The notes below the pieces were generated by a model that made no database searches, was not told the DNA's origin, and saw only the letters and a program-made list of their open reading frames with translations. Source: a virus. Taken from it: a stretch of 45,788 bases of DNA. Positions 1 through 45,788 of this stretch are shown in pieces; the stretch's first letter is position 1; every line of letters starts with the position of its first letter. The stretch lies in the IMG/VR virus record IMGVR_UViG_3300038544_000010; one strand, 5' to 3'. The translations under genes were made by a program, and so were the position numbers.

Positions 1-127
1 TAAAAAACAAAACATATAAAGATTGCAATGTCTGCGAGGAGTGGCATAACTTCCAGAATTTTGCCGAGTGGATGTTAGGGCAAGATTACATTGGAAAGCA
101 GCTCGATAAGGATATTAAGATTGAAGG
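1..127. repeat. Terminal direct repeat, copy 1 (identical to 45662-45788): circular-closure overlap or terminal redundancy
   Basis: By-eye alignment: the string taaaaaacaaaacatataaagattgcaatg...gatattaagattgaagg at 1-127 recurs at 45662-45788 and runs to the window end. Confidence 0.95.
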
Positions 128-353
128 AAATAAAACCTATTCTCCAGAAACGTGCATGTTTGTCACGCATAGAGAGAATGCAATAAAATCATCATCAAAA
201 ACTTACACTCTAACATCGCCATGTGGTGATATTGTAACGATAACAAACTTGCACGAATTCAGCAGAGTTAACGGCTTGGACTCTAGTCACATGAATAAGG
301 TGTGTAGAGGAAAAATTAATTCCTACAAAGGCTGGACGGCGGCTAAGGAGTAA
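1..353 (+). CDS. C-terminal part of the junction-spanning homing-endonuclease-like / DNA-binding protein (continues 45370-45788; about 214 aa in total)
   Basis: The frame of ORF 72..353 is open back to base 3 and is in frame with the ATG at 45370 across the repeat. Motifs YKDCNVCEEWHNFQNFAEWM and CRGKINSYKGW resemble phage HNH/NUMOD-type homing-endonuclease families. Confidence 0.55.
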   Translation, partial: KNKTYKDCNVCEEWHNFQNFAEWMLGQDYIGKQLDKDIKIEGNKTYSPETCMFVTHRENAIKSSSKTYTLTSPCGDIVTITNLHEFSRVNGLDSSHMNKVCRGKINSYKGWTAAKE

Positions 354-355
354 AT

Positions 356-1066
356 ATGCCTGTTGATTTAACGGACTTGAAACGCTTAGAGAGTCGGCTT
401 TTGAAACTCAACAAAACAGGCTTTCGTATTGCCCAGGAAAAAACGATCAACGACATGGCCTTTAAGACCAGGCAGAACGCTGTTGAGCACATTAAGAAAG
501 AATTCACCACACGGAACCACTTCACCACCAGCGGCAGAACGTTAAAAGTGGATAAGGCGACTCGCACAACAAGACAAGCAGTTGTTGGTCATACTGAAGC
601 GTATATGCGGGACCAGGAGCACGGGTTTCAAAAAAGACCTGACAAGTACACCGATGCTGTTGCTATTCCTACGCCTGTTGCAAGTGGGGAAAGGCGTGGT
701 GTAGCGGCTGGAAAAACAATCAGGAAAAAACCAGTTAGGAAAGTCAACAGGAAGAATATGTTAAAAATGCCATCCGACAAGATGCGAGCAGTACCACGCA
801 GACAACGAAACGCGGCATTGATACAAGAGGCCATTAAGACTAAGCGCAGGTTTATTGAGTTGGAGCGCAATGGCGAGTCGAGCATATACCGGGTGCGTGG
901 CAACAAGAAGCGGTATCAGTTGGATAGGCTTTACAAGACAGAGCACAAAACTCTTACCATTAAACCTAGCCCTTGGCTGGCGCCGTCCGCTAACAAAGCC
1001 ATGAAGCAGCGTGACAAGTTCTACATGGCAAGGCTTGATTATCAGGTTAAGCGGATGATGAAGTAA
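356..1066 (+). CDS. Hypothetical, very basic (K/R-rich) protein; possible virion or head-tail protein
   Basis: 236-aa ORF with a strong AAGGAG RBS 5 nt upstream of the ATG. No recognisable catalytic motif. Confidence 0.6.
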   Translation: MPVDLTDLKRLESRLLKLNKTGFRIAQEKTINDMAFKTRQNAVEHIKKEFTTRNHFTTSGRTLKVDKATRTTRQAVVGHTEAYMRDQEHGFQKRPDKYTDAVAIPTPVASGERRGVAAGKTIRKKPVRKVNRKNMLKMPSDKMRAVPRRQRNAALIQEAIKTKRRFIELERNGESSIYRVRGNKKRYQLDRLYKTEHKTLTIKPSPWLAPSANKAMKQRDKFYMARLDYQVKRMMK

Positions 1067-1133
1067 TTTAATGGTTGTAATATTGTGCGAGTGCGGTTAT
1101 ATTAAGTTGGTTAATTAAATAGGATTATTTTTT

Positions 1134-1349
1134 ATGAACAAACTCACCGTAACCGTAGGCACAAAGCTACGCATCAAGACAAACACAGCTATTGGCATCT
1201 GTACCGTCACTAAGATTGACTATCTGGTTGATGAGTTTGGTGATAAGACCACAGTGCAAGCCGCTAAGTATGTGAACGAGCATGGCGTGGCTGTTGGTTG
1301 CACTCGATTAGATCAATTGACTGATGTGCATTTTGAGGTGGTTGGATGA
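1134..1349 (+). CDS. Hypothetical protein (71 aa)
   Basis: ORF with an AGGA RBS. Its stop overlaps the next start (ATGA at 1346). Confidence 0.6.
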   Translation: MNKLTVTVGTKLRIKTNTAIGICTVTKIDYLVDEFGDKTTVQAAKYVNEHGVAVGCTRLDQLTDVHFEVVG

Positions 1350-2047
1350 AATACATGAGAAGCAAGGCAAGAATAGCGAAACACATCTTGCCGATAATTT
1401 TAAAAGACCGTAAAGACGGGCAGTGTTATGTCGAGCCATTTGTCGGCGGTGCGAACATGATTGATAAGGTTGACGGGTGGCGCATTGGTGCTGATGTTAA
1501 CCAGTACTTAATAAAGGCGCTTGAGTTAATTCGTGATAATCCTGATCTCATACCTAGAGATAACAAACAATATACAAAGAATATGTATTTACATGCTAAA
1601 TGTTCAGATCTATCAAATCCTATTGATTGCTTCGCAATGTTTAACTATTCATTTGGTGCAAAATTTAAAGGATCATGGGCGTCGAACTCAAGAGGTAGCG
1701 ATTACGTCAAAGAGTGCGTTAAAAACGTGCTAAAACAATCAAAAGCAATTCAAGGGGTTAACTTTTTCGAATCAAGCTATCAAGAACTTAAAATTCCACC
1801 TAAATCAATAATCTATTGCGATCCACCATACGCAAACACAACGAAATATAAGGACGATATAGATCACGATGAATTCTGGCAATGGTGTAGAGAAAAATGC
1901 TCGGAAGGTCATAATGTTTTCATTAGTGAGTATAACGCTCCGGATGATTTTGTATGCGTGTGGGAAAAAGAAATAAACTCAAATGCTAATGCAAAAGCAA
2001 CATCTACAGCCATTGAAAAACTTTTTGTTCATCAATCTCAATCATAA
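1346..2047 (+). CDS. dam: Dam-type N6-adenine DNA methyltransferase (orphan; no cognate nuclease seen)
   Basis: SAM-binding motif EPFVGGANM (FxGxG) and catalytic DPPY (IYCDPPYANT). Size is typical of D12-class methylases. Confidence 0.85.
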   Translation: MKYMRSKARIAKHILPIILKDRKDGQCYVEPFVGGANMIDKVDGWRIGADVNQYLIKALELIRDNPDLIPRDNKQYTKNMYLHAKCSDLSNPIDCFAMFNYSFGAKFKGSWASNSRGSDYVKECVKNVLKQSKAIQGVNFFESSYQELKIPPKSIIYCDPPYANTTKYKDDIDHDEFWQWCREKCSEGHNVFISEYNAPDDFVCVWEKEINSNANAKATSTAIEKLFVHQSQS

Positions 2048-2079
2048 CTAACAACCCACAAACCACACACCCACTCACA

Positions 2080-2115
2080 AGCCCTGTACGCAATTGTCAG
2101 GGCTTTTTGTTTTTA
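2080..2115 (+). terminator. Intrinsic terminator after the methylase gene
   Basis: Stem AGCCCTG (2080-2086) / CAGGGCT (2098-2104) followed by TTTTTGTTTTT. Confidence 0.75.
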
Positions 2116-2242
2116 TTAATAGGTAGACTTAGGTGTTGGTGCTAACGTGGCGTACAGGGAAAGCTGAATGGGTTTAGCAAGCATCGTAAGCAATGCGAGA
2201 ATACTAGTCATGGCTTTTATAGTCGCAATGGTTGATTAATTT

Positions 2243-2251
2243 TGTTATAAT
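2243..2251 (+). promoter_or_regulatory. Extended -10 promoter (TGtTATAAT)
   Basis: Exact TGnTATAAT about 95 nt upstream of the 2346 start. Confidence 0.5.
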
Positions 2252-2345
2252 GAACACCTGCGGCTAGGTTAGCTACTGAAAATCTGGGAGTCGTGACCCG
2301 GACGCCGCAATCCTCTCATCACGATTTAACTTACACGGAGTTAAT

Positions 2346-3443
2346 ATGAGTAGAGTCACTGACACAGTTTCTTTTATCAATAAAGCCAAGACAGTACATT
2401 CAGATAAATACACATACGAAAACACAAGCTATATATCATCTCAGGAGTTATGCAAAATAACATGCAGAATTCATGGTGATTTTAAGCAAAGACCTAATGA
2501 TCACCTTAAGGGTCAAGGATGCCCAGAGTGCTCACCAACAAGACCAATATCATTTGATGAGTTCAAGCTAAGCCTAAAACTCCCTAGTGGAGTTTCTGTG
2601 ATTAAATTCAATGGAACAAGATTCAACCATAGTTCTTACGTTGTGTTTGATTGTAAAAAGCATGGAAGATTTAAGGTCTCATCTAGAAACGCAAGAAAAG
2701 AAGTGGTTTGCAATGAATGCAAAAAAGAGAAAGATATCATTGATCAGTTTAATTGCTTCAAGAGTGAAATAAAAAACAAGTATCACAACATACGACCTCA
2801 CTCCCTAGCTAGAAACATAGAGATAGAATGCAACAAACATGGGTGGTTTAAAGTTAGCAAAGCACTATCGGTTAAAGGGTGGGAATGCAAGCAATGCAAA
2901 ATGGAATCAATGACGTGCGCTTTTATAAATAAAGCCTTATCTGTCCATGGAGATAGATATGATTACTCATTGGTAGAGTATCAAGGGTACAGAAGCGATG
3001 TGAAAGTAATATGCAGAGAGCATGGTGTGTTTTCTGTAAATGCAGGAAATCACCTAAAAGGGCAGAACTGCCCAAAGTGCAAAATTACAAACATCGCATC
3101 AATCGACGTTGAAGCAATAACACTTTACTGCCTTACTAGCGATCACGATGGAGGTGTTATGAAGATAGGAATAACAACAGACCTAAACAAAAGGATTAGA
3201 GATCTAAAAAGATCTACACCGTTTTTATTTACTTCAGAGTGGTCGATAGAAATAGAGAAGTACACAGCAATTGCGAGTGAAAGGATGTTTCATTCGTTAA
3301 TGGACATGAAGGGATATAACAACTTTGATGGCGCTAGCGAGTGGGGTTCAATCGACTGGTGTCTAATTAAGATATTTAAGCTTTACAAGCCTAGTAGTAA
3401 GAATGACATTAAGAACTATCTTCTACGCGCTCTTTCGGCTTAG
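2346..3443 (+). CDS. T5orf172 / GIY-YIG-superfamily-like nuclease-domain protein with four tandem zinc-ribbon units
   Basis: Four units share identical spacing C-x2-H-x15-C-x2-C (C40, C103, C162, C223), e.g. CRIHGDF..HLKGQGCPEC. The C-terminal part (MKIGITTDLNKRIRDL ... ASEWG) resembles the T5orf172/MUG113 domain. Confidence 0.6.
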   Translation: MSRVTDTVSFINKAKTVHSDKYTYENTSYISSQELCKITCRIHGDFKQRPNDHLKGQGCPECSPTRPISFDEFKLSLKLPSGVSVIKFNGTRFNHSSYVVFDCKKHGRFKVSSRNARKEVVCNECKKEKDIIDQFNCFKSEIKNKYHNIRPHSLARNIEIECNKHGWFKVSKALSVKGWECKQCKMESMTCAFINKALSVHGDRYDYSLVEYQGYRSDVKVICREHGVFSVNAGNHLKGQNCPKCKITNIASIDVEAITLYCLTSDHDGGVMKIGITTDLNKRIRDLKRSTPFLFTSEWSIEIEKYTAIASERMFHSLMDMKGYNNFDGASEWGSIDWCLIKIFKLYKPSSKNDIKNYLLRALSA

Positions 3444-3710
3444 TTTGTTGGTATTTTAATGGGTCCTGTAAATTCCGGGGCAAAACGCCTCGGTTTTGCT
3501 CGCAGCGCCCATCTCTCGCAAAATTAGGATTTTCTAATTTAGGTAAACCGCCCTGCATAGCCATGCAATTAAACAACCATGTTTTTATGCATTTTTTGAC
3601 AGCTCCCTCTTATGTTACATTTCTAGAAATATCGAAATGTTAGCTAAGGTTTACGTTTACAAATTGCATTTACAATAATGTATAATGGCCACATAAATAG
3701 GATGGTGACC
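3444..3710. other. ORF-free region upstream of terS: candidate cos/terminase-recognition region
   Basis: Sits where lambda cos lies relative to Nu1/A. Inverted repeats GCAAAAC/GTTTTGC (3480-3499) and AAATTAG/CTAATTT (3521-3540), the 12-bp palindrome ATTTCTAGAAAT (3618-3629), and a GC-rich stretch at 3498-3519. Confidence 0.35.
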
Positions 3711-4403
3711 ATGAATGAAAAACTATTGTCAGCGGCACGCATAGCGGAACTCGCTGGCGTTTCTAGACAGATTGTGACTCGCTTGTTTAACGAGAATTGC
3801 CCTGATGCAAAAGTAGGCACCAAATGGGATGTTTACAATCCGTATATTTTCGAATACCTAAAAGAGCGCGGCGTCGATGTTGTTGGCGCCAAACTTCAAT
3901 CAGCAAAAGAGCGTCGTGACCCGCAAGCAACCAAGCCAGTTAGTCAAAGCAGAGAAAAGTTATCTGGTAGATCTGGCGCCATTAAACCAGATGGCGATCA
4001 ATACGGCGGAGCTAAATTAGATCATGCTGATATAAGCGACTACCCAGAAATGACCCTGCGAGAAATCTCCCACCTACACGGCACAGAAGAAGAGTTTCGC
4101 GGATGGGCTGACGCTTACAAGAAAGTGCAAGACGGCATCGAGAAGGAAATTAAAAACAAAAAGCTCAAGGGCGAGGTCATTGAGAGGGATTTTGTAATAA
4201 CGCACGTTTTTGGCTTCATGCAAGAAATGGCATCGCGCATGCTGGTGGACTATCCACGAAAACTCGTTGAAATGGCCTATGCGCATTGTGAGTCTGGTGA
4301 CCCTAAGGAAGAGGCGGAAGCGTCAATTCGTGAAGAGCTTGGAAAGCCAATTCAGGCGGCCAAGGCGCAGATTATTAAAAATATAGGTGAGCCAGATGAA
4401 TGA
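3711..4403 (+). CDS. terS: Terminase small subunit, Nu1-like (N-terminal winged HTH)
   Basis: The ORF is open from 3678. The ATG at 3711 follows an AGGA RBS. N-terminus LLSAARIAELAGVSRQIVTRLF is HTH-like. The gene lies directly upstream of a GpA-type TerL and overlaps it. Confidence 0.65.
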   Translation: MNEKLLSAARIAELAGVSRQIVTRLFNENCPDAKVGTKWDVYNPYIFEYLKERGVDVVGAKLQSAKERRDPQATKPVSQSREKLSGRSGAIKPDGDQYGGAKLDHADISDYPEMTLREISHLHGTEEEFRGWADAYKKVQDGIEKEIKNKKLKGEVIERDFVITHVFGFMQEMASRMLVDYPRKLVEMAYAHCESGDPKEEAEASIREELGKPIQAAKAQIIKNIGEPDE

Positions 4404-6354
4404 TACCGAGTGGCTAGTTGAGCAATTTGCTGGCATAAAGGATCACCACGAAGTAATGACCGTCAGCAAATACGCAGAGCAAACGCGATACTTGCCATCG
4501 TCAGTCACGCCTATGGCTGGCTACTACTCTTTTGGTGTTACTCCTTACATCAAAGAGATCGCCGACTGCATGAGCCTGTCATCTCCTGTGCGTGTTGTTT
4601 CTGTCATGAAAGGGGTTCAAGTTGGCATGACCGTTGGGCTGCTGGAAAATACGATCCTGTATTGTATTGGTCACGTTAAGACTGCGCCAATAATGTCACT
4701 CACTGCTGACGCTGAAATTGCAAAACTTCGTATCGAACAATACGTGATGCCGATGCTTGAGCACTCTGGCATGTCTCACTTGATACAATCGAACGAGGGT
4801 GAAAGGTCTAGCCGAAAAACTGGTAAGACTAAGGATAAGATTTCTTTTCAAGGTGGTGGCTTCCTTTTGCCATTTGGCGCAAATAACGCTTCAAAGCTTC
4901 GCTCGTTCTCAATTCAGTATTTGCTAATAGACGAACCAGACGGATTTAAAACGTCGATTGGCAAGGATGGCGATCCAGTAAAATTGGCTTTTGACCGGAC
5001 TGCGGCATACTCTCAATCGAGAAAAATTTGCCTGCTGTCCACGCCGACAATTAAAGGACAGTCAAAGATAGAAGATCACTACGAGCTTGGTGATCAGCGT
5101 AAATACATGGTCCCATGCAAACACTGCAACTTCCCTCAAGAGCTTGAGTGGAACATGAAAAACAAAGAGACTGGCGAGATTTATGGTCTTGTTTTTAATC
5201 ATGATGACGGCGTGCTTGATATTGATTCAGTTCGTTACATCTGCAAAAACTGTGGCGGTGAACACAAAAACGCAGATAAGCAACGCATGCTTAAGCTCGG
5301 GAAGTGGAAACCAACCGCGACTCCTAAAGAGCCAAACAGACGCAGCTACCACATTAGCGGCTTATACTCACCAGTCGGATTTAAGTCGTGGGAAGATATT
5401 GTCATTGAGTGGTTTGATTGCTGGGATGTTGTCAAAAACAATGTGAAGTCTGTTGAAAAGTTGCAGGTATTCATGAATAACAATCTCGGGAAAACATTCC
5501 GCAAGGAAAACGAAAAGCTCAAACTCTCCACGATGTACGGACACCGCCGCACTGAGTATAACTTTGGCGAGATCCCTAACTATTTAACTAAGCGTGTCTG
5601 TGATTCGGAAATTATGCTTGTTACATGCGCAGTTGACGTTCACGATAAGAATTTGGCCGTTGGCATTTTTGGCTGGACAGCACAGCATCGCGCTTTCCTG
5701 CTCGACTATTGGAGACTTGAGGGTGACTGTACTCACTACGAAAATGAACCATGGCAGGAATTGAAATCACTGATATACAACAAAGTGTACGTGTCGGACG
5801 ACGGCAAAAAGTACCCAATACAATTAACGGTTGTAGATTCAGGCCACATGCAGAGCGTTGTTGTCGAGTTTTGCGAAAGTACGGACGGGACAATACCAAT
5901 CAAGGGTCTTGAAGGCGCTCAGAAAGGCGCTCAGTTCTCAGAATTCAAGCAGTCAACAACTCAGCTTGGCACGATAGCATTCAACATTAACACTGATTTA
6001 TACAAAGAGCGCTGGTACAACTCGCTTAAAAGACCGTGGATTGAGACACAAAAAATGCAGGAATACTGCTTTAATGTCCCGTCAAACATCCAAGAGGTGC
6101 AATTGAAAGAGTTAACAGCGGAAACAAAGGTTCCTGACAAGAACAAAGAGACTGGCGCATTCAAGGGATGGAAATGGCACCGAGCTGGTGATAACGAACT
6201 TTGGGATTTGCTAATATACAACAACGCAGCAATTGATATTCTTGCATGGGATGTCATGGTGAGACAGGGCGAGCGCGACACTGTTAACTGGTTAGACTTC
6301 TGGGAATTCTGCCGCACAGGCAATAACGGCCAACCCGTATACTATGAGAATTAG
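4396..6354 (+). CDS. terL: Terminase large subunit, lambda GpA family
   Basis: About 650 aa. Walker-A-like KGVQVGMT, Walker-B LLIDEPD, and zinc-ribbon CKHCNF...CKNCGG typical of GpA. The ATG at 4396 follows a GGTGA RBS (alternative GTG at 4387). Confidence 0.85.
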   Translation: MNDTEWLVEQFAGIKDHHEVMTVSKYAEQTRYLPSSVTPMAGYYSFGVTPYIKEIADCMSLSSPVRVVSVMKGVQVGMTVGLLENTILYCIGHVKTAPIMSLTADAEIAKLRIEQYVMPMLEHSGMSHLIQSNEGERSSRKTGKTKDKISFQGGGFLLPFGANNASKLRSFSIQYLLIDEPDGFKTSIGKDGDPVKLAFDRTAAYSQSRKICLLSTPTIKGQSKIEDHYELGDQRKYMVPCKHCNFPQELEWNMKNKETGEIYGLVFNHDDGVLDIDSVRYICKNCGGEHKNADKQRMLKLGKWKPTATPKEPNRRSYHISGLYSPVGFKSWEDIVIEWFDCWDVVKNNVKSVEKLQVFMNNNLGKTFRKENEKLKLSTMYGHRRTEYNFGEIPNYLTKRVCDSEIMLVTCAVDVHDKNLAVGIFGWTAQHRAFLLDYWRLEGDCTHYENEPWQELKSLIYNKVYVSDDGKKYPIQLTVVDSGHMQSVVVEFCESTDGTIPIKGLEGAQKGAQFSEFKQSTTQLGTIAFNINTDLYKERWYNSLKRPWIETQKMQEYCFNVPSNIQEVQLKELTAETKVPDKNKETGAFKGWKWHRAGDNELWDLLIYNNAAIDILAWDVMVRQGERDTVNWLDFWEFCRTGNNGQPVYYEN

Positions 6355-6396
6355 TATTGTGTTAAACTGTATCAATAAACCGATAGGACTAATTAA

Positions 6397-6657
6397 ATGA
6401 GCACAGACACTTTTCTTTGTGGCTTGATTGCCGACTTGGAAGCGCAGATAGCGGCGGCAATGGCGGCTATGGCTGACTATGCTGGTGATGGCATTGTTAG
6501 TTACACGTTTAACACTGGTCAGACCACGCAGACTGTTACCAAGGCGTCATTGAAGGACATGCAGGCTTACGTTGATAGTCTTCTTGCACGCCGCGACACA
6601 CTACGCCAGCGATGCAATTTAGACACTGCTGCGTTTAATGCGGCTCCGGGGTGGTGA
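6397..6657 (+). CDS. gpW-like head-tail joining protein
   Basis: 86-aa ORF between terL and the portal gene, exactly the lambda W position. The pattern resembles gpW (..DG.VSYTF......L.D...YV..L). Confidence 0.5.
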   Translation: MSTDTFLCGLIADLEAQIAAAMAAMADYAGDGIVSYTFNTGQTTQTVTKASLKDMQAYVDSLLARRDTLRQRCNLDTAAFNAAPGW

Positions 6658-6658
6658 T

Positions 6659-8305
6659 ATGGGTCTTGCAGAAAAAGTAAAGGCTTGGATTGGTGGCGGT
6701 GATAAAAATAAAGTTCCAGTCATCGGAATTGACCAACTCCCAACGGCTGCGGCAGGTAACTATGATGCGCCATACGAATTTGCGCAACTTAATGGCGACA
6801 AGTTTGTTGGTGGCTATGGAATAACGCAATTACATCTTATTGATTACTGGACTTTGCGCCAGCGATCTATCCAGTTGTACAACGAAAATCTATATGCTTC
6901 TGGCTTAATCAACCGATTTATTACAAATATCATCAACACCGGCTTAATGCTTGAGGCCAAGCCAGTTGCTAGTATTCTTGGCATTAGTGACGATGAGATG
7001 AGCAAGTGGACGGACGACATCGAGTCCCGTTTCACCATGTACGGCAACAACAAAAAGCTTGTGGACTTCTACGGAGAGAAAACGCTAGGCCAATTACAGG
7101 CACAGCGCGAGCTGCAAGCATTGGTTGAGGGTGATGTTCTTGTTGTTTATCACTTCGACAAGAAAACCATGCTACCAAAGATTCAGTTGATCTCATCTAA
7201 CTGCGTTCAGTCGCCAATTGATGGCGATCAAGGTTTGCGTGATGGTCATTACATTGAAAATGGCGTTGAATTCGACTCTGAGCGACGTGAGGTTGCCTAT
7301 CATGTGCTAAAAGATGATGGCTCATACGTCCGTTATCCGCGAATTGGTGAGCGTTCTGGCCGATTAATGGCGAATCTATACCGTCCGGGCAAGCGTATTA
7401 TGGGTCAGGTTCGCGGTATGCCACTGCTTGCTAACGTACTTCAATCACTTCGAGAGATTGATCGTTACCGTGATTCAGTGCAAAGAAAGGCTGTTACAAC
7501 ATCGTTCTTGGCTCTGGCTGTGGAAAAAGAAGCGGATACCATTAGCGCCAAACCATTAGGCGCTGCGTCAACACGATCTATGAGCGTAACTGGCGATAAT
7601 GGCTACAAGCTGAACTTGAAAAATTTCAATCCTGGCGTTTTTATCGATGATATGCCAGCCGGTCACAAAATTAAGATGATGGGCAGCGATGGCACAGATC
7701 TGTCATTTGGTGATTTTGAGGCGGCGATCATTAACGCCGTGGCGTGGTCAAAGGGTATGCCAGCGGAAGTGCTAAAAATGGCGTTTGGTTCCAACTATGC
7801 AGCGTCCAAACAGGCAACATCTGAGTTTTCTATGTTCTTGGATGAGGAGCGCACCAATACGACTACCACAAACGATCATCCTCTATATCATGAATGGCTA
7901 TATGTTGAGGCGCTTAAGGGCAATATTTCAGCGCCCGGCATGATTGAGGCATGGAACGATCCAAACCAATATGCTTTTGTTGGCGCATGGATTCAGTCGG
8001 ATTGGTCTGGCTCAGTTAAGCTAAACGCTGACTTTGTGAAAGAGGTTCAAGGCTGGAAACTTGCTGTCGAAAGCACGTTTGCCACAAACGAAATGGCATG
8101 TAAGGCGCTATTTGGTAAGAAGCATAACCTGATCGTTAATCAGTTAATACATGAAAACCAAAAAGTTGCGAAAGCCAATGATGCACTAGGTGAGTTTGCA
8201 GAAAAGCGCACTCAGAGTATAATAAGCACTAATGCCGACAATGATAATGACACTGGCGGCGGAAGTCAGGACAACGAAGGGGATACTGATGTATCTAGCA
8301 ACTGA
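6659..8305 (+). CDS. Portal protein, lambda gpB family
   Basis: About 548 aa, with synteny terL-W-portal-protease. The ATG at 6659 follows the stop of the upstream gene (TGAtATG). The ORF is open from 6638. Confidence 0.8.
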   Translation: MGLAEKVKAWIGGGDKNKVPVIGIDQLPTAAAGNYDAPYEFAQLNGDKFVGGYGITQLHLIDYWTLRQRSIQLYNENLYASGLINRFITNIINTGLMLEAKPVASILGISDDEMSKWTDDIESRFTMYGNNKKLVDFYGEKTLGQLQAQRELQALVEGDVLVVYHFDKKTMLPKIQLISSNCVQSPIDGDQGLRDGHYIENGVEFDSERREVAYHVLKDDGSYVRYPRIGERSGRLMANLYRPGKRIMGQVRGMPLLANVLQSLREIDRYRDSVQRKAVTTSFLALAVEKEADTISAKPLGAASTRSMSVTGDNGYKLNLKNFNPGVFIDDMPAGHKIKMMGSDGTDLSFGDFEAAIINAVAWSKGMPAEVLKMAFGSNYAASKQATSEFSMFLDEERTNTTTTNDHPLYHEWLYVEALKGNISAPGMIEAWNDPNQYAFVGAWIQSDWSGSVKLNADFVKEVQGWKLAVESTFATNEMACKALFGKKHNLIVNQLIHENQKVAKANDALGEFAEKRTQSIISTNADNDNDTGGGSQDNEGDTDVSSN

Positions 8306-9533
8306 TGGATTAATGGCGGAGATTAAGAATTTTTCTTTTAACTCTGTCACTTCCGAGCTAAAAGCACAGCATGAAGATTGCGTAGCCAAGATTAAGGCTA
8401 GCAATATACTTGGTGGTGAACTATCTGCTGGCATTGCAGCGCAGCATTCGGCAAATAGCCGCGTGTTATCTGTGTCTGGGTCAAGTGCTGAAATCATGGT
8501 TACTGGCGTATTGGTAAAAAATATGTCGTTCATGGCTTGGCTTATGGGTGCGACCACTTATTCAGAAATTAGCTCTGCCGCTCAAGCGGTTGCAGCTGAC
8601 GATGAGATCACTGACGTTTCTGTTCGCATCGACTCTGGCGGTGGCACGGTCGCCGGCATGATGTCATGCCTAAACGCTATTAAGGCGATCAGTAAGCCAA
8701 CTACAGCCATTGTTGATGGTACATGTGGCTCTGCTGCGTACGCCATTGCCGCTCAGTGCGATCGAATTGTCGCTTTATCGAATGGTGAAATCGTAGGTAG
8801 TGTTGGCGCAATGATGTCAATGTCACGCGAGAGTGACGAAGAAACCGTTGATGTACGCGGCGACAACTCTGAAAAGAAAAATGCTGATGCGTTTTCTGAA
8901 GATGGGTTCAAGGTTCGCAAAGAAGAAGTAAACGACTTTGAGAATATTTATTTACAGGCGGTTGCAGATGGTCGCGGCGTGTCGATTGATGTAGTAAAAT
9001 CGACTTATGGCAACGGAATCATCATGTCTGCGCAAAATGCCTTAAAAGCTGGTATAATTGACGCAATCGCATCAAGTAGCGGTATCGACACCATGTCTGA
9101 TACGCAAACGGATTTAACCGCTCAGGGCAAAACTGAGCATCAACAAACTGCTCACAGTGAGGAAATCATGAATAAAGCAGAACTACAAGCAAAGCACCCT
9201 GAGCTATATGCTTCTTTGAAAGCTGAGTTTAGCGCAGAAGGTAAACAGCAAGAGCAAGAGCGCGTTTCGGCATTCGCTGAACTTGGCGAGGCTGCTGGCG
9301 CAATGGATTTGGCAATGGCTTGCATCAAAGATGGCACGCAGCACAGTGCTTCTATTAATGCTAAGTTCATGGCTGCTCAAATGAAAAACCAGACTTTAGC
9401 AAACCTGGCTGAAGATAGCGTTGACACTAAAGACGTCAATCCTAATGCGCCTATTGCTGGAAAATCTGAAGAAGAACAGCTAGACGAAGCGACTATCGCA
9501 GCGTTTGAAAGCGGCAAAATGGAGACTTTCTAA
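8289..9533 (+). CDS. S49 (SppA/ClpP-fold) prohead protease with C-terminal scaffold region, lambda gpC-like
   Basis: Motifs IDSGGGTVAGMM and DGTCGSAAYAIAAQCD. The ATG at 8289 is preceded by AAGGGG. The ORF is open from 8232. Confidence 0.8.
   Translation: MYLATDGLMAEIKNFSFNSVTSELKAQHEDCVAKIKASNILGGELSAGIAAQHSANSRVLSVSGSSAEIMVTGVLVKNMSFMAWLMGATTYSEISSAAQAVAADDEITDVSVRIDSGGGTVAGMMSCLNAIKAISKPTTAIVDGTCGSAAYAIAAQCDRIVALSNGEIVGSVGAMMSMSRESDEETVDVRGDNSEKKNADAFSEDGFKVRKEEVNDFENIYLQAVADGRGVSIDVVKSTYGNGIIMSAQNALKAGIIDAIASSSGIDTMSDTQTDLTAQGKTEHQQTAHSEEIMNKAELQAKHPELYASLKAEFSAEGKQQEQERVSAFAELGEAAGAMDLAMACIKDGTQHSASINAKFMAAQMKNQTLANLAEDSVDTKDVNPNAPIAGKSEEEQLDEATIAAFESGKMETF
9168..9533 (+). CDS. Candidate nested in-frame scaffold protein (lambda Nu3 analogue, 121 aa)
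   Basis: An internal GAGGAA RBS lies 4 nt before the in-frame ATG at 9168. The product is helical and acidic (MNKAELQAKHPELYASLKAEF...). Confidence 0.4.
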   Translation: MNKAELQAKHPELYASLKAEFSAEGKQQEQERVSAFAELGEAAGAMDLAMACIKDGTQHSASINAKFMAAQMKNQTLANLAEDSVDTKDVNPNAPIAGKSEEEQLDEATIAAFESGKMETF

Positions 9534-9931
9534 TGAGCATGACGGTAACTAATATCGATCTGCACGGCGCGATCCTTAATTGCGAAAATGCAGAAACGGA
9601 AGTTTTGGCGGTGGCTGCTGCTGAGACGCTTAACGAAGGACTTATTCTAGGTCGCAACACTACAACTGGTCAGCTTGGTTTCTATGCTCGCGGTGGCGCT
9701 GATGGTCTTGATGTTGCTCGATACATTCTGCTTTCTGATACTGTGGTAACGGCGGCAGACGTAACAGCAACAAGCAAAAACGTTCGAGTTATGCAGGTTG
9801 GCCGAGTTCGTCAAGATAAGATCTCAATCAAAGCTGGTGGCACTATCGATTACCGCGAGATTGACGGTCTTAAAGACAACTCTATCGCAGTTCTTAATAC
9901 CACTGATTACTCAGTGCTAGATAACCAATAA
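9533..9931 (+). CDS. Head decoration protein, gpD-like
   Basis: 132 aa, between protease and major capsid as in lambda. Pattern GLILGRNTTTGQLGFY ... ARYILLSD resembles the decoration-protein family. Confidence 0.6.
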   Translation: MSMTVTNIDLHGAILNCENAETEVLAVAAAETLNEGLILGRNTTTGQLGFYARGGADGLDVARYILLSDTVVTAADVTATSKNVRVMQVGRVRQDKISIKAGGTIDYREIDGLKDNSIAVLNTTDYSVLDNQ

Positions 9932-9943
9932 GGGGCTAATCAG

Positions 9944-11023
9944 ATGGCTAACGCAGTTACAACACATATGGCGCGTACTTACGTACAAGAAGCACCAGCA
10001 CCAATGGCGCTATCTTCTCTGTTTACGTCTGATGCTCGCAACTACTACTCAAGTGAAAAGATTGAGTTTGATATTGAGCGTGAAGGTGAAGAAATTGCAC
10101 CTGTATTGACCGACATCAAAAACGGAAATACCAAGTTCGCGCTTGATGAGTACACGAACAAAGAGTTTTTGGCACCGGTTATCAAAGAAGAGTTCACTCT
10201 AAACGCTTTTGATATGATCAAACGTCAAGCAGGTCAAATCTCTTTTACAGATCCAGTGTTCCGCGCAAATGCAATGACTCAGTTCATGAAGCACATGCGC
10301 TACGGTGGTAAACGCCAACGCCGCACTATTGAGCTTATGGCTGCGCAAATCCTGCAAACTGGTACTGTGACACTTAAAGACGATAAGGGCGCTGACGTAT
10401 ACAAGATCGACTTTAAGCCAAAAGCAACGCACTTCCCAACGTCTGCAACGGCTTGGACTGATGCGGCTAACTGTACTCCTGTGCAAGATCTAGAGTCTCT
10501 AGCTGACGCAATCCACACAGATGGTCAGTCAATGCCAGATCGCGCAATCTTTGGCAAGGCTGCATGGCAAAACTTTATTCGCAGTGACGAAGTTAAATCA
10601 CTGATGGATAATCGCCGCATTACCATTGGTGGTGTTGATCCAGAGACTCCGCGTCCGGGACTTCGCTACATGGGTTACATCGACCTGACTGGCTACCGTC
10701 TAAACCTATACACCTACAAAGGTGAATACAAAGATATTGGTGCATCGGTTAACTCTCGTTATGTTGAAGATAACAACGTTATCGTTCTATCTGAAAACAT
10801 GCGCCTTGACGCAACTTGGGGTGCAATCCCTCAAATCGTGCCACCAGAAACTCGCGCAATGAGCTTCCTAAGTGGTCGTATGGCAATGGCGTCTGTTGGT
10901 ATGGACTTCACAACTAACGCTTGGGTTTCGCTAAATGGCGAGTCAATCACTGGCTCTCTAGGTTCGCGTCCGCTACTTATCCCAACATCAATTGACCGCT
11001 TCGGCTGTCTGACTACGGCATAA
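9944..11023 (+). CDS. Major capsid protein, lambda gpE family
   Basis: 359 aa with an AAGGGG RBS. The N-terminal pattern (..LFTSDARNYYSSEKIEFDIEREGEEIAPV) is typical of the capsid E family, and synteny agrees. Confidence 0.8.
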   Translation: MANAVTTHMARTYVQEAPAPMALSSLFTSDARNYYSSEKIEFDIEREGEEIAPVLTDIKNGNTKFALDEYTNKEFLAPVIKEEFTLNAFDMIKRQAGQISFTDPVFRANAMTQFMKHMRYGGKRQRRTIELMAAQILQTGTVTLKDDKGADVYKIDFKPKATHFPTSATAWTDAANCTPVQDLESLADAIHTDGQSMPDRAIFGKAAWQNFIRSDEVKSLMDNRRITIGGVDPETPRPGLRYMGYIDLTGYRLNLYTYKGEYKDIGASVNSRYVEDNNVIVLSENMRLDATWGAIPQIVPPETRAMSFLSGRMAMASVGMDFTTNAWVSLNGESITGSLGSRPLLIPTSIDRFGCLTTA

Positions 11024-11034
11024 GGTGACGAGTA

Positions 11035-11238
11035 ATGGCTACTAAAAAACCAGAAACACAACTAACAGTAGCGGAAGGCAAATCAGTTTGCTTCCGTGCT
11101 GGCATCAAAGTTCACGGCGACGAGATTAGCCTTGATTGGCCTGAATTCAAGGACAATGCAAAGCTAAAAGATGAGATGCTGAAAAACGGCACTCTTGTCG
11201 AAGTCAAAGTTGAAGCTGAACAAAAAGCTAATGACTAA
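11035..11238 (+). CDS. Hypothetical head-associated protein (67 aa)
   Basis: ORF with an RBS; its stop overlaps the next start. Confidence 0.55.
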   Translation: MATKKPETQLTVAEGKSVCFRAGIKVHGDEISLDWPEFKDNAKLKDEMLKNGTLVEVKVEAEQKAND

Positions 11239-11621
11239 TGAGCTTGCTAGATCGTGTGCAGAAGGATGCGCAGAGAATAATGAACTCGCAGAGATGCGGG
11301 TTCGGTTCTCCAATCGTCCTGACTGATCCAGATTTAGTCGCATACAATCTAACGGGCATTGTTTCAGTTATCCACAATCTAATCGATCCAGATACGGGGC
11401 AACCTGTGTCTGGATTTCTTGCAACTGTGAGCTTGAATGCACTTGATTTGCAGGACGGTGGCATTGAATTGCCATATGGCGAGATGAGTATGGATAGACG
11501 CCCGTGGACTGTAGAAACGACTGTTGTTGGTGGTGTTCCTTTGCTAACCAAGGTTATTAGAGTGGCACCAGATGAAACGAACGGCAATATCTTGATTGAT
11601 TTGGGGAATTATGAGCGTTAA
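11238..11621 (+). CDS. Hypothetical head-tail connector candidate (127 aa)
   Basis: Translationally coupled ORF between the capsid and sheath genes. Confidence 0.5.
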   Translation: MSLLDRVQKDAQRIMNSQRCGFGSPIVLTDPDLVAYNLTGIVSVIHNLIDPDTGQPVSGFLATVSLNALDLQDGGIELPYGEMSMDRRPWTVETTVVGGVPLLTKVIRVAPDETNGNILIDLGNYER

Positions 11622-12297
11622 AACACTAACCGAATTAGTCCCATATTCTAGTAATACGCAAGTTGTCATGGATCGCATTGCTGAAATACTGGTTTATGAA
11701 CTGGCAAATCAGCGAGCATTGGCGCCAACGCAAGGCGGAAACGCAGAAGATTACGACATCCGCGTTTATACGGACAGGTTTAGCCCTCTTGATCAGTTCC
11801 GTGATGACAAAACTCCGCTGGTAAACATCGAATTGTCTGACGACTCAACGCAAACCAATGTCACTGCGACACATGGAAAACAGCAAGAGTCAGTCACTAT
11901 CAATCTGTATGTGTATGCAGCTGGAGTGTCAAGGGATACGCCGACAGGCCATATTCCTGCTGACTATGATGCATCAATCAAGGTTAAGAAGACGCGCAAC
12001 GTTATCAATCGTATACTGAAAGCTGACATTAACAGCAATCTGCAATTCGACACGCCAGCAGAGCGCAGCGGTGTGGTAAATTCTGTTATAATACAGTCTG
12101 GTCAGTATTTAATGCCTGATTTCGATAACCGAGACTTTGGTCCCGTTGTGGCAATGCGAATCTCATTAACGTGCAACGTTATAGAAGATCCAATGATCAA
12201 CAATGGCGTGCCGCTTGACTCGATTGTTATCGATATTGAGAAAGATGATACAGGCCTTGTGTACACAACGCTTGAGTATGACTATACGACTCCATAG
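11611..12297 (+). CDS. Hypothetical neck / tail-completion candidate (about 228 aa)
   Basis: The ORF is open from 11596. The ATG at 11611 follows GGGGAA. Placed by position only. Confidence 0.5.
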   Translation: MSVKTLTELVPYSSNTQVVMDRIAEILVYELANQRALAPTQGGNAEDYDIRVYTDRFSPLDQFRDDKTPLVNIELSDDSTQTNVTATHGKQQESVTINLYVYAAGVSRDTPTGHIPADYDASIKVKKTRNVINRILKADINSNLQFDTPAERSGVVNSVIIQSGQYLMPDFDNRDFGPVVAMRISLTCNVIEDPMINNGVPLDSIVIDIEKDDTGLVYTTLEYDYTTP

Positions 12298-12321
12298 TCG
12301 TGACAACATAGGATAATCATT

Positions 12322-13770
12322 ATGGGCTTACCCAATAGTTTGCGAGCCGCTGCCATCGGTATCGACACGCAATACAAAAATTTTAATGAAGGTGCGGTTT
12401 ACTACTTGCAGCAAGGTATTGCGGTACTGGCTCAAGGTAGTGACAGCGTAACCTATTCTACGGACAAGTTTGAAGAAACCAGTGCTGATGCGGTTGGCAC
12501 CAAGCTTGGATTTGGTTCACCTGCGCACTTGATCGCCAAAGAGCTATTGCCTGGCGCTTTCGGCGCTCGCGTAACTTTCTACCCACTGCCTAACGAAGCA
12601 GGTGGCGTTGCTGCTGCTGGCGAGCTAACTCCTACTGGCACGCAGACTACTGCGGCTGAATACGCTGTGCGCGTTGGTGGAGTTGAGTCTAACTCGTTTG
12701 CCATGCTTGTTGGTGATACTGTCGCAGACTTTATCAGCAAGGCGGTAACGGCGATCAATGGTGTTATTGACATGCCAGTTGTCGCGGCTGATGGCACCAC
12801 GAAAGTAGACCTTACCGCCAAGCATAAAGGCACTACTGGTAACGACTTGGTTGTTGAGTTGCTTGGCGTTCAGCAAGGTATTGTTGTTGCAATCACGCAG
12901 ATGACCGGCGGCTTGGTCGATCCTGACATTGATGTTGCAACAAGCCAATTTGGTAACGTGTGGGAAACCATTGTCGTTAACCAGCTTGGCACGGCGGCGC
13001 ACGACGATCTATCGACATTCGGAGAGACTCGCTGGGGTCAGCTTGTACGCAAGCCATTCTTTGCGCTGTACGGTTCAAATGAGACTGATGAGCAAGTGCT
13101 AAAAGCTTATGCAGATACTCGCAAATCAGACCGCACAAACGGTGTTATTCCTTGTCCGGGTTCGCCAACTGCGCCTTGGGTTATTGCTGCGGCTGCTGTT
13201 GCTAAGATTGCATCGCAAGCCAATGAAAACCCTGCTGTTGAGTACCGCACAGAATCGCTTCCTAGCGTAGTGAACGGCAAAGACGGCGAACAGTGGGATT
13301 ACCCTAAGCGCGACACGGCTTGGAAGTCTGGCGTGTCGTCCACTCAGATTGAAGATGGCGTTATCAAGCTGGATAACACACTGCTGTTCTATCATCCAGA
13401 TGGACGACCAGATCCAGAATACGGAAAAGTCATCTATGTAGTTAAGCTGCAAAACATCATCTACAACGTTGATTTAATCTTCAATCAACCGAAATGGAAG
13501 AAAGCCGCGCTTATTCCTGACTTTGAAGTGTCGAGCAATCCACTAGCACTTAAGCCTAATGATGCAGTTGCGGCTCTTAATGCACTAACTGACAACTTGG
13601 CGAACAATGCATTAATTAGTGATCGCGCATTCACCAAGACAAATACAGCGGCAGCTATCGATCAGTCTAACCCGAACCGTGTTAATACCACGTATCCGGT
13701 TAAACTGTCTGGTAACTGGGACATTCACTCAATCGATCTATTGTTCGGTTTCTACCTAGGAGCGTCATAA
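12322..13770 (+). CDS. Contractile tail sheath protein
   Basis: 482 aa, immediately followed by a 125-aa tube-sized gene and, further on, Mu/P2-type baseplate genes. Confidence 0.65.
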   Translation: MGLPNSLRAAAIGIDTQYKNFNEGAVYYLQQGIAVLAQGSDSVTYSTDKFEETSADAVGTKLGFGSPAHLIAKELLPGAFGARVTFYPLPNEAGGVAAAGELTPTGTQTTAAEYAVRVGGVESNSFAMLVGDTVADFISKAVTAINGVIDMPVVAADGTTKVDLTAKHKGTTGNDLVVELLGVQQGIVVAITQMTGGLVDPDIDVATSQFGNVWETIVVNQLGTAAHDDLSTFGETRWGQLVRKPFFALYGSNETDEQVLKAYADTRKSDRTNGVIPCPGSPTAPWVIAAAAVAKIASQANENPAVEYRTESLPSVVNGKDGEQWDYPKRDTAWKSGVSSTQIEDGVIKLDNTLLFYHPDGRPDPEYGKVIYVVKLQNIIYNVDLIFNQPKWKKAALIPDFEVSSNPLALKPNDAVAALNALTDNLANNALISDRAFTKTNTAAAIDQSNPNRVNTTYPVKLSGNWDIHSIDLLFGFYLGAS

Positions 13771-13771
13771 T

Positions 13772-14149
13772 ATGCCGGGTTCAATTGTTGAAGTAAGCGT
13801 AGATGGTCGCTCGTTTAAGGCGGCGGCTGATGCGGACGGTAGCACTAAATTCGGTGGCTACGAAAACGAATACCAAGCGAACGGTGACGGCGAGACTGGT
13901 CGCCTAATCCAAACACGTGTTGGTTGGTCATTCTCTGGTGTGTCGATGGCAATCGATGATGCAAATGGTGACTTGGAGTTCTTGGAAACTATCAAAGCTC
14001 AAGGTCGCTTTGTGCCAATCAAGGCTGTTTATGCCGATGGTACGGTGCGAAGTGGTCGCGGCAATATCACTGGCGAATTGGCGGTGTCGTCAATGAGTGG
14101 TACGGCTGATGTTAGTTTTGAAGGTCCCGGTACTTTCCAGATTCAGTAG
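13772..14149 (+). CDS. Tail tube protein
   Basis: 125 aa, AGGAG RBS, directly after the sheath gene. Confidence 0.6.
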   Translation: MPGSIVEVSVDGRSFKAAADADGSTKFGGYENEYQANGDGETGRLIQTRVGWSFSGVSMAIDDANGDLEFLETIKAQGRFVPIKAVYADGTVRSGRGNITGELAVSSMSGTADVSFEGPGTFQIQ

Positions 14150-14155
14150 ATAAAG

Positions 14156-14184
14156 AAAACCCCCGATTATGGGGGTTTTTGTTT
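14156..14184. terminator. Bidirectional intrinsic terminator
   Basis: AAAACCCCC-gattat-GGGGGTTTTT between convergent genes. Confidence 0.8.
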
Positions 14185-14194
14185 GTAATGGTGG

Positions 14195-14287
14195 TTAGAG
14201 CTTAAATACGTCAGCAATAAACCATCCAAAACAGAATGAGCCAACAGAAACCAAAAGAACTAAAACCCATATCTCGACAAACATCAT
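14195..14287 (-). CDS. 30-aa hydrophobic peptide (single TM)
   Basis: Below the ORF-track cut-off and translated by eye: MMFVEIWVLVLLVSVGSFCFGWFIADVFKL. AGGAGA RBS immediately upstream. Confidence 0.45.
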   Translation of the reverse strand: MMFVEIWVLVLLVSVGSFCFGWFIADVFKL

Positions 14288-14294
14288 CTATCTC

Positions 14295-14540
14295 CTATTG
14301 TTTAGTTGGTTGGCGGTTGGCGGTTGGCGGTTGGTCATTGCTTTGGCTATCCACCCACAGCCAAGCTATGGACAGCGCAAGGTTAATGATAGAGATAGCA
14401 ATAAACGGGATCCAGTTATTGTGCATAATACCAAAAAACATCATTGCAAACTGAATGCTCCAAGAAAGTCTTATCGGCTGATAATTAATGTACTTCATAA
14501 CCCAACCACCAATAAAAATGTAATCAATAAAATAGCGCAT
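14295..14540 (-). CDS. Small integral membrane protein (81 aa, 2-3 TM)
   Basis: Hydrophobic ORF in an operon with the upstream - strand genes. Preferred over the overlapping + strand ORFs 14236..14454 and 14298..14546. Confidence 0.55.
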   Translation of the reverse strand: MRYFIDYIFIGGWVMKYINYQPIRLSWSIQFAMMFFGIMHNNWIPFIAISIINLALSIAWLWVDSQSNDQPPTANRQPTKQ

Positions 14541-14570
14541 CCGTAAATGATACGTCCTGATATGTAATTT

Positions 14571-14927
14571 CTATGATCGTTTGTTAGCATTTATAAACTC
14601 CAAATCACCAAGCACAACATCACTAAGTGTGCGTGGTAGTTTTCCGCTGTTGTTTTCTAGGCAGTAGATGAGGCGATCTACATTGTTTATCGCCTCAACA
14701 AAAGACCCCCTGTGAATCATTCTGCTTCCAAATTGAACTTGCCAGTGCGCAGACTCGGCAATAACAAAGCACATAAATGGTATCGACTTTCCATTATGCT
14801 TCCATTCTGGTGACTCTCTATTGCGCTCAACTGTCTTTCTATCTATTCCTAAAAACGAAGATAGCGCACTAGCTGACAAGTTTGGATTATCTTTGATGCA
14901 CTGTAGTTTTTGTCCACTTATTGGCAT
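14571..14927 (-). CDS. Hypothetical protein (118 aa) with an N-terminal HTH-like segment
   Basis: The ATG at 14927 overlaps the upstream stop (TAATG). Segment LSASALSSFLGIDRKTVERN. The ORF is open to a GTG at 14939. Confidence 0.55.
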   Translation of the reverse strand: MPISGQKLQCIKDNPNLSASALSSFLGIDRKTVERNRESPEWKHNGKSIPFMCFVIAESAHWQVQFGSRMIHRGSFVEAINNVDRLIYCLENNSGKLPRTLSDVVLGDLEFINANKRS

Positions 14928-15130
14928 TACTCGCCCCACTCTATGAAGGTTGAAACAGAAACACCAAAAGCTTCTGCCACTTGCTTAATGGTGCCAATCT
15001 TGGTGTCTGGGCTATTCTTGCTTAGTCGGCTCAGCATTCCTTGAGAAAGACCATTATCATCCGCAAATGCTTTCTTTGTCTTGTAGCCACGAATAAGCAG
15101 TCCTGATTGAATTGATTTCTGTAAATCCAT
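14927..15130 (-). CDS. XRE/Cro-C1-type HTH transcriptional regulator (67 aa)
   Basis: KKAFADDNGLSQGMLSRLSKN...IKQVAEAFGVSVSTFIEW is a typical HTH_XRE. The gene is divergent from a + strand operon. Confidence 0.75.
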   Translation of the reverse strand: MDLQKSIQSGLLIRGYKTKKAFADDNGLSQGMLSRLSKNSPDTKIGTIKQVAEAFGVSVSTFIEWGE

Positions 15131-15153
15131 AATTACCTCGCTTTGTTTTGATA

Positions 15154-15182
15154 ATCATATGCTCAAATTAAATTATCGTCAA
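15154..15182 (-). promoter_or_regulatory. Sigma70-like promoter for the - strand regulator operon
   Basis: On the - strand: TTGACG (15182-15177), 17 nt, TATGAT (15159-15154). Confidence 0.55.
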
Positions 15183-15196
15183 GTGTAATTTTTATG

Positions 15197-15225
15197 TTGA
15201 CATGCGCAATTTATAGCGCAATACT
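15197..15225 (+). promoter_or_regulatory. Sigma70-like promoter with an operator-like palindrome in the spacer
   Basis: TTGACA (15197-15202), 17 nt, AATACT (15220-15225). The spacer carries TGCGC-aatttata-GCGCA (15203-15220). Back-to-back with the - strand promoter. Confidence 0.55.
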
Positions 15226-15254
15226 TACCACATACCAACAACGGAACCAAATAA

Positions 15255-15500
15255 ATGAGCATGAACTTTTACCCACTATTATCAGCATTCGAGTGCCACG
15301 GCATGGGTCATCCACACAAATTACCGCTTGGTAAGGTCATGTGTAAATTGATGGCTGGTGAGCGTCCAAATGACGATGATATGTCGGTAATCGTTCAAGC
15401 GTTTGTTGGTCAACCTTATTTAGATACTATGGACTTACAAGAAGTGATTGATTCGATCAATGAGGTTCATGGTACGGCTTATACAATAACAGGACGATAA
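15255..15500 (+). CDS. Hypothetical protein (81 aa)
   Basis: First ORF of the + strand accessory operon. Confidence 0.6.
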   Translation: MSMNFYPLLSAFECHGMGHPHKLPLGKVMCKLMAGERPNDDDMSVIVQAFVGQPYLDTMDLQEVIDSINEVHGTAYTITGR

Positions 15501-15501
15501 T

Positions 15502-15642
15502 ATGTGGCTAGACATGGAAGTTGAGAATCAAGAGAAAGAAATGAGCTTCGAGCAATTCTGCGAGTGGCTTGATATGTTTAACGATACTGAAGAGCTATAT
15601 AAGGCTAGCATTCAGTTATTGCCAGAAGGGGAAGTGTTGTGA
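15502..15642 (+). CDS. Hypothetical acidic protein (46 aa)
   Basis: Translated by eye: MWLDMEVENQEKEMSFEQFCEWLDMFNDTEELYKASIQLLPEGEVL. Its stop overlaps the next start (GTGA). Confidence 0.4.
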   Translation: MWLDMEVENQEKEMSFEQFCEWLDMFNDTEELYKASIQLLPEGEVL

Positions 15643-16046
15643 GTGAAGAATTAAAACCGTGTCCGTTTTGCAATTGTGAAATGGAGATTGAAACAGTTGG
15701 TCGTAGTTGGTGGAGAATTAAACCAGTTGATGGTCATGATGATTTGTGTCCTTTTGGTGAAGAGCATGAATGGGATTGCTCTCAGTCTGTATCGAAACAA
15801 GTACATATCGATGATTGGAATAACCAAACTGTTGTTAATGGTGCGCAAGACAAAATCACCCAACTAGAAAAGGATAATGCTGAGTTGGTTTCGCTTGTTG
15901 AGAAAGCATTTATTGAAGGTTGCTCGACTGGCTATAGTGAAGGTTTGAACGATGGTCAAACGTGGTCATCAAACAAGTGCTCTCTTGATAAAGATGAAGA
16001 GTGGAAATCTAGCGAGTCAAAAGAACTACTGGAGAGAATGAAATGA
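15639..16046 (+). CDS. Lar-like (restriction-alleviation family) zinc-ribbon protein, tentative
   Basis: The N-terminus LKPCPFCNCE...DDLCPFGEEHEW resembles the Lar_restr_allev N-terminal motif (KPCPFCG). GTG start. Confidence 0.4.
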   Translation: MSEELKPCPFCNCEMEIETVGRSWWRIKPVDGHDDLCPFGEEHEWDCSQSVSKQVHIDDWNNQTVVNGAQDKITQLEKDNAELVSLVEKAFIEGCSTGYSEGLNDGQTWSSNKCSLDKDEEWKSSESKELLERMK

Positions 16047-16522
16047 AAAACACACTAGACGCTTGCTGTGGTAGTCGTATGTTTTGGTTTGATAAAGAAA
16101 ATCCACTTACAGTATTCCATGACAAGCGAAGATTAGATACAGAGCTTTGCGATGGGCGGCAGTTAATAGTCGATCCAGATGTTATTGGTGACTTTACAAA
16201 CCTTGGCTTTAATGACGAACATTTTAAGATGGTTGTTCTTGATCCTCCCCATCTTAAAAATGTTGGTGAAACCTCTTGGACTTATCTTAAGTATGGAAAG
16301 TTACCAAAGGACTTTAAGCCGCATTTAACTGAAATGTTTAACGAGTGTTTCCGAGTTCTTGAAGATGATGGGGTTCTCATTTTTAAGTGGAATGAAGACC
16401 AGATACTTACTTCTGAAATAGTAGCGTTATCACCATACGAGCCAATGATTGGCCATCGTAGTGGTAAGCAGCAAAAAACGCACTGGATTGTATTCATGAA
16501 AAACGAGGCAATGAAAAAATGA
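16043..16522 (+). CDS. Small SAM-dependent methyltransferase with a DPPH motif (probable DNA N6A/N4C methylase)
   Basis: Motif-I-like LDACCGSRMFW and motif-IV-like VVLDPPHL, followed by LEDDGVLIFKW. Confidence 0.6.
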   Translation: MKNTLDACCGSRMFWFDKENPLTVFHDKRRLDTELCDGRQLIVDPDVIGDFTNLGFNDEHFKMVVLDPPHLKNVGETSWTYLKYGKLPKDFKPHLTEMFNECFRVLEDDGVLIFKWNEDQILTSEIVALSPYEPMIGHRSGKQQKTHWIVFMKNEAMKK

Positions 16523-16580
16523 CCCTCTACCTATTCAGCATTGTGTTTTCGTTAATTGGGATTTATTGGAGTGTTGGATT

Positions 16581-16811
16581 GTGAAAAGCAAACTAGTAGG
16601 GAAGATGATTTCCGATGGATGGATAAAATACCCTCAATTCCGCCCATTGAAAGGGAAGGCTGTAGAGGTAGCGACGTTCGAATTAGACTCTGCCATTTTA
16701 TTTCTAGGCAGGGGTGTGGGATCAGAGCGTAAATCATGTGGCGGTTGTATCTGCATTAATGGAACCACCATTGATAGCAATAGGTCTGTATTATGGCGCT
16801 ATGTGGACTGA
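16581..16811 (+). CDS. Hypothetical protein
   Basis: The ORF is open from a TTG at 16566. The GTG at 16581 has a GGAG RBS. Start uncertain. Confidence 0.4.
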   Translation: MKSKLVGKMISDGWIKYPQFRPLKGKAVEVATFELDSAILFLGRGVGSERKSCGGCICINGTTIDSNRSVLWRYVD

Positions 16812-16846
16812 GATAAAAATCAATAACTACTTTGGAGTGTGAATTT

Positions 16847-16948
16847 ATGATCAACTTAATATCAGGACTAATCGGATTTGCAGCGATTGTCGCAACTGTG
16901 GCGTTTATCATGGTTGCGCCAGTGTTACCACGGTTGTTTGGGCTATGA
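16847..16948 (+). CDS. 33-aa hydrophobic peptide (single TM)
   Basis: Translated by eye: MINLISGLIGFAAIVATVAFIMVAPVLPRLFGL. Its stop overlaps the next ATG (ATGA at 16945). Confidence 0.4.
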   Translation: MINLISGLIGFAAIVATVAFIMVAPVLPRLFGL

Positions 16949-17148
16949 CAAAACGCACCAAAAAGAACCACGAAATGGTCGAGATTGTCACGCTACGGCG
17001 CGATAATAAAAACTTGACCGAACGTAACGCCGAACTAACTAAAATTCTGTCACGAGCCGCCAGAGAGATAGAAACACTACAGGCGCAACTTGGTGATAAT
17101 GGTAGTCGGTATTTGTTGGATAAGATTAAACATGTTATTGGGGAGTGA
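16945..17148 (+). CDS. Hypothetical coiled-coil protein (67 aa)
   Basis: ORF translationally coupled on both sides. Confidence 0.55.
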   Translation: MTKRTKKNHEMVEIVTLRRDNKNLTERNAELTKILSRAAREIETLQAQLGDNGSRYLLDKIKHVIGE

Positions 17149-17678
17149 GTGTTGTGACACGATTAATGATTACAAGCGACCTTCATTTAGGTCATAAAAA
17201 TATTCACAAGTTTCGTAGTGGATTTGAAAGTGCAGAGCATCACCATGAGGTCATGTTTGAAAATTTAGCAATGAACATCCAGAAGCGAGACTCACTAATC
17301 CTACTCGGTGATATTGCATTTGATAAGTTTTGGTTGAAGAAAATCAAATCAATCAAGTGCGCCAAGAAGCTGCTTATCTGTGGAAACCACGACACGGAAA
17401 ACGGGATTAAGATGCGAGACCTTGTTGATGTGTACGATGATGTCATGTCGCTTCATTCTCGCCGCAACTACTGGTTTAGTCATTGCCCTATTCACTCTTC
17501 ACAAATGCGCGGTAAGGTCGGAAATATACACGGACACCTTCACAGTGCAGAGGTTGGTGAATACCTGCCGTCAATCGATGGTAATTCAGATGTGTTTTAT
17601 CGAGACCCTAGATACCTAAATGCATGTGTTGAGCATACCAATTATATACCTGTTAGCTTTGCTGACTTGGTAAAATAA
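17145..17678 (+). CDS. Calcineurin-like metallophosphoesterase
   Basis: Motifs SDLHLGH, LLGDIAFD, CGNHD and HGHLH. GTG start (alternative ATG at 17166). Confidence 0.75.
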   Translation: MSVVTRLMITSDLHLGHKNIHKFRSGFESAEHHHEVMFENLAMNIQKRDSLILLGDIAFDKFWLKKIKSIKCAKKLLICGNHDTENGIKMRDLVDVYDDVMSLHSRRNYWFSHCPIHSSQMRGKVGNIHGHLHSAEVGEYLPSIDGNSDVFYRDPRYLNACVEHTNYIPVSFADLVK

Positions 17679-17684
17679 ATAAAA

Positions 17685-17710
17685 CAAAGCCCCATAACGG
17701 GGCTTTTTGG
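17685..17710. terminator. Bidirectional intrinsic terminator
   Basis: AAGCCCC-ataac-GGGGCTTTTT between convergent genes. Confidence 0.8.
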
Positions 17711-17712
17711 TT

Positions 17713-19761
17713 TTAGTCATCAATTCTGTCATACGACACGGTTAACGGGTTTATTGCTGAGCATAGTATCGATATTGGGTCGAAGTTGTTACCGATACGC
17801 AACTGCATTGTTTGTGCTGTTGTTAGGCGGATGGTCCTAGACATAGTGACTTTTTGCGGTATTTGATTGTTATCAAACACAACTCGAGTACCAACCACGT
17901 TGGCGCGGTCTGATATGTCACCAAACCCCGCGCGGTTCATCATCACATCAACGTGTGAAGAGGCTGCGCCGCTTTCACGCTGCACCCAGAATTCAATGGT
18001 TACTCTGTACAATCCGTTTGATGGTACGCCGTAAATCGATCCAGACAAGTTTGGTGTGATATTGGCGCCATCAACAATTGCGTTCTCAAAACCATCAAAG
18101 TTAACACCGCCAAGACCAGCACCAGCAGGTAGATTAAATGCGCTTGAGCGGTACAGCCTTACTGTTGAGGTTTTGAGTCTTGATGTTAACTGATTACCAT
18201 CTTTATCAAGAATTGCACCATCAGAGCGAAGCGACATGATTCTAGGGATATTGTTACCTTCGGAAGACCCGCTAGTGTGCGATAAATGAAAATCAACCTG
18301 CGTCCTAGCATCAGTTGTTACGTTCGCATATCGTGATATGTAAGCCGCAAAGATATTACCCCACGCTTGACCATCAACACCCCCTCTCATAGCAACAAAT
18401 ATCGGCTCAGGAGGTAAAGGAGTATTGCCGCCGTTATTAGTCGTAACATTTGAGACAACCGGGCAATCAAGGTCATCCGTAAAGTTGGATGTGCTATTTG
18501 GTTTTTGGTTTGCCTGAATCACGCCTCGCCTTGTTGTGGTGTTACCAGCAGCAACAAAAGTACCATTATCATCAACCGTTACGCCGCCAAGTCTTGTTGA
18601 TTTACCAGTAACGTTACGGATTTCTAGGTCTTTATCAACAGATTCAATAACAGTGGTATCGACATCGGCAATAAACGCCTTAACACCTGACTCTTTTAAT
18701 ACCTTGCCCGAAGCATCGGCGGCACTTAGTATTTCATCCTGAACGCTTGAGGCCGCGCCAATAACATCACCACCACCGCCGGATCCGCCAGCAGAGCCGC
18801 CAGCCAACCCAGAGCCAAACTTAGCACCTCCAAGGAACTTAGCTTGCGCTGGGTCGCTTAAGTCAGTTGCAGCAGCTTGAACGGCGATTCGACCAACTAG
18901 TAGGGCATTACGTGCGTAAATATCTGGAACTTGAATGCCATCATCAGCACCAGCAGCCACAGCGTCGGCAAGTGTGTTGTATACGGTCTGACCGTACATT
19001 ACAACTACCGAAACGTTAGGCGACGGTAGCAAGAACACATATTTAATCGTGGCTTTGTTGGCTCCGCCGACAGGTGCTAGAAGTCCAGAACCGTTATCGT
19101 AGAAATCTGGGTCAATTACATTGCCGCCAGAGTTCAATAATGTGTTAGTTGTACCGAGCAATCTGTCAAAAACGAGTGGTGATTGGCCGTTTATCTCGGT
19201 TAAGTTTTGTGGGCGGTTGGTGTTTTGTGATCCAGCGCCGGAAGCATGAATAATACCAGAAGACATATTCAACTGCATGTTAGAACCATTTGGCGATACA
19301 TTTAAACCACTACAGCGAATCGTACCAAGACACGCCAACAGGTCAAAGAATTGCTGAATAGGCTCGGCGTTTGACAACACAAACGGTGTGGCAGATACCA
19401 ACTCACCACTCTCAATAGTGAACGCCCCAAACGTCAAATAATCACGACGAGTTGCAGCGTTATAGCTGTCATTTGGTATTTGTGAGAATGTACCGGTATC
19501 ATCACAAATTAGGATAAATAGACCATCAGTCGTTAGAACTGGATTGTAGATACCATCAACCCAATCAACTCGAGTTACTGTGTCACCGTCCGGATTAGTG
19601 GCATCAACAATATCACCAAAACCTTCCGTGTATTCTAGCTCGGTTGGTGATATTACAGAGATAATGCCACCGCGAGAAATACCCGTGCCGTTTAGAGATT
19701 GGTCTTTAGTTGGCGCGTCGGGAGTTCCACCGCCTGCACCTGCTTTACTACCAAAAGGCAT
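17713..19761 (-). CDS. Large Gly/Asn/Thr-rich protein (682 aa), fibre- or spike-like; function unassigned
   Basis: Long ORF with Gly-rich stretches (GSKAGAGGGTP; GGSAGGSGGGGD). No enzymatic motif recognised. Antisense to the tail module. Confidence 0.35.
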   Translation of the reverse strand: MPFGSKAGAGGGTPDAPTKDQSLNGTGISRGGIISVISPTELEYTEGFGDIVDATNPDGDTVTRVDWVDGIYNPVLTTDGLFILICDDTGTFSQIPNDSYNAATRRDYLTFGAFTIESGELVSATPFVLSNAEPIQQFFDLLACLGTIRCSGLNVSPNGSNMQLNMSSGIIHASGAGSQNTNRPQNLTEINGQSPLVFDRLLGTTNTLLNSGGNVIDPDFYDNGSGLLAPVGGANKATIKYVFLLPSPNVSVVVMYGQTVYNTLADAVAAGADDGIQVPDIYARNALLVGRIAVQAAATDLSDPAQAKFLGGAKFGSGLAGGSAGGSGGGGDVIGAASSVQDEILSAADASGKVLKESGVKAFIADVDTTVIESVDKDLEIRNVTGKSTRLGGVTVDDNGTFVAAGNTTTRRGVIQANQKPNSTSNFTDDLDCPVVSNVTTNNGGNTPLPPEPIFVAMRGGVDGQAWGNIFAAYISRYANVTTDARTQVDFHLSHTSGSSEGNNIPRIMSLRSDGAILDKDGNQLTSRLKTSTVRLYRSSAFNLPAGAGLGGVNFDGFENAIVDGANITPNLSGSIYGVPSNGLYRVTIEFWVQRESGAASSHVDVMMNRAGFGDISDRANVVGTRVVFDNNQIPQKVTMSRTIRLTTAQTMQLRIGNNFDPISILCSAINPLTVSYDRIDD

Positions 19762-19770
19762 AAATCCCCC

Positions 19771-20067
19771 TTACGCTGCTGGCGTTACAGTAATTAATTG
19801 ATTGCCGCCAGAAGAGGCAGCCCAGATAGCGACTGCAGAATAGTAATCCTCAAGCTGACCTTGGCTTAAGGTCATACTTACAGGACTATCTTTAAATCGA
19901 TTGATGTTATTTGGATCGAAAACTGGTTTCGTTGCCGACTCGACAAAAATCACACTATTGCCAGTGCCAGATTCGCCCCCTTGGTGATAAATAGATCCGT
20001 CCGTCCCTGCGCCTGTTAGCTCAATAAAGTCATTGTCTGGAACGGTGAATTGAATTGCTTGTGCCAT
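19771..20067 (-). CDS. Hypothetical protein (98 aa) coupled to the 682-aa gene
   Basis: The ORF is open to 20163. The ATG at 20067 (MAQAIQFTVPDN...) follows a GGGGG-rich RBS. Ends 9 nt before the next start. Confidence 0.5.
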   Translation of the reverse strand: MAQAIQFTVPDNDFIELTGAGTDGSIYHQGGESGTGNSVIFVESATKPVFDPNNINRFKDSPVSMTLSQGQLEDYYSAVAIWAASSGGNQLITVTPAA

Positions 20068-20204
20068 AAAAAAGCCCCCAATAAAAAGATTTATAGTGGG
20101 GGCGTAACTTTTTGCAAGTGGGGCTAGGTGGGGAAGGTGGCGCATCCATGGCTGCGCTACCAATTGCTACACCCCCACAGATGTAACTTGGTCATTATAG
20201 CGCA

Positions 20205-20471
20205 TTACTGTTTCGTGGTAAATTGCCCGAAGTGAGATCGCTTTGCTGCGTCAGATAGTTGCTGTTTCTTTTCTGGCGTTATGTTTGGGATTGTCGTGTA
20301 GTTAACTCCGTGCAATTCATAGTCGCCATTTTCTAGCGCAAGTCGGTTTTCGGCATCTTCAATGCGCTGGCGTAGTTCAAGCTTGCATTCTGCTGGCTTT
20401 ACTGCTTCTGGCTCTATTCCGCGCATGTGGCAGATTGCTTGTGTTGCTTCTTGGATTTGTTGTGGGGTCAT
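20205..20471 (-). CDS. Hypothetical protein (88 aa)
   Basis: ORF overlapping the upstream gene stop. Confidence 0.55.
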   Translation of the reverse strand: MTPQQIQEATQAICHMRGIEPEAVKPAECKLELRQRIEDAENRLALENGDYELHGVNYTTIPNITPEKKQQLSDAAKRSHFGQFTTKQ

Positions 20472-20842
20472 TTTAGTAGCTCCGGATTTTGGTGGATGTT
20501 GCCGATTACTTCCATTGATTCAACGGTAGCCCAGCCGATTGCAATGTAGTCAAATTCGCAATGCTCAACATCAACGCATAGTGCGCCACCATCGAAGTAG
20601 ACTTTAGACTTCCAAGGCACGTCATCACCATCGTCAAGCAATACAATATCACCCTCATAAATCTCAACGCCGTTACGGTCTTTTAGTCCGGTGTATTGCT
20701 CTGTGGTCATATTCCTGTCGTTAGGGATCGCTCCTTTTATGCACTTTCCGGAATTTGACTCCGTGTACCAGTTCCTATCGTGAATTCCACGAAACATAAA
20801 TCGATCACCGTCCCACGCTCTAAACTTAATCTCTCTATTCAT
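20468..20842 (-). CDS. YopX-family protein
   Basis: REIKFRAWDG..., YTGLKDRNGVEIYEGDIV and VIGNIHQNPELL are typical YopX motifs. Confidence 0.7.
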   Translation of the reverse strand: MNREIKFRAWDGDRFMFRGIHDRNWYTESNSGKCIKGAIPNDRNMTTEQYTGLKDRNGVEIYEGDIVLLDDGDDVPWKSKVYFDGGALCVDVEHCEFDYIAIGWATVESMEVIGNIHQNPELLK

Positions 20843-20874
20843 TTCATCATCCTATTTATTAATTAAACACCCAA

Positions 20875-20903
20875 AACATACAACATTACACAACCCTATG
20901 CAA
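20875..20903 (-). promoter_or_regulatory. Sigma70-like promoter for the - strand YopX/fibre-like operon
   Basis: On the - strand: TTGCAT (20903-20898), 17 nt, TATGTT (20880-20875), followed at once by TTGGGTGTTTAA. Confidence 0.45.
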
Positions 20904-20915
20904 ATGCTTTATAAT
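20886..20915 (+). promoter_or_regulatory. Candidate promoter restarting the tail module
   Basis: TTACAC (20886-20891), 18 nt, TATAAT (20910-20915). Confidence 0.4.
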
Positions 20916-20988
20916 AGTTTTGCTGCGTCGGCATCATCCTAGCCCACGGCCAATTCCGGTGGCGCAGCTTTAATAGGATGAGAATCAC

Positions 20989-21189
20989 ATGAAAGAGACA
21001 GAAATTACAGAGCTTGCTATAGCCAAGACCAAAGCAGAAGCAGAGCTAATTAACGCCCTATCCAATGCATTTTCCGCACTTGGTAACTCATACATGCCAA
21101 AGCCAATGGGATATGACCATCAGTCATGCCCTGTCAAAAGGGCGCAAGAAGCAATCGCCAAAAAACTACAACAACTAGCAGAGAAATAA
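20989..21189 (+). CDS. Hypothetical protein (66 aa)
   Basis: ORF directly upstream of the chaperone gene. Confidence 0.5.
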   Translation: MKETEITELAIAKTKAEAELINALSNAFSALGNSYMPKPMGYDHQSCPVKRAQEAIAKKLQQLAEK

Positions 21190-21191
21190 TC

Positions 21192-21599
21192 ATGACCAAA
21201 ATCACACTAGAACAAGCAAAGCTTGAAGTAATTGGCTTTTTACAAGAGCACGACTTAGAAACTGATACCACCACAATGCTTGAAGAAGATGCGAAAGAAT
21301 TTGACGAGCTTCTTACTGCCATTTCTAAGCCGGTCTCAAATGGTCGCGCTGTAATCGATGGTGATAAGTACGTACTAACGCTACGTGAGCCAATTGGTGA
21401 CACAAAAGAAGTAACAATCAAGGGTATGAGTGCGCGTGATATGTTTGCGGCAGATAAGGCCAAGAAAGGCAATGAAATGGCTAAAGCTGGCCACATGATT
21501 GCATCAATGATTGGTCTTACATTTGCAGAGATCAACCGCCTTAGCTCCCAAGACTTCACGTTGCTAAGTCGTTTGTCCAGCCTTTTTATGGTGGTTTAA
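21192..21599 (+). CDS. Tail assembly chaperone (short form; lambda G / P2 E analogue)
   Basis: 135 aa, acidic, immediately upstream of the tape measure gene. The ORF is open from 21126 but the ATG at 21192 follows the upstream stop. Confidence 0.6.
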   Translation: MTKITLEQAKLEVIGFLQEHDLETDTTTMLEEDAKEFDELLTAISKPVSNGRAVIDGDKYVLTLREPIGDTKEVTIKGMSARDMFAADKAKKGNEMAKAGHMIASMIGLTFAEINRLSSQDFTLLSRLSSLFMVV

Positions 21600-21841
21600 C
21601 GACTCTTTACGTAGTTAATGGAGGGGAGCGTAAAAAACTCCCCCTTAATCTAATTAACTTCGAGTACGTTGAACAAAATACACGGATAACCATTCTAAAA
21701 ACGATGTATGCCCAGATTGCTAGAGACTTTGCCAACTGTCCGCGCCCGAACGAAATAGAAGATTGGGAATTATTCTTTTACTATGATCTACTTGTTCCTG
21801 AGTTGGTCAGTATGCAAAAGCAGGCTATGAAAAATGGGTAA
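21192..21841 (+). CDS. Tail assembly chaperone, -1 frameshift fusion (GT / E+E' analogue)
   Basis: The -1 frame is open from 21545 to the TAA at 21839-21841 and has no start codon of its own until 21704. A T5 run (CTTTTTA, 21582-21588) lies in the overlap window. The extension ends overlapping the tape-measure ATG at 21834. Confidence 0.55.
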
Positions 21842-23291
21842 ATACAAAATCAAAACGGTGTTTGAAAGCATCGATAAAATGACCGCACCAGTTAGGAAGA
21901 TGGCTGGTGCGGTCAATCGTTTTACAATATCGGCAGAAAACGGACTGCGAAAGGTTGATAACGCTTTTAATGGCATAAGCTCCACCATCACTAGCGGCAC
22001 AATGAATATTGCCAAATGGGGCGCAGGAATGGCCGCTGCTGGTGTTCTTGCCGCTGGTGTCCTTAACCAGCAACAGCAAGAAGTCGAAAACCTTACTAAT
22101 GCAGTTGGTGCCAATATCCAAACCGTTGAAGCCGTCTCTAGTGCGCTTGCCAATACTGGCTTGAGTGTCGATAACGTGATCGACTTGTACGAAGAGATGA
22201 ATAACAAGCTTGGTGAGTCAAAAGGACTTGAGGAAATCACAGCCGTTAGTGAATCGCTGGCTATATTAGGGCTGCGCTTTACTGACATTAAACACCTCAA
22301 GCCAGAAGAGCAGTTCAAGAAAATCACCAATGCCGCACTGAAAATGGAAGATGCAACCAAGGCACAAGCTGCTGCTGATATTCTGATGGGTGGCGAGGCT
22401 AACAAAGTGCTTGGTGTGCTGCGTCAGCAAGGCAAGTCAATGGAAGATATTATTGGCAACTACCAAATGCTATCTTTCAGAACCGAACGCTCTCGACAAG
22501 GTGCGCGTGATATGGCGCGAGAGCAAACCAAGTCTATCCAGCTATTCCAGTCGATGAGCAAAGAGATTTCTGGATTGGTTGGTGTTCACCTAGTACCACT
22601 AATCGACAAGTTCAACAAGTTCCTAATAGCAAACAAAGAGGTTATTGGACAGTCCATTGATAAATTCTTTGGTGAAATTGCTGCAAGTGTTGGCGATGTT
22701 TCTACGCTGTTCGATCGCGCACTTAACGGACTGAAGAGTTTGCACGCTAATTTCGAGTCAGTGAAAGATTGGGCAGTAACCATTGCAAAAGTCACCGCTG
22801 GCGTTGCTGCGTTAATGGCTGGATTGAATATCTTTATTGGCGTTATGACTGCGGTCAACTTGGTGATGGCTATGAACCCTGCAGTGTGGGTAGTTGCTGG
22901 TATTGCTGCGGCGGTTACTGCTTTAGCTGCGGCTGCGTACACAATTTACGACAATTGGGACGGCATCAAGTCGTACTTTGCAGGGCTGTATGATTACTTT
23001 GCTGACTTGTTTGGCGGCATTGCTGGGCTGTACGAAAGCACAATAGGAAGCGTGGTCAATGACCTTAAAAACGTGAAAAACTTCGTGTTTGGTTCAGACG
23101 ACGAAGAAAGCGACATCAACGTAACACGCAACGTTGCCAATGATGTAGTTATGAGTCCACAGCAACGCCAAGCAATGTACTACGGTAACATGCAGGGCAG
23201 TGTTGACGTTAACGTATATGGTCACAACGGCGTTAAACCTGAGCGTGAGACTTATACGAGTCGATTGCAGTTGGCGACTAGTGGTAGATAA
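21834..23291 (+). CDS. Tail tape measure protein
   Basis: 485 aa, helical, with a hydrophobic Ala/Gly/Val-rich segment (VTAGVAALMAGLNIFIGVMTAV...). Lies after the chaperone pair. Confidence 0.75.
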   Translation: MGKYKIKTVFESIDKMTAPVRKMAGAVNRFTISAENGLRKVDNAFNGISSTITSGTMNIAKWGAGMAAAGVLAAGVLNQQQQEVENLTNAVGANIQTVEAVSSALANTGLSVDNVIDLYEEMNNKLGESKGLEEITAVSESLAILGLRFTDIKHLKPEEQFKKITNAALKMEDATKAQAAADILMGGEANKVLGVLRQQGKSMEDIIGNYQMLSFRTERSRQGARDMAREQTKSIQLFQSMSKEISGLVGVHLVPLIDKFNKFLIANKEVIGQSIDKFFGEIAASVGDVSTLFDRALNGLKSLHANFESVKDWAVTIAKVTAGVAALMAGLNIFIGVMTAVNLVMAMNPAVWVVAGIAAAVTALAAAAYTIYDNWDGIKSYFAGLYDYFADLFGGIAGLYESTIGSVVNDLKNVKNFVFGSDDEESDINVTRNVANDVVMSPQQRQAMYYGNMQGSVDVNVYGHNGVKPERETYTSRLQLATSGR

Positions 23292-23294
23292 GCG

Positions 23295-23323
23295 TTGACA
23301 GCGTGTAATGGTTGGTTTATATT
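23295..23323 (+). promoter_or_regulatory. Near-consensus sigma70 promoter driving the non-coding RNA locus
   Basis: TTGACA (23295-23300), 17-nt spacer, TATATT (23318-23323). Confidence 0.65.
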
Positions 23324-23531
23324 TAATTTGCTGTAGGGCTGTGGCGACACTTCCTTAACAACCGTAGATTAGGATCTTTCGATTCCGCTACAGCACAAAA
23401 GCCCTTGCTCGCTAAGGGTGTTTTGTAGAGTGGTTTGGGTAGGCGATGACAAGCTTAATGCAATCGGATTCGTTTTCCTTATGTCAGGGAAAATCCCTAG
23501 TGATTGCTTAGGGGAAATCACTCCACAAAAT

Positions 23532-23657
23532 TGCGCGGTAAGTATCTCAACGTGAGTACGGATTAAAAGCTGTACGCCTAGAGGACTTCCTCGGTTTGGA
23601 TAGAGTTCGTGCGCTTCGGTGCATTCGTTGTGGGTTCGAATCCCACCCGCGCAGCCA
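23532..23657 (+). ncRNA. tRNA-like module: 7-bp acceptor stem, canonical T arm, discriminator G and encoded CCA; not a canonical tRNA
   Basis: TGCGCGG (23532-23538) pairs perfectly with CCGCGCA (23647-23653). T arm GTGGG-TTCGAAT-CCCAC (23630-23646). G then CCA at 23654-23657. The 91 nt between lack a D arm with GG and lack a 7-nt anticodon loop. Confidence 0.55.
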
Positions 23658-23663
23658 ATTCAC

Positions 23664-23694
23664 AAAAACCCGTCACTATGGCGGGTTTTTCTTT
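23664..23694 (+). terminator. Intrinsic terminator of the ncRNA locus
   Basis: AAACCCGTC-actat-GGCGGGTTTTTCTTT. Confidence 0.75.
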
Positions 23695-23708
23695 ATGCGC
23701 CATTCAAG

Positions 23709-23717
23709 TGTTATAAT
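23709..23717 (+). promoter_or_regulatory. Extended -10 promoter (TGtTATAAT)
   Basis: Exact TGnTATAAT 30 nt upstream of the 23747 start. Confidence 0.5.
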
Positions 23718-23746
23718 CCACCTATCACCATAAAAGGATCATAACC

Positions 23747-24994
23747 ATGCCATGGCAAGACCGATTAAAACCCTGCACCTACACCTCACCAAGTGGCGCA
23801 GTGTTCAATCTGCAATACGAAGACGTATCGCAGTCGTTAAAAAAGAAGACCACCACATTTGAGTTTGTTGGCACCAATGACGTCTACGTTCAGGACAATG
23901 GAGTCGGCGCTCGCACTATTCCGCTAACCATTTACTTCTCTGGAGAAGACCACGATTTACAGGCTAATGACTTTTTCGAAGCTATTGCTGAATCTGGCGC
24001 TGGTCAATTGCAGCATCCTGTTTATGGCTTGCAGACAGTTAACCCTGTTGGCGATCCATCTCGCAGTGACCGGCTAAAAACTGGTGCCAATGAATCCGCT
24101 TTTGATATTACGTTTGTTGTCACTATTACAAACCTTTACCCTGCATCGCAAAGCAACATCAAAGCCAATGCACAATCAGCTAGCGACGCATTCAACAACG
24201 CAACGGCAGAAGAGTACGACGAACTAATTACACTCAACACTGAGTCAGAACGCCAAACGCTAATCGGTGATAGCCAAGACTTACTAGGCACGTACAAGGA
24301 AGGCTTGCAGGACTTAACCAATGGCCAAGCAGATTTACAGCGAGACTTTAACGACATTCACGGGTCGATTAATGATGGCATTGACTTGTTAGTTGGTCAG
24401 CCGCTTACCTTGGCATTTCAGTCAATCCAGCTTGTTAAATCAGTCAGTAATGCCGCGGCACTGATTGAAGATAGATTGGACGCATACGGCAACCTACTTG
24501 ACGATTTAACCAATGACGACAAGACAGTTGCACCAACCTATGACTTTGTTGCCAATAACCGCCTAGCTACGCAAAACCTATACGCCTCTGCGACTGTTTC
24601 GGCAATGAATGACGCAATGGTATCAACTGACTTTAAAACACGCGACGAGGCTCTAGAGGCATCAGTAAAGGTCACTGATTATTTTGCTCAATACATGGCA
24701 TGGAAAGAGCGCAACTATGCAGCGTTAGATCAACTTGATACGGGTGAAGGCTACGTCAGTCTCCAAGAGCAAACCGCGCTAACTGCATCGTTGCTCATTG
24801 ATGTATCACTTGACCTAAAACGCCAGCGCACAATCATTCTTGACCGCGATATGTTTGTGATTGATTTTGCTTATCAGTATTTTGGCAGCACGGACAACGC
24901 CACGGTTGAAGAGGTGATTAAGCTGAATGGGCTTGATAACAGTGAGATTTGGGTTATTCCGAAAAATAGACTCATGAAATTTTATGAAGAGTAG
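23747..24994 (+). CDS. DNA circulation protein (Mu gpN-like tail/baseplate protein)
   Basis: The N-terminus WQDRLKPCTYTSPSGAVFNLQYEDVSQSLKKKTTTFEF...VQDNGVGARTIPLTIYFSGEDH...GAGQLQHPVYG matches the DNA_circ_N pattern. Confidence 0.75.
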   Translation: MPWQDRLKPCTYTSPSGAVFNLQYEDVSQSLKKKTTTFEFVGTNDVYVQDNGVGARTIPLTIYFSGEDHDLQANDFFEAIAESGAGQLQHPVYGLQTVNPVGDPSRSDRLKTGANESAFDITFVVTITNLYPASQSNIKANAQSASDAFNNATAEEYDELITLNTESERQTLIGDSQDLLGTYKEGLQDLTNGQADLQRDFNDIHGSINDGIDLLVGQPLTLAFQSIQLVKSVSNAAALIEDRLDAYGNLLDDLTNDDKTVAPTYDFVANNRLATQNLYASATVSAMNDAMVSTDFKTRDEALEASVKVTDYFAQYMAWKERNYAALDQLDTGEGYVSLQEQTALTASLLIDVSLDLKRQRTIILDRDMFVIDFAYQYFGSTDNATVEEVIKLNGLDNSEIWVIPKNRLMKFYEE

Positions 24995-25000
24995 GAAAAG

Positions 25001-25025
25001 AAAAGCCCCGTTAGGGGCTTATTTT
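25001..25025. terminator. Bidirectional intrinsic terminator
   Basis: AAAAGCCCC-gtta-GGGGCTTATTTT between convergent genes. Confidence 0.75.
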
Positions 25026-25237
25026 ATTGAGCTGTTTTTAAGGACGTAGCCAATAGAAAATGAAGCGAATGGCATTGTTACATTGAAGCACCACGCAGTT
25101 CCGTTTTTGTTTTTCCTGCAATAGTTATCAAAGCCAACATTAAGCAAATGGTATCGACGAGACTCTCCAGTTTCACCAGTAACATACATCAACTCACGCG
25201 CAAAGCTGGCATCTAAATATAAGTTTCCAATAAACAC
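25019..25237 (-). CDS. Hypothetical protein (72 aa)
   Basis: Last gene of the 3-gene antisense island. Its start overlaps the upstream stop. Confidence 0.5.
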   Translation of the reverse strand: MFIGNLYLDASFARELMYVTGETGESRRYHLLNVGFDNYCRKNKNGTAWCFNVTMPFASFSIGYVLKNSSIK

Positions 25238-25563
25238 TAAAACTCCCCCTTAGCAAAAGCAGTAATTAAAGCGCCGATAATTGAGCCGACAACCAACCAA
25301 ATCACCTTGACCCATGCAGATTCATTGTCGCGATTTGATTTGTCACATTCACAGCGCCTTATCGCGTGAACATTCTCAATTGGCACTGGAACTCCATCAA
25401 TAAGCACAAGTTTACCGCTTAATTTCTGGCTTTCTTCGTAGTGCTCACAGCAACCGTGCGCGGCTTGTGGTGGTGCTAGGTTTACGGCTTGTCCGCAGTT
25501 ATAACAAGTCGTATCAGTTTCGTTTATTGCCGTGTAGCAATGTGGGCATGGGGTTTTAGTCAT
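25237..25563 (-). CDS. Tail-anchored zinc-ribbon membrane protein (108 aa)
   Basis: The ATG at 25563 (MTKTPCPHCY...CYNCGQ) overlaps the upstream gene end. C-terminal TM segment VIWLVVGSIIGALITAF. The ORF is open to 25614. Confidence 0.55.
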   Translation of the reverse strand: MTKTPCPHCYTAINETDTTCYNCGQAVNLAPPQAAHGCCEHYEESQKLSGKLVLIDGVPVPIENVHAIRRCECDKSNRDNESAWVKVIWLVVGSIIGALITAFAKGEF

Positions 25564-25756
25564 TTTCCCGCTCCTTATTGAGCTCATCTGCACGCTCTTG
25601 GGCTTCTGCTGCATTCCAGTGCTGTATGTTATCTACTAACTCTAAATTTCCTCGCTTTAAATGAACTTCAGCGTAAGCCTTGTCAAGCTCATCTTGTGTA
25701 AGTTCGGTTTTTACTGCTATCCAGCATCCACTTTCTGTTTCAACGGCTTTGTACAT
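25556..25756 (-). CDS. Hypothetical acidic protein (66 aa)
   Basis: The ATG at 25756 is preceded by GGAGA. The ORF is open to 25807. Confidence 0.5.
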   Translation of the reverse strand: MYKAVETESGCWIAVKTELTQDELDKAYAEVHLKRGNLELVDNIQHWNAAEAQERADELNKEREND

Positions 25757-25862
25757 AGATTTATCTCCACTCGTTTCGATAGAGCAATTATTAATTAACA
25801 CAACCAATATTACTAATCGTTTATTCCTATCAATAAGCCATAATTAATAGGATTTGTTTTTC

Positions 25863-25871
25863 TGATATAAT
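25863..25871 (+). promoter_or_regulatory. Extended -10 promoter (TGaTATAAT)
   Basis: Exact TGnTATAAT about 30 nt upstream of 25900. Confidence 0.5.
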
Positions 25872-25899
25872 TCAACCAACACACAAAACGAGCACAACC

Positions 25900-27114
25900 A
25901 TGAGCAACTACACAGCCAAGCAAAACGACACTTTCGAGCTAATATCTCGGCGCATGTTCGGAACAGCTAACGAAACTGGTAACATACGCAAAGCCAACCC
26001 ATCACTACAAGAGCCTTTATCGGCTGGCGACTCGGTATTTATTCCTGCCAGTGCGAAAAGTAAAACCGTTGCCACGACTGGCGATGATGTGACGTTTCTG
26101 ATTAACGGGCAAGAATACCGATTTTTTAACTCAATCGAATTTTACTCACGCTTTGACTCTTTTGATTCGTGCATCATTACAGCGCCTTTTGAGCCTGACA
26201 ACTTGGCATTTCGCAAAACCTTTGTGCCGTTTTCGTACGCTAACGTTGATGTGTTTATTGGTAGCGAGTTGGTATTTTCTGGCACACAGATGGGGCTAAC
26301 GCCACAAGTAACGGCCAATTCAAAGGTTGTTATTATCGAGGCATACGCCCGTTGCGCTGTCACTAACGATTCATCACTACCGGTTAGCAGCTACCCAATT
26401 GAATTGCGTGGATTAAAACTCGATCGCATCGCACAAGAAATTTGCAAGCCGTTCCCGTTCCAAGTTAAAACAAATGTCGATGTTGGTGCCAAGTTCGAAT
26501 CGGCATCAATCAAGCAGCCAGACAAGATTTACCCGTTTTTAGTTGAGTTGGCCAAGCAGCGAGATTTGATAATCAGCAATGATGAGAATGGCGACTTGCT
26601 TATCACTCGCGCTGTTGATGAAAAGTCAGTTGCGCAGCTTTATGATGATGCCGCACCAGTGTTGTCAGTGACACCTATGCACGACGAGCAGAATTATTTC
26701 AGTGACTACACCGCAATCATCCCAATCATGCTAGACGGCTTACCAGTGGCTACGTACACAGCCAAAAACAAGCGATTGCAGAATGTATTGCGTGTTGAGA
26801 ACTACGAAGCTAATGACGCATTCAACGGCGAAGAAAGGCAGATAGCAGAGTCACGCAGAGCTCGCGGACTGGCTAACTCGATCGGCTACGAAGTATCACT
26901 GGCAACGATAAGAGATCCGCAAGGCAAGCTATACAGACCAAATAGTTACGTTAACCTAACCGCGCCAACCGCCATGATTTACAATGACACTAAGTTTTTT
27001 GTTAGGTCAGTTAACTTGGTACTAGACGGTAACAGCAAAACTTGCACACTGGATTTGGTATTGCCTGAATCGTTTAACGGCAAAGATGTGGAGAGATTTC
27101 CGTGGGAAGAATAG
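25900..27114 (+). CDS. Baseplate hub / tail protein (P2 gpD, Mu gpP family) with an N-terminal LysM-like (gpX-like) domain
   Basis: 404 aa, placed between the gpN-like and gpV-like genes. N-terminus YTAKQNDTFELISRRMFGT...IRKANPSLQEPLSAGDSVFIP is LysM-like. Confidence 0.6.
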   Translation: MSNYTAKQNDTFELISRRMFGTANETGNIRKANPSLQEPLSAGDSVFIPASAKSKTVATTGDDVTFLINGQEYRFFNSIEFYSRFDSFDSCIITAPFEPDNLAFRKTFVPFSYANVDVFIGSELVFSGTQMGLTPQVTANSKVVIIEAYARCAVTNDSSLPVSSYPIELRGLKLDRIAQEICKPFPFQVKTNVDVGAKFESASIKQPDKIYPFLVELAKQRDLIISNDENGDLLITRAVDEKSVAQLYDDAAPVLSVTPMHDEQNYFSDYTAIIPIMLDGLPVATYTAKNKRLQNVLRVENYEANDAFNGEERQIAESRRARGLANSIGYEVSLATIRDPQGKLYRPNSYVNLTAPTAMIYNDTKFFVRSVNLVLDGNSKTCTLDLVLPESFNGKDVERFPWEE

Positions 27115-27665
27115 GAAGAGTGCAAGAAAACATTGGCAACCGTGTAAACATGGATTTGGGCGGCGGCTTTACTAATGAGTGCGATCGAGTTCAGCCAAGC
27201 GGAGAAGATTCTAGGCCGCTGCCAAATGACGACGGATACACTTACCAGTGGGGAATTAGCGGCAGGTGGGTTGTAGGTGGTTACTTTGATTATGGCAACA
27301 AAATAGCCAAACCTGGAGAAAAGCGCATCTATGGACGTGACGCTGACGGCAATGTAACGAGTCACGTTTATTTGCAGAATGATGGCACCATCAAGATAGA
27401 AAACGATGCAGTAAGCTACACGCTAAAGCCAGACGGCACGACAATAGAAACTAACGGCAGTGGAACAAAAACAATGTCGCCAGACGGCACGGTAAATATC
27501 AACGGGTTTATTATTAATCCTGATGGTAGTGTTGTGAGCCCTGTTGCTGTTAGTGCGCCTAGCGTGGTTGTTAATGGCAAGGAAATGGACGGACACGATC
27601 ACAGTAATGGCACTTACAATATTGGCGGTACGCCTGTGGTTGGTGATTCTGGTGCGAATAATTAG
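27102..27665 (+). CDS. Baseplate spike / assembly protein V (Mu gp45-like)
   Basis: 187 aa. C-terminus VNGKEMDGHDHSNGTYNIGGTPVVG is typical of the gp45/gpV family. GTG start overlaps the upstream gene. Confidence 0.65.
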   Translation: MGRIGRVQENIGNRVNMDLGGGFTNECDRVQPSGEDSRPLPNDDGYTYQWGISGRWVVGGYFDYGNKIAKPGEKRIYGRDADGNVTSHVYLQNDGTIKIENDAVSYTLKPDGTTIETNGSGTKTMSPDGTVNINGFIINPDGSVVSPVAVSAPSVVVNGKEMDGHDHSNGTYNIGGTPVVGDSGANN

Positions 27666-27673
27666 TGGATATG

Positions 27674-27703
27674 AAAAAACCCCTCTGGTGAGGGGCTTTG
27701 TTT
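27674..27703. terminator. Bidirectional intrinsic terminator
   Basis: AAAAAACCCCTC-tggt-GAGGGGCTTTGTTT. Confidence 0.75.
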
Positions 27704-28043
27704 AGCTGAATAGCATTCTAAGCCTATTGTTGTCATGCTCTTGCGTGTACGTGTGCTTTTTGGTTCTTAGCGGTTTGTCCATCTTTGTGAATTTTAAGTA
27801 ACAATCGGAAGGCATGATTCTGTTAGATATTATTTCAATTTTGTCCCATGACGTACTGGGAATCTCGATAACGATCATTCCAATTAATTCAACAGCTTTC
27901 TTGTCATTAGACCAAGGCTCCATTGTTAGAATGTTAGCTCTCCATATGCCGTTTGCCTTTAGTTCATGGCAAATGTATTCAAATGACCCTACACGATGAG
28001 GACTCATTTTTCTAAAGATTTCTCTTAATTGTTCAGTGTCCAT
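27702..28043 (-). CDS. Hypothetical protein (113 aa), single-gene antisense insert
   Basis: ORF with its own promoter and terminator. No motif recognised. Confidence 0.55.
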   Translation of the reverse strand: MDTEQLREIFRKMSPHRVGSFEYICHELKANGIWRANILTMEPWSNDKKAVELIGMIVIEIPSTSWDKIEIISNRIMPSDCYLKFTKMDKPLRTKKHTYTQEHDNNRLRMLFS

Positions 28044-28075
28044 CTCATTACCTATTAATATTTAAACACCCAATC

Positions 28076-28104
28076 AATCTACACGCCCATTCTCTAACTG
28101 TCAA
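28076..28104 (-). promoter_or_regulatory. Sigma70-like promoter for 27702..28043
   Basis: On the - strand: TTGACA (28104-28099), 17 nt, TAGATT (28081-28076), then ga + TTGGGTGTTTAA. Confidence 0.55.
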
Positions 28105-28114
28105 CAACCAATTC

Positions 28115-28123
28115 TGTTATAAT
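28115..28123 (+). promoter_or_regulatory. Extended -10 promoter (TGtTATAAT)
   Basis: Exact TGnTATAAT 40 nt upstream of 28164. Confidence 0.5.
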
Positions 28124-28163
28124 TCACAAAACACCATTATCTTTATTTACTCAGGGCTCACAA

Positions 28164-28559
28164 ATGCAAGGTGATGTATTACTCTTTCAGTCGCTAGATG
28201 GCGGCGAAATCAAGGTTGAAAACAATCAGATAGTACTTACAGCTGGCTTAGAAAGTGCTGTGTACCTATCTTTGTTTTCGCCTGCTGATTGGTTTTTGAA
28301 TGACGTGGCAGATACTAACGAAGAGAAGTTATCAAGCGAGACTGAGCAGATTGTAGGTAGATTGCCAAACGTATCGAAAAACTATCCATTGCTAGAACAG
28401 GCAATTAAAAACGATCTATCTTGGCTCACAAGTCAAAAACTAGCCAAATCAATATCGGCTAGCGTCTCATCAAATCAAATCAACCGTGTTAATATTGTGA
28501 TAAATATCGACGGTGTAGAACTTACTTTCACAGAAGGCTGGTCAACGAATGGCAATTGA
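28164..28559 (+). CDS. Baseplate protein, Mu gp46-like
   Basis: 131 aa. N-terminus GDVLLFQSLDGGEI...LTAGLESAVYLSLFS matches the GP46-family pattern, and synteny agrees. Confidence 0.6.
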   Translation: MQGDVLLFQSLDGGEIKVENNQIVLTAGLESAVYLSLFSPADWFLNDVADTNEEKLSSETEQIVGRLPNVSKNYPLLEQAIKNDLSWLTSQKLAKSISASVSSNQINRVNIVINIDGVELTFTEGWSTNGN

Positions 28560-29742
28560 TACCACCACAATTAAGGGCATTTCTGACGGCATAGTGTCAC
28601 AGCTTGAGCAGTCGCTAAACGTTCAATTCCCATTATTACCGAAAGCATTTAACCGAGTACTGGCAAAGGCCATTGCATCAGTGTTTATCATGCTCACCCA
28701 CTACAGCAACTTCATTCAGTTGCAGCAATACGTCTCAACGTGCTCGGCTAACAACATCACTATCCTTGGCTTTACGATCAACCCATTAAACTTCTGGGGC
28801 GATCTCATTGGTGTTGGAGATAGGAAAGCTGGTGAGCGTGCTATTCATACTGTTACCGTCACAGTGTCACAAACTAGCGGCGTTATTGATGCTGGCACAC
28901 AGTTGATCTCAGCCACAAACGGATTTACCTATATCACTTCGCAAGCTTACAATCTCACAGCACCTAGCATCGACATTGAAGTCAAAGCGGCCAATGATGA
29001 AGCAGGTAACGCTGGCGTTGGTGCGCTTGGTAATCTGGAAAACGGCACAGAAATATCATTTGTTAACCCACCTGTTAACGTTGGTAAAAATGCCGTTGTT
29101 ATTGGTCAAGTGCAAACTGGTGCCGACCCAGAAACCGCAGACGCTTACCGCCGACGTGTTATCACTGCATTTAAACGACGCAAGCAAGGTGGCGCATACA
29201 TCGACTATAAAATCTGGGGCGAAGAAGTTCCTGGCATTGTCAATGTCTACCCATACACCGGGCAAGCTGGTGAAGTGGATGTTTATTGTGAAGCGACAGA
29301 AGCATCAAGTGGCAATCCTGACGGCATACCAACACCTAGCCAGTTAGAGGCGGTTAAAGCGTCTATCGAGTTTGACCAAAATGGCAAGGCAACACGCCGA
29401 CCTGCTGGCACATTTGTTAACACCTACGCAATCACAAGAACTGGATTTAAAGTGAAAGTTAACGGCCTTGTTGTTGATAATATCGCGCAGGTTCAGCAAG
29501 AGATTGAACGAGCTGTGACTGAGTTTTTTGTTGCTGCTGAGCCGTACATTGAAGGGTTATCAGTGCCACCTCGTACCGATACCATTTCAACTGTTGAGGT
29601 TGAAGCGGTGATCGTCGATGTGGTTAAAGCAAATAACGGCACATTCCTAAACGCACAAGTGTCACTTGCAGACGATACGCCAGTATCAATCTATCAACTT
29701 GGCATAGGTGAGAAAGCTAAACTATCGGAGATTGCATTCTAA
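28549..29742 (+). CDS. Baseplate J-like protein (Mu gp47 / P2 gpJ family)
   Basis: 397 aa, overlaps both neighbours, in the canonical position. Confidence 0.65.
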   Translation: MAIDTTTIKGISDGIVSQLEQSLNVQFPLLPKAFNRVLAKAIASVFIMLTHYSNFIQLQQYVSTCSANNITILGFTINPLNFWGDLIGVGDRKAGERAIHTVTVTVSQTSGVIDAGTQLISATNGFTYITSQAYNLTAPSIDIEVKAANDEAGNAGVGALGNLENGTEISFVNPPVNVGKNAVVIGQVQTGADPETADAYRRRVITAFKRRKQGGAYIDYKIWGEEVPGIVNVYPYTGQAGEVDVYCEATEASSGNPDGIPTPSQLEAVKASIEFDQNGKATRRPAGTFVNTYAITRTGFKVKVNGLVVDNIAQVQQEIERAVTEFFVAAEPYIEGLSVPPRTDTISTVEVEAVIVDVVKANNGTFLNAQVSLADDTPVSIYQLGIGEKAKLSEIAF

Positions 29743-30518
29743 TGAGCGATAGAAGCACCAACCTATGGAAAACCGTACTCCCTCGCTCTCGTGCGTTTAA
29801 CCTCACGATCAACAAGAAGTTGCGACAGTTTTTCGAAGGGCTTAATTTTGTTGATGATTTCCGCGATCAAGCAGACAGGGTTTTTACCAATCTCGATCCA
29901 CAGCAAACGCAAAATCTAGCCAAGTGGGAAGACCAGTTCTACTTGCGTGATTATGGGTTAACAGAGCAAGAGCGCCGAGATAGGCTTGAAGCCACTTGGA
30001 AGCTAACTGGCGGTCAATCTCCCGGCTATCTGCAATCGGTTTTGCGATCGTATGGATTTGACGTTTACGTGCATGATTGGTGGCAACCAGACACGCAGCA
30101 GAATGACTTACGCATGGGAACTGACGTTTCATTCATGGGCGATCAGTTTTCTTTCATGGGCCAAAACTTTGGTGTATATCCTGCACCTTGGGATCCAAAT
30201 GCTATTCTTGTGCCTCCTTACTATCCTTTAGTTAACAAGATTTCGTCGCGCACATTCTCGGCTATAACAATGGGCGGCTCACTGCTAACCATGGGCGACC
30301 AGTTTAGCTTTATGGGTGGTTCAATAGAAACGATAAGCTCGCAAGAATACCCAATTCCAACAGATCCAGTTAGGTGGCGTCATTTTATTTATGTCGCCGG
30401 AGAAACAATGCCAAACCAAGCAACGGTTCCATTGGCACGAAAAAACGAGCTAGAAGAGTTGATTTTGTCTATATTCCCGACAGGTGAATGGGTAGGCATG
30501 ATCGTCGAGTATACCTAG
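29742..30518 (+). CDS. Baseplate/tail protein, Mu gp48-like (DUF2313 / YmfQ family)
   Basis: 258 aa. Pattern LPRSRAFN...FTNLDPQQTQNLAKWEDQFYL is typical of the family. Confidence 0.6.
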   Translation: MSDRSTNLWKTVLPRSRAFNLTINKKLRQFFEGLNFVDDFRDQADRVFTNLDPQQTQNLAKWEDQFYLRDYGLTEQERRDRLEATWKLTGGQSPGYLQSVLRSYGFDVYVHDWWQPDTQQNDLRMGTDVSFMGDQFSFMGQNFGVYPAPWDPNAILVPPYYPLVNKISSRTFSAITMGGSLLTMGDQFSFMGGSIETISSQEYPIPTDPVRWRHFIYVAGETMPNQATVPLARKNELEELILSIFPTGEWVGMIVEYT

Positions 30519-30589
30519 CAATAAAACCTAGTAGCAGTACCTAGCAACAATTGGTACCAATAATAGGTAGCTAGAATACCTAGCAATAA
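30511..30589 (+). repeat. Three direct copies of the TACCTAGCAA box in an intergenic region
   Basis: aTACCTAGCAAtaa at 30511-30524 (overlaps the stop codon TAG of the gp48-like gene), gTACCTAGCAAcaa at 30538-30551, aTACCTAGCAAtaa at 30576-30589. Degenerate relatives lie between them. Confidence 0.7.
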
Positions 30590-30639
30590 TAAGTAACAAT
30601 GTCAGTGGCTCTATTACGTGTTAAAATGGAGCTAATATT

Positions 30640-31008
30640 ATGATTTCAATAGTGGTGTTTATGAGCACAATGCAGCAGATATTGATAGGGGTGGCATCTT
30701 CGGCAATAGTCGCCGGTGCTGTGGGGTATGGTAGTGCTAATTATGCAGCCGGAGAAGGCAGAGCGATGCTAATGGCTCATGATAAGCAGTTAACCTCTCT
30801 TGTGGGCATTCCGAGTAGAGTTGATACTCTCGAGAAGAGGTTTGATACTTTTGAGAACCTTGTCACAGATGGACAAAAAGAATCTCGAGAAATTGCCTAC
30901 AAAATCCTTGGTGAAATAGCCGAGATGAGAAAAGACACTGCGATCAACTCCACTGAGATTGGAGCCATCAAAGTTGACATTCAAGAGATTAAGGAAAATA
31001 TCAAATGA
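30640..31008 (+). CDS. N-terminally anchored membrane protein with a coiled-coil ectodomain (122 aa)
   Basis: TM segment ILIGVASSAIVAGAVGYG, then a heptad-like charged region. Its stop overlaps the next start (ATGA at 31005). Confidence 0.55.
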   Translation: MISIVVFMSTMQQILIGVASSAIVAGAVGYGSANYAAGEGRAMLMAHDKQLTSLVGIPSRVDTLEKRFDTFENLVTDGQKESREIAYKILGEIAEMRKDTAINSTEIGAIKVDIQEIKENIK

Positions 31009-31328
31009 GATCGTTACTGGTAGCACTGTTGCTTATTCCTTCATTGGCACTAGCCGCCCCAAACATGGCGCTTTCTTCTGGCTCAGTCGCTTGTAAAACG
31101 CTGACTACGCTTAACTATGCCGAGCGCATGTTAATGAATGAGCCAGTGCTTGAGGTGCAGAAGGCAGAAGTAAACAACAACTGCACAACGGTAAAAGAAA
31201 GCCGAGAAGTGACTGCCTTTGATATTGGCGTCACGGCTAAAGTTGAATTTTTTGCGCTTGGCAAATTGGACGTGTATTACGTCAATAGCCGAGATTTAAT
31301 TAAACATGAAGATGAGGCAGCACAATGA
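31005..31328 (+). CDS. Small secreted protein (107 aa, cleavable signal peptide)
   Basis: MRSLLVALLLIPSLALA|APN looks like a Sec signal. Translationally coupled to the fibre gene (ATGA at 31325). Confidence 0.55.
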   Translation: MRSLLVALLLIPSLALAAPNMALSSGSVACKTLTTLNYAERMLMNEPVLEVQKAEVNNNCTTVKESREVTAFDIGVTAKVEFFALGKLDVYYVNSRDLIKHEDEAAQ

Positions 31329-32341
31329 GTTATTCACCTGCTCAAATGTTTCCGGGGGCGTTCGATCCCGATGTAGCTTTTCTAGGCGGGAAGTTTAAAG
31401 ACTCGTCTGCGCCTGGCGTTTATGATGGTTCGCCATTAAGCACAATCCTGTTTAACCAAGAGCAGGCTTTCTGGGATGCTGTCATGATCGCTGGTGGAGA
31501 GACTTACAATAATACAGAGGATGTGCCAGATACGTCTCAGTTATTCAAAGCGCTACAACAAAGTCGCCAAGTCGAACCAAGCAACAATCAATGGAACGGC
31601 TTTTTCGACCCTGCTCACCAATCTCAACTGCCATCACCTGCTGAATATCCAGATCCGGGCGGTACAGCTTACAGCCCTGGTGACGAATGGTCACTTGGTA
31701 ACTTTGCAAGCAGCGGCTCTATTACAAGTAGCAGCACAGGTATTACGTTTACTGTTGGTGCTTATAAGCTATTTACCTACACACCTGAACAACTTGCATT
31801 AATCGACGAGACGAAGGTGCCAGTATATATCGTTGATGAAACTGGTAAGCGTCATTTTCTGACTAATGCCACGAATGGCGTTAACGTAACAAAGCCTGAC
31901 TCAACCACGTTAAAAGTTGAACTCACTAACGCTATTTTTGCTGAACTTGGCATCACTAAGGTTTGGGAATTCTTCGTTACAGATGGTGTTGGATATGTGC
32001 CGAGGCTGAGCCCTGATGCATTAAAAAACACCATATCTTACTCATTATTTAACTCGACAAGTCTTTCTGATAAATTATCATCAAGAGACTTTGACATCGA
32101 ATACACAAATGATTCAGTCTACCCAAGACGAGTATATATAGTATCACTTGAACCGGTAGTTGGCGGACAGGCCGGCGCGTCTCTTCTTGTTGACGGCAAT
32201 AATGTAGGTAAATTTCAATTCGGCGCTGCTGGAAACTTGCAGTGGACATACTCATTTTCCGCCATTGTAAAGCCTGGTGAAAAATATGAACTAGTAAGAG
32301 ACAGTGTTGGTGATAACATTGCTCAGTGGTTTGAGGATTAA
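31325..32341 (+). CDS. Tail fibre protein (338 aa)
   Basis: Lies after the baseplate genes and before a fibre-assembly-like gene. Ser/Thr/Gly-rich middle region. Confidence 0.5.
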   Translation: MSYSPAQMFPGAFDPDVAFLGGKFKDSSAPGVYDGSPLSTILFNQEQAFWDAVMIAGGETYNNTEDVPDTSQLFKALQQSRQVEPSNNQWNGFFDPAHQSQLPSPAEYPDPGGTAYSPGDEWSLGNFASSGSITSSSTGITFTVGAYKLFTYTPEQLALIDETKVPVYIVDETGKRHFLTNATNGVNVTKPDSTTLKVELTNAIFAELGITKVWEFFVTDGVGYVPRLSPDALKNTISYSLFNSTSLSDKLSSRDFDIEYTNDSVYPRRVYIVSLEPVVGGQAGASLLVDGNNVGKFQFGAAGNLQWTYSFSAIVKPGEKYELVRDSVGDNIAQWFED

Positions 32342-32343
32342 TT

Positions 32344-32721
32344 GTGATGGAACTAAAAAAAGAATTACAACTTTTCTACTCTAAAGACGGGTCAAAGTGG
32401 CAATCATCATTGAACGGTTCTCAATGGTCTGACGAAAAATGCGAAGGTTACTTGTACAAGCATTTAACTTGGGATGAGTTTCAGTTGATAGTTAACCCAC
32501 CAAAAACCAACGACGAACTATTTGCAGAAGAAATGGACGAGCTAAACGCAAACTACGACAAAGCAATGTCATTATTAGCGAATGAGTACAACGTTGCTGT
32601 AGCTCGTGATGGTTCAGTTGAGACTGAAAAAGTAGCATCGGTTCGTGCTAAGATAACTGCGCTGGATTCTCAATATGAGACTGACCAGTTGGCTATTATC
32701 AATAAATACTTTGGAGCTTAA
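32344..32721 (+). CDS. Tail fibre assembly protein / chaperone-like
   Basis: About 125 aa, directly after the fibre gene. GTG at 32344 or ATG at 32347. Confidence 0.45.
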   Translation: MMELKKELQLFYSKDGSKWQSSLNGSQWSDEKCEGYLYKHLTWDEFQLIVNPPKTNDELFAEEMDELNANYDKAMSLLANEYNVAVARDGSVETEKVASVRAKITALDSQYETDQLAIINKYFGA

Positions 32722-32723
32722 AA

Positions 32724-32888
32724 ATGGAAGTAATTTACGTTGGTCCAGTTTGCCCGCGATGCTCAAACAACCAGTACACTAAAGTCACTTATGGCTCAAG
32801 TGAATACAAGCGTTGCGTTGAGTGTGGGCGAACATCTTCAATCACTGAAACGGATAATCTGACGCCGTTAGATCCGCAGCCTGAGTAA
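32724..32888 (+). CDS. Zinc-ribbon protein (54 aa)
   Basis: Translated by eye: MEVIYVGPVCPRCSNN...CVECGRTS (CxxC...CxxC). Confidence 0.45.
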   Translation: MEVIYVGPVCPRCSNNQYTKVTYGSSEYKRCVECGRTSSITETDNLTPLDPQPE

Positions 32889-32892
32889 CAAC

Positions 32893-32920
32893 AAAGCCCA
32901 CTTAATTGTGGGCTTTTATT
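32893..32920. terminator. Bidirectional terminator between the late (+) and early (-) regions
   Basis: AAGCCCAC-ttaatt-GTGGGCTTTTATTT. Confidence 0.8.
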
Positions 32921-32922
32921 TA

Positions 32923-33306
32923 CTACCTGATAAACACAATTCCAGCATCATAATAATTCTTTAGCGGTCGAAATGTGTGAACCTCCGGAATCTCATCATC
33001 TTCAGTCCACTGACTTATGCGAGCAAAAGTGTTAATTGAATACTCTGCATTCGGCGGCACAATGAAGTGAATTAAAGTTGAACCATTTACACAGTATTCA
33101 CAAATTCTAGAGTCAGATTCAGCAATTATTTTTTCATACCTATCGCTATATAATGACACGGTAATCAGTTTGAAATTGTCACTATCATTCAAGTATTTGC
33201 AGTCAACAGCCCTGATGCTGGTTACGTTAATCATTTTTTTACACTCCAACCACAAAGAGCACCATTTGCCTGTAGCTAATAATTCGCTATAATAATAACT
33301 CGACAC
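32923..33306 (-). CDS. Hypothetical protein (127 aa; GTG start, start uncertain)
   Basis: ORF-track entry. No motif recognised. Confidence 0.5.
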   Translation of the reverse strand: MSSYYYSELLATGKWCSLWLECKKMINVTSIRAVDCKYLNDSDNFKLITVSLYSDRYEKIIAESDSRICEYCVNGSTLIHFIVPPNAEYSINTFARISQWTEDDEIPEVHTFRPLKNYYDAGIVFIR

Positions 33307-33346
33307 ATCATAGACATTTCTATTTCCTGTTAGTAGTTGGTATTAT

Positions 33347-33373
33347 CCCCAGTTCGCGCTGGGGATTTTTTTT
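33347..33373 (+). terminator. Intrinsic-terminator-like hairpin oriented antisense to the surrounding - strand genes
   Basis: CCCCAG-ttcgcg-CTGGGG followed by aTTTTTTTT on the + strand only. Confidence 0.5.
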
Positions 33374-33374
33374 G

Positions 33375-33581
33375 TTAGTTGGTTGGTGGCTCTGGTAGTG
33401 GCATGTAGTGTGTAACCCTTGGCAAGTCAAAGGTAAATAGATTTCCAGATACTGCAAAGCCATTCTCACCTATTGTTGTAACTTGAAACTCGCAATCTCT
33501 TGAAGGCCTGCTTTCATGCCAAGTTAACCAAGTTCCAACTGGCATGTTTTCGTAGCCATCAACACTAATCCACTCACTCAT
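33375..33581 (-). CDS. Hypothetical protein (68 aa)
   Basis: The ATG at 33581 overlaps the upstream stop (ATGA) and is preceded by GGAAGGTGGA. The ORF is open to 33596. Confidence 0.55.
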   Translation of the reverse strand: MSEWISVDGYENMPVGTWLTWHESRPSRDCEFQVTTIGENGFAVSGNLFTFDLPRVTHYMPLPEPPTN

Positions 33582-33766
33582 ACATCCACCTTCCATTCAT
33601 GATTTTTAACTACCACAGCATCAAACGCCATAGCGCCGCAGCCGTGCTTCTTGTTCATTTGCATAAGAGCATCAAACTTGCTATTTGCTTGCGTATAGCA
33701 ATCCCATTCTTTGTTGTTTTTGCGCATGGTTACTTTCCACGTCTCTTGCTTAAATTCCATAACCAT
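33578..33766 (-). CDS. Hypothetical protein (62 aa)
   Basis: ORF with an AAGAGGA RBS. Confidence 0.55.
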   Translation of the reverse strand: MVMEFKQETWKVTMRKNNKEWDCYTQANSKFDALMQMNKKHGCGAMAFDAVVVKNHEWKVDV

Positions 33767-33789
33767 TCCTCTTTCGTGTTGGTGGTTAG

Positions 33790-33840
33790 AATATAAAACA
33801 GTTTAATTTAGTTGTAAAGAGTAAAATAAAGTATTAGTAT
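33790..33840. promoter_or_regulatory. Divergent promoters with overlapping -35 elements
   Basis: + strand: TTGTAA (33812-33817), 17 nt, TAGTAT (33835-33840). - strand: TTTACA (33818-33813), 17 nt, TATATT (33795-33790). Confidence 0.45.
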
Positions 33841-33861
33841 AAGAAAAAAAGCGAGGTAACT

Positions 33862-34002
33862 ATGAATTGTAACTATCGAAACTGCGGCAAGGAAATCGAG
33901 CTAAAAGAAGGCAAAGGCCGCAACCGTAAATTCTGCGACAATAAATGCAAAAGCATGGAGCAATACTACAGAGGTAAAGACAATGCTAAAAAATCCAGCT
34001 AA
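33862..34002 (+). CDS. Cys-rich small protein (46 aa)
   Basis: Translated by eye: MNCNYRNCGKEIE...RKFCDNKCKSMEQYY. GAGGT RBS. Confidence 0.45.
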   Translation: MNCNYRNCGKEIELKEGKGRNRKFCDNKCKSMEQYYRGKDNAKKSS

Positions 34003-34171
34003 TGCAATATTATTTACTATGATTCACTCAAAGCTTGCTACTGCATACGCGATGAATGCAGTAAACAACTCATGCGACTTAAGTAAAATAAATGAAATGA
34101 GAAGAATGAAGAGCTTCATCGAGCAATGCCCATTAAAGATCAAACGAATAAAAATTGAGGGGTTTGTGTGA
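33983..34171 (+). CDS. Hypothetical protein (62 aa)
   Basis: ORF with an AGAGGT RBS. Confidence 0.5.
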   Translation: MLKNPANAILFTMIHSKLATAYAMNAVNNSCDLSKINEMRRMKSFIEQCPLKIKRIKIEGFV

Positions 34172-34320
34172 TGTTTAAATCAATAATTATATTTTTGGCA
34201 TTGGTAATTACATTCTCTATAGTTGAGCGCTTGAATTTGGATGGCTTAACTGCATTTATACTTGGAGCAATATGGTATGAGTTAATGCTTAGACTTGCAG
34301 ACAGGCTTGGGAAGAAATGA
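34171..34320 (+). CDS. 49-aa two-TM peptide with a basic C-terminus (holin-like features)
   Basis: Translated by eye: MFKSIIIFLALVITFSIVERLNLDGLTAFILGAIWYELMLRLADRLGKK. Coupled at both ends. Confidence 0.4.
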   Translation: MFKSIIIFLALVITFSIVERLNLDGLTAFILGAIWYELMLRLADRLGKK

Positions 34321-34511
34321 TAACCGCAAACTACTACACGCTAGACAGCCAACAGGTAGGCGAAAAGCTTACCTTTTGCACTAACGATTTGGAATTTGCC
34401 ACGCTGCAAGCAATTGCGGTCACTGGCATGGAATTGATCATTCAATCGGATAACTTTTCTCTGATTGGTGATGGTGTAAAACGGATGGTGATTAGTTGTG
34501 ACCCTCTATGA
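34317..34511 (+). CDS. Hypothetical protein (64 aa)
   Basis: ORF with an ATGA overlap at its start. Confidence 0.5.
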   Translation: MITANYYTLDSQQVGEKLTFCTNDLEFATLQAIAVTGMELIIQSDNFSLIGDGVKRMVISCDPL

Positions 34512-34644
34512 ATACAAAACCAAATACGAACCTGACCTAGAAGAGATATGGAATGACTCGGCAAGGTTTCAATACACTAACTACAACGCTTTCGTTAAAG
34601 CCATGTATCGAGCTAGAAAGTTGATTGATGAGGATGAGTTATAA
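34498..34644 (+). CDS. Hypothetical protein (48 aa, GTG start)
   Basis: Translated by eye: VTLYEYKTKYEPDLEEIWNDSARFQYTNYNAFVKAMYRARKLIDEDEL. GGTGA RBS. Confidence 0.35.
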   Translation: MTLYEYKTKYEPDLEEIWNDSARFQYTNYNAFVKAMYRARKLIDEDEL

Positions 34645-34645
34645 G

Positions 34646-34670
34646 AAAGGGGCGTGATGCCCCTTTTGTT
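34646..34670. terminator. Bidirectional intrinsic terminator
   Basis: AAGGGGC-gtgat-GCCCCTTTTGTT. Confidence 0.75.
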
Positions 34671-34891
34671 TATTCTGCGTAACCAAAAATGTCACTTAGC
34701 GAATCGAGAAAACCTAGTGCAATCTCTGTATTAGCCGCACCAAAATACTCAACGCTAAAAATTAGCACAATTAGCGATACAAGCAAAATGCCTGCTCGCT
34801 TAATGCTGAATTTGCCATCAGCAAAAATCCATCCTTTTAGACTTGGCCCAACTGCCGCAATGATTCGCGCAATACCAGTGTACTTGTTCAT
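34670..34891 (-). CDS. Small membrane protein downstream of the endolysin (73 aa; holin or spanin candidate)
   Basis: The ATG at 34891 is preceded by GGGAGAG. Hydrophobic segments IARIIAAVGP and AGILLVSLIVLIFSV. The ORF is open to 35077 but that part overlaps the endolysin gene. Confidence 0.45.
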   Translation of the reverse strand: MNKYTGIARIIAAVGPSLKGWIFADGKFSIKRAGILLVSLIVLIFSVEYFGAANTEIALGFLDSLSDIFGYAE

Positions 34892-34958
34892 AAGACTCTC
34901 CCATAAGCCACAATACAAGCCCAGTTCCAATCTGAGCATGGAAATAGAATGTTTAAGA

Positions 34959-35417
34959 TCATAAAAGTCCCCCGTAGACACTTTCCAAATCGCCAGTGAG
35001 AAGCACGTCAGCGTGTCTATTGGCTCTCTTGGGTGTTTGCCTTGCCCATCGTGAATCAAGCGCTTGGTCGTGCGCACGCTGCCAATCTTGAGCTTCTAAT
35101 GCTGCAATCATGTTTCGGAATTTAAGAAGCCCACTAACGCCCATCTGATACGCCATAGATTTGATGATTGTCTGGCGATTTTCATCAAGCTGCGTATACC
35201 AACGATAGCCAACGAGTAATTTGACAATGCTGCTAACCTCATCATCAAGCATTGCCTTGGCAACCTTCTCGCTAACCGTGAATGTGTAATGTTCTAGCGG
35301 CGCGTTTTTTGACCCCAACTTTGTGCCAATGCCAATTGTTGGGTAATGCTCGGAGCAGTAATAAACTCGCTCTCGATACCCTTCTTCAAATTTCAGTAGA
35401 TCAAATAATTTGCTCAT
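34959..35417 (-). CDS. Endolysin, T4-lysozyme-like (GH24)
   Basis: LLKFEEGYRERVYYCSEHYPTIGIGTKLG matches the E-x8-(D/C)-x5-T catalytic pattern. Confidence 0.85.
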   Translation of the reverse strand: MSKLFDLLKFEEGYRERVYYCSEHYPTIGIGTKLGSKNAPLEHYTFTVSEKVAKAMLDDEVSSIVKLLVGYRWYTQLDENRQTIIKSMAYQMGVSGLLKFRNMIAALEAQDWQRAHDQALDSRWARQTPKRANRHADVLLTGDLESVYGGLL

Positions 35418-35427
35418 CTTTACCTCA

Positions 35428-35455
35428 ATAAATAAACCGCCACTAGGGCGGTGTT
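35428..35455 (-). terminator. Hairpin / partial terminator between the MazG-like and endolysin genes
   Basis: On the - strand: ACCGCC-ctagt-GGCGGTTTATTTATT. Confidence 0.45.
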
Positions 35456-35458
35456 TTG

Positions 35459-35977
35459 TTAATACTTCTTACCACCTTCTTTCTCGCGATTCTCTCGCTT
35501 ATGGTCGGCGCGGTGCTTATTGTATTCGACTTTTTCTAGGATGATTTTCTTAAGGTCGAATTTACCTTTTGAATAACCAATGCACACATTAACCGCATCT
35601 ACTATTTCATCAATCGCATCATCAATAAATCCGTCCTTTTCACATTGATACGCCTGAGATACCGAGTTATGCATATCAGCAATAAGCATAATTGGCGTTG
35701 TATCTGATTTTATCGTTAGCATTTCAGAGAACCCAATAGTGTTGCACTGACTACCAAGCCAATCCAAGCAGCGAATGACAAAGTCAGCCAATTCAACTTG
35801 AAACATTGGATATTGTGGTAAGTGGTCGTCCATTAAGCCTTTTCGATCGCCTTCCATCGCCTCGGATAGCTCGGAATGAAATAGACACACAAATGTGCTA
35901 AATGGTCGAGGCTCATCCCACCAGCCCATTTCTTTGTTTTGCTGGTGGATTTTGTTTTGTAGTTCTACTAAGTTCAT
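35459..35977 (-). CDS. MazG-like nucleoside triphosphate pyrophosphohydrolase
   Basis: ...FHSELSEAMEGDRKG... and ELADFVIRCLDW are typical EExxE/D-type MazG helices. 172 aa. Confidence 0.6.
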   Translation of the reverse strand: MNLVELQNKIHQQNKEMGWWDEPRPFSTFVCLFHSELSEAMEGDRKGLMDDHLPQYPMFQVELADFVIRCLDWLGSQCNTIGFSEMLTIKSDTTPIMLIADMHNSVSQAYQCEKDGFIDDAIDEIVDAVNVCIGYSKGKFDLKKIILEKVEYNKHRADHKRENREKEGGKKY

Positions 35978-35989
35978 CCTATTTCTCCA

Positions 35990-36304
35990 TTATGCCAATG
36001 CTGGCTCTAGTATGTTTTGGTAAATGATGTCTAACTCTAGTTTTTCAGCGTAAGCAAGTTCTGCAAGAGCGCCTTTCGACTTTGAATATCCATCTAGTAA
36101 ATAAATCGCATCAGCGGCACGAATCATTGCAAAGCAAATATCCATGTACTGCGCTTGAGTTAATCCATCTGGCAAGATCGCAGGGTTTAATGCTGTGTGA
36201 CCATTTTCTGTTACGCACTCCGCCGCACTATGAAACGACTCACGATTATAGTTTTCATATCCAGTCATTGGCCCAGCTATATAGACTTTCTTCAAAATTT
36301 CCAT
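35990..36304 (-). CDS. DUF4406 / nucleoside 2-deoxyribosyltransferase-like protein
   Basis: KKVYIAGPMTGYENYNRESF...ALNPA...ADAIYLLDGYSKSKGALAE. First ATG at 36304. The ORF is open to a TTG at 36331. Confidence 0.6.
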   Translation of the reverse strand: MEILKKVYIAGPMTGYENYNRESFHSAAECVTENGHTALNPAILPDGLTQAQYMDICFAMIRAADAIYLLDGYSKSKGALAELAYAEKLELDIIYQNILEPALA

Positions 36305-36362
36305 TCCTACATTGGTTGTGATAATATTCAATTATAAACCAACCATTAAGGAATTGAAACAG

Positions 36363-36668
36363 ATGGTAGAAAAAGATCGTGGTCGCGGCAGACCTAGAAT
36401 TTCAGAAAACAGCTCAGTTAAAAAAGTGGTTCTTAATCAAGAGCATATCGACTACATTGAGTCGCTCGGATTTTCAACGAGCGAATACGTCAGAAAGCTA
36501 GTAAAAGAAAGTGCTGGCAATGAAATGGAACTAGCTAAAGGTCGAGAAAAGCACCAATTACAAATCATCTTCGATAAAGAAGAATCTGATTTCTTGACTG
36601 CAATGCGTCGTGGAAGCAGCGCCTACATTCGAGAACTAATTTACTTGGATATGGAGAAGAACAAATGA
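36363..36668 (+). CDS. Putative DNA-binding protein with two ribbon-helix-helix-like repeats (101 aa)
   Basis: The ATG at 36363 follows AAGGAA. GRGRPR, then the two similar segments EHIDYIESLGFSTSEYVRKLV and EESDFLTAMRRGSSAYIRELI. Confidence 0.4.
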   Translation: MVEKDRGRGRPRISENSSVKKVVLNQEHIDYIESLGFSTSEYVRKLVKESAGNEMELAKGREKHQLQIIFDKEESDFLTAMRRGSSAYIRELIYLDMEKNK

Positions 36669-36802
36669 TCGAAGGTATGATGATAGGCTTTGCGATATTC
36701 CTATGCGTGATTATCGGTGCTGCTATTGCAAGATTACTGATGGGTAGGATGGATTTGTTTAAAGTCGATGACAATAATAGTGATAGCAAAAAGCCCCAGT
36801 AG
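36665..36802 (+). CDS. 45-aa single-TM peptide
   Basis: Translated by eye: MIEGMMIGFAIFLCVIIGAAIARLLMGRMDLFKVDDNNSDSKKPQ. ATGA coupling. Confidence 0.4.
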   Translation: MIEGMMIGFAIFLCVIIGAAIARLLMGRMDLFKVDDNNSDSKKPQ

Positions 36803-36818
36803 TTGGGGTTTTTATTTT
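36790..36818 (+). terminator. Intrinsic terminator of the small + strand island
   Basis: CCCCA-gtagt-TGGGGTTTTTATTTT. Confidence 0.65.
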
Positions 36819-36861
36819 GGTGTTAAAAATGAGGCTTTCACCTACTAGTAATGGTTATTGG

Positions 36862-37002
36862 TTAAGATTCTCGCTCAACCCAATCATCAACCCAACTTTC
36901 AATTGAATCTGTATCTCGCGCACCTTCGTATTCATATCTGAATGCGTGCATTAAATCGTTGATTGCTTCTTTTTGTTCTTCGGTTAATGGTTTCTTGCTC
37001 AT
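36862..37002 (-). CDS. Hypothetical acidic protein (46 aa)
   Basis: Translated by eye: MSKKPLTEEQKEAINDLMHAFRYEYEGARDTDSIESWVDDWVERES. Confidence 0.35.
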   Translation of the reverse strand: MSKKPLTEEQKEAINDLMHAFRYEYEGARDTDSIESWVDDWVERES

Positions 37003-37036
37003 CTTTCTCTACCCCTAAACTTATCTAAGAACTGTT

Positions 37037-37372
37037 TTAAGCTGATAGCCATTTATTTCCATGGCAGTAGCGACAGTCATCCCAACATTTATGAGAAGCT
37101 CCTACAGCCGTCCATGCGCCGCCATGACCGCCGCAATAAGTGCAAGGAACTCTACTTTCTAGCTTTTTAATTTGAAGCTTTAATTTTTCAACTTCACTAT
37201 CACCTTCGACTGGTGCCATGTATTCGCTTTGAACACTTGCGTTTGCTGCAAAATCCTTTGCAATCGCCTCGTTTTGCTCTTCACTTTCCGCGCAAATATC
37301 AATTCCATTATTGAACAATACCTCAGGCCAACTATGAAGCCAGTAAAGTTCATCCTCTGTTAAGTTACTCAT
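37037..37372 (-). CDS. Hypothetical protein with a C-terminal DnaJ-type Cys cluster (111 aa)
   Basis: The ATG at 37372 follows AGGAAAGAGAGAAG. CTYCGGHGG...CWDDCRYCHGNKW. Confidence 0.5.
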   Translation of the reverse strand: MSNLTEDELYWLHSWPEVLFNNGIDICAESEEQNEAIAKDFAANASVQSEYMAPVEGDSEVEKLKLQIKKLESRVPCTYCGGHGGAWTAVGASHKCWDDCRYCHGNKWLSA

Positions 37373-37391
37373 TTCACTTCTCTCTTTCCTG

Positions 37392-37706
37392 CTAACAAAA
37401 AACACTCTCAATCAACGGATTGAGCACCGGCTTAACCATCACCCTTGTTGACGACTTTCGATCGCCTACGCCGCGCAGTATCCACTTGGCAGGATGTCCA
37501 TTTTCAGAAATGTTATCGATACGCCAGCCTCTAGCTCTAAGATGGCTGACAACTGTATCTATGCGACCACTTATGTTTCGCACATTATCCTGAATCATTG
37601 CAGCTGTAATAACATCGCCTTCGTTATTCGCAAAGAACTCTGCAACATCTCGATAGTTACCACCTTTCTTCATGCGGTTTAGTTTTTGTTTGTAGATGTC
37701 TTTCAT
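37392..37706 (-). CDS. Hypothetical protein (104 aa)
   Basis: The ATG at 37706 overlaps the upstream stop (ATGA). The ORF is open to 37772. Confidence 0.5.
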   Translation of the reverse strand: MKDIYKQKLNRMKKGGNYRDVAEFFANNEGDVITAAMIQDNVRNISGRIDTVVSHLRARGWRIDNISENGHPAKWILRGVGDRKSSTRVMVKPVLNPLIESVFC

Positions 37707-37855
37707 AAGGCACCACCGAAAAACTCGTACATTAGCCAGCCGCAAAATGAGCCAATGGCAACTAACCAGCAAAATAGCTCAAGAACTGTCATTTCGTCAC
37801 CAGTTGGTTTGGCGTTCGGGTTGAAGTCGTGACGATCGTATTTGGTGTGGTTCAT
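37703..37855 (-). CDS. 50-aa single-TM peptide
   Basis: Translated by eye: MNHTKYDRHDFNPNAKPTGDEMTVLELFCWLVAIGSFCGWLMYEFFGGAL. Confidence 0.4.
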   Translation of the reverse strand: MNHTKYDRHDFNPNAKPTGDEMTVLELFCWLVAIGSFCGWLMYEFFGGAL

Positions 37856-37925
37856 ATCCTATTCCTATATTGGTTGTTTAAATAAATATTAATACAACCA
37901 TTGTTAGTGTGTCAATGGCTACCAT

Positions 37926-38513
37926 CTAAATGGATCTGCGTTTTTTGTACCATCTTGCACGCTTATTGAATATTTTCTTGATTCTAATCAAATAATCTCG
38001 GTCAAATTTTCTTGTTGAATTGTCTGATTCCAGCATTTCAACGAGCTCAAGGCCGATTCTCTTGATTAGATTAATCCTGTAATCGACAACGTTACCAGAC
38101 TGCCAGCGGTTGCAAGTAACGCACTGGGAGTGAATGTTTAACACGTTAAATCTAAGGTGTGCAGCACTACCTCTAGAGCGGTAATGCCCTGCATCCATAG
38201 AGCCGCCAAACTTATGCACGGTCTTTACCTGGCAGCTAATGCACGGTTTATTTGCATCCCTTGACCTGATGTAAGCATTAACAGCCGATTGAGCTTCCCT
38301 AGTCAGCTCTGGAATTGTTTTTAGTTCCTGCTTGCGCTCTCTCAAATCAATTCTTGCTGCTTTCTCATGCTTAGCCTTGGCTTTTGGTGCGTTCTTTTTT
38401 CCGTAGCTTGTTGCGCATTCAAGATTGCAATACAGGCGGTTTTTTATCATCAACCCGCCATCTAGCCTGTTGTATTTTTTGCAGTTTGGACAGCGTCTTT
38501 TGGCGTTACTCAT
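37926..38513 (-). CDS. ninG: NinG-like protein
   Basis: 195 aa. Cys clusters CPNCKK, CISCQ and QCVTCNRWQSGN, plus DAGHYRSRG, are typical of lambda NinG. Lies next to ninB. Confidence 0.75.
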   Translation of the reverse strand: MSNAKRRCPNCKKYNRLDGGLMIKNRLYCNLECATSYGKKNAPKAKAKHEKAARIDLRERKQELKTIPELTREAQSAVNAYIRSRDANKPCISCQVKTVHKFGGSMDAGHYRSRGSAAHLRFNVLNIHSQCVTCNRWQSGNVVDYRINLIKRIGLELVEMLESDNSTRKFDRDYLIRIKKIFNKRARWYKKRRSI

Positions 38514-38944
38514 CGATTTTGCATCTCCATCAAATCAACATACTCACAATCTTGAGGAATGGTTAGCCTAAATCCTCTCTCTATGCTCCACTGTTCAATT
38601 TTATTTAGATAGTGGTGCATTTCCCCTTTATCTAACCTTTTGGTGCTTCTGATGGCTATAGAGGTCGAATTTGTGCCGAGTCTGACATCAATGCTTGGGC
38701 AAAATTGTAATTTCATGTATTCATGCAAAGTTTCTGCATCGTGTTTTTGCCCTATTCTTTGCTCTAGCTGATTAGAAATCTCATTTAACCACATCCACAT
38801 CAATTGATTTTGATTGAGAGATCTTTTATCCCTCCACTCCTTGATTGAGATCCTATAATCCTTTCCAGACGCAATGAGATTATTAACTAGACCAAGAAAT
38901 GCGAGCGAGGACTCGCCATTTAATTTAAAGTCATCCATTATCAA
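38510..38944 (-). CDS. ninB: NinB-like recombination mediator
   Basis: 144 aa. RSLNQNQLMWMWLNEISNQL is a typical NinB motif. Confidence 0.75.
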   Translation of the reverse strand: MIMDDFKLNGESSLAFLGLVNNLIASGKDYRISIKEWRDKRSLNQNQLMWMWLNEISNQLEQRIGQKHDAETLHEYMKLQFCPSIDVRLGTNSTSIAIRSTKRLDKGEMHHYLNKIEQWSIERGFRLTIPQDCEYVDLMEMQNR

Positions 38945-39655
38945 TTACTTCCTATAACTACCCCAATCAAACTTAATCCACTTACCGCCATTCATTCGCA
39001 TTCGATCCATTATTCGAGCTCCAAGGCAATCTGTCATTTCCTTCGGAGATAGGTTGGTAAGCATTCCAGTTGGCTTAAATCGTGATATGCGCTGATCTAC
39101 AATCTGGTTAAGCGCCAGCATTTCTGCGTCAGTCCTGCGCTGCAATCCAACTTCGTCAAGTATCAATAGATCGAAATCAACCATCGTTCTAATGAATTTA
39201 TCTTCAGTTGTTTCGCTGTCCTTCTGGTAGCAGTTGCGCAGCTTTTGCATTAGCTCTGTGACGGTAATAACCAAGCACGATTTGTTTCCATGCATAAGCT
39301 CATTACAGATTGCTGCTGCCAAATGGTTTTTACCGGTTCCAGGCGCTCCACCAAAGATAAAACCACCGCCATTGTTCTCATTAAATGAATCACAGAACCA
39401 TCGAGAAAAGTTTGCTGCCCTCTGCTGTCCTTCGCTTTCTGCAATGTAGTTTTCAATTGTGCATCCTTGGTGAAGCGGAAGAATGCCAGAGCGACCTATT
39501 GATTCATTTGCTTGGTGATCTGCAATCTGCTTTGTGAATCGCTCCATTTGCCCTGCTTCGCTTTCCGCTCTCCATCGCTTAACGTCCTCGATAGCCTTGT
39601 TAACATCAACAGGCTCATTGCCAACCATTTGCTTAATGCGGTCAAATACACTCAT
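38945..39655 (-). CDS. DnaC/IstB-like AAA+ helicase loader
   Basis: Walker A GGAPGTGKNHLAAAI and Walker B LLILDEVG. The ATG at 39655 shares one base with the upstream TGA. Confidence 0.8.
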   Translation of the reverse strand: MSVFDRIKQMVGNEPVDVNKAIEDVKRWRAESEAGQMERFTKQIADHQANESIGRSGILPLHQGCTIENYIAESEGQQRAANFSRWFCDSFNENNGGGFIFGGAPGTGKNHLAAAICNELMHGNKSCLVITVTELMQKLRNCYQKDSETTEDKFIRTMVDFDLLILDEVGLQRRTDAEMLALNQIVDQRISRFKPTGMLTNLSPKEMTDCLGARIMDRMRMNGGKWIKFDWGSYRK

Positions 39656-40404
39656 CACTCCCACTCCATTCCTTCAGGCGCATCAAAGTTGTCACCTATT
39701 TTATTCACACCTTGCGCTGGGCTTGTCTTGGCTGCCTTTGCGTAGCCGGGGAACTTGCTTGCGCTAAAGAGTGTTTGAGGTCTTAGGTAGGTAGACATTC
39801 GCTGATCGCTTCCCCACTCCTTGTTCTTTAGGTCGATAACGGCTTTGCAGTCGCTTACTGTGTATCCGTCTGCTATTCGTGCGTTGATATTCTGGATGTG
39901 GCTCTTAGTGGATGATTTGTATTTAGTTCCGCAAACAGCATTAAGATGCTCAAGAACAGCAATCGCGTCAGACTTGTCTGACATAAGATTACTTTTATTA
40001 TTACTGTTAATTTCATACTGATTATATAGAGATTCAGCCGTTTCGCTGAATGTACAATCAGCCGTTTCGCTGTTTCTCATTCCGCCATTTGGCTGAATCG
40101 AGAACTCCTTCATTGTGTACCATTTTGTGCGGTCAAACTTACTTTTGTTGTAGTGGCCGGAAATGATTACACCATCATCCTCAAGCTTTTTTAGTAGCTT
40201 TTGGATTTTGTTTGCAGACCAGAAAGGGAAAAGCTCTTTCATTTTTGTTGCAGATGCGAACATCCAGAAGAATCCATCATTCTCCATTTCCCCGTGAGCT
40301 CTTGCATAATCAAGCCAGTAGCGCATGTTGTGTAGAATGATTGCCGAATCAATACCGTATTTAACGGCGTCTTCAGTGCTGAAGCTATAGACCTTATTTT
40401 TCAT
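39655..40404 (-). CDS. Replication initiator / replisome organiser (phage conserved C-terminal domain)
   Basis: LEHLNAVCGTKYKSSTKSHIQNINARIADGYTVSDCKAVIDLK..W......YLRPQTLF matches the Phg_2220_C-type domain. First ATG at 40404 (ORF open to a TTG at 40440). Confidence 0.7.
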   Translation of the reverse strand: MKNKVYSFSTEDAVKYGIDSAIILHNMRYWLDYARAHGEMENDGFFWMFASATKMKELFPFWSANKIQKLLKKLEDDGVIISGHYNKSKFDRTKWYTMKEFSIQPNGGMRNSETADCTFSETAESLYNQYEINSNNKSNLMSDKSDAIAVLEHLNAVCGTKYKSSTKSHIQNINARIADGYTVSDCKAVIDLKNKEWGSDQRMSTYLRPQTLFSASKFPGYAKAAKTSPAQGVNKIGDNFDAPEGMEWE

Positions 40405-40450
40405 ATGAACTACAATTACCTCGTTGATAGGTATAACCAAGTTAACAATT

Positions 40451-40480
40451 GCCCCAGCTCACAACTGGGGCTTTTTATTT
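40451..40480 (+). terminator. Intrinsic-terminator-like hairpin oriented antisense to the early operon
   Basis: GCCCCAG-ctcacaa-CTGGGGC followed by TTTTTATTTT on the + strand only. Confidence 0.45.
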
Positions 40481-40563
40481 TCCATCTCTGGAAAGAAAGG
40501 TGCTTTGGTGTGACATATCTCTATGTCGAAAGGTGCGGATCTCCATTTTACCATCAGACATAA

Positions 40564-40797
40564 TTAATAACCATCAAGTCGTCTGTCTACCAGTCTTCCA
40601 TTGATTCTGCCTATCTGGATAATCATTTCTATCTTACTAAATCCAATGAGAACCGCCTTTTCTGAATGCTTATCTATGATTATCTTCAGTGCTTCAAGGT
40701 CGTCTTTATTGACCGTTTTAAGCTCCTTGTTGCACTCTCTTGCTATGGCGTTTAGTGCCGCAAATCTTTGCTCATTGCCCATTCCAAGCCCTGCCAT
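40564..40797 (-). CDS. Hypothetical protein (77 aa)
   Basis: ORF-track entry in the early operon. Confidence 0.5.
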   Translation of the reverse strand: MAGLGMGNEQRFAALNAIARECNKELKTVNKDDLEALKIIIDKHSEKAVLIGFSKIEMIIQIGRINGRLVDRRLDGY

Positions 40798-41098
40798 TTA
40801 AAACCTGTCTGATTAAGGCTTGTCCACACTCAAATTTCTTTGCTATCAGCGCAGTGCTCATGCCTGACTTTCTTAGCTCCTTGATTAGAGGAATGTCTTC
40901 TTTTTCGAGTATCTGGTTATAGGTCTTCTTGCCATCAACTCTGAAGCTAATCCCGTTTTTCTGGCATATGTAGACTAACTGTGTTTTTGTTAGGCCAAGC
41001 TTACTTGCAACCTCTCTCATGGTGTTTGTTTTTGCCAGCGTTTCGATTTGTTTTGAGAGCTTGGCGTGGTCGTATTTTACTAATGGCATTTTAATCAC
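40772..41098 (-). CDS. Putative DNA-binding protein with two HTH-like segments (108 aa)
   Basis: MREVASKLGLTKTQLVYICQKNG and MSTALIAKKFECGQALIRQVLNG. Confidence 0.5.
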   Translation of the reverse strand: MIKMPLVKYDHAKLSKQIETLAKTNTMREVASKLGLTKTQLVYICQKNGISFRVDGKKTYNQILEKEDIPLIKELRKSGMSTALIAKKFECGQALIRQVLNGRAWNGQ

Positions 41099-41104
41099 TC
41101 CAAT

Positions 41105-41779
41105 TTACAGTTTCTTGTTGCCAAGCTTATTGGTAAAGTAGGACAAACCCTTGCTGGTAACTCGCGTTTGGCTGAATTGGTACTCATCTTTGCTTGTTCC
41201 AGTGTGTGTTTTAAATAGACCTTGGTTTATGTATTGCTGCTTTGGAAGGTTGTTTTGGCAAAGGTAACCTTCCATTCGCAGCCACTCGCTAAACTTGTTA
41301 GGTCGCTGCTGAATCTTCTTTGCTGCATCGCGCAAGCTGAATGTTGCGGCATCGTTTACTATCTTGTCGTGAAACTCAACTTTAGGCGCGGCTAACTCAA
41401 GCTGCTGCTGCTTAATCATGTTAGCTTCATATTGCTCTGCCCATGCTCTAGCTGCCTGAGCTGGGTCTGAGAAGTTTGGCAGCGTTGGCATTTTAGATTG
41501 ATTTTTCTCTAGCTCTTCAAGCCTGTCGACTATCTTTACTCGAACGTGTAGAAGGTACCCAGAAACCAGAAGTAAAGTCTCTCGCTTTGGTAGGTTATAT
41601 TCGTCATACATTCTGTTGTTGGACGGATATTGACCAAGGTACAAATCTGTACCATGCCCCAAGTCGTTAAGCATCACTCGAATATCTCGCATTACTGTCT
41701 TGTGTTCCTTTTCTGTTAACTTGGCAATTTCTCGACTGCTCATAGTTAACGGCTGATTAGTTGTTGCTAGTAGATTCAT
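41105..41779 (-). CDS. Rha-family regulatory protein with a C-terminal ANT/KilAC antirepressor domain
   Basis: MSSREIAKLTEKEHKTVMRDIRVM (Rha N-terminus) and C-terminal FSLRDAAKKI...FSEWLRMEGYL. AAGGAG RBS. Confidence 0.7.
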   Translation of the reverse strand: MNLLATTNQPLTMSSREIAKLTEKEHKTVMRDIRVMLNDLGHGTDLYLGQYPSNNRMYDEYNLPKRETLLLVSGYLLHVRVKIVDRLEELEKNQSKMPTLPNFSDPAQAARAWAEQYEANMIKQQQLELAAPKVEFHDKIVNDAATFSLRDAAKKIQQRPNKFSEWLRMEGYLCQNNLPKQQYINQGLFKTHTGTSKDEYQFSQTRVTSKGLSYFTNKLGNKKL

Positions 41780-41930
41780 TTGCTACTCCTTTGCAAACTA
41801 TCTCGAATAACTTTCGCTTCTTTGGGTTGTTGAACCAGTTGATAAGCGTCTGTTCGCTTTGCTCTGTTTTCTCTGCTACTTGGAGTAGGCTTTTACAACC
41901 TAACTCCTTTGCCTTTTTTGATGGTGTCAT
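41757..41930 (-). CDS. Small HTH-like protein (57 aa)
   Basis: Translated by eye: MTPSKKAKELGCKSLLQVAEKTEQSEQTLINWFNNPKKRKLFEIVCKGVANESTSNN. ATGA overlap with the upstream gene. Overlaps the Rha start by 23 nt. Confidence 0.45.
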   Translation of the reverse strand: MTPSKKAKELGCKSLLQVAEKTEQSEQTLINWFNNPKKRKLFEIVCKGVANESTSNN

Positions 41931-42355
41931 ATTGCTGGCTTCCAGTTGTATTTAAGTTGGGCGAATACCATGTCATTGAATAGGCTTCGCATGTTTTGGT
42001 TTGTCATGTAGCTTGTTTGAAACTCTTTAAGTTTTTTTACTGCGTGTTGTGCGTAGGCTGCCGTCATTTCGTTCCGCTCATCTTCGCTTGCTTCGTTAGT
42101 AAAGAATGAATCAGCTTTATCTTGTTGAATGCTGTTGCAAATTGAGCGAGCAAACATTTCAACTTCGCGCGGCTCAACGTCAATTTTGTATGCTAGAGAT
42201 TCGATATCACTGTCAATTTCTTCTACGCAAACTTGAGTTTGTTTTTTTGTTTCCATGTTCAAAGCCCAGATATGTGTTTGACCTTGGTTCTTGGCTGATG
42301 CTTTGATGAATTTGAACTCGATGCCTTTTACTGTGAATATTTCGTTAGCTTTCAT
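41927..42355 (-). CDS. Hypothetical protein (142 aa)
   Basis: ORF-track entry with its own promoter. Confidence 0.55.
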   Translation of the reverse strand: MKANEIFTVKGIEFKFIKASAKNQGQTHIWALNMETKKQTQVCVEEIDSDIESLAYKIDVEPREVEMFARSICNSIQQDKADSFFTNEASEDERNEMTAAYAQHAVKKLKEFQTSYMTNQNMRSLFNDMVFAQLKYNWKPAI

Positions 42356-42388
42356 TGTCTTGATTCCGTATCTCGTTGGTATGTGTAT

Positions 42389-42417
42389 ATAATATTAAAA
42401 TAGTTTTAGGTTGTAAA
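42389..42417 (-). promoter_or_regulatory. Sigma70-like promoter
   Basis: On the - strand: TTTACA (42417-42412), 17 nt, TATTAT (42394-42389). Confidence 0.5.
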
Positions 42418-42457
42418 GTGTTTTCTTTGAATTATTTTAGTTTATTTTCACAAGACA

Positions 42458-42483
42458 TAAAAAAGCCCCGCTAATGCAGGGCC
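42458..42483 (-). terminator. Intrinsic terminator after ssb
   Basis: On the - strand: GCCCTGC-atta-GCGGGGC (one mismatch) followed by TTTTTT. Confidence 0.6.
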
Positions 42484-42489
42484 AATTGA

Positions 42490-43047
42490 TTACAGACAGT
42501 GAAGTAGGTTATTGCTGTGCGCTATCCCTATATAACCAAATGGAATATCATCATCAAAGTCCATAGGCGGCTCGTTATATTGAGGCTGTGACTGTTGTTG
42601 TGCGTGTTGCTGATTGTATTGTTGTCTTTGTTGTTGCTGTTGCTGTGGCGCTCTTTGTTGCTGTTGTTGACTTCCCCATCCAGCCTGTTGCTGCTGTTGA
42701 CTGCTTTGCTGGCTATTGTTTTGATTGCTGCTCAACATCTTCATTTCAGAAACTACAATCTCAGTTGTATAGCGATCTTGACCTTGTTGATCTTGCCATT
42801 TTCGTGTTTGCATCTTGCCAGATACATAGACTAGTGAGCCTTTGCGTAGATATTCACCCATGATTTCGGCTAACTTACCAAACGCAGAGCATCGAACCCA
42901 TTCTGTACGCTCTTGAGGCTGGCCTTGCTGGTCTTTCCATTTTTCAGTGCAGCCAATTGAAATGCTGGCAATTGCTTTTTGGTTTGCTGAGTAACGGATT
43001 TCAGGGTCTTGGCCTAATCGACCGATAAAGTTACATTGGTTTAGCAT
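42490..43047 (-). CDS. ssb: Single-stranded DNA-binding protein with a Q-rich linker and a 15-aa extension after the DDDIPF tip
   Basis: OB-fold N-terminus NQCNFIGRLGQDPEIRY...TEWVRCSAFGKLAE...MDFDDDIPF, then GYIGIAHSNNLLHCL before the stop. Confidence 0.85.
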   Translation of the reverse strand: MLNQCNFIGRLGQDPEIRYSANQKAIASISIGCTEKWKDQQGQPQERTEWVRCSAFGKLAEIMGEYLRKGSLVYVSGKMQTRKWQDQQGQDRYTTEIVVSEMKMLSSNQNNSQQSSQQQQQAGWGSQQQQQRAPQQQQQQRQQYNQQHAQQQSQPQYNEPPMDFDDDIPFGYIGIAHSNNLLHCL

Positions 43048-43056
43048 TGTTGCTCC

Positions 43057-44175
43057 TTAGTACTTAATTGAAATGTTACGAACTTGACCTTTAGCAATTG
43101 CAGATACAACTGCTTTTGCTGTTGCTTCGTCTATGCCGATAGACATCAAGTCTTCTTTTGACTGTTTGCAGATATTGCCGACGTGTAGCTTGTTAGCTTC
43201 TCTAGCTGCGATCTCTGCTTCTTGTCGCGCTTGCTCTTCTTTCTGCCTTTGAATTTCAGCAATTCTAGCTCGTTCTGCTGCTTCTTCTGCTTCAATCTTT
43301 GCTCGCTCTTCCGCTTCCTTGCGCTCGCGCTCGACTTGTTGCTCGTATTCGATTCGGCGTTTTTCTGCTAGCTCAGCATCACGCTTTGCTTGCTCTTCGC
43401 GCTCAATGGCTTCTTGTCGCTCACGCTCAATTCGTTGGCGCTCTGCTTCTTGTCGCGCTTGCTCTTCGATTCGCGCTCTCTCTGCTGCTTCAGCTTCGTA
43501 TCGCTCACGCTCAGCTTGTCGTTCGGCTTCTTGCTGTGCTGTCAGCTGAGCTGCTTCTCGCTCTGCGGCTTCACGGCGTAGTTTTTCTAACTCTAGTCGC
43601 TCTTGCTCGATGCGGATTCGCTCTTGCTCTGTTTCAACTTGCTTAGCATGCAACTCAGATAGGCGCTCTAATGTTTGAGCAACCAAAACAGATGCCTCTT
43701 CCTCACGGCGGCCAAATGTCTCCTTTGACACATCATAATCAGCAAGCTCGTTTATCATTGCTTCGATTGCTTCTGATGAATCAGATTCAATTGCTTTAGT
43801 TGGCATATCTTTGATGTGAATGAATCGGTTCTCGATTTCTAGCTTAATGCGCTTTTTCTCATCATCAATTGCTTTGTATGCTTCGTGAAATGGAGTTTCA
43901 ATCTGCTTGACTTCTTCAATGATGCGTTTGGCTTCAGAGTCAATCATCTTGCCTAGCTCTAGAATTGGAGCCTTGTATTCCTTGCGCTTAGATTCGATAG
44001 CGGTACGAACTGAAGTAAGAATGCCTTTAACTTCTTTTGCTCGATCGTATCCAGCCTTGGTTGAAGCGTCTGGCACTTCAGATTTAAACTCAGCAAGTTT
44101 TGCCTGGTATTCGCTGTACTCGCTAATATTGCCGTTTGATACTTCTTTTTTGATTTCTTCAAATAGGTTTGACAT
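43057..44175 (-). CDS. DUF1351-like protein with a long E/R/A/Q-rich coiled coil (372 aa)
   Basis: The N-terminal pattern ..AGYDRAKEVKGILTSVRTAIESKRKEYKAPILELGK.. resembles DUF1351. Roughly the central third is an ER/EA/EQ repeat. Confidence 0.4.
   Translation of the reverse strand: MSNLFEEIKKEVSNGNISEYSEYQAKLAEFKSEVPDASTKAGYDRAKEVKGILTSVRTAIESKRKEYKAPILELGKMIDSEAKRIIEEVKQIETPFHEAYKAIDDEKKRIKLEIENRFIHIKDMPTKAIESDSSEAIEAMINELADYDVSKETFGRREEEASVLVAQTLERLSELHAKQVETEQERIRIEQERLELEKLRREAAEREAAQLTAQQEAERQAERERYEAEAAERARIEEQARQEAERQRIERERQEAIEREEQAKRDAELAEKRRIEYEQQVERERKEAEERAKIEAEEAAERARIAEIQRQKEEQARQEAEIAAREANKLHVGNICKQSKEDLMSIGIDEATAKAVVSAIAKGQVRNISIKY
43213..43239. repeat. 27-nt exact direct repeat, copy 1 (inside the coiled-coil gene)
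   Basis: ctctgcttcttgtcgcgcttgctcttc is identical at 43441-43467. Confidence 0.85.
43441..43467. repeat. 27-nt exact direct repeat, copy 2
   Basis: Identical to 43213-43239. Both encode EEQARQEAE. Confidence 0.85.
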
Positions 44176-44177
44176 TG

Positions 44178-44936
44178 TTATTTCTCCTGTTGCTTCTGTT
44201 CGTGTTGTTTGCGTAGTTCTTCAAATCTCGCCTTGTATTCTGACTCGGCGATTGTTAGGTATTTCGCAGGGCTAATTCCAAGCTTCACGCACTCTGAGTT
44301 GATAAGCTGGCAATGCGTTTTATACATAGCACCCAAAGAGTGAGATAGATTGTTTGACTTGTACCCTTTAATTTTTTCTCTGATCTCTTTGTCAAATGCT
44401 TCAATCTTAGCTGGAAGCTCTGATGATGCCTGTAGATCTTTTTCGCTTTGCATAACCTGTAAGTAATGCTGGTCATCCATAAGGCCTAGGAAAATATCAG
44501 CGCCGAAACCAAGCATTGATAATGACTTCTTAATTGCATCTGCAAGAGTCTTTTTGTAATACTCTCCGTCATGAGATGGGCCGTATTTTGTCCTACTTAG
44601 ATAAGGCGTGTGCCCTGCCTGTATTGGGCATACTATTTTTTCTTTCTCATCCATGTACCAGAAACGAATCAAAAGAGTATGGGTGATCTCCTTAACTTCT
44701 GGCTGAGTATCCCCGTTTTCGTGCGTGACCTTTTGTTGGATTATTGAGCCCTCATCAAAGCGCTCAGTTTCAACCTCATAACCCCAACCCTTTCCGAACC
44801 TGCCAAACTGCTCAGTTGCCATCATTACAACTGATTGAAGCGAGAATGACGTAATATTTTGTCCACCAACCTTTGCTTGTTTGGTGAATTTTGGGTCTAT
44901 TGATTTAACTGCGTTCCATAACTGCATATTGCTCAT
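44178..44936 (-). CDS. Putative single-strand annealing protein (Rad52/Sak-like), tentative
   Basis: 252 aa. NITSFSLQSVVMMATEQFGRFGKGWGYEV resembles the Rad52-type annealing core. Context: next to the DUF1351-like gene and ssb. Confidence 0.35.
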   Translation of the reverse strand: MSNMQLWNAVKSIDPKFTKQAKVGGQNITSFSLQSVVMMATEQFGRFGKGWGYEVETERFDEGSIIQQKVTHENGDTQPEVKEITHTLLIRFWYMDEKEKIVCPIQAGHTPYLSRTKYGPSHDGEYYKKTLADAIKKSLSMLGFGADIFLGLMDDQHYLQVMQSEKDLQASSELPAKIEAFDKEIREKIKGYKSNNLSHSLGAMYKTHCQLINSECVKLGISPAKYLTIAESEYKARFEELRKQHEQKQQEK

Positions 44937-45130
44937 TTATGCCACTCCAAAAACTTAATGTGCTCAACTTTAAATACTTCACACATTGCTAATTGTGATT
45001 TGTAATCCGGTGTAGAGTGGTCGTTGCACCATCTACTAACCGTTGCCCTTGTCACTCCGAGTTCGCTTGCAAGGTCTTCCATTGTTATATCGACCTTTGC
45101 TAGCCCCATTCTTACGTTTGCACCTAACAT
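44933..45130 (-). CDS. Cro-like XRE-family HTH regulator (65 aa), first gene of the early operon
   Basis: MEDLASELGVTRATVSRWCND. AGGAGG RBS. Directly downstream of the early promoter. Confidence 0.7.
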   Translation of the reverse strand: MLGANVRMGLAKVDITMEDLASELGVTRATVSRWCNDHSTPDYKSQLAMCEVFKVEHIKFLEWHK

Positions 45131-45157
45131 AACTCCTCCTGTCTGCGCGTTGATGTA

Positions 45158-45186
45158 ACTTTAAAAGCTACACGGTGTAATGTCAA
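45158..45186 (-). promoter_or_regulatory. Early promoter
   Basis: On the - strand: TTGACA (45186-45181), 17 nt, TAAAGT (45163-45158). Confidence 0.55.
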
Positions 45187-45224
45187 TAATTAGTTTGCGT
45201 AAATTTAAACACGGCATCATGTAA
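45170..45224. promoter_or_regulatory. Two operator-like 16-bp boxes (ACACGGnnTnATGTnA)
   Basis: ACACGGTGTAATGTCA (45170-45185, overlapping the -35 and containing the palindrome TACAC-G-GTGTA at 45169-45179) and ACACGGCATCATGTAA (45209-45224). 12 of 16 positions are identical. Confidence 0.45.
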
Positions 45225-45307
45225 CTGGATTTTGTGATTTTATTGCCAGATTAGTTTATAATTACCCCAGGAGGACACCACCATGCCCATAGGGATGCCA
45301 AAGTGGT

Positions 45308-45335
45308 TTGAATAAACTTTAAAATCACCTATAAT
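45308..45335 (+). promoter_or_regulatory. Candidate promoter for the junction-spanning gene
   Basis: TTGAAT (45308-45313), 16 nt, TATAAT (45330-45335). Confidence 0.45.
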
Positions 45336-45369
45336 ACAAACTATGGGTTTTTATTGTTAGGTATTGTTT

Positions 45370-45788
45370 ATGGGTAAAAAAATAAGCGCTGGTGATATAT
45401 ATAAAACAAATCGTTTTGGAGATGTTGTTGTTATCGATTACCGAAGTTGTTTTGATATTTCTGTTAAGTTCTTAACGACTGGAACCGTGGCAACTACCAC
45501 TTCCCACCAACTTAGGATTGGGCAGGTTAGAGATCCAATGCATCCTTATATTTATGGTGTTGGCTTTAGTGGGATAGGAAAGTATTCAGCGGCATCTCAT
45601 AGAAATATTTACACCACATGGCATAGCATGATTACAAGGTGTTATAGCAGTAAATTTCACCTAAAAAACAAAACATATAAAGATTGCAATGTCTGCGAGG
45701 AGTGGCATAACTTCCAGAATTTTGCCGAGTGGATGTTAGGGCAAGATTACATTGGAAAGCAGCTCGATAAGGATATTAAGATTGAAGG
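45370..45788 (+). CDS. N-terminal part of the junction-spanning homing-endonuclease-like protein (continues at 1-353)
   Basis: From the ATG at 45370 the frame stays open to the window end: MGKKISAGDIYKTNRFGDVVVIDY...GVGFSGIGKYS...YTTWHSMITRCYS. In frame with 72..353 through the repeat. Confidence 0.55.
   Translation, partial: MGKKISAGDIYKTNRFGDVVVIDYRSCFDISVKFLTTGTVATTTSHQLRIGQVRDPMHPYIYGVGFSGIGKYSAASHRNIYTTWHSMITRCYSSKFHLKNKTYKDCNVCEEWHNFQNFAEWMLGQDYIGKQLDKDIKIE
45662..45788. repeat. Terminal direct repeat, copy 2 (identical to 1-127)
   Basis: See copy 1. Confidence 0.95.

What the first reader, a model, noticed from the sequence alone, without database searches (positions are those of the whole stretch)
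23292..23746. Promoter-to-terminator structured RNA ending in a tRNA-like acceptor/T-arm minihelix with encoded CCA, wedged between tape measure and baseplate genes
This is the longest ORF-free stretch (455 bp) in a genome where most genes overlap start to stop.

Flanking signals:
- Promoter: TTGACA-17 nt-TATATT at 23295-23323, one of the best sigma70 matches in the window.
- Terminator: CCCGTC/GGCGGG plus a T-run at 23664-23694.

Helices visible between them:
- A 7-bp closing helix, GCTGTAG (23330-23336) with CTACAGC (23388-23394).
- A GCGA (GNRA)-capped GTG/CAC helix at 23341-23350.
- GGATC-tttc-GA(T)TCC at 23372-23386.
- A 12-bp hairpin at 23395-23426 (ACAAAAGCCCTT-gctcgct-AAGGGTgTTTTGT) that itself looks like a leaky terminator or attenuator.
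- AGGGA-aaa-TCCCT at 23486-23498.
- AGTGATT-10 nt-AATCACT at 23499-23522.

The 126-nt 3' module (23532-23657):
- The acceptor stem TGCGCGG/CCGCGCA is perfect over 7 bp. A 7-mer should match by chance in about 300 nt only around 2% of the time.
- The T arm GTGGG-TTCGAAT-CCCAC is canonical and is followed by discriminator G and CCA.
- The core is non-canonical. It has a 6-bp hairpin with the 8-nt loop AUUAAAAG (23556-23575), GAGG-ACUU-CCUC (23581-23592) and a UUCG-tetraloop hairpin (23610-23623). There is no D arm with the GG dinucleotide.

Interpretation:
- An acceptor/T-arm minihelix is the minimal substrate for RNase P, CCA-adding enzyme, EF-Tu and some aminoacyl-tRNA synthetases.
- The RNA could therefore be a tRNA mimic or decoy (for example against tRNA-targeting defences), a tmRNA-like or Y-RNA-like element, or a new class.
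- It is not explained by any protein gene here, and no integrase is present to make it an attP.
Basis: partly seen in the sequence, partly recalled or inferred. Interest (0 to 1): 0.8.

Follow-up and report, generated by a model that had tools for sequence, protein, structure and literature searches.

The report
Anticodon-less tRNA look-alike in phage
A marine phage carries a self-contained RNA cassette, in a slot where close relatives carry ordinary tRNA genes, whose last 126 bases are a tRNA that has lost its anticodon loop and gained two conserved hairpins, so it is probably a tRNA look-alike rather than a decoder.

Summary
The feature is real. A near-consensus promoter (23295-23323) and an intrinsic terminator (23664-23694) bracket about 330 nt that no gene caller annotates. 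The 3' 126 nt (23532-23657) have a perfect 7-bp acceptor stem, a canonical T arm, discriminator G and encoded CCA.

Three sub-claims fail. A G18G19-type D loop is present. This is the second-longest ORF-free stretch, not the longest. Two listed hairpins are replaced by a long leader hairpin (23419-23531, z -4.2).

Synteny explains it. The slot between the tape-measure and baseplate genes is a hotspot for accessory ("moron") genes. One relative (L291) has the same leader followed by tRNA-Gly, tRNA-Met and tRNA-Arg; another has tRNA-Pro. The window's module sits where L291 has tRNA-Gly.

The module is a tRNA derivative, closest to tRNA-Arg(UCG). Its anticodon loop is reduced to six bases (cUUCGg), and 48 extra nt lie between position 9 and the D region. 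The two hairpins in those 48 nt recur in a second phage (L163) with four compensatory pair changes, which argues against simple decay.

ARAGORN and Rfam find nothing. The attP, tmRNA and Y-RNA readings fail.

Best reading: an RNase-P-matured, non-decoding tRNA mimic, analogous to T4 species 1 RNA. Its target is unknown.

The parts
23295..23323 (+). Sigma70-type promoter TTGACA-17-TATATT, directly after the tape-measure stop codon. The predicted start is near 23330.
   Evidence: 11/12 match; only zero-mismatch site in the window. Its 16-nt spacer TAATGGTTGGTTTATA recurs in a second promoter-like site at 36333-36348 on the minus strand. Homologous promoters open the cassettes of L156, L162, L163 and L292.
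23330..23394 (+). 5' leader domain closed by GCUGUAG/CUACAGC. It is window-specific.
   Evidence: The helix is present in the sequence. The fold is not significant (z -0.99). Relatives have other modules at this position.
23395..23426 (+). T1: a conserved terminator-like or attenuator hairpin, ACAAAAGCCCUU...AAGGGUGUUUUGU.
   Evidence: Flagged as terminator-like. It is conserved in L163 and L291 at 87-92% identity with a stem that still pairs.
23419..23531 (+). Leader long hairpin. Its base ends one nucleotide before the tRNA-like 5' end.
   Evidence: z -4.24, 0 of 200 shuffles. The basal 16-17 bp are conserved in L291 with 2 double and 2 single compensatory changes. In L291 the hairpin ends immediately before tRNA-Gly.
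23532..23657 (+). 126-nt tRNA-derived, anticodon-less RNA. The acceptor stem is 23532-23538 / 23647-23653, with U8 A9 at 23539-23540, G73 at 23654 and CCA at 23655-23657.
   Evidence: Sequence. ARAGORN draws a 78-nt cloverleaf, tRNA-?(tc), once 23541-23588 are removed in silico and the score threshold is lowered. The 9 nt at the 5' end and 28 nt at the 3' end are identical to a tRNA-Asn of an alphaproteobacterial MAG. The body is most similar to tRNA-Arg.
23556..23575 (+). Extra hairpin HP1: GUACGG-AUUAAAAG-CUGUAC.
   Evidence: Conserved in L163. The 8-nt loop is identical and 3 of 6 pairs changed on both sides while staying paired.
23581..23592 (+). Extra hairpin HP2: GAGG-ACUU-CCUC. It competes with a D-stem pairing CCUC/GAG.
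   Evidence: Conserved in L163 as GCGG-ACAU-CUGC, with 1 double and 1 single compensatory change.
23593..23606 (+). D-loop-like segment GGUUUGGAUAGAGU, with G18G19 and A20.
   Evidence: It aligns to GGGUAGGAAGAGU in L163.
23609..23624 (+). Anticodon-arm relic GUGCGC-UUCG-GUGCAU. It can be read as a 5-bp stem with a 6-nt loop CUUCGG, which is a tRNA-Arg(UCG) loop CUUCGGA lacking one base.
   Evidence: ARAGORN draws a 6-nt loop with two-base 'anticodon' tc. Searches show that natural phage tRNA-Arg(UCG) genes carry CUUCGGA.
23630..23646 (+). Canonical T arm GUGGG-UUCGAAU-CCCAC.
   Evidence: It is the only part matched by the Rfam tmRNA model (14.3 bits).
23664..23694 (+). Intrinsic terminator T2. 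It begins 7 nt after the CCA.
   Evidence: All weak Rfam hits align on this hairpin. Terminators with different stems occupy the same position in L159, L150, L156, L162, L291 and L292.
23709..23717 (+). Extended -10 promoter element TGTTATAAT for the baseplate operon. It lies outside the RNA gene but belongs to the slot architecture.
   Evidence: The sequence is conserved as TGTTATAAT or TGATATACT in L159, L150, L156 and L291. Promoter function is inferred.

Best explanation
The region is a phage accessory ('moron') cassette of the tRNA-operon type. Its single 'tRNA' has been remodelled into a non-decoding tRNA look-alike.

Proposed steps:
1. Host RNA polymerase starts at the strong promoter near 23330.
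2. Part of the transcription stops at the T1 hairpin. Read-through RNA folds the long leader hairpin, whose base ends at position -1.
3. RNase P cuts between U23531 and U23532, as it would for the true tRNA that relatives carry at this position.
4. The 3' trailer and terminator are trimmed back to the encoded CCA.
5. The product is a stable 126-nt RNA with a genuine tRNA top half: 7-bp acceptor stem, T arm, G73 and CCA.
6. The anticodon end is sealed as a cUUCGg tetraloop (6-nt loop), so the RNA cannot read a codon.
7. The D region carries two added hairpins that are kept by selection.

The RNA therefore most likely acts by being bound in place of a tRNA. A protein that recognises the tRNA elbow or acceptor end would be the partner, for example a tRNA-directed defence nuclease or a CCA-end-modifying toxin. 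The extra hairpins may provide a second contact.

What is shown: anatomy, tRNA ancestry, positional equivalence to real tRNAs, and conservation of the extra hairpins and the leader hairpin.

What is inferred: transcription, RNase P and 3' processing, stability, loss of decoding, and the decoy role.
For: - Slot and synteny. Relatives have the slot empty or filled with protein genes. Others have cassettes with the same promoter, T1, leader hairpin and terminator framework, holding tRNA-Gly/Met/Arg (L291) or tRNA-Pro (L292).
- Position. The window's module starts within one base of where L291's tRNA-Gly starts, after ...CUCCACAAAAU.
- tRNA ancestry. The acceptor stem is perfect, with U8 A9, a G18G19/A20 D loop, a 17-nt anticodon-arm segment, a 5-nt variable loop, a canonical T arm, G73 and CCA. 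ARAGORN draws a cloverleaf after in-silico removal of 48 nt. The result is 72-78% identical to tRNA-Arg and tRNA-Asn genes. Nine 5' and 28 3' bases are identical to a real tRNA-Asn.
- Non-decoding. ARAGORN and the Rfam tRNA model find nothing in the native sequence, even at E <= 10. The anticodon loop has 6 nt.
- Selection on the additions. Window 23539-23606 aligns to L163 2260-2327 with score 52, against 15.7 +/- 2.7 for shuffles. Of the 10 hairpin pairs, 4 changed on both sides, 1 on one side and none broke. The 8-nt loop is invariant.
- Leader hairpin. z -4.24, conserved with compensatory changes.
- Expression signals..
- Precedent. T4 species 1 RNA (rnaC) is a 139-nt stable RNA at the end of the T4 tRNA cluster. 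It has a canonical T arm next to its terminal stem and an unknown role.
- Phage tRNAs as counter-defence are discussed in PMC10264068 (listed; not read in detail).
Against: - No expression, processing or binding data exist.
- All 23 public contigs with this cassette are identical, so there is no variation within the phage.
- The only homologue of the tRNA-like part (L163) is cut by a contig end before the anticodon relic, T arm and 3' acceptor. Selection on the top half is therefore untested.
- In L163 the hairpin module is not preceded by a sequence resembling UGCGCGG. It may not be embedded in a tRNA frame there.
- The cUUCGg loop is one deletion away from a normal tRNA-Arg(UCG) loop, which is what a fresh pseudogene would look like.
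- The module's fold is not more stable than shuffles (z -1.27).
- HP2 and a canonical D stem are mutually exclusive, so the L-shape is not assured.
- No defence target or partner gene is evident in the genome.
Confidence: 0.55

Rival explanations
1. It is a decaying tRNA pseudogene. A phage tRNA-Arg(UCG) gene in a tRNA-operon cassette was inactivated by a one-base deletion in the anticodon loop and a 48-nt insertion. It has simply not yet been deleted, and the RNA has no function.
For: - The loop CUUCGG is CUUCGGA minus one base.
- There are other body lesions: a C10-U25 mismatch, G at position 14 in the D-arm reading, and an extra base at position 26.
- ARAGORN and Rfam are negative.
- The slot turns over quickly among relatives.
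- Defective 'tRNA-???' or 'tRNA-OTHER' genes with 6-nt loops also sit in the tRNA cluster of Klebsiella phage KP8.
Against: - The 48 'inserted' bases are conserved in a second phage whose tape-measure protein is only 61% identical. There are four compensatory pair changes and an invariant loop, which neutral decay does not predict.
- All visible lesions lie in the lower half, while the 12 top-half pairs, the T loop and the CCA are flawless.
- A compact 45.8-kb genome retains 455 bp with a near-consensus promoter and a strong terminator.
Confidence: 0.22
2. The tRNA frame is only a processing and stability scaffold. The functional parts are the leader RNA (23330-23531) and/or hairpins HP1 and HP2. 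The tRNA-like fold recruits RNase P and protects the 3' end, in the manner of MALAT1/mascRNA or engineered tRNA scaffolds.
For: - The leader hairpin is the most significant structure in the region (z -4.24) and is conserved.
- HP1 and HP2 are conserved with an invariant loop.
- In L163 the hairpin module follows the leader directly.
- tRNA scaffolds are known to stabilise inserted RNAs in E. coli. PMC3753655 was listed; the mechanism is from general knowledge.
Against: - No target complementary to the HP1 loop or the leader was found in the window. There were no antisense matches of 12 nt or more apart from a 16-nt promoter repeat and a 12-nt match at chance level (E about 1).
- Relatives use the same leader in front of ordinary tRNAs, so the leader does not need a special tRNA-like partner.
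Confidence: 0.15
3. It is still a working but unorthodox tRNA. For example, the 48 nt are removed or tolerated, and the RNA is charged (Arg) and decodes CGN or a shifted frame.
For: - The ArgRS identity-type features A20, C35 and G36 are retained, along with G73 and CCA.
- The spacing from the D loop to the 3' end is exactly canonical.
Against: - A 6-nt loop closed by C-G around UUCG is a very stable tetraloop and presents no anticodon.
- No bacterial splicing system is known for an insert at position 9/10.
- No group I intron or ribozyme signature was found in Rfam.
Confidence: 0.04
4. It is an attP site or a captured tRNA 3' fragment used for integration.
For: - tRNA 3' ends are common attachment sites.
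- A tRNA 3' fragment with the same 24 bases exists in a proteobacterial MAG (L007).
Against: - The 5' acceptor strand, U8 A9, the D loop and the anticodon-arm relic are all present, not just a 3' fragment.
- No integrase, resolvase or transposase domain was found in any of the large ORFs searched.
- The 20-mer lies in a real tRNA in only one of 185,579 species genomes, and not in Vibrionaceae.
- Relatives carry whole tRNA genes at this position.
Confidence: 0.02

Closest known systems
Bacteriophage T4 species 1 RNA (rnaC), and species 2 RNA (rnaD)
   Same: - It is a small stable RNA encoded at the end of a phage tRNA cluster.
- At 139 nt it is close to the window's 126 nt.
- It has a canonical T arm (CCGGG-UUCGAAU-CCCGG) directly before the 3' strand of a terminal stem.
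- In the predicted fold (z -4.57) a large domain sits where the D arm would be, and a hairpin without an anticodon loop sits where the anticodon arm would be.
- Its function is still unknown (PMC3014915 and PMC9697503).
   Different: - There is no sequence similarity outside the T loop (z -0.1).
- rnaC has no encoded CCA and a weaker terminal stem.
- No homologue of HP1 or HP2 is present.
- The link is one of architecture and genomic setting, not demonstrated common descent.
Canonical phage-encoded tRNA genes, especially tRNA-Arg(UCG), and the tRNA operons in the same slot of L291 and L292
   Same: - Same genomic position, promoter, leader and terminator frame.
- Same acceptor, T-arm and CCA design, D-loop sequence, variable-loop length and overall spacing.
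   Different: - The anticodon loop has 6 nt rather than 7.
- There are 48 extra nt with two hairpins.
- It is not detected by ARAGORN or Rfam RF00005.
tmRNA (SsrA) tRNA-like domain
   Same: - An acceptor stem plus T arm plus CCA with no anticodon arm, inside a larger RNA.
- Sister cassettes in the same slot carry a tmRNA-like tag reading frame.
   Different: - C3-G70 instead of the G3-U70 needed for alanylation.
- No tag frame, pseudoknots or P2 helix in the window.
- ARAGORN tmRNA mode is negative, and Rfam tmRNA matches only the 17-nt T arm.
mascRNA/MALAT1-type and viral tRNA-like structures; Bacillus cereus tRNA-Other
   Same: - tRNA-shaped RNAs that do not decode and are handled by tRNA-processing enzymes.
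- tRNA-Other is a pseudo-tRNA with a regulatory phenotype (PMC3399842).
   Different: - They come from different organisms, with no sequence relationship.
- mascRNA lacks an encoded CCA.
- Plant-virus tRNA-like structures are 3' ends of genomes.
- The Rfam mascRNA hit is chance level (13.6 bits, E 9.7).

Membership tests
Canonical tRNA (Rfam RF00005 / ARAGORN) | 7-bp acceptor stem, discriminator base and 3' CCA | tested here: met
   UGCGCGG/CCGCGCA is 7/7 paired, followed by G73 and an encoded CCA.
Canonical tRNA (Rfam RF00005 / ARAGORN) | T arm with a 5-bp stem and a UUCRANY loop, adjacent to the acceptor 3' strand | tested here: met
   GUGGG-UUCGAAU-CCCAC at 23630-23646.
Canonical tRNA (Rfam RF00005 / ARAGORN) | D arm starting two bases after the acceptor stem, with G18G19 | tested here: not met
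   A G18G19/A20 D loop exists at 23593-23606. However, 48 extra nt separate it from U8 A9, and its stem competes with the conserved hairpin HP2.
Canonical tRNA (Rfam RF00005 / ARAGORN) | 5-bp anticodon stem with a 7-nt loop (U33, anticodon, purine 37) | tested here: not met
   The segment is either a 6-bp stem with a UUCG tetraloop or a 5-bp stem with a 6-nt loop. ARAGORN reports a two-base 'anticodon'.
Canonical tRNA (Rfam RF00005 / ARAGORN) | Detected by a tRNA gene finder or covariance model | tested here: not met
   ARAGORN finds 0 genes in the window. Rfam finds nothing at gathering score and no RF00005 hit at E <= 10. Detection succeeds only after in-silico deletion and a lowered threshold.
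tmRNA | G3-U70 in the acceptor stem (AlaRS identity) | tested here: not met
   Position 3-70 is C-G.
tmRNA | Tag reading frame with a resume codon and no start codon, ending in a degron such as LAA | tested here: not met
   Three-frame translation of the window cassette shows no such frame, unlike L156, L162 and L291.
tmRNA | Detected by ARAGORN tmRNA mode or the Rfam tmRNA models | tested here: not met
   Only a 17-nt T-arm match at 14.3 bits against a gathering score of 47.
attP / tRNA 3' fragment of an integrative element | Identity to the 3' part of a host tRNA gene | tested here: not met
   The 20-mer TTCGAATCCCACCCGCGCAG has 5 hits in 185,579 species genomes. One is a real tRNA (tRNA-Asn of an alphaproteobacterial MAG), and none is in a Vibrio-type host.
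attP / tRNA 3' fragment of an integrative element | Integrase or recombinase encoded by the element | tested here: not met
   No integrase, resolvase or transposase domain was found in the large ORFs searched with Pfam or PHROGs. Small ORFs and a few tail-region ORFs of 300 aa or more (25900-27114, 28549-29742, 31325-32341) were not scanned.
T4 species 1 RNA (rnaC)-like stable RNA | Encoded within or at the end of a phage tRNA gene cluster | tested here: met
   The window module occupies the position of the first tRNA in the homologous tRNA operon of L291.
T4 species 1 RNA (rnaC)-like stable RNA | 120-140 nt, with a canonical T arm next to a terminal stem and no anticodon loop | tested here: met
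T4 species 1 RNA (rnaC)-like stable RNA | Sequence homology to rnaC | tested here: not met
   The local alignment outside the T arm is no better than shuffles (z -0.1).
T4 species 1 RNA (rnaC)-like stable RNA | Stable RNA matured by tRNA-processing enzymes | not testable with these tools
   This needs Northern blots or RACE, plus RNase P assays.
Y-RNA-like YrlA | Ro-binding stem formed by the 5' and 3' ends, a closed tRNA-like module, and a linked rsr (Ro) gene | tested here: not met
   Here the 5' and 3' ends form an open acceptor stem with a free CCA. No Rfam Y-RNA hit was found. No TROVE/Ro domain was found in the ORFs scanned.

The most novel reading that the evidence does not exclude
The 126-nt RNA may be the founding example of a class of 'expanded-D-domain' tRNA mimics carried in phage translation-RNA islands, alongside tRNAs and tmRNA-like tag modules.

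In this reading it acts as a dedicated decoy for host immune factors that attack the tRNA elbow or CCA end. Alternatively it is the acceptor-arm partner of a phage-borne, split trans-translation-like system whose tag-coding piece is the module seen in sister cassettes and in 161 phage genomes.
Probability: 0.12. Interest if true: 0.85.

Novelty: new variant of a known kind. Interest (0 to 1): 0.55.

Why it matters
Phage tRNA genes are now seen as counter-defence tools as well as codon supplements. The role of the oversized tRNA-like RNAs in phage tRNA clusters (T4 species 1 and 2) has been open for fifty years.

This element gives a compact case to work on. It has a tRNA top half kept intact, an anticodon end sealed shut, and two added hairpins under selection. 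Its natural 'controls' are relatives that carry ordinary tRNAs, or nothing, in the same slot.

If it binds a tRNA-directed host factor, it would be a new kind of RNA anti-defence decoy. If it is a pseudogene, it shows how quickly phage tRNA cassettes decay.

The surrounding cassette family also exposes an unannotated tmRNA-like tag module that is widespread in phages.

Tried and rejected
**Homologue searches that found nothing useful**
- blastn of the region against 50,697 phage records matched only the start of the downstream gene.
- blastn against plasmids gave one tRNA-like 64-nt match.
- Exact or gapped pattern scans of IMG/VR found nothing: acceptor/T arm (0 hits), loop-anchored pattern (1 chance hit) and HP1/HP2 pattern (0 hits).
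- The leader motifs gave only chance hits: 8 and 7.
- A 14-mer was far too unspecific (119+ hits).
- The D-loop/CUUCGG/T-loop pattern retrieved ordinary tRNA-Arg(UCG) genes. This turned out to be informative for ancestry.
It gave no homologue, so that scan was effectively wasted.
- The last contig look-up (L306) showed another non-tRNA cassette.

**Readings rejected**
- attP.
- tmRNA or Y RNA.
- Known ribozyme or riboswitch: no Rfam hit. The best hit, the rnk leader at 28.8 bits against a gathering score of 55, aligns only on the terminator.
- Antisense regulator of a phage gene: no antisense complementarity of 12 nt or more in the window apart from the 16-nt promoter repeat and one 12-nt match at chance level (E about 1).
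- Homology to T4 rnaC/rnaD or to the KP8 123-nt tRNA-like.

**Left open**
- A 21-codon ORF at 23446-23511 (MTSLMQSDSFSLCQGKSLVIA) shares its first codons and an in-frame indel with L162. It lies inside the long hairpin and could not be tested.

**Caveat**
- The 'closest to tRNA-Arg' ranking used a tRNA set enriched for tRNA-Arg by my own search patterns. It is supportive evidence, not proof.
Full report
**1. What is in the sequence**

The window is a complete 45.8-kb phage genome recovered from metagenomes. The same sequence is present on 23 public contigs, and the ones examined are identical across the region. It has a lambda-type terminase, portal and capsid. It also has a contractile tail sheath, a tape-measure protein (21834-23291) and Mu-type baseplate genes. 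Its nearest cultured relatives are Vibrio phages, at about 55% protein identity.

Between the tape-measure stop codon and the DNA-circulation gene (23747-24994) lie 455 nt in which no gene caller places a gene. The promoter TTGACA-17-TATATT (23295-23323) is an 11/12 match and the only perfect instance of that pattern in the genome. Its 16-nt spacer recurs in a second promoter-like site at 36333-36348 on the other strand. A strong hairpin plus U-run (23664-23694) ends the unit.

As a whole the transcript folds better than all shuffles (z -3.09).

The claim that this is the longest ORF-free stretch is slightly wrong. The stretch 45131-45788 is longer.

**2. Anatomy of the 3' module**

Bases 23532-23657 have these tRNA features:
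- a flawless 7-bp acceptor stem (UGCGCGG/CCGCGCA), followed by U8 A9;
- a canonical T arm (GUGGG-UUCGAAU-CCCAC);
- discriminator G and an encoded CCA.

From there to the 3' end the spacing is exactly that of a class I tRNA: one linker base, a 17-nt anticodon-arm segment, a 5-nt variable loop, then the T arm.

The anticodon-arm segment is GUGCGC-UUCG-GUGCAU. Read as a tRNA arm, it is a 5-bp stem with a 6-nt loop CUUCGG. That is the loop CUUCGGA of natural phage tRNA-Arg(UCG) genes minus one base. Closing C-G around UUCG makes a very stable tetraloop, so no anticodon is presented.

Between A9 and the D region lie 48 extra nt (23541-23588) containing two hairpins:
- HP1: GUACGG-AUUAAAAG-CUGUAC, 23556-23575.
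- HP2: GAGG-ACUU-CCUC, 23581-23592.

Gene finders behave as follows:
- ARAGORN finds no tRNA or tmRNA in the window.
- Rfam finds nothing at gathering thresholds.
- In permissive mode Rfam gives only terminator look-alikes and a 17-nt T-arm match to tmRNA.
- If the 48 nt are removed in silico and the ARAGORN threshold is lowered, a clean 78-nt cloverleaf 'tRNA-?(Glu|Arg)(tc)' appears.
- That spliced sequence is 72-78% identical to tRNA-Arg genes and to one tRNA-Asn. The comparison set was enriched for tRNA-Arg by my own patterns.

**3. Not an attachment site**

The 20-nt 3' end occurs in only five of 185,579 species genomes. One occurrence is a real tRNA-Asn in an alphaproteobacterial MAG, which shares 9 nt at the 5' end and 28 nt at the 3' end with the window. 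One is a tRNA 3' fragment, and three are coding sequence. None is in a Vibrio-type host.

No integrase-type domain is present in the large ORFs that were searched. The 5' acceptor strand with U8 A9 would be expected by chance less than about 0.1% of the time in 200 nt. This is a whole tRNA frame, not a 3' fragment.

**4. What relatives have in the same slot**

Homologues of the two flanking proteins gave contigs that show the slot in many states.

| State of the slot | Examples |
|---|---|
| Tape-measure gene abuts the baseplate gene | L157 |
| Only a terminator and a promoter | L159 |
| Protein-coding accessory genes | L150, L161, L001-L003, cultured Vibrio phages |
| ORF-free cassettes opened by a homologous promoter and closed by a terminator | L156, L162, L163, L160, L291, L292, L306 |

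The decisive case is L291, whose flanking protein is 76% identical to the window's. After the same T1 hairpin and the same kind of long leader hairpin come tRNA-Gly(UCC), tRNA-Met(CAU) and tRNA-Arg(UCU), then the terminator. L292 has tRNA-Pro(UGG).

The leader ends ...CUCCACAAAAU(U) in both the window and L291, and the tRNA or tRNA-like starts immediately afterwards. The window's module is therefore the positional equivalent of a real tRNA in a phage tRNA operon.

**5. The leader**

This is the most significant structure in the region (z -4.24, 0 of 200 shuffles). Its basal 16-17 pairs are kept in L291 through two double and two single compensatory changes.

The T1 hairpin (23395-23426) was flagged as terminator-like. 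It is conserved in L163 and L291.

The 65-nt domain 23330-23394 is window-specific and not significant on its own.

**6. Are the extra 48 nt junk?**

No. L163 comes from a phage whose tape-measure protein is 61% identical. It carries a homologue of window 23539-23606, with alignment score 52 against 15.7 +/- 2.7 for shuffles.

- In HP1 the 8-nt loop AUUAAAAG is identical, and three of six pairs are changed on both sides yet still pair.
- In HP2 one pair changed on both sides and one on one side.
- No pair is broken.

Unfortunately the L163 contig ends at the D-loop-like segment. The anticodon relic, T arm and 3' acceptor cannot be compared. In L163 the module follows the leader without a UGCGCGG-like strand, so it is uncertain whether it is embedded in a tRNA frame there.

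Because HP2 is conserved and uses the same CCUC that a canonical D stem would need, the real fold is probably a four-way junction. An enlarged 'D domain' (HP1, HP2 and the GG-containing strand) would replace the D arm, as in the minimum-free-energy fold.

**7. Mechanism**

*Shown:* a tRNA-derived gene, in the place of a tRNA, with expression signals, an intact top half, a sealed anticodon end, and added hairpins under selection.

*Inferred:*
- Transcription starts near 23330, with partial termination at T1.
- RNase P cleaves at 23531/23532. U at position -1, the 7-bp stem and the GCCA end are what the bacterial enzyme prefers (general knowledge).
- The 3' end is trimmed back to the encoded CCA.
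- The product is a stable 126-nt RNA that cannot decode.

I think it most likely acts as a tRNA look-alike that occupies a tRNA-binding factor. A decoy for tRNA-directed host defences is the most attractive specific version, given current views of phage tRNAs (PMC10264068). Nothing here tests that.

The main rival is a recent pseudogene. The tetraloop is one deletion away from a working tRNA-Arg(UCG) loop, and defective tRNA-like genes also occur in other phage tRNA clusters. The conservation of the 'insert' in L163 and the spotless top half argue against this rival.

A third option is that the tRNA frame merely processes and stabilises the leader or the hairpins.

**8. Comparison with known systems**

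The closest known thing is T4 species 1 RNA (rnaC). It is a 139-nt stable RNA at the end of the T4 tRNA cluster, with a canonical T arm next to its terminal stem. It has a large domain in place of the D arm, a hairpin in place of the anticodon arm, and a still unknown function.

There is no sequence homology. I therefore file the window's RNA as working like, and placed like, rnaC, not as a member of that family.

It fails the defining tests for a canonical tRNA, tmRNA, attP and YrlA (see the membership table).

**9. Side finding**

Sister cassettes (L156, L162, L291) begin with a ~190-nt module that contains a start-codon-less reading frame strikingly like SsrA tags. The tags are ANDNFYGEMRLVA, ANDNFYGESRLAA and ANDEINGEVRLVA, and synonymous changes support the frame.

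- The module matches 161 phage records, mostly unannotated. They include N4-like coliphages and Klebsiella phages, and Vibrio phage MAG7.
- In Klebsiella phage KP8 it lies in the tRNA cluster (tag ANDDVVLMAA).
- There it aligns to the tag region of Rfam tmRNA models below threshold: 33.2 bits, E 3.9e-5 in a 461-nt search.
- It is followed by a 123-nt tRNA-like RNA with acceptor stem, T arm and CCA.
- ARAGORN calls no tmRNA in KP8.

The window lacks this module. Even so, it shows that these slots are islands of translation-related RNAs.

**10. Verdict**

The element is a new variant of a known kind: a non-decoding tRNA-derived RNA in a phage tRNA cassette. Its interest is moderate, and would rise if the top half proves to be under selection or a partner is found.

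Noticed in passing
L156 2591-2760; L162 2944-3112; L291 6-179; L295 (Vibrio phage MAG7, OQ674082.1) 1501-1624; L296 (Klebsiella phage KP8, MG922974.1) 1198-1377. Not in the window.: A ~190-nt RNA module carries a tmRNA-like tag reading frame with no start codon. The tags are ANDNFYGEMRLVA, ANDNFYGESRLAA, ANDEINGEVRLVA, ANDESNGEMRLVA and ANDDVVLMAA. It matches 161 phage records (N4-like coliphages and Klebsiella phages, Erwinia, Shigella, Vibrio), mostly in unannotated DNA. ARAGORN calls no tmRNA there, and the Rfam tmRNA models hit below threshold (33.2 bits against a gathering score of 47). No tRNA-like domain formed by the 5' and 3' ends was seen.
   Followed up: partly
L296 (Klebsiella phage KP8) about 1393-1515, and the rest of 1123-2525: A ~123-nt tRNA-like RNA (UACUGGU ... 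GUAGG-UUCGAAU-CCUUC-ACCAGUA-A-CCA, with an interior of about 85 nt) lies directly after the tag module. It is conserved at about 90% identity in roughly 43 G7C-like phages and is unannotated. The same 1.4-kb ORF-free stretch holds further T-arm-bearing 'tRNA-OTHER' elements, and the cluster has a tRNA-??? with a 6-nt anticodon loop.
   Followed up: partly
L018 (IMGVR_UViG_3300037420_001936), minus strand, about 4722-4650: A tRNA-like gene missed by ARAGORN has an acceptor stem, D arm and T arm, but its anticodon arm is replaced by a short CCC-GAAA-GGG tetraloop hairpin. This is another anticodon-less tRNA look-alike in a viral contig.
   Followed up: no
window 36333-36348 (minus strand) and 23306-23321: An exact 16-nt repeat, TAATGGTTGGTTTATA, forms the spacer and -10 part of two promoter-like sites. 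A related GATTGGTTATATTT is in the L156 promoter. It may be a phage-specific promoter or operator motif.
   Followed up: partly
window 45131-45788 (continuing to 1-71 if the genome is circular): This is the longest stretch without an ORF of 60 aa or more (658 nt), longer than the region under study. Rfam at gathering thresholds and ARAGORN find nothing there, and it was not examined further.
   Followed up: no
window 23446-23511; L162 about 3213-3350: A small ORF inside the leader hairpin (MTSLMQSDSFSLCQGKSLVIA) shares its first codons (MTS), several later residues and an in-frame 3-nt indel with a longer ORF in L162, which has an AGGAAGG Shine-Dalgarno-like sequence. It is unclear whether this is a micro-protein or a coincidence of RNA-level conservation.
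   Followed up: partly
L161 (ENA ERZ21849166 contig_7444) 4274-7245: A homologue of the DNA-circulation gene lies next to BRCT-domain, rpoD-like and dnaG-like genes. This could be a prophage remnant, phage-borne sigma and primase genes, or a chimeric contig.
   Followed up: no
window 2346-3443: A 365-aa ORF with a T5orf172/MUG113 (GIY-YIG-like) domain sits between a D12-class DNA methyltransferase and the small terminase subunit. It may be a homing-endonuclease-like insertion.
   Followed up: no
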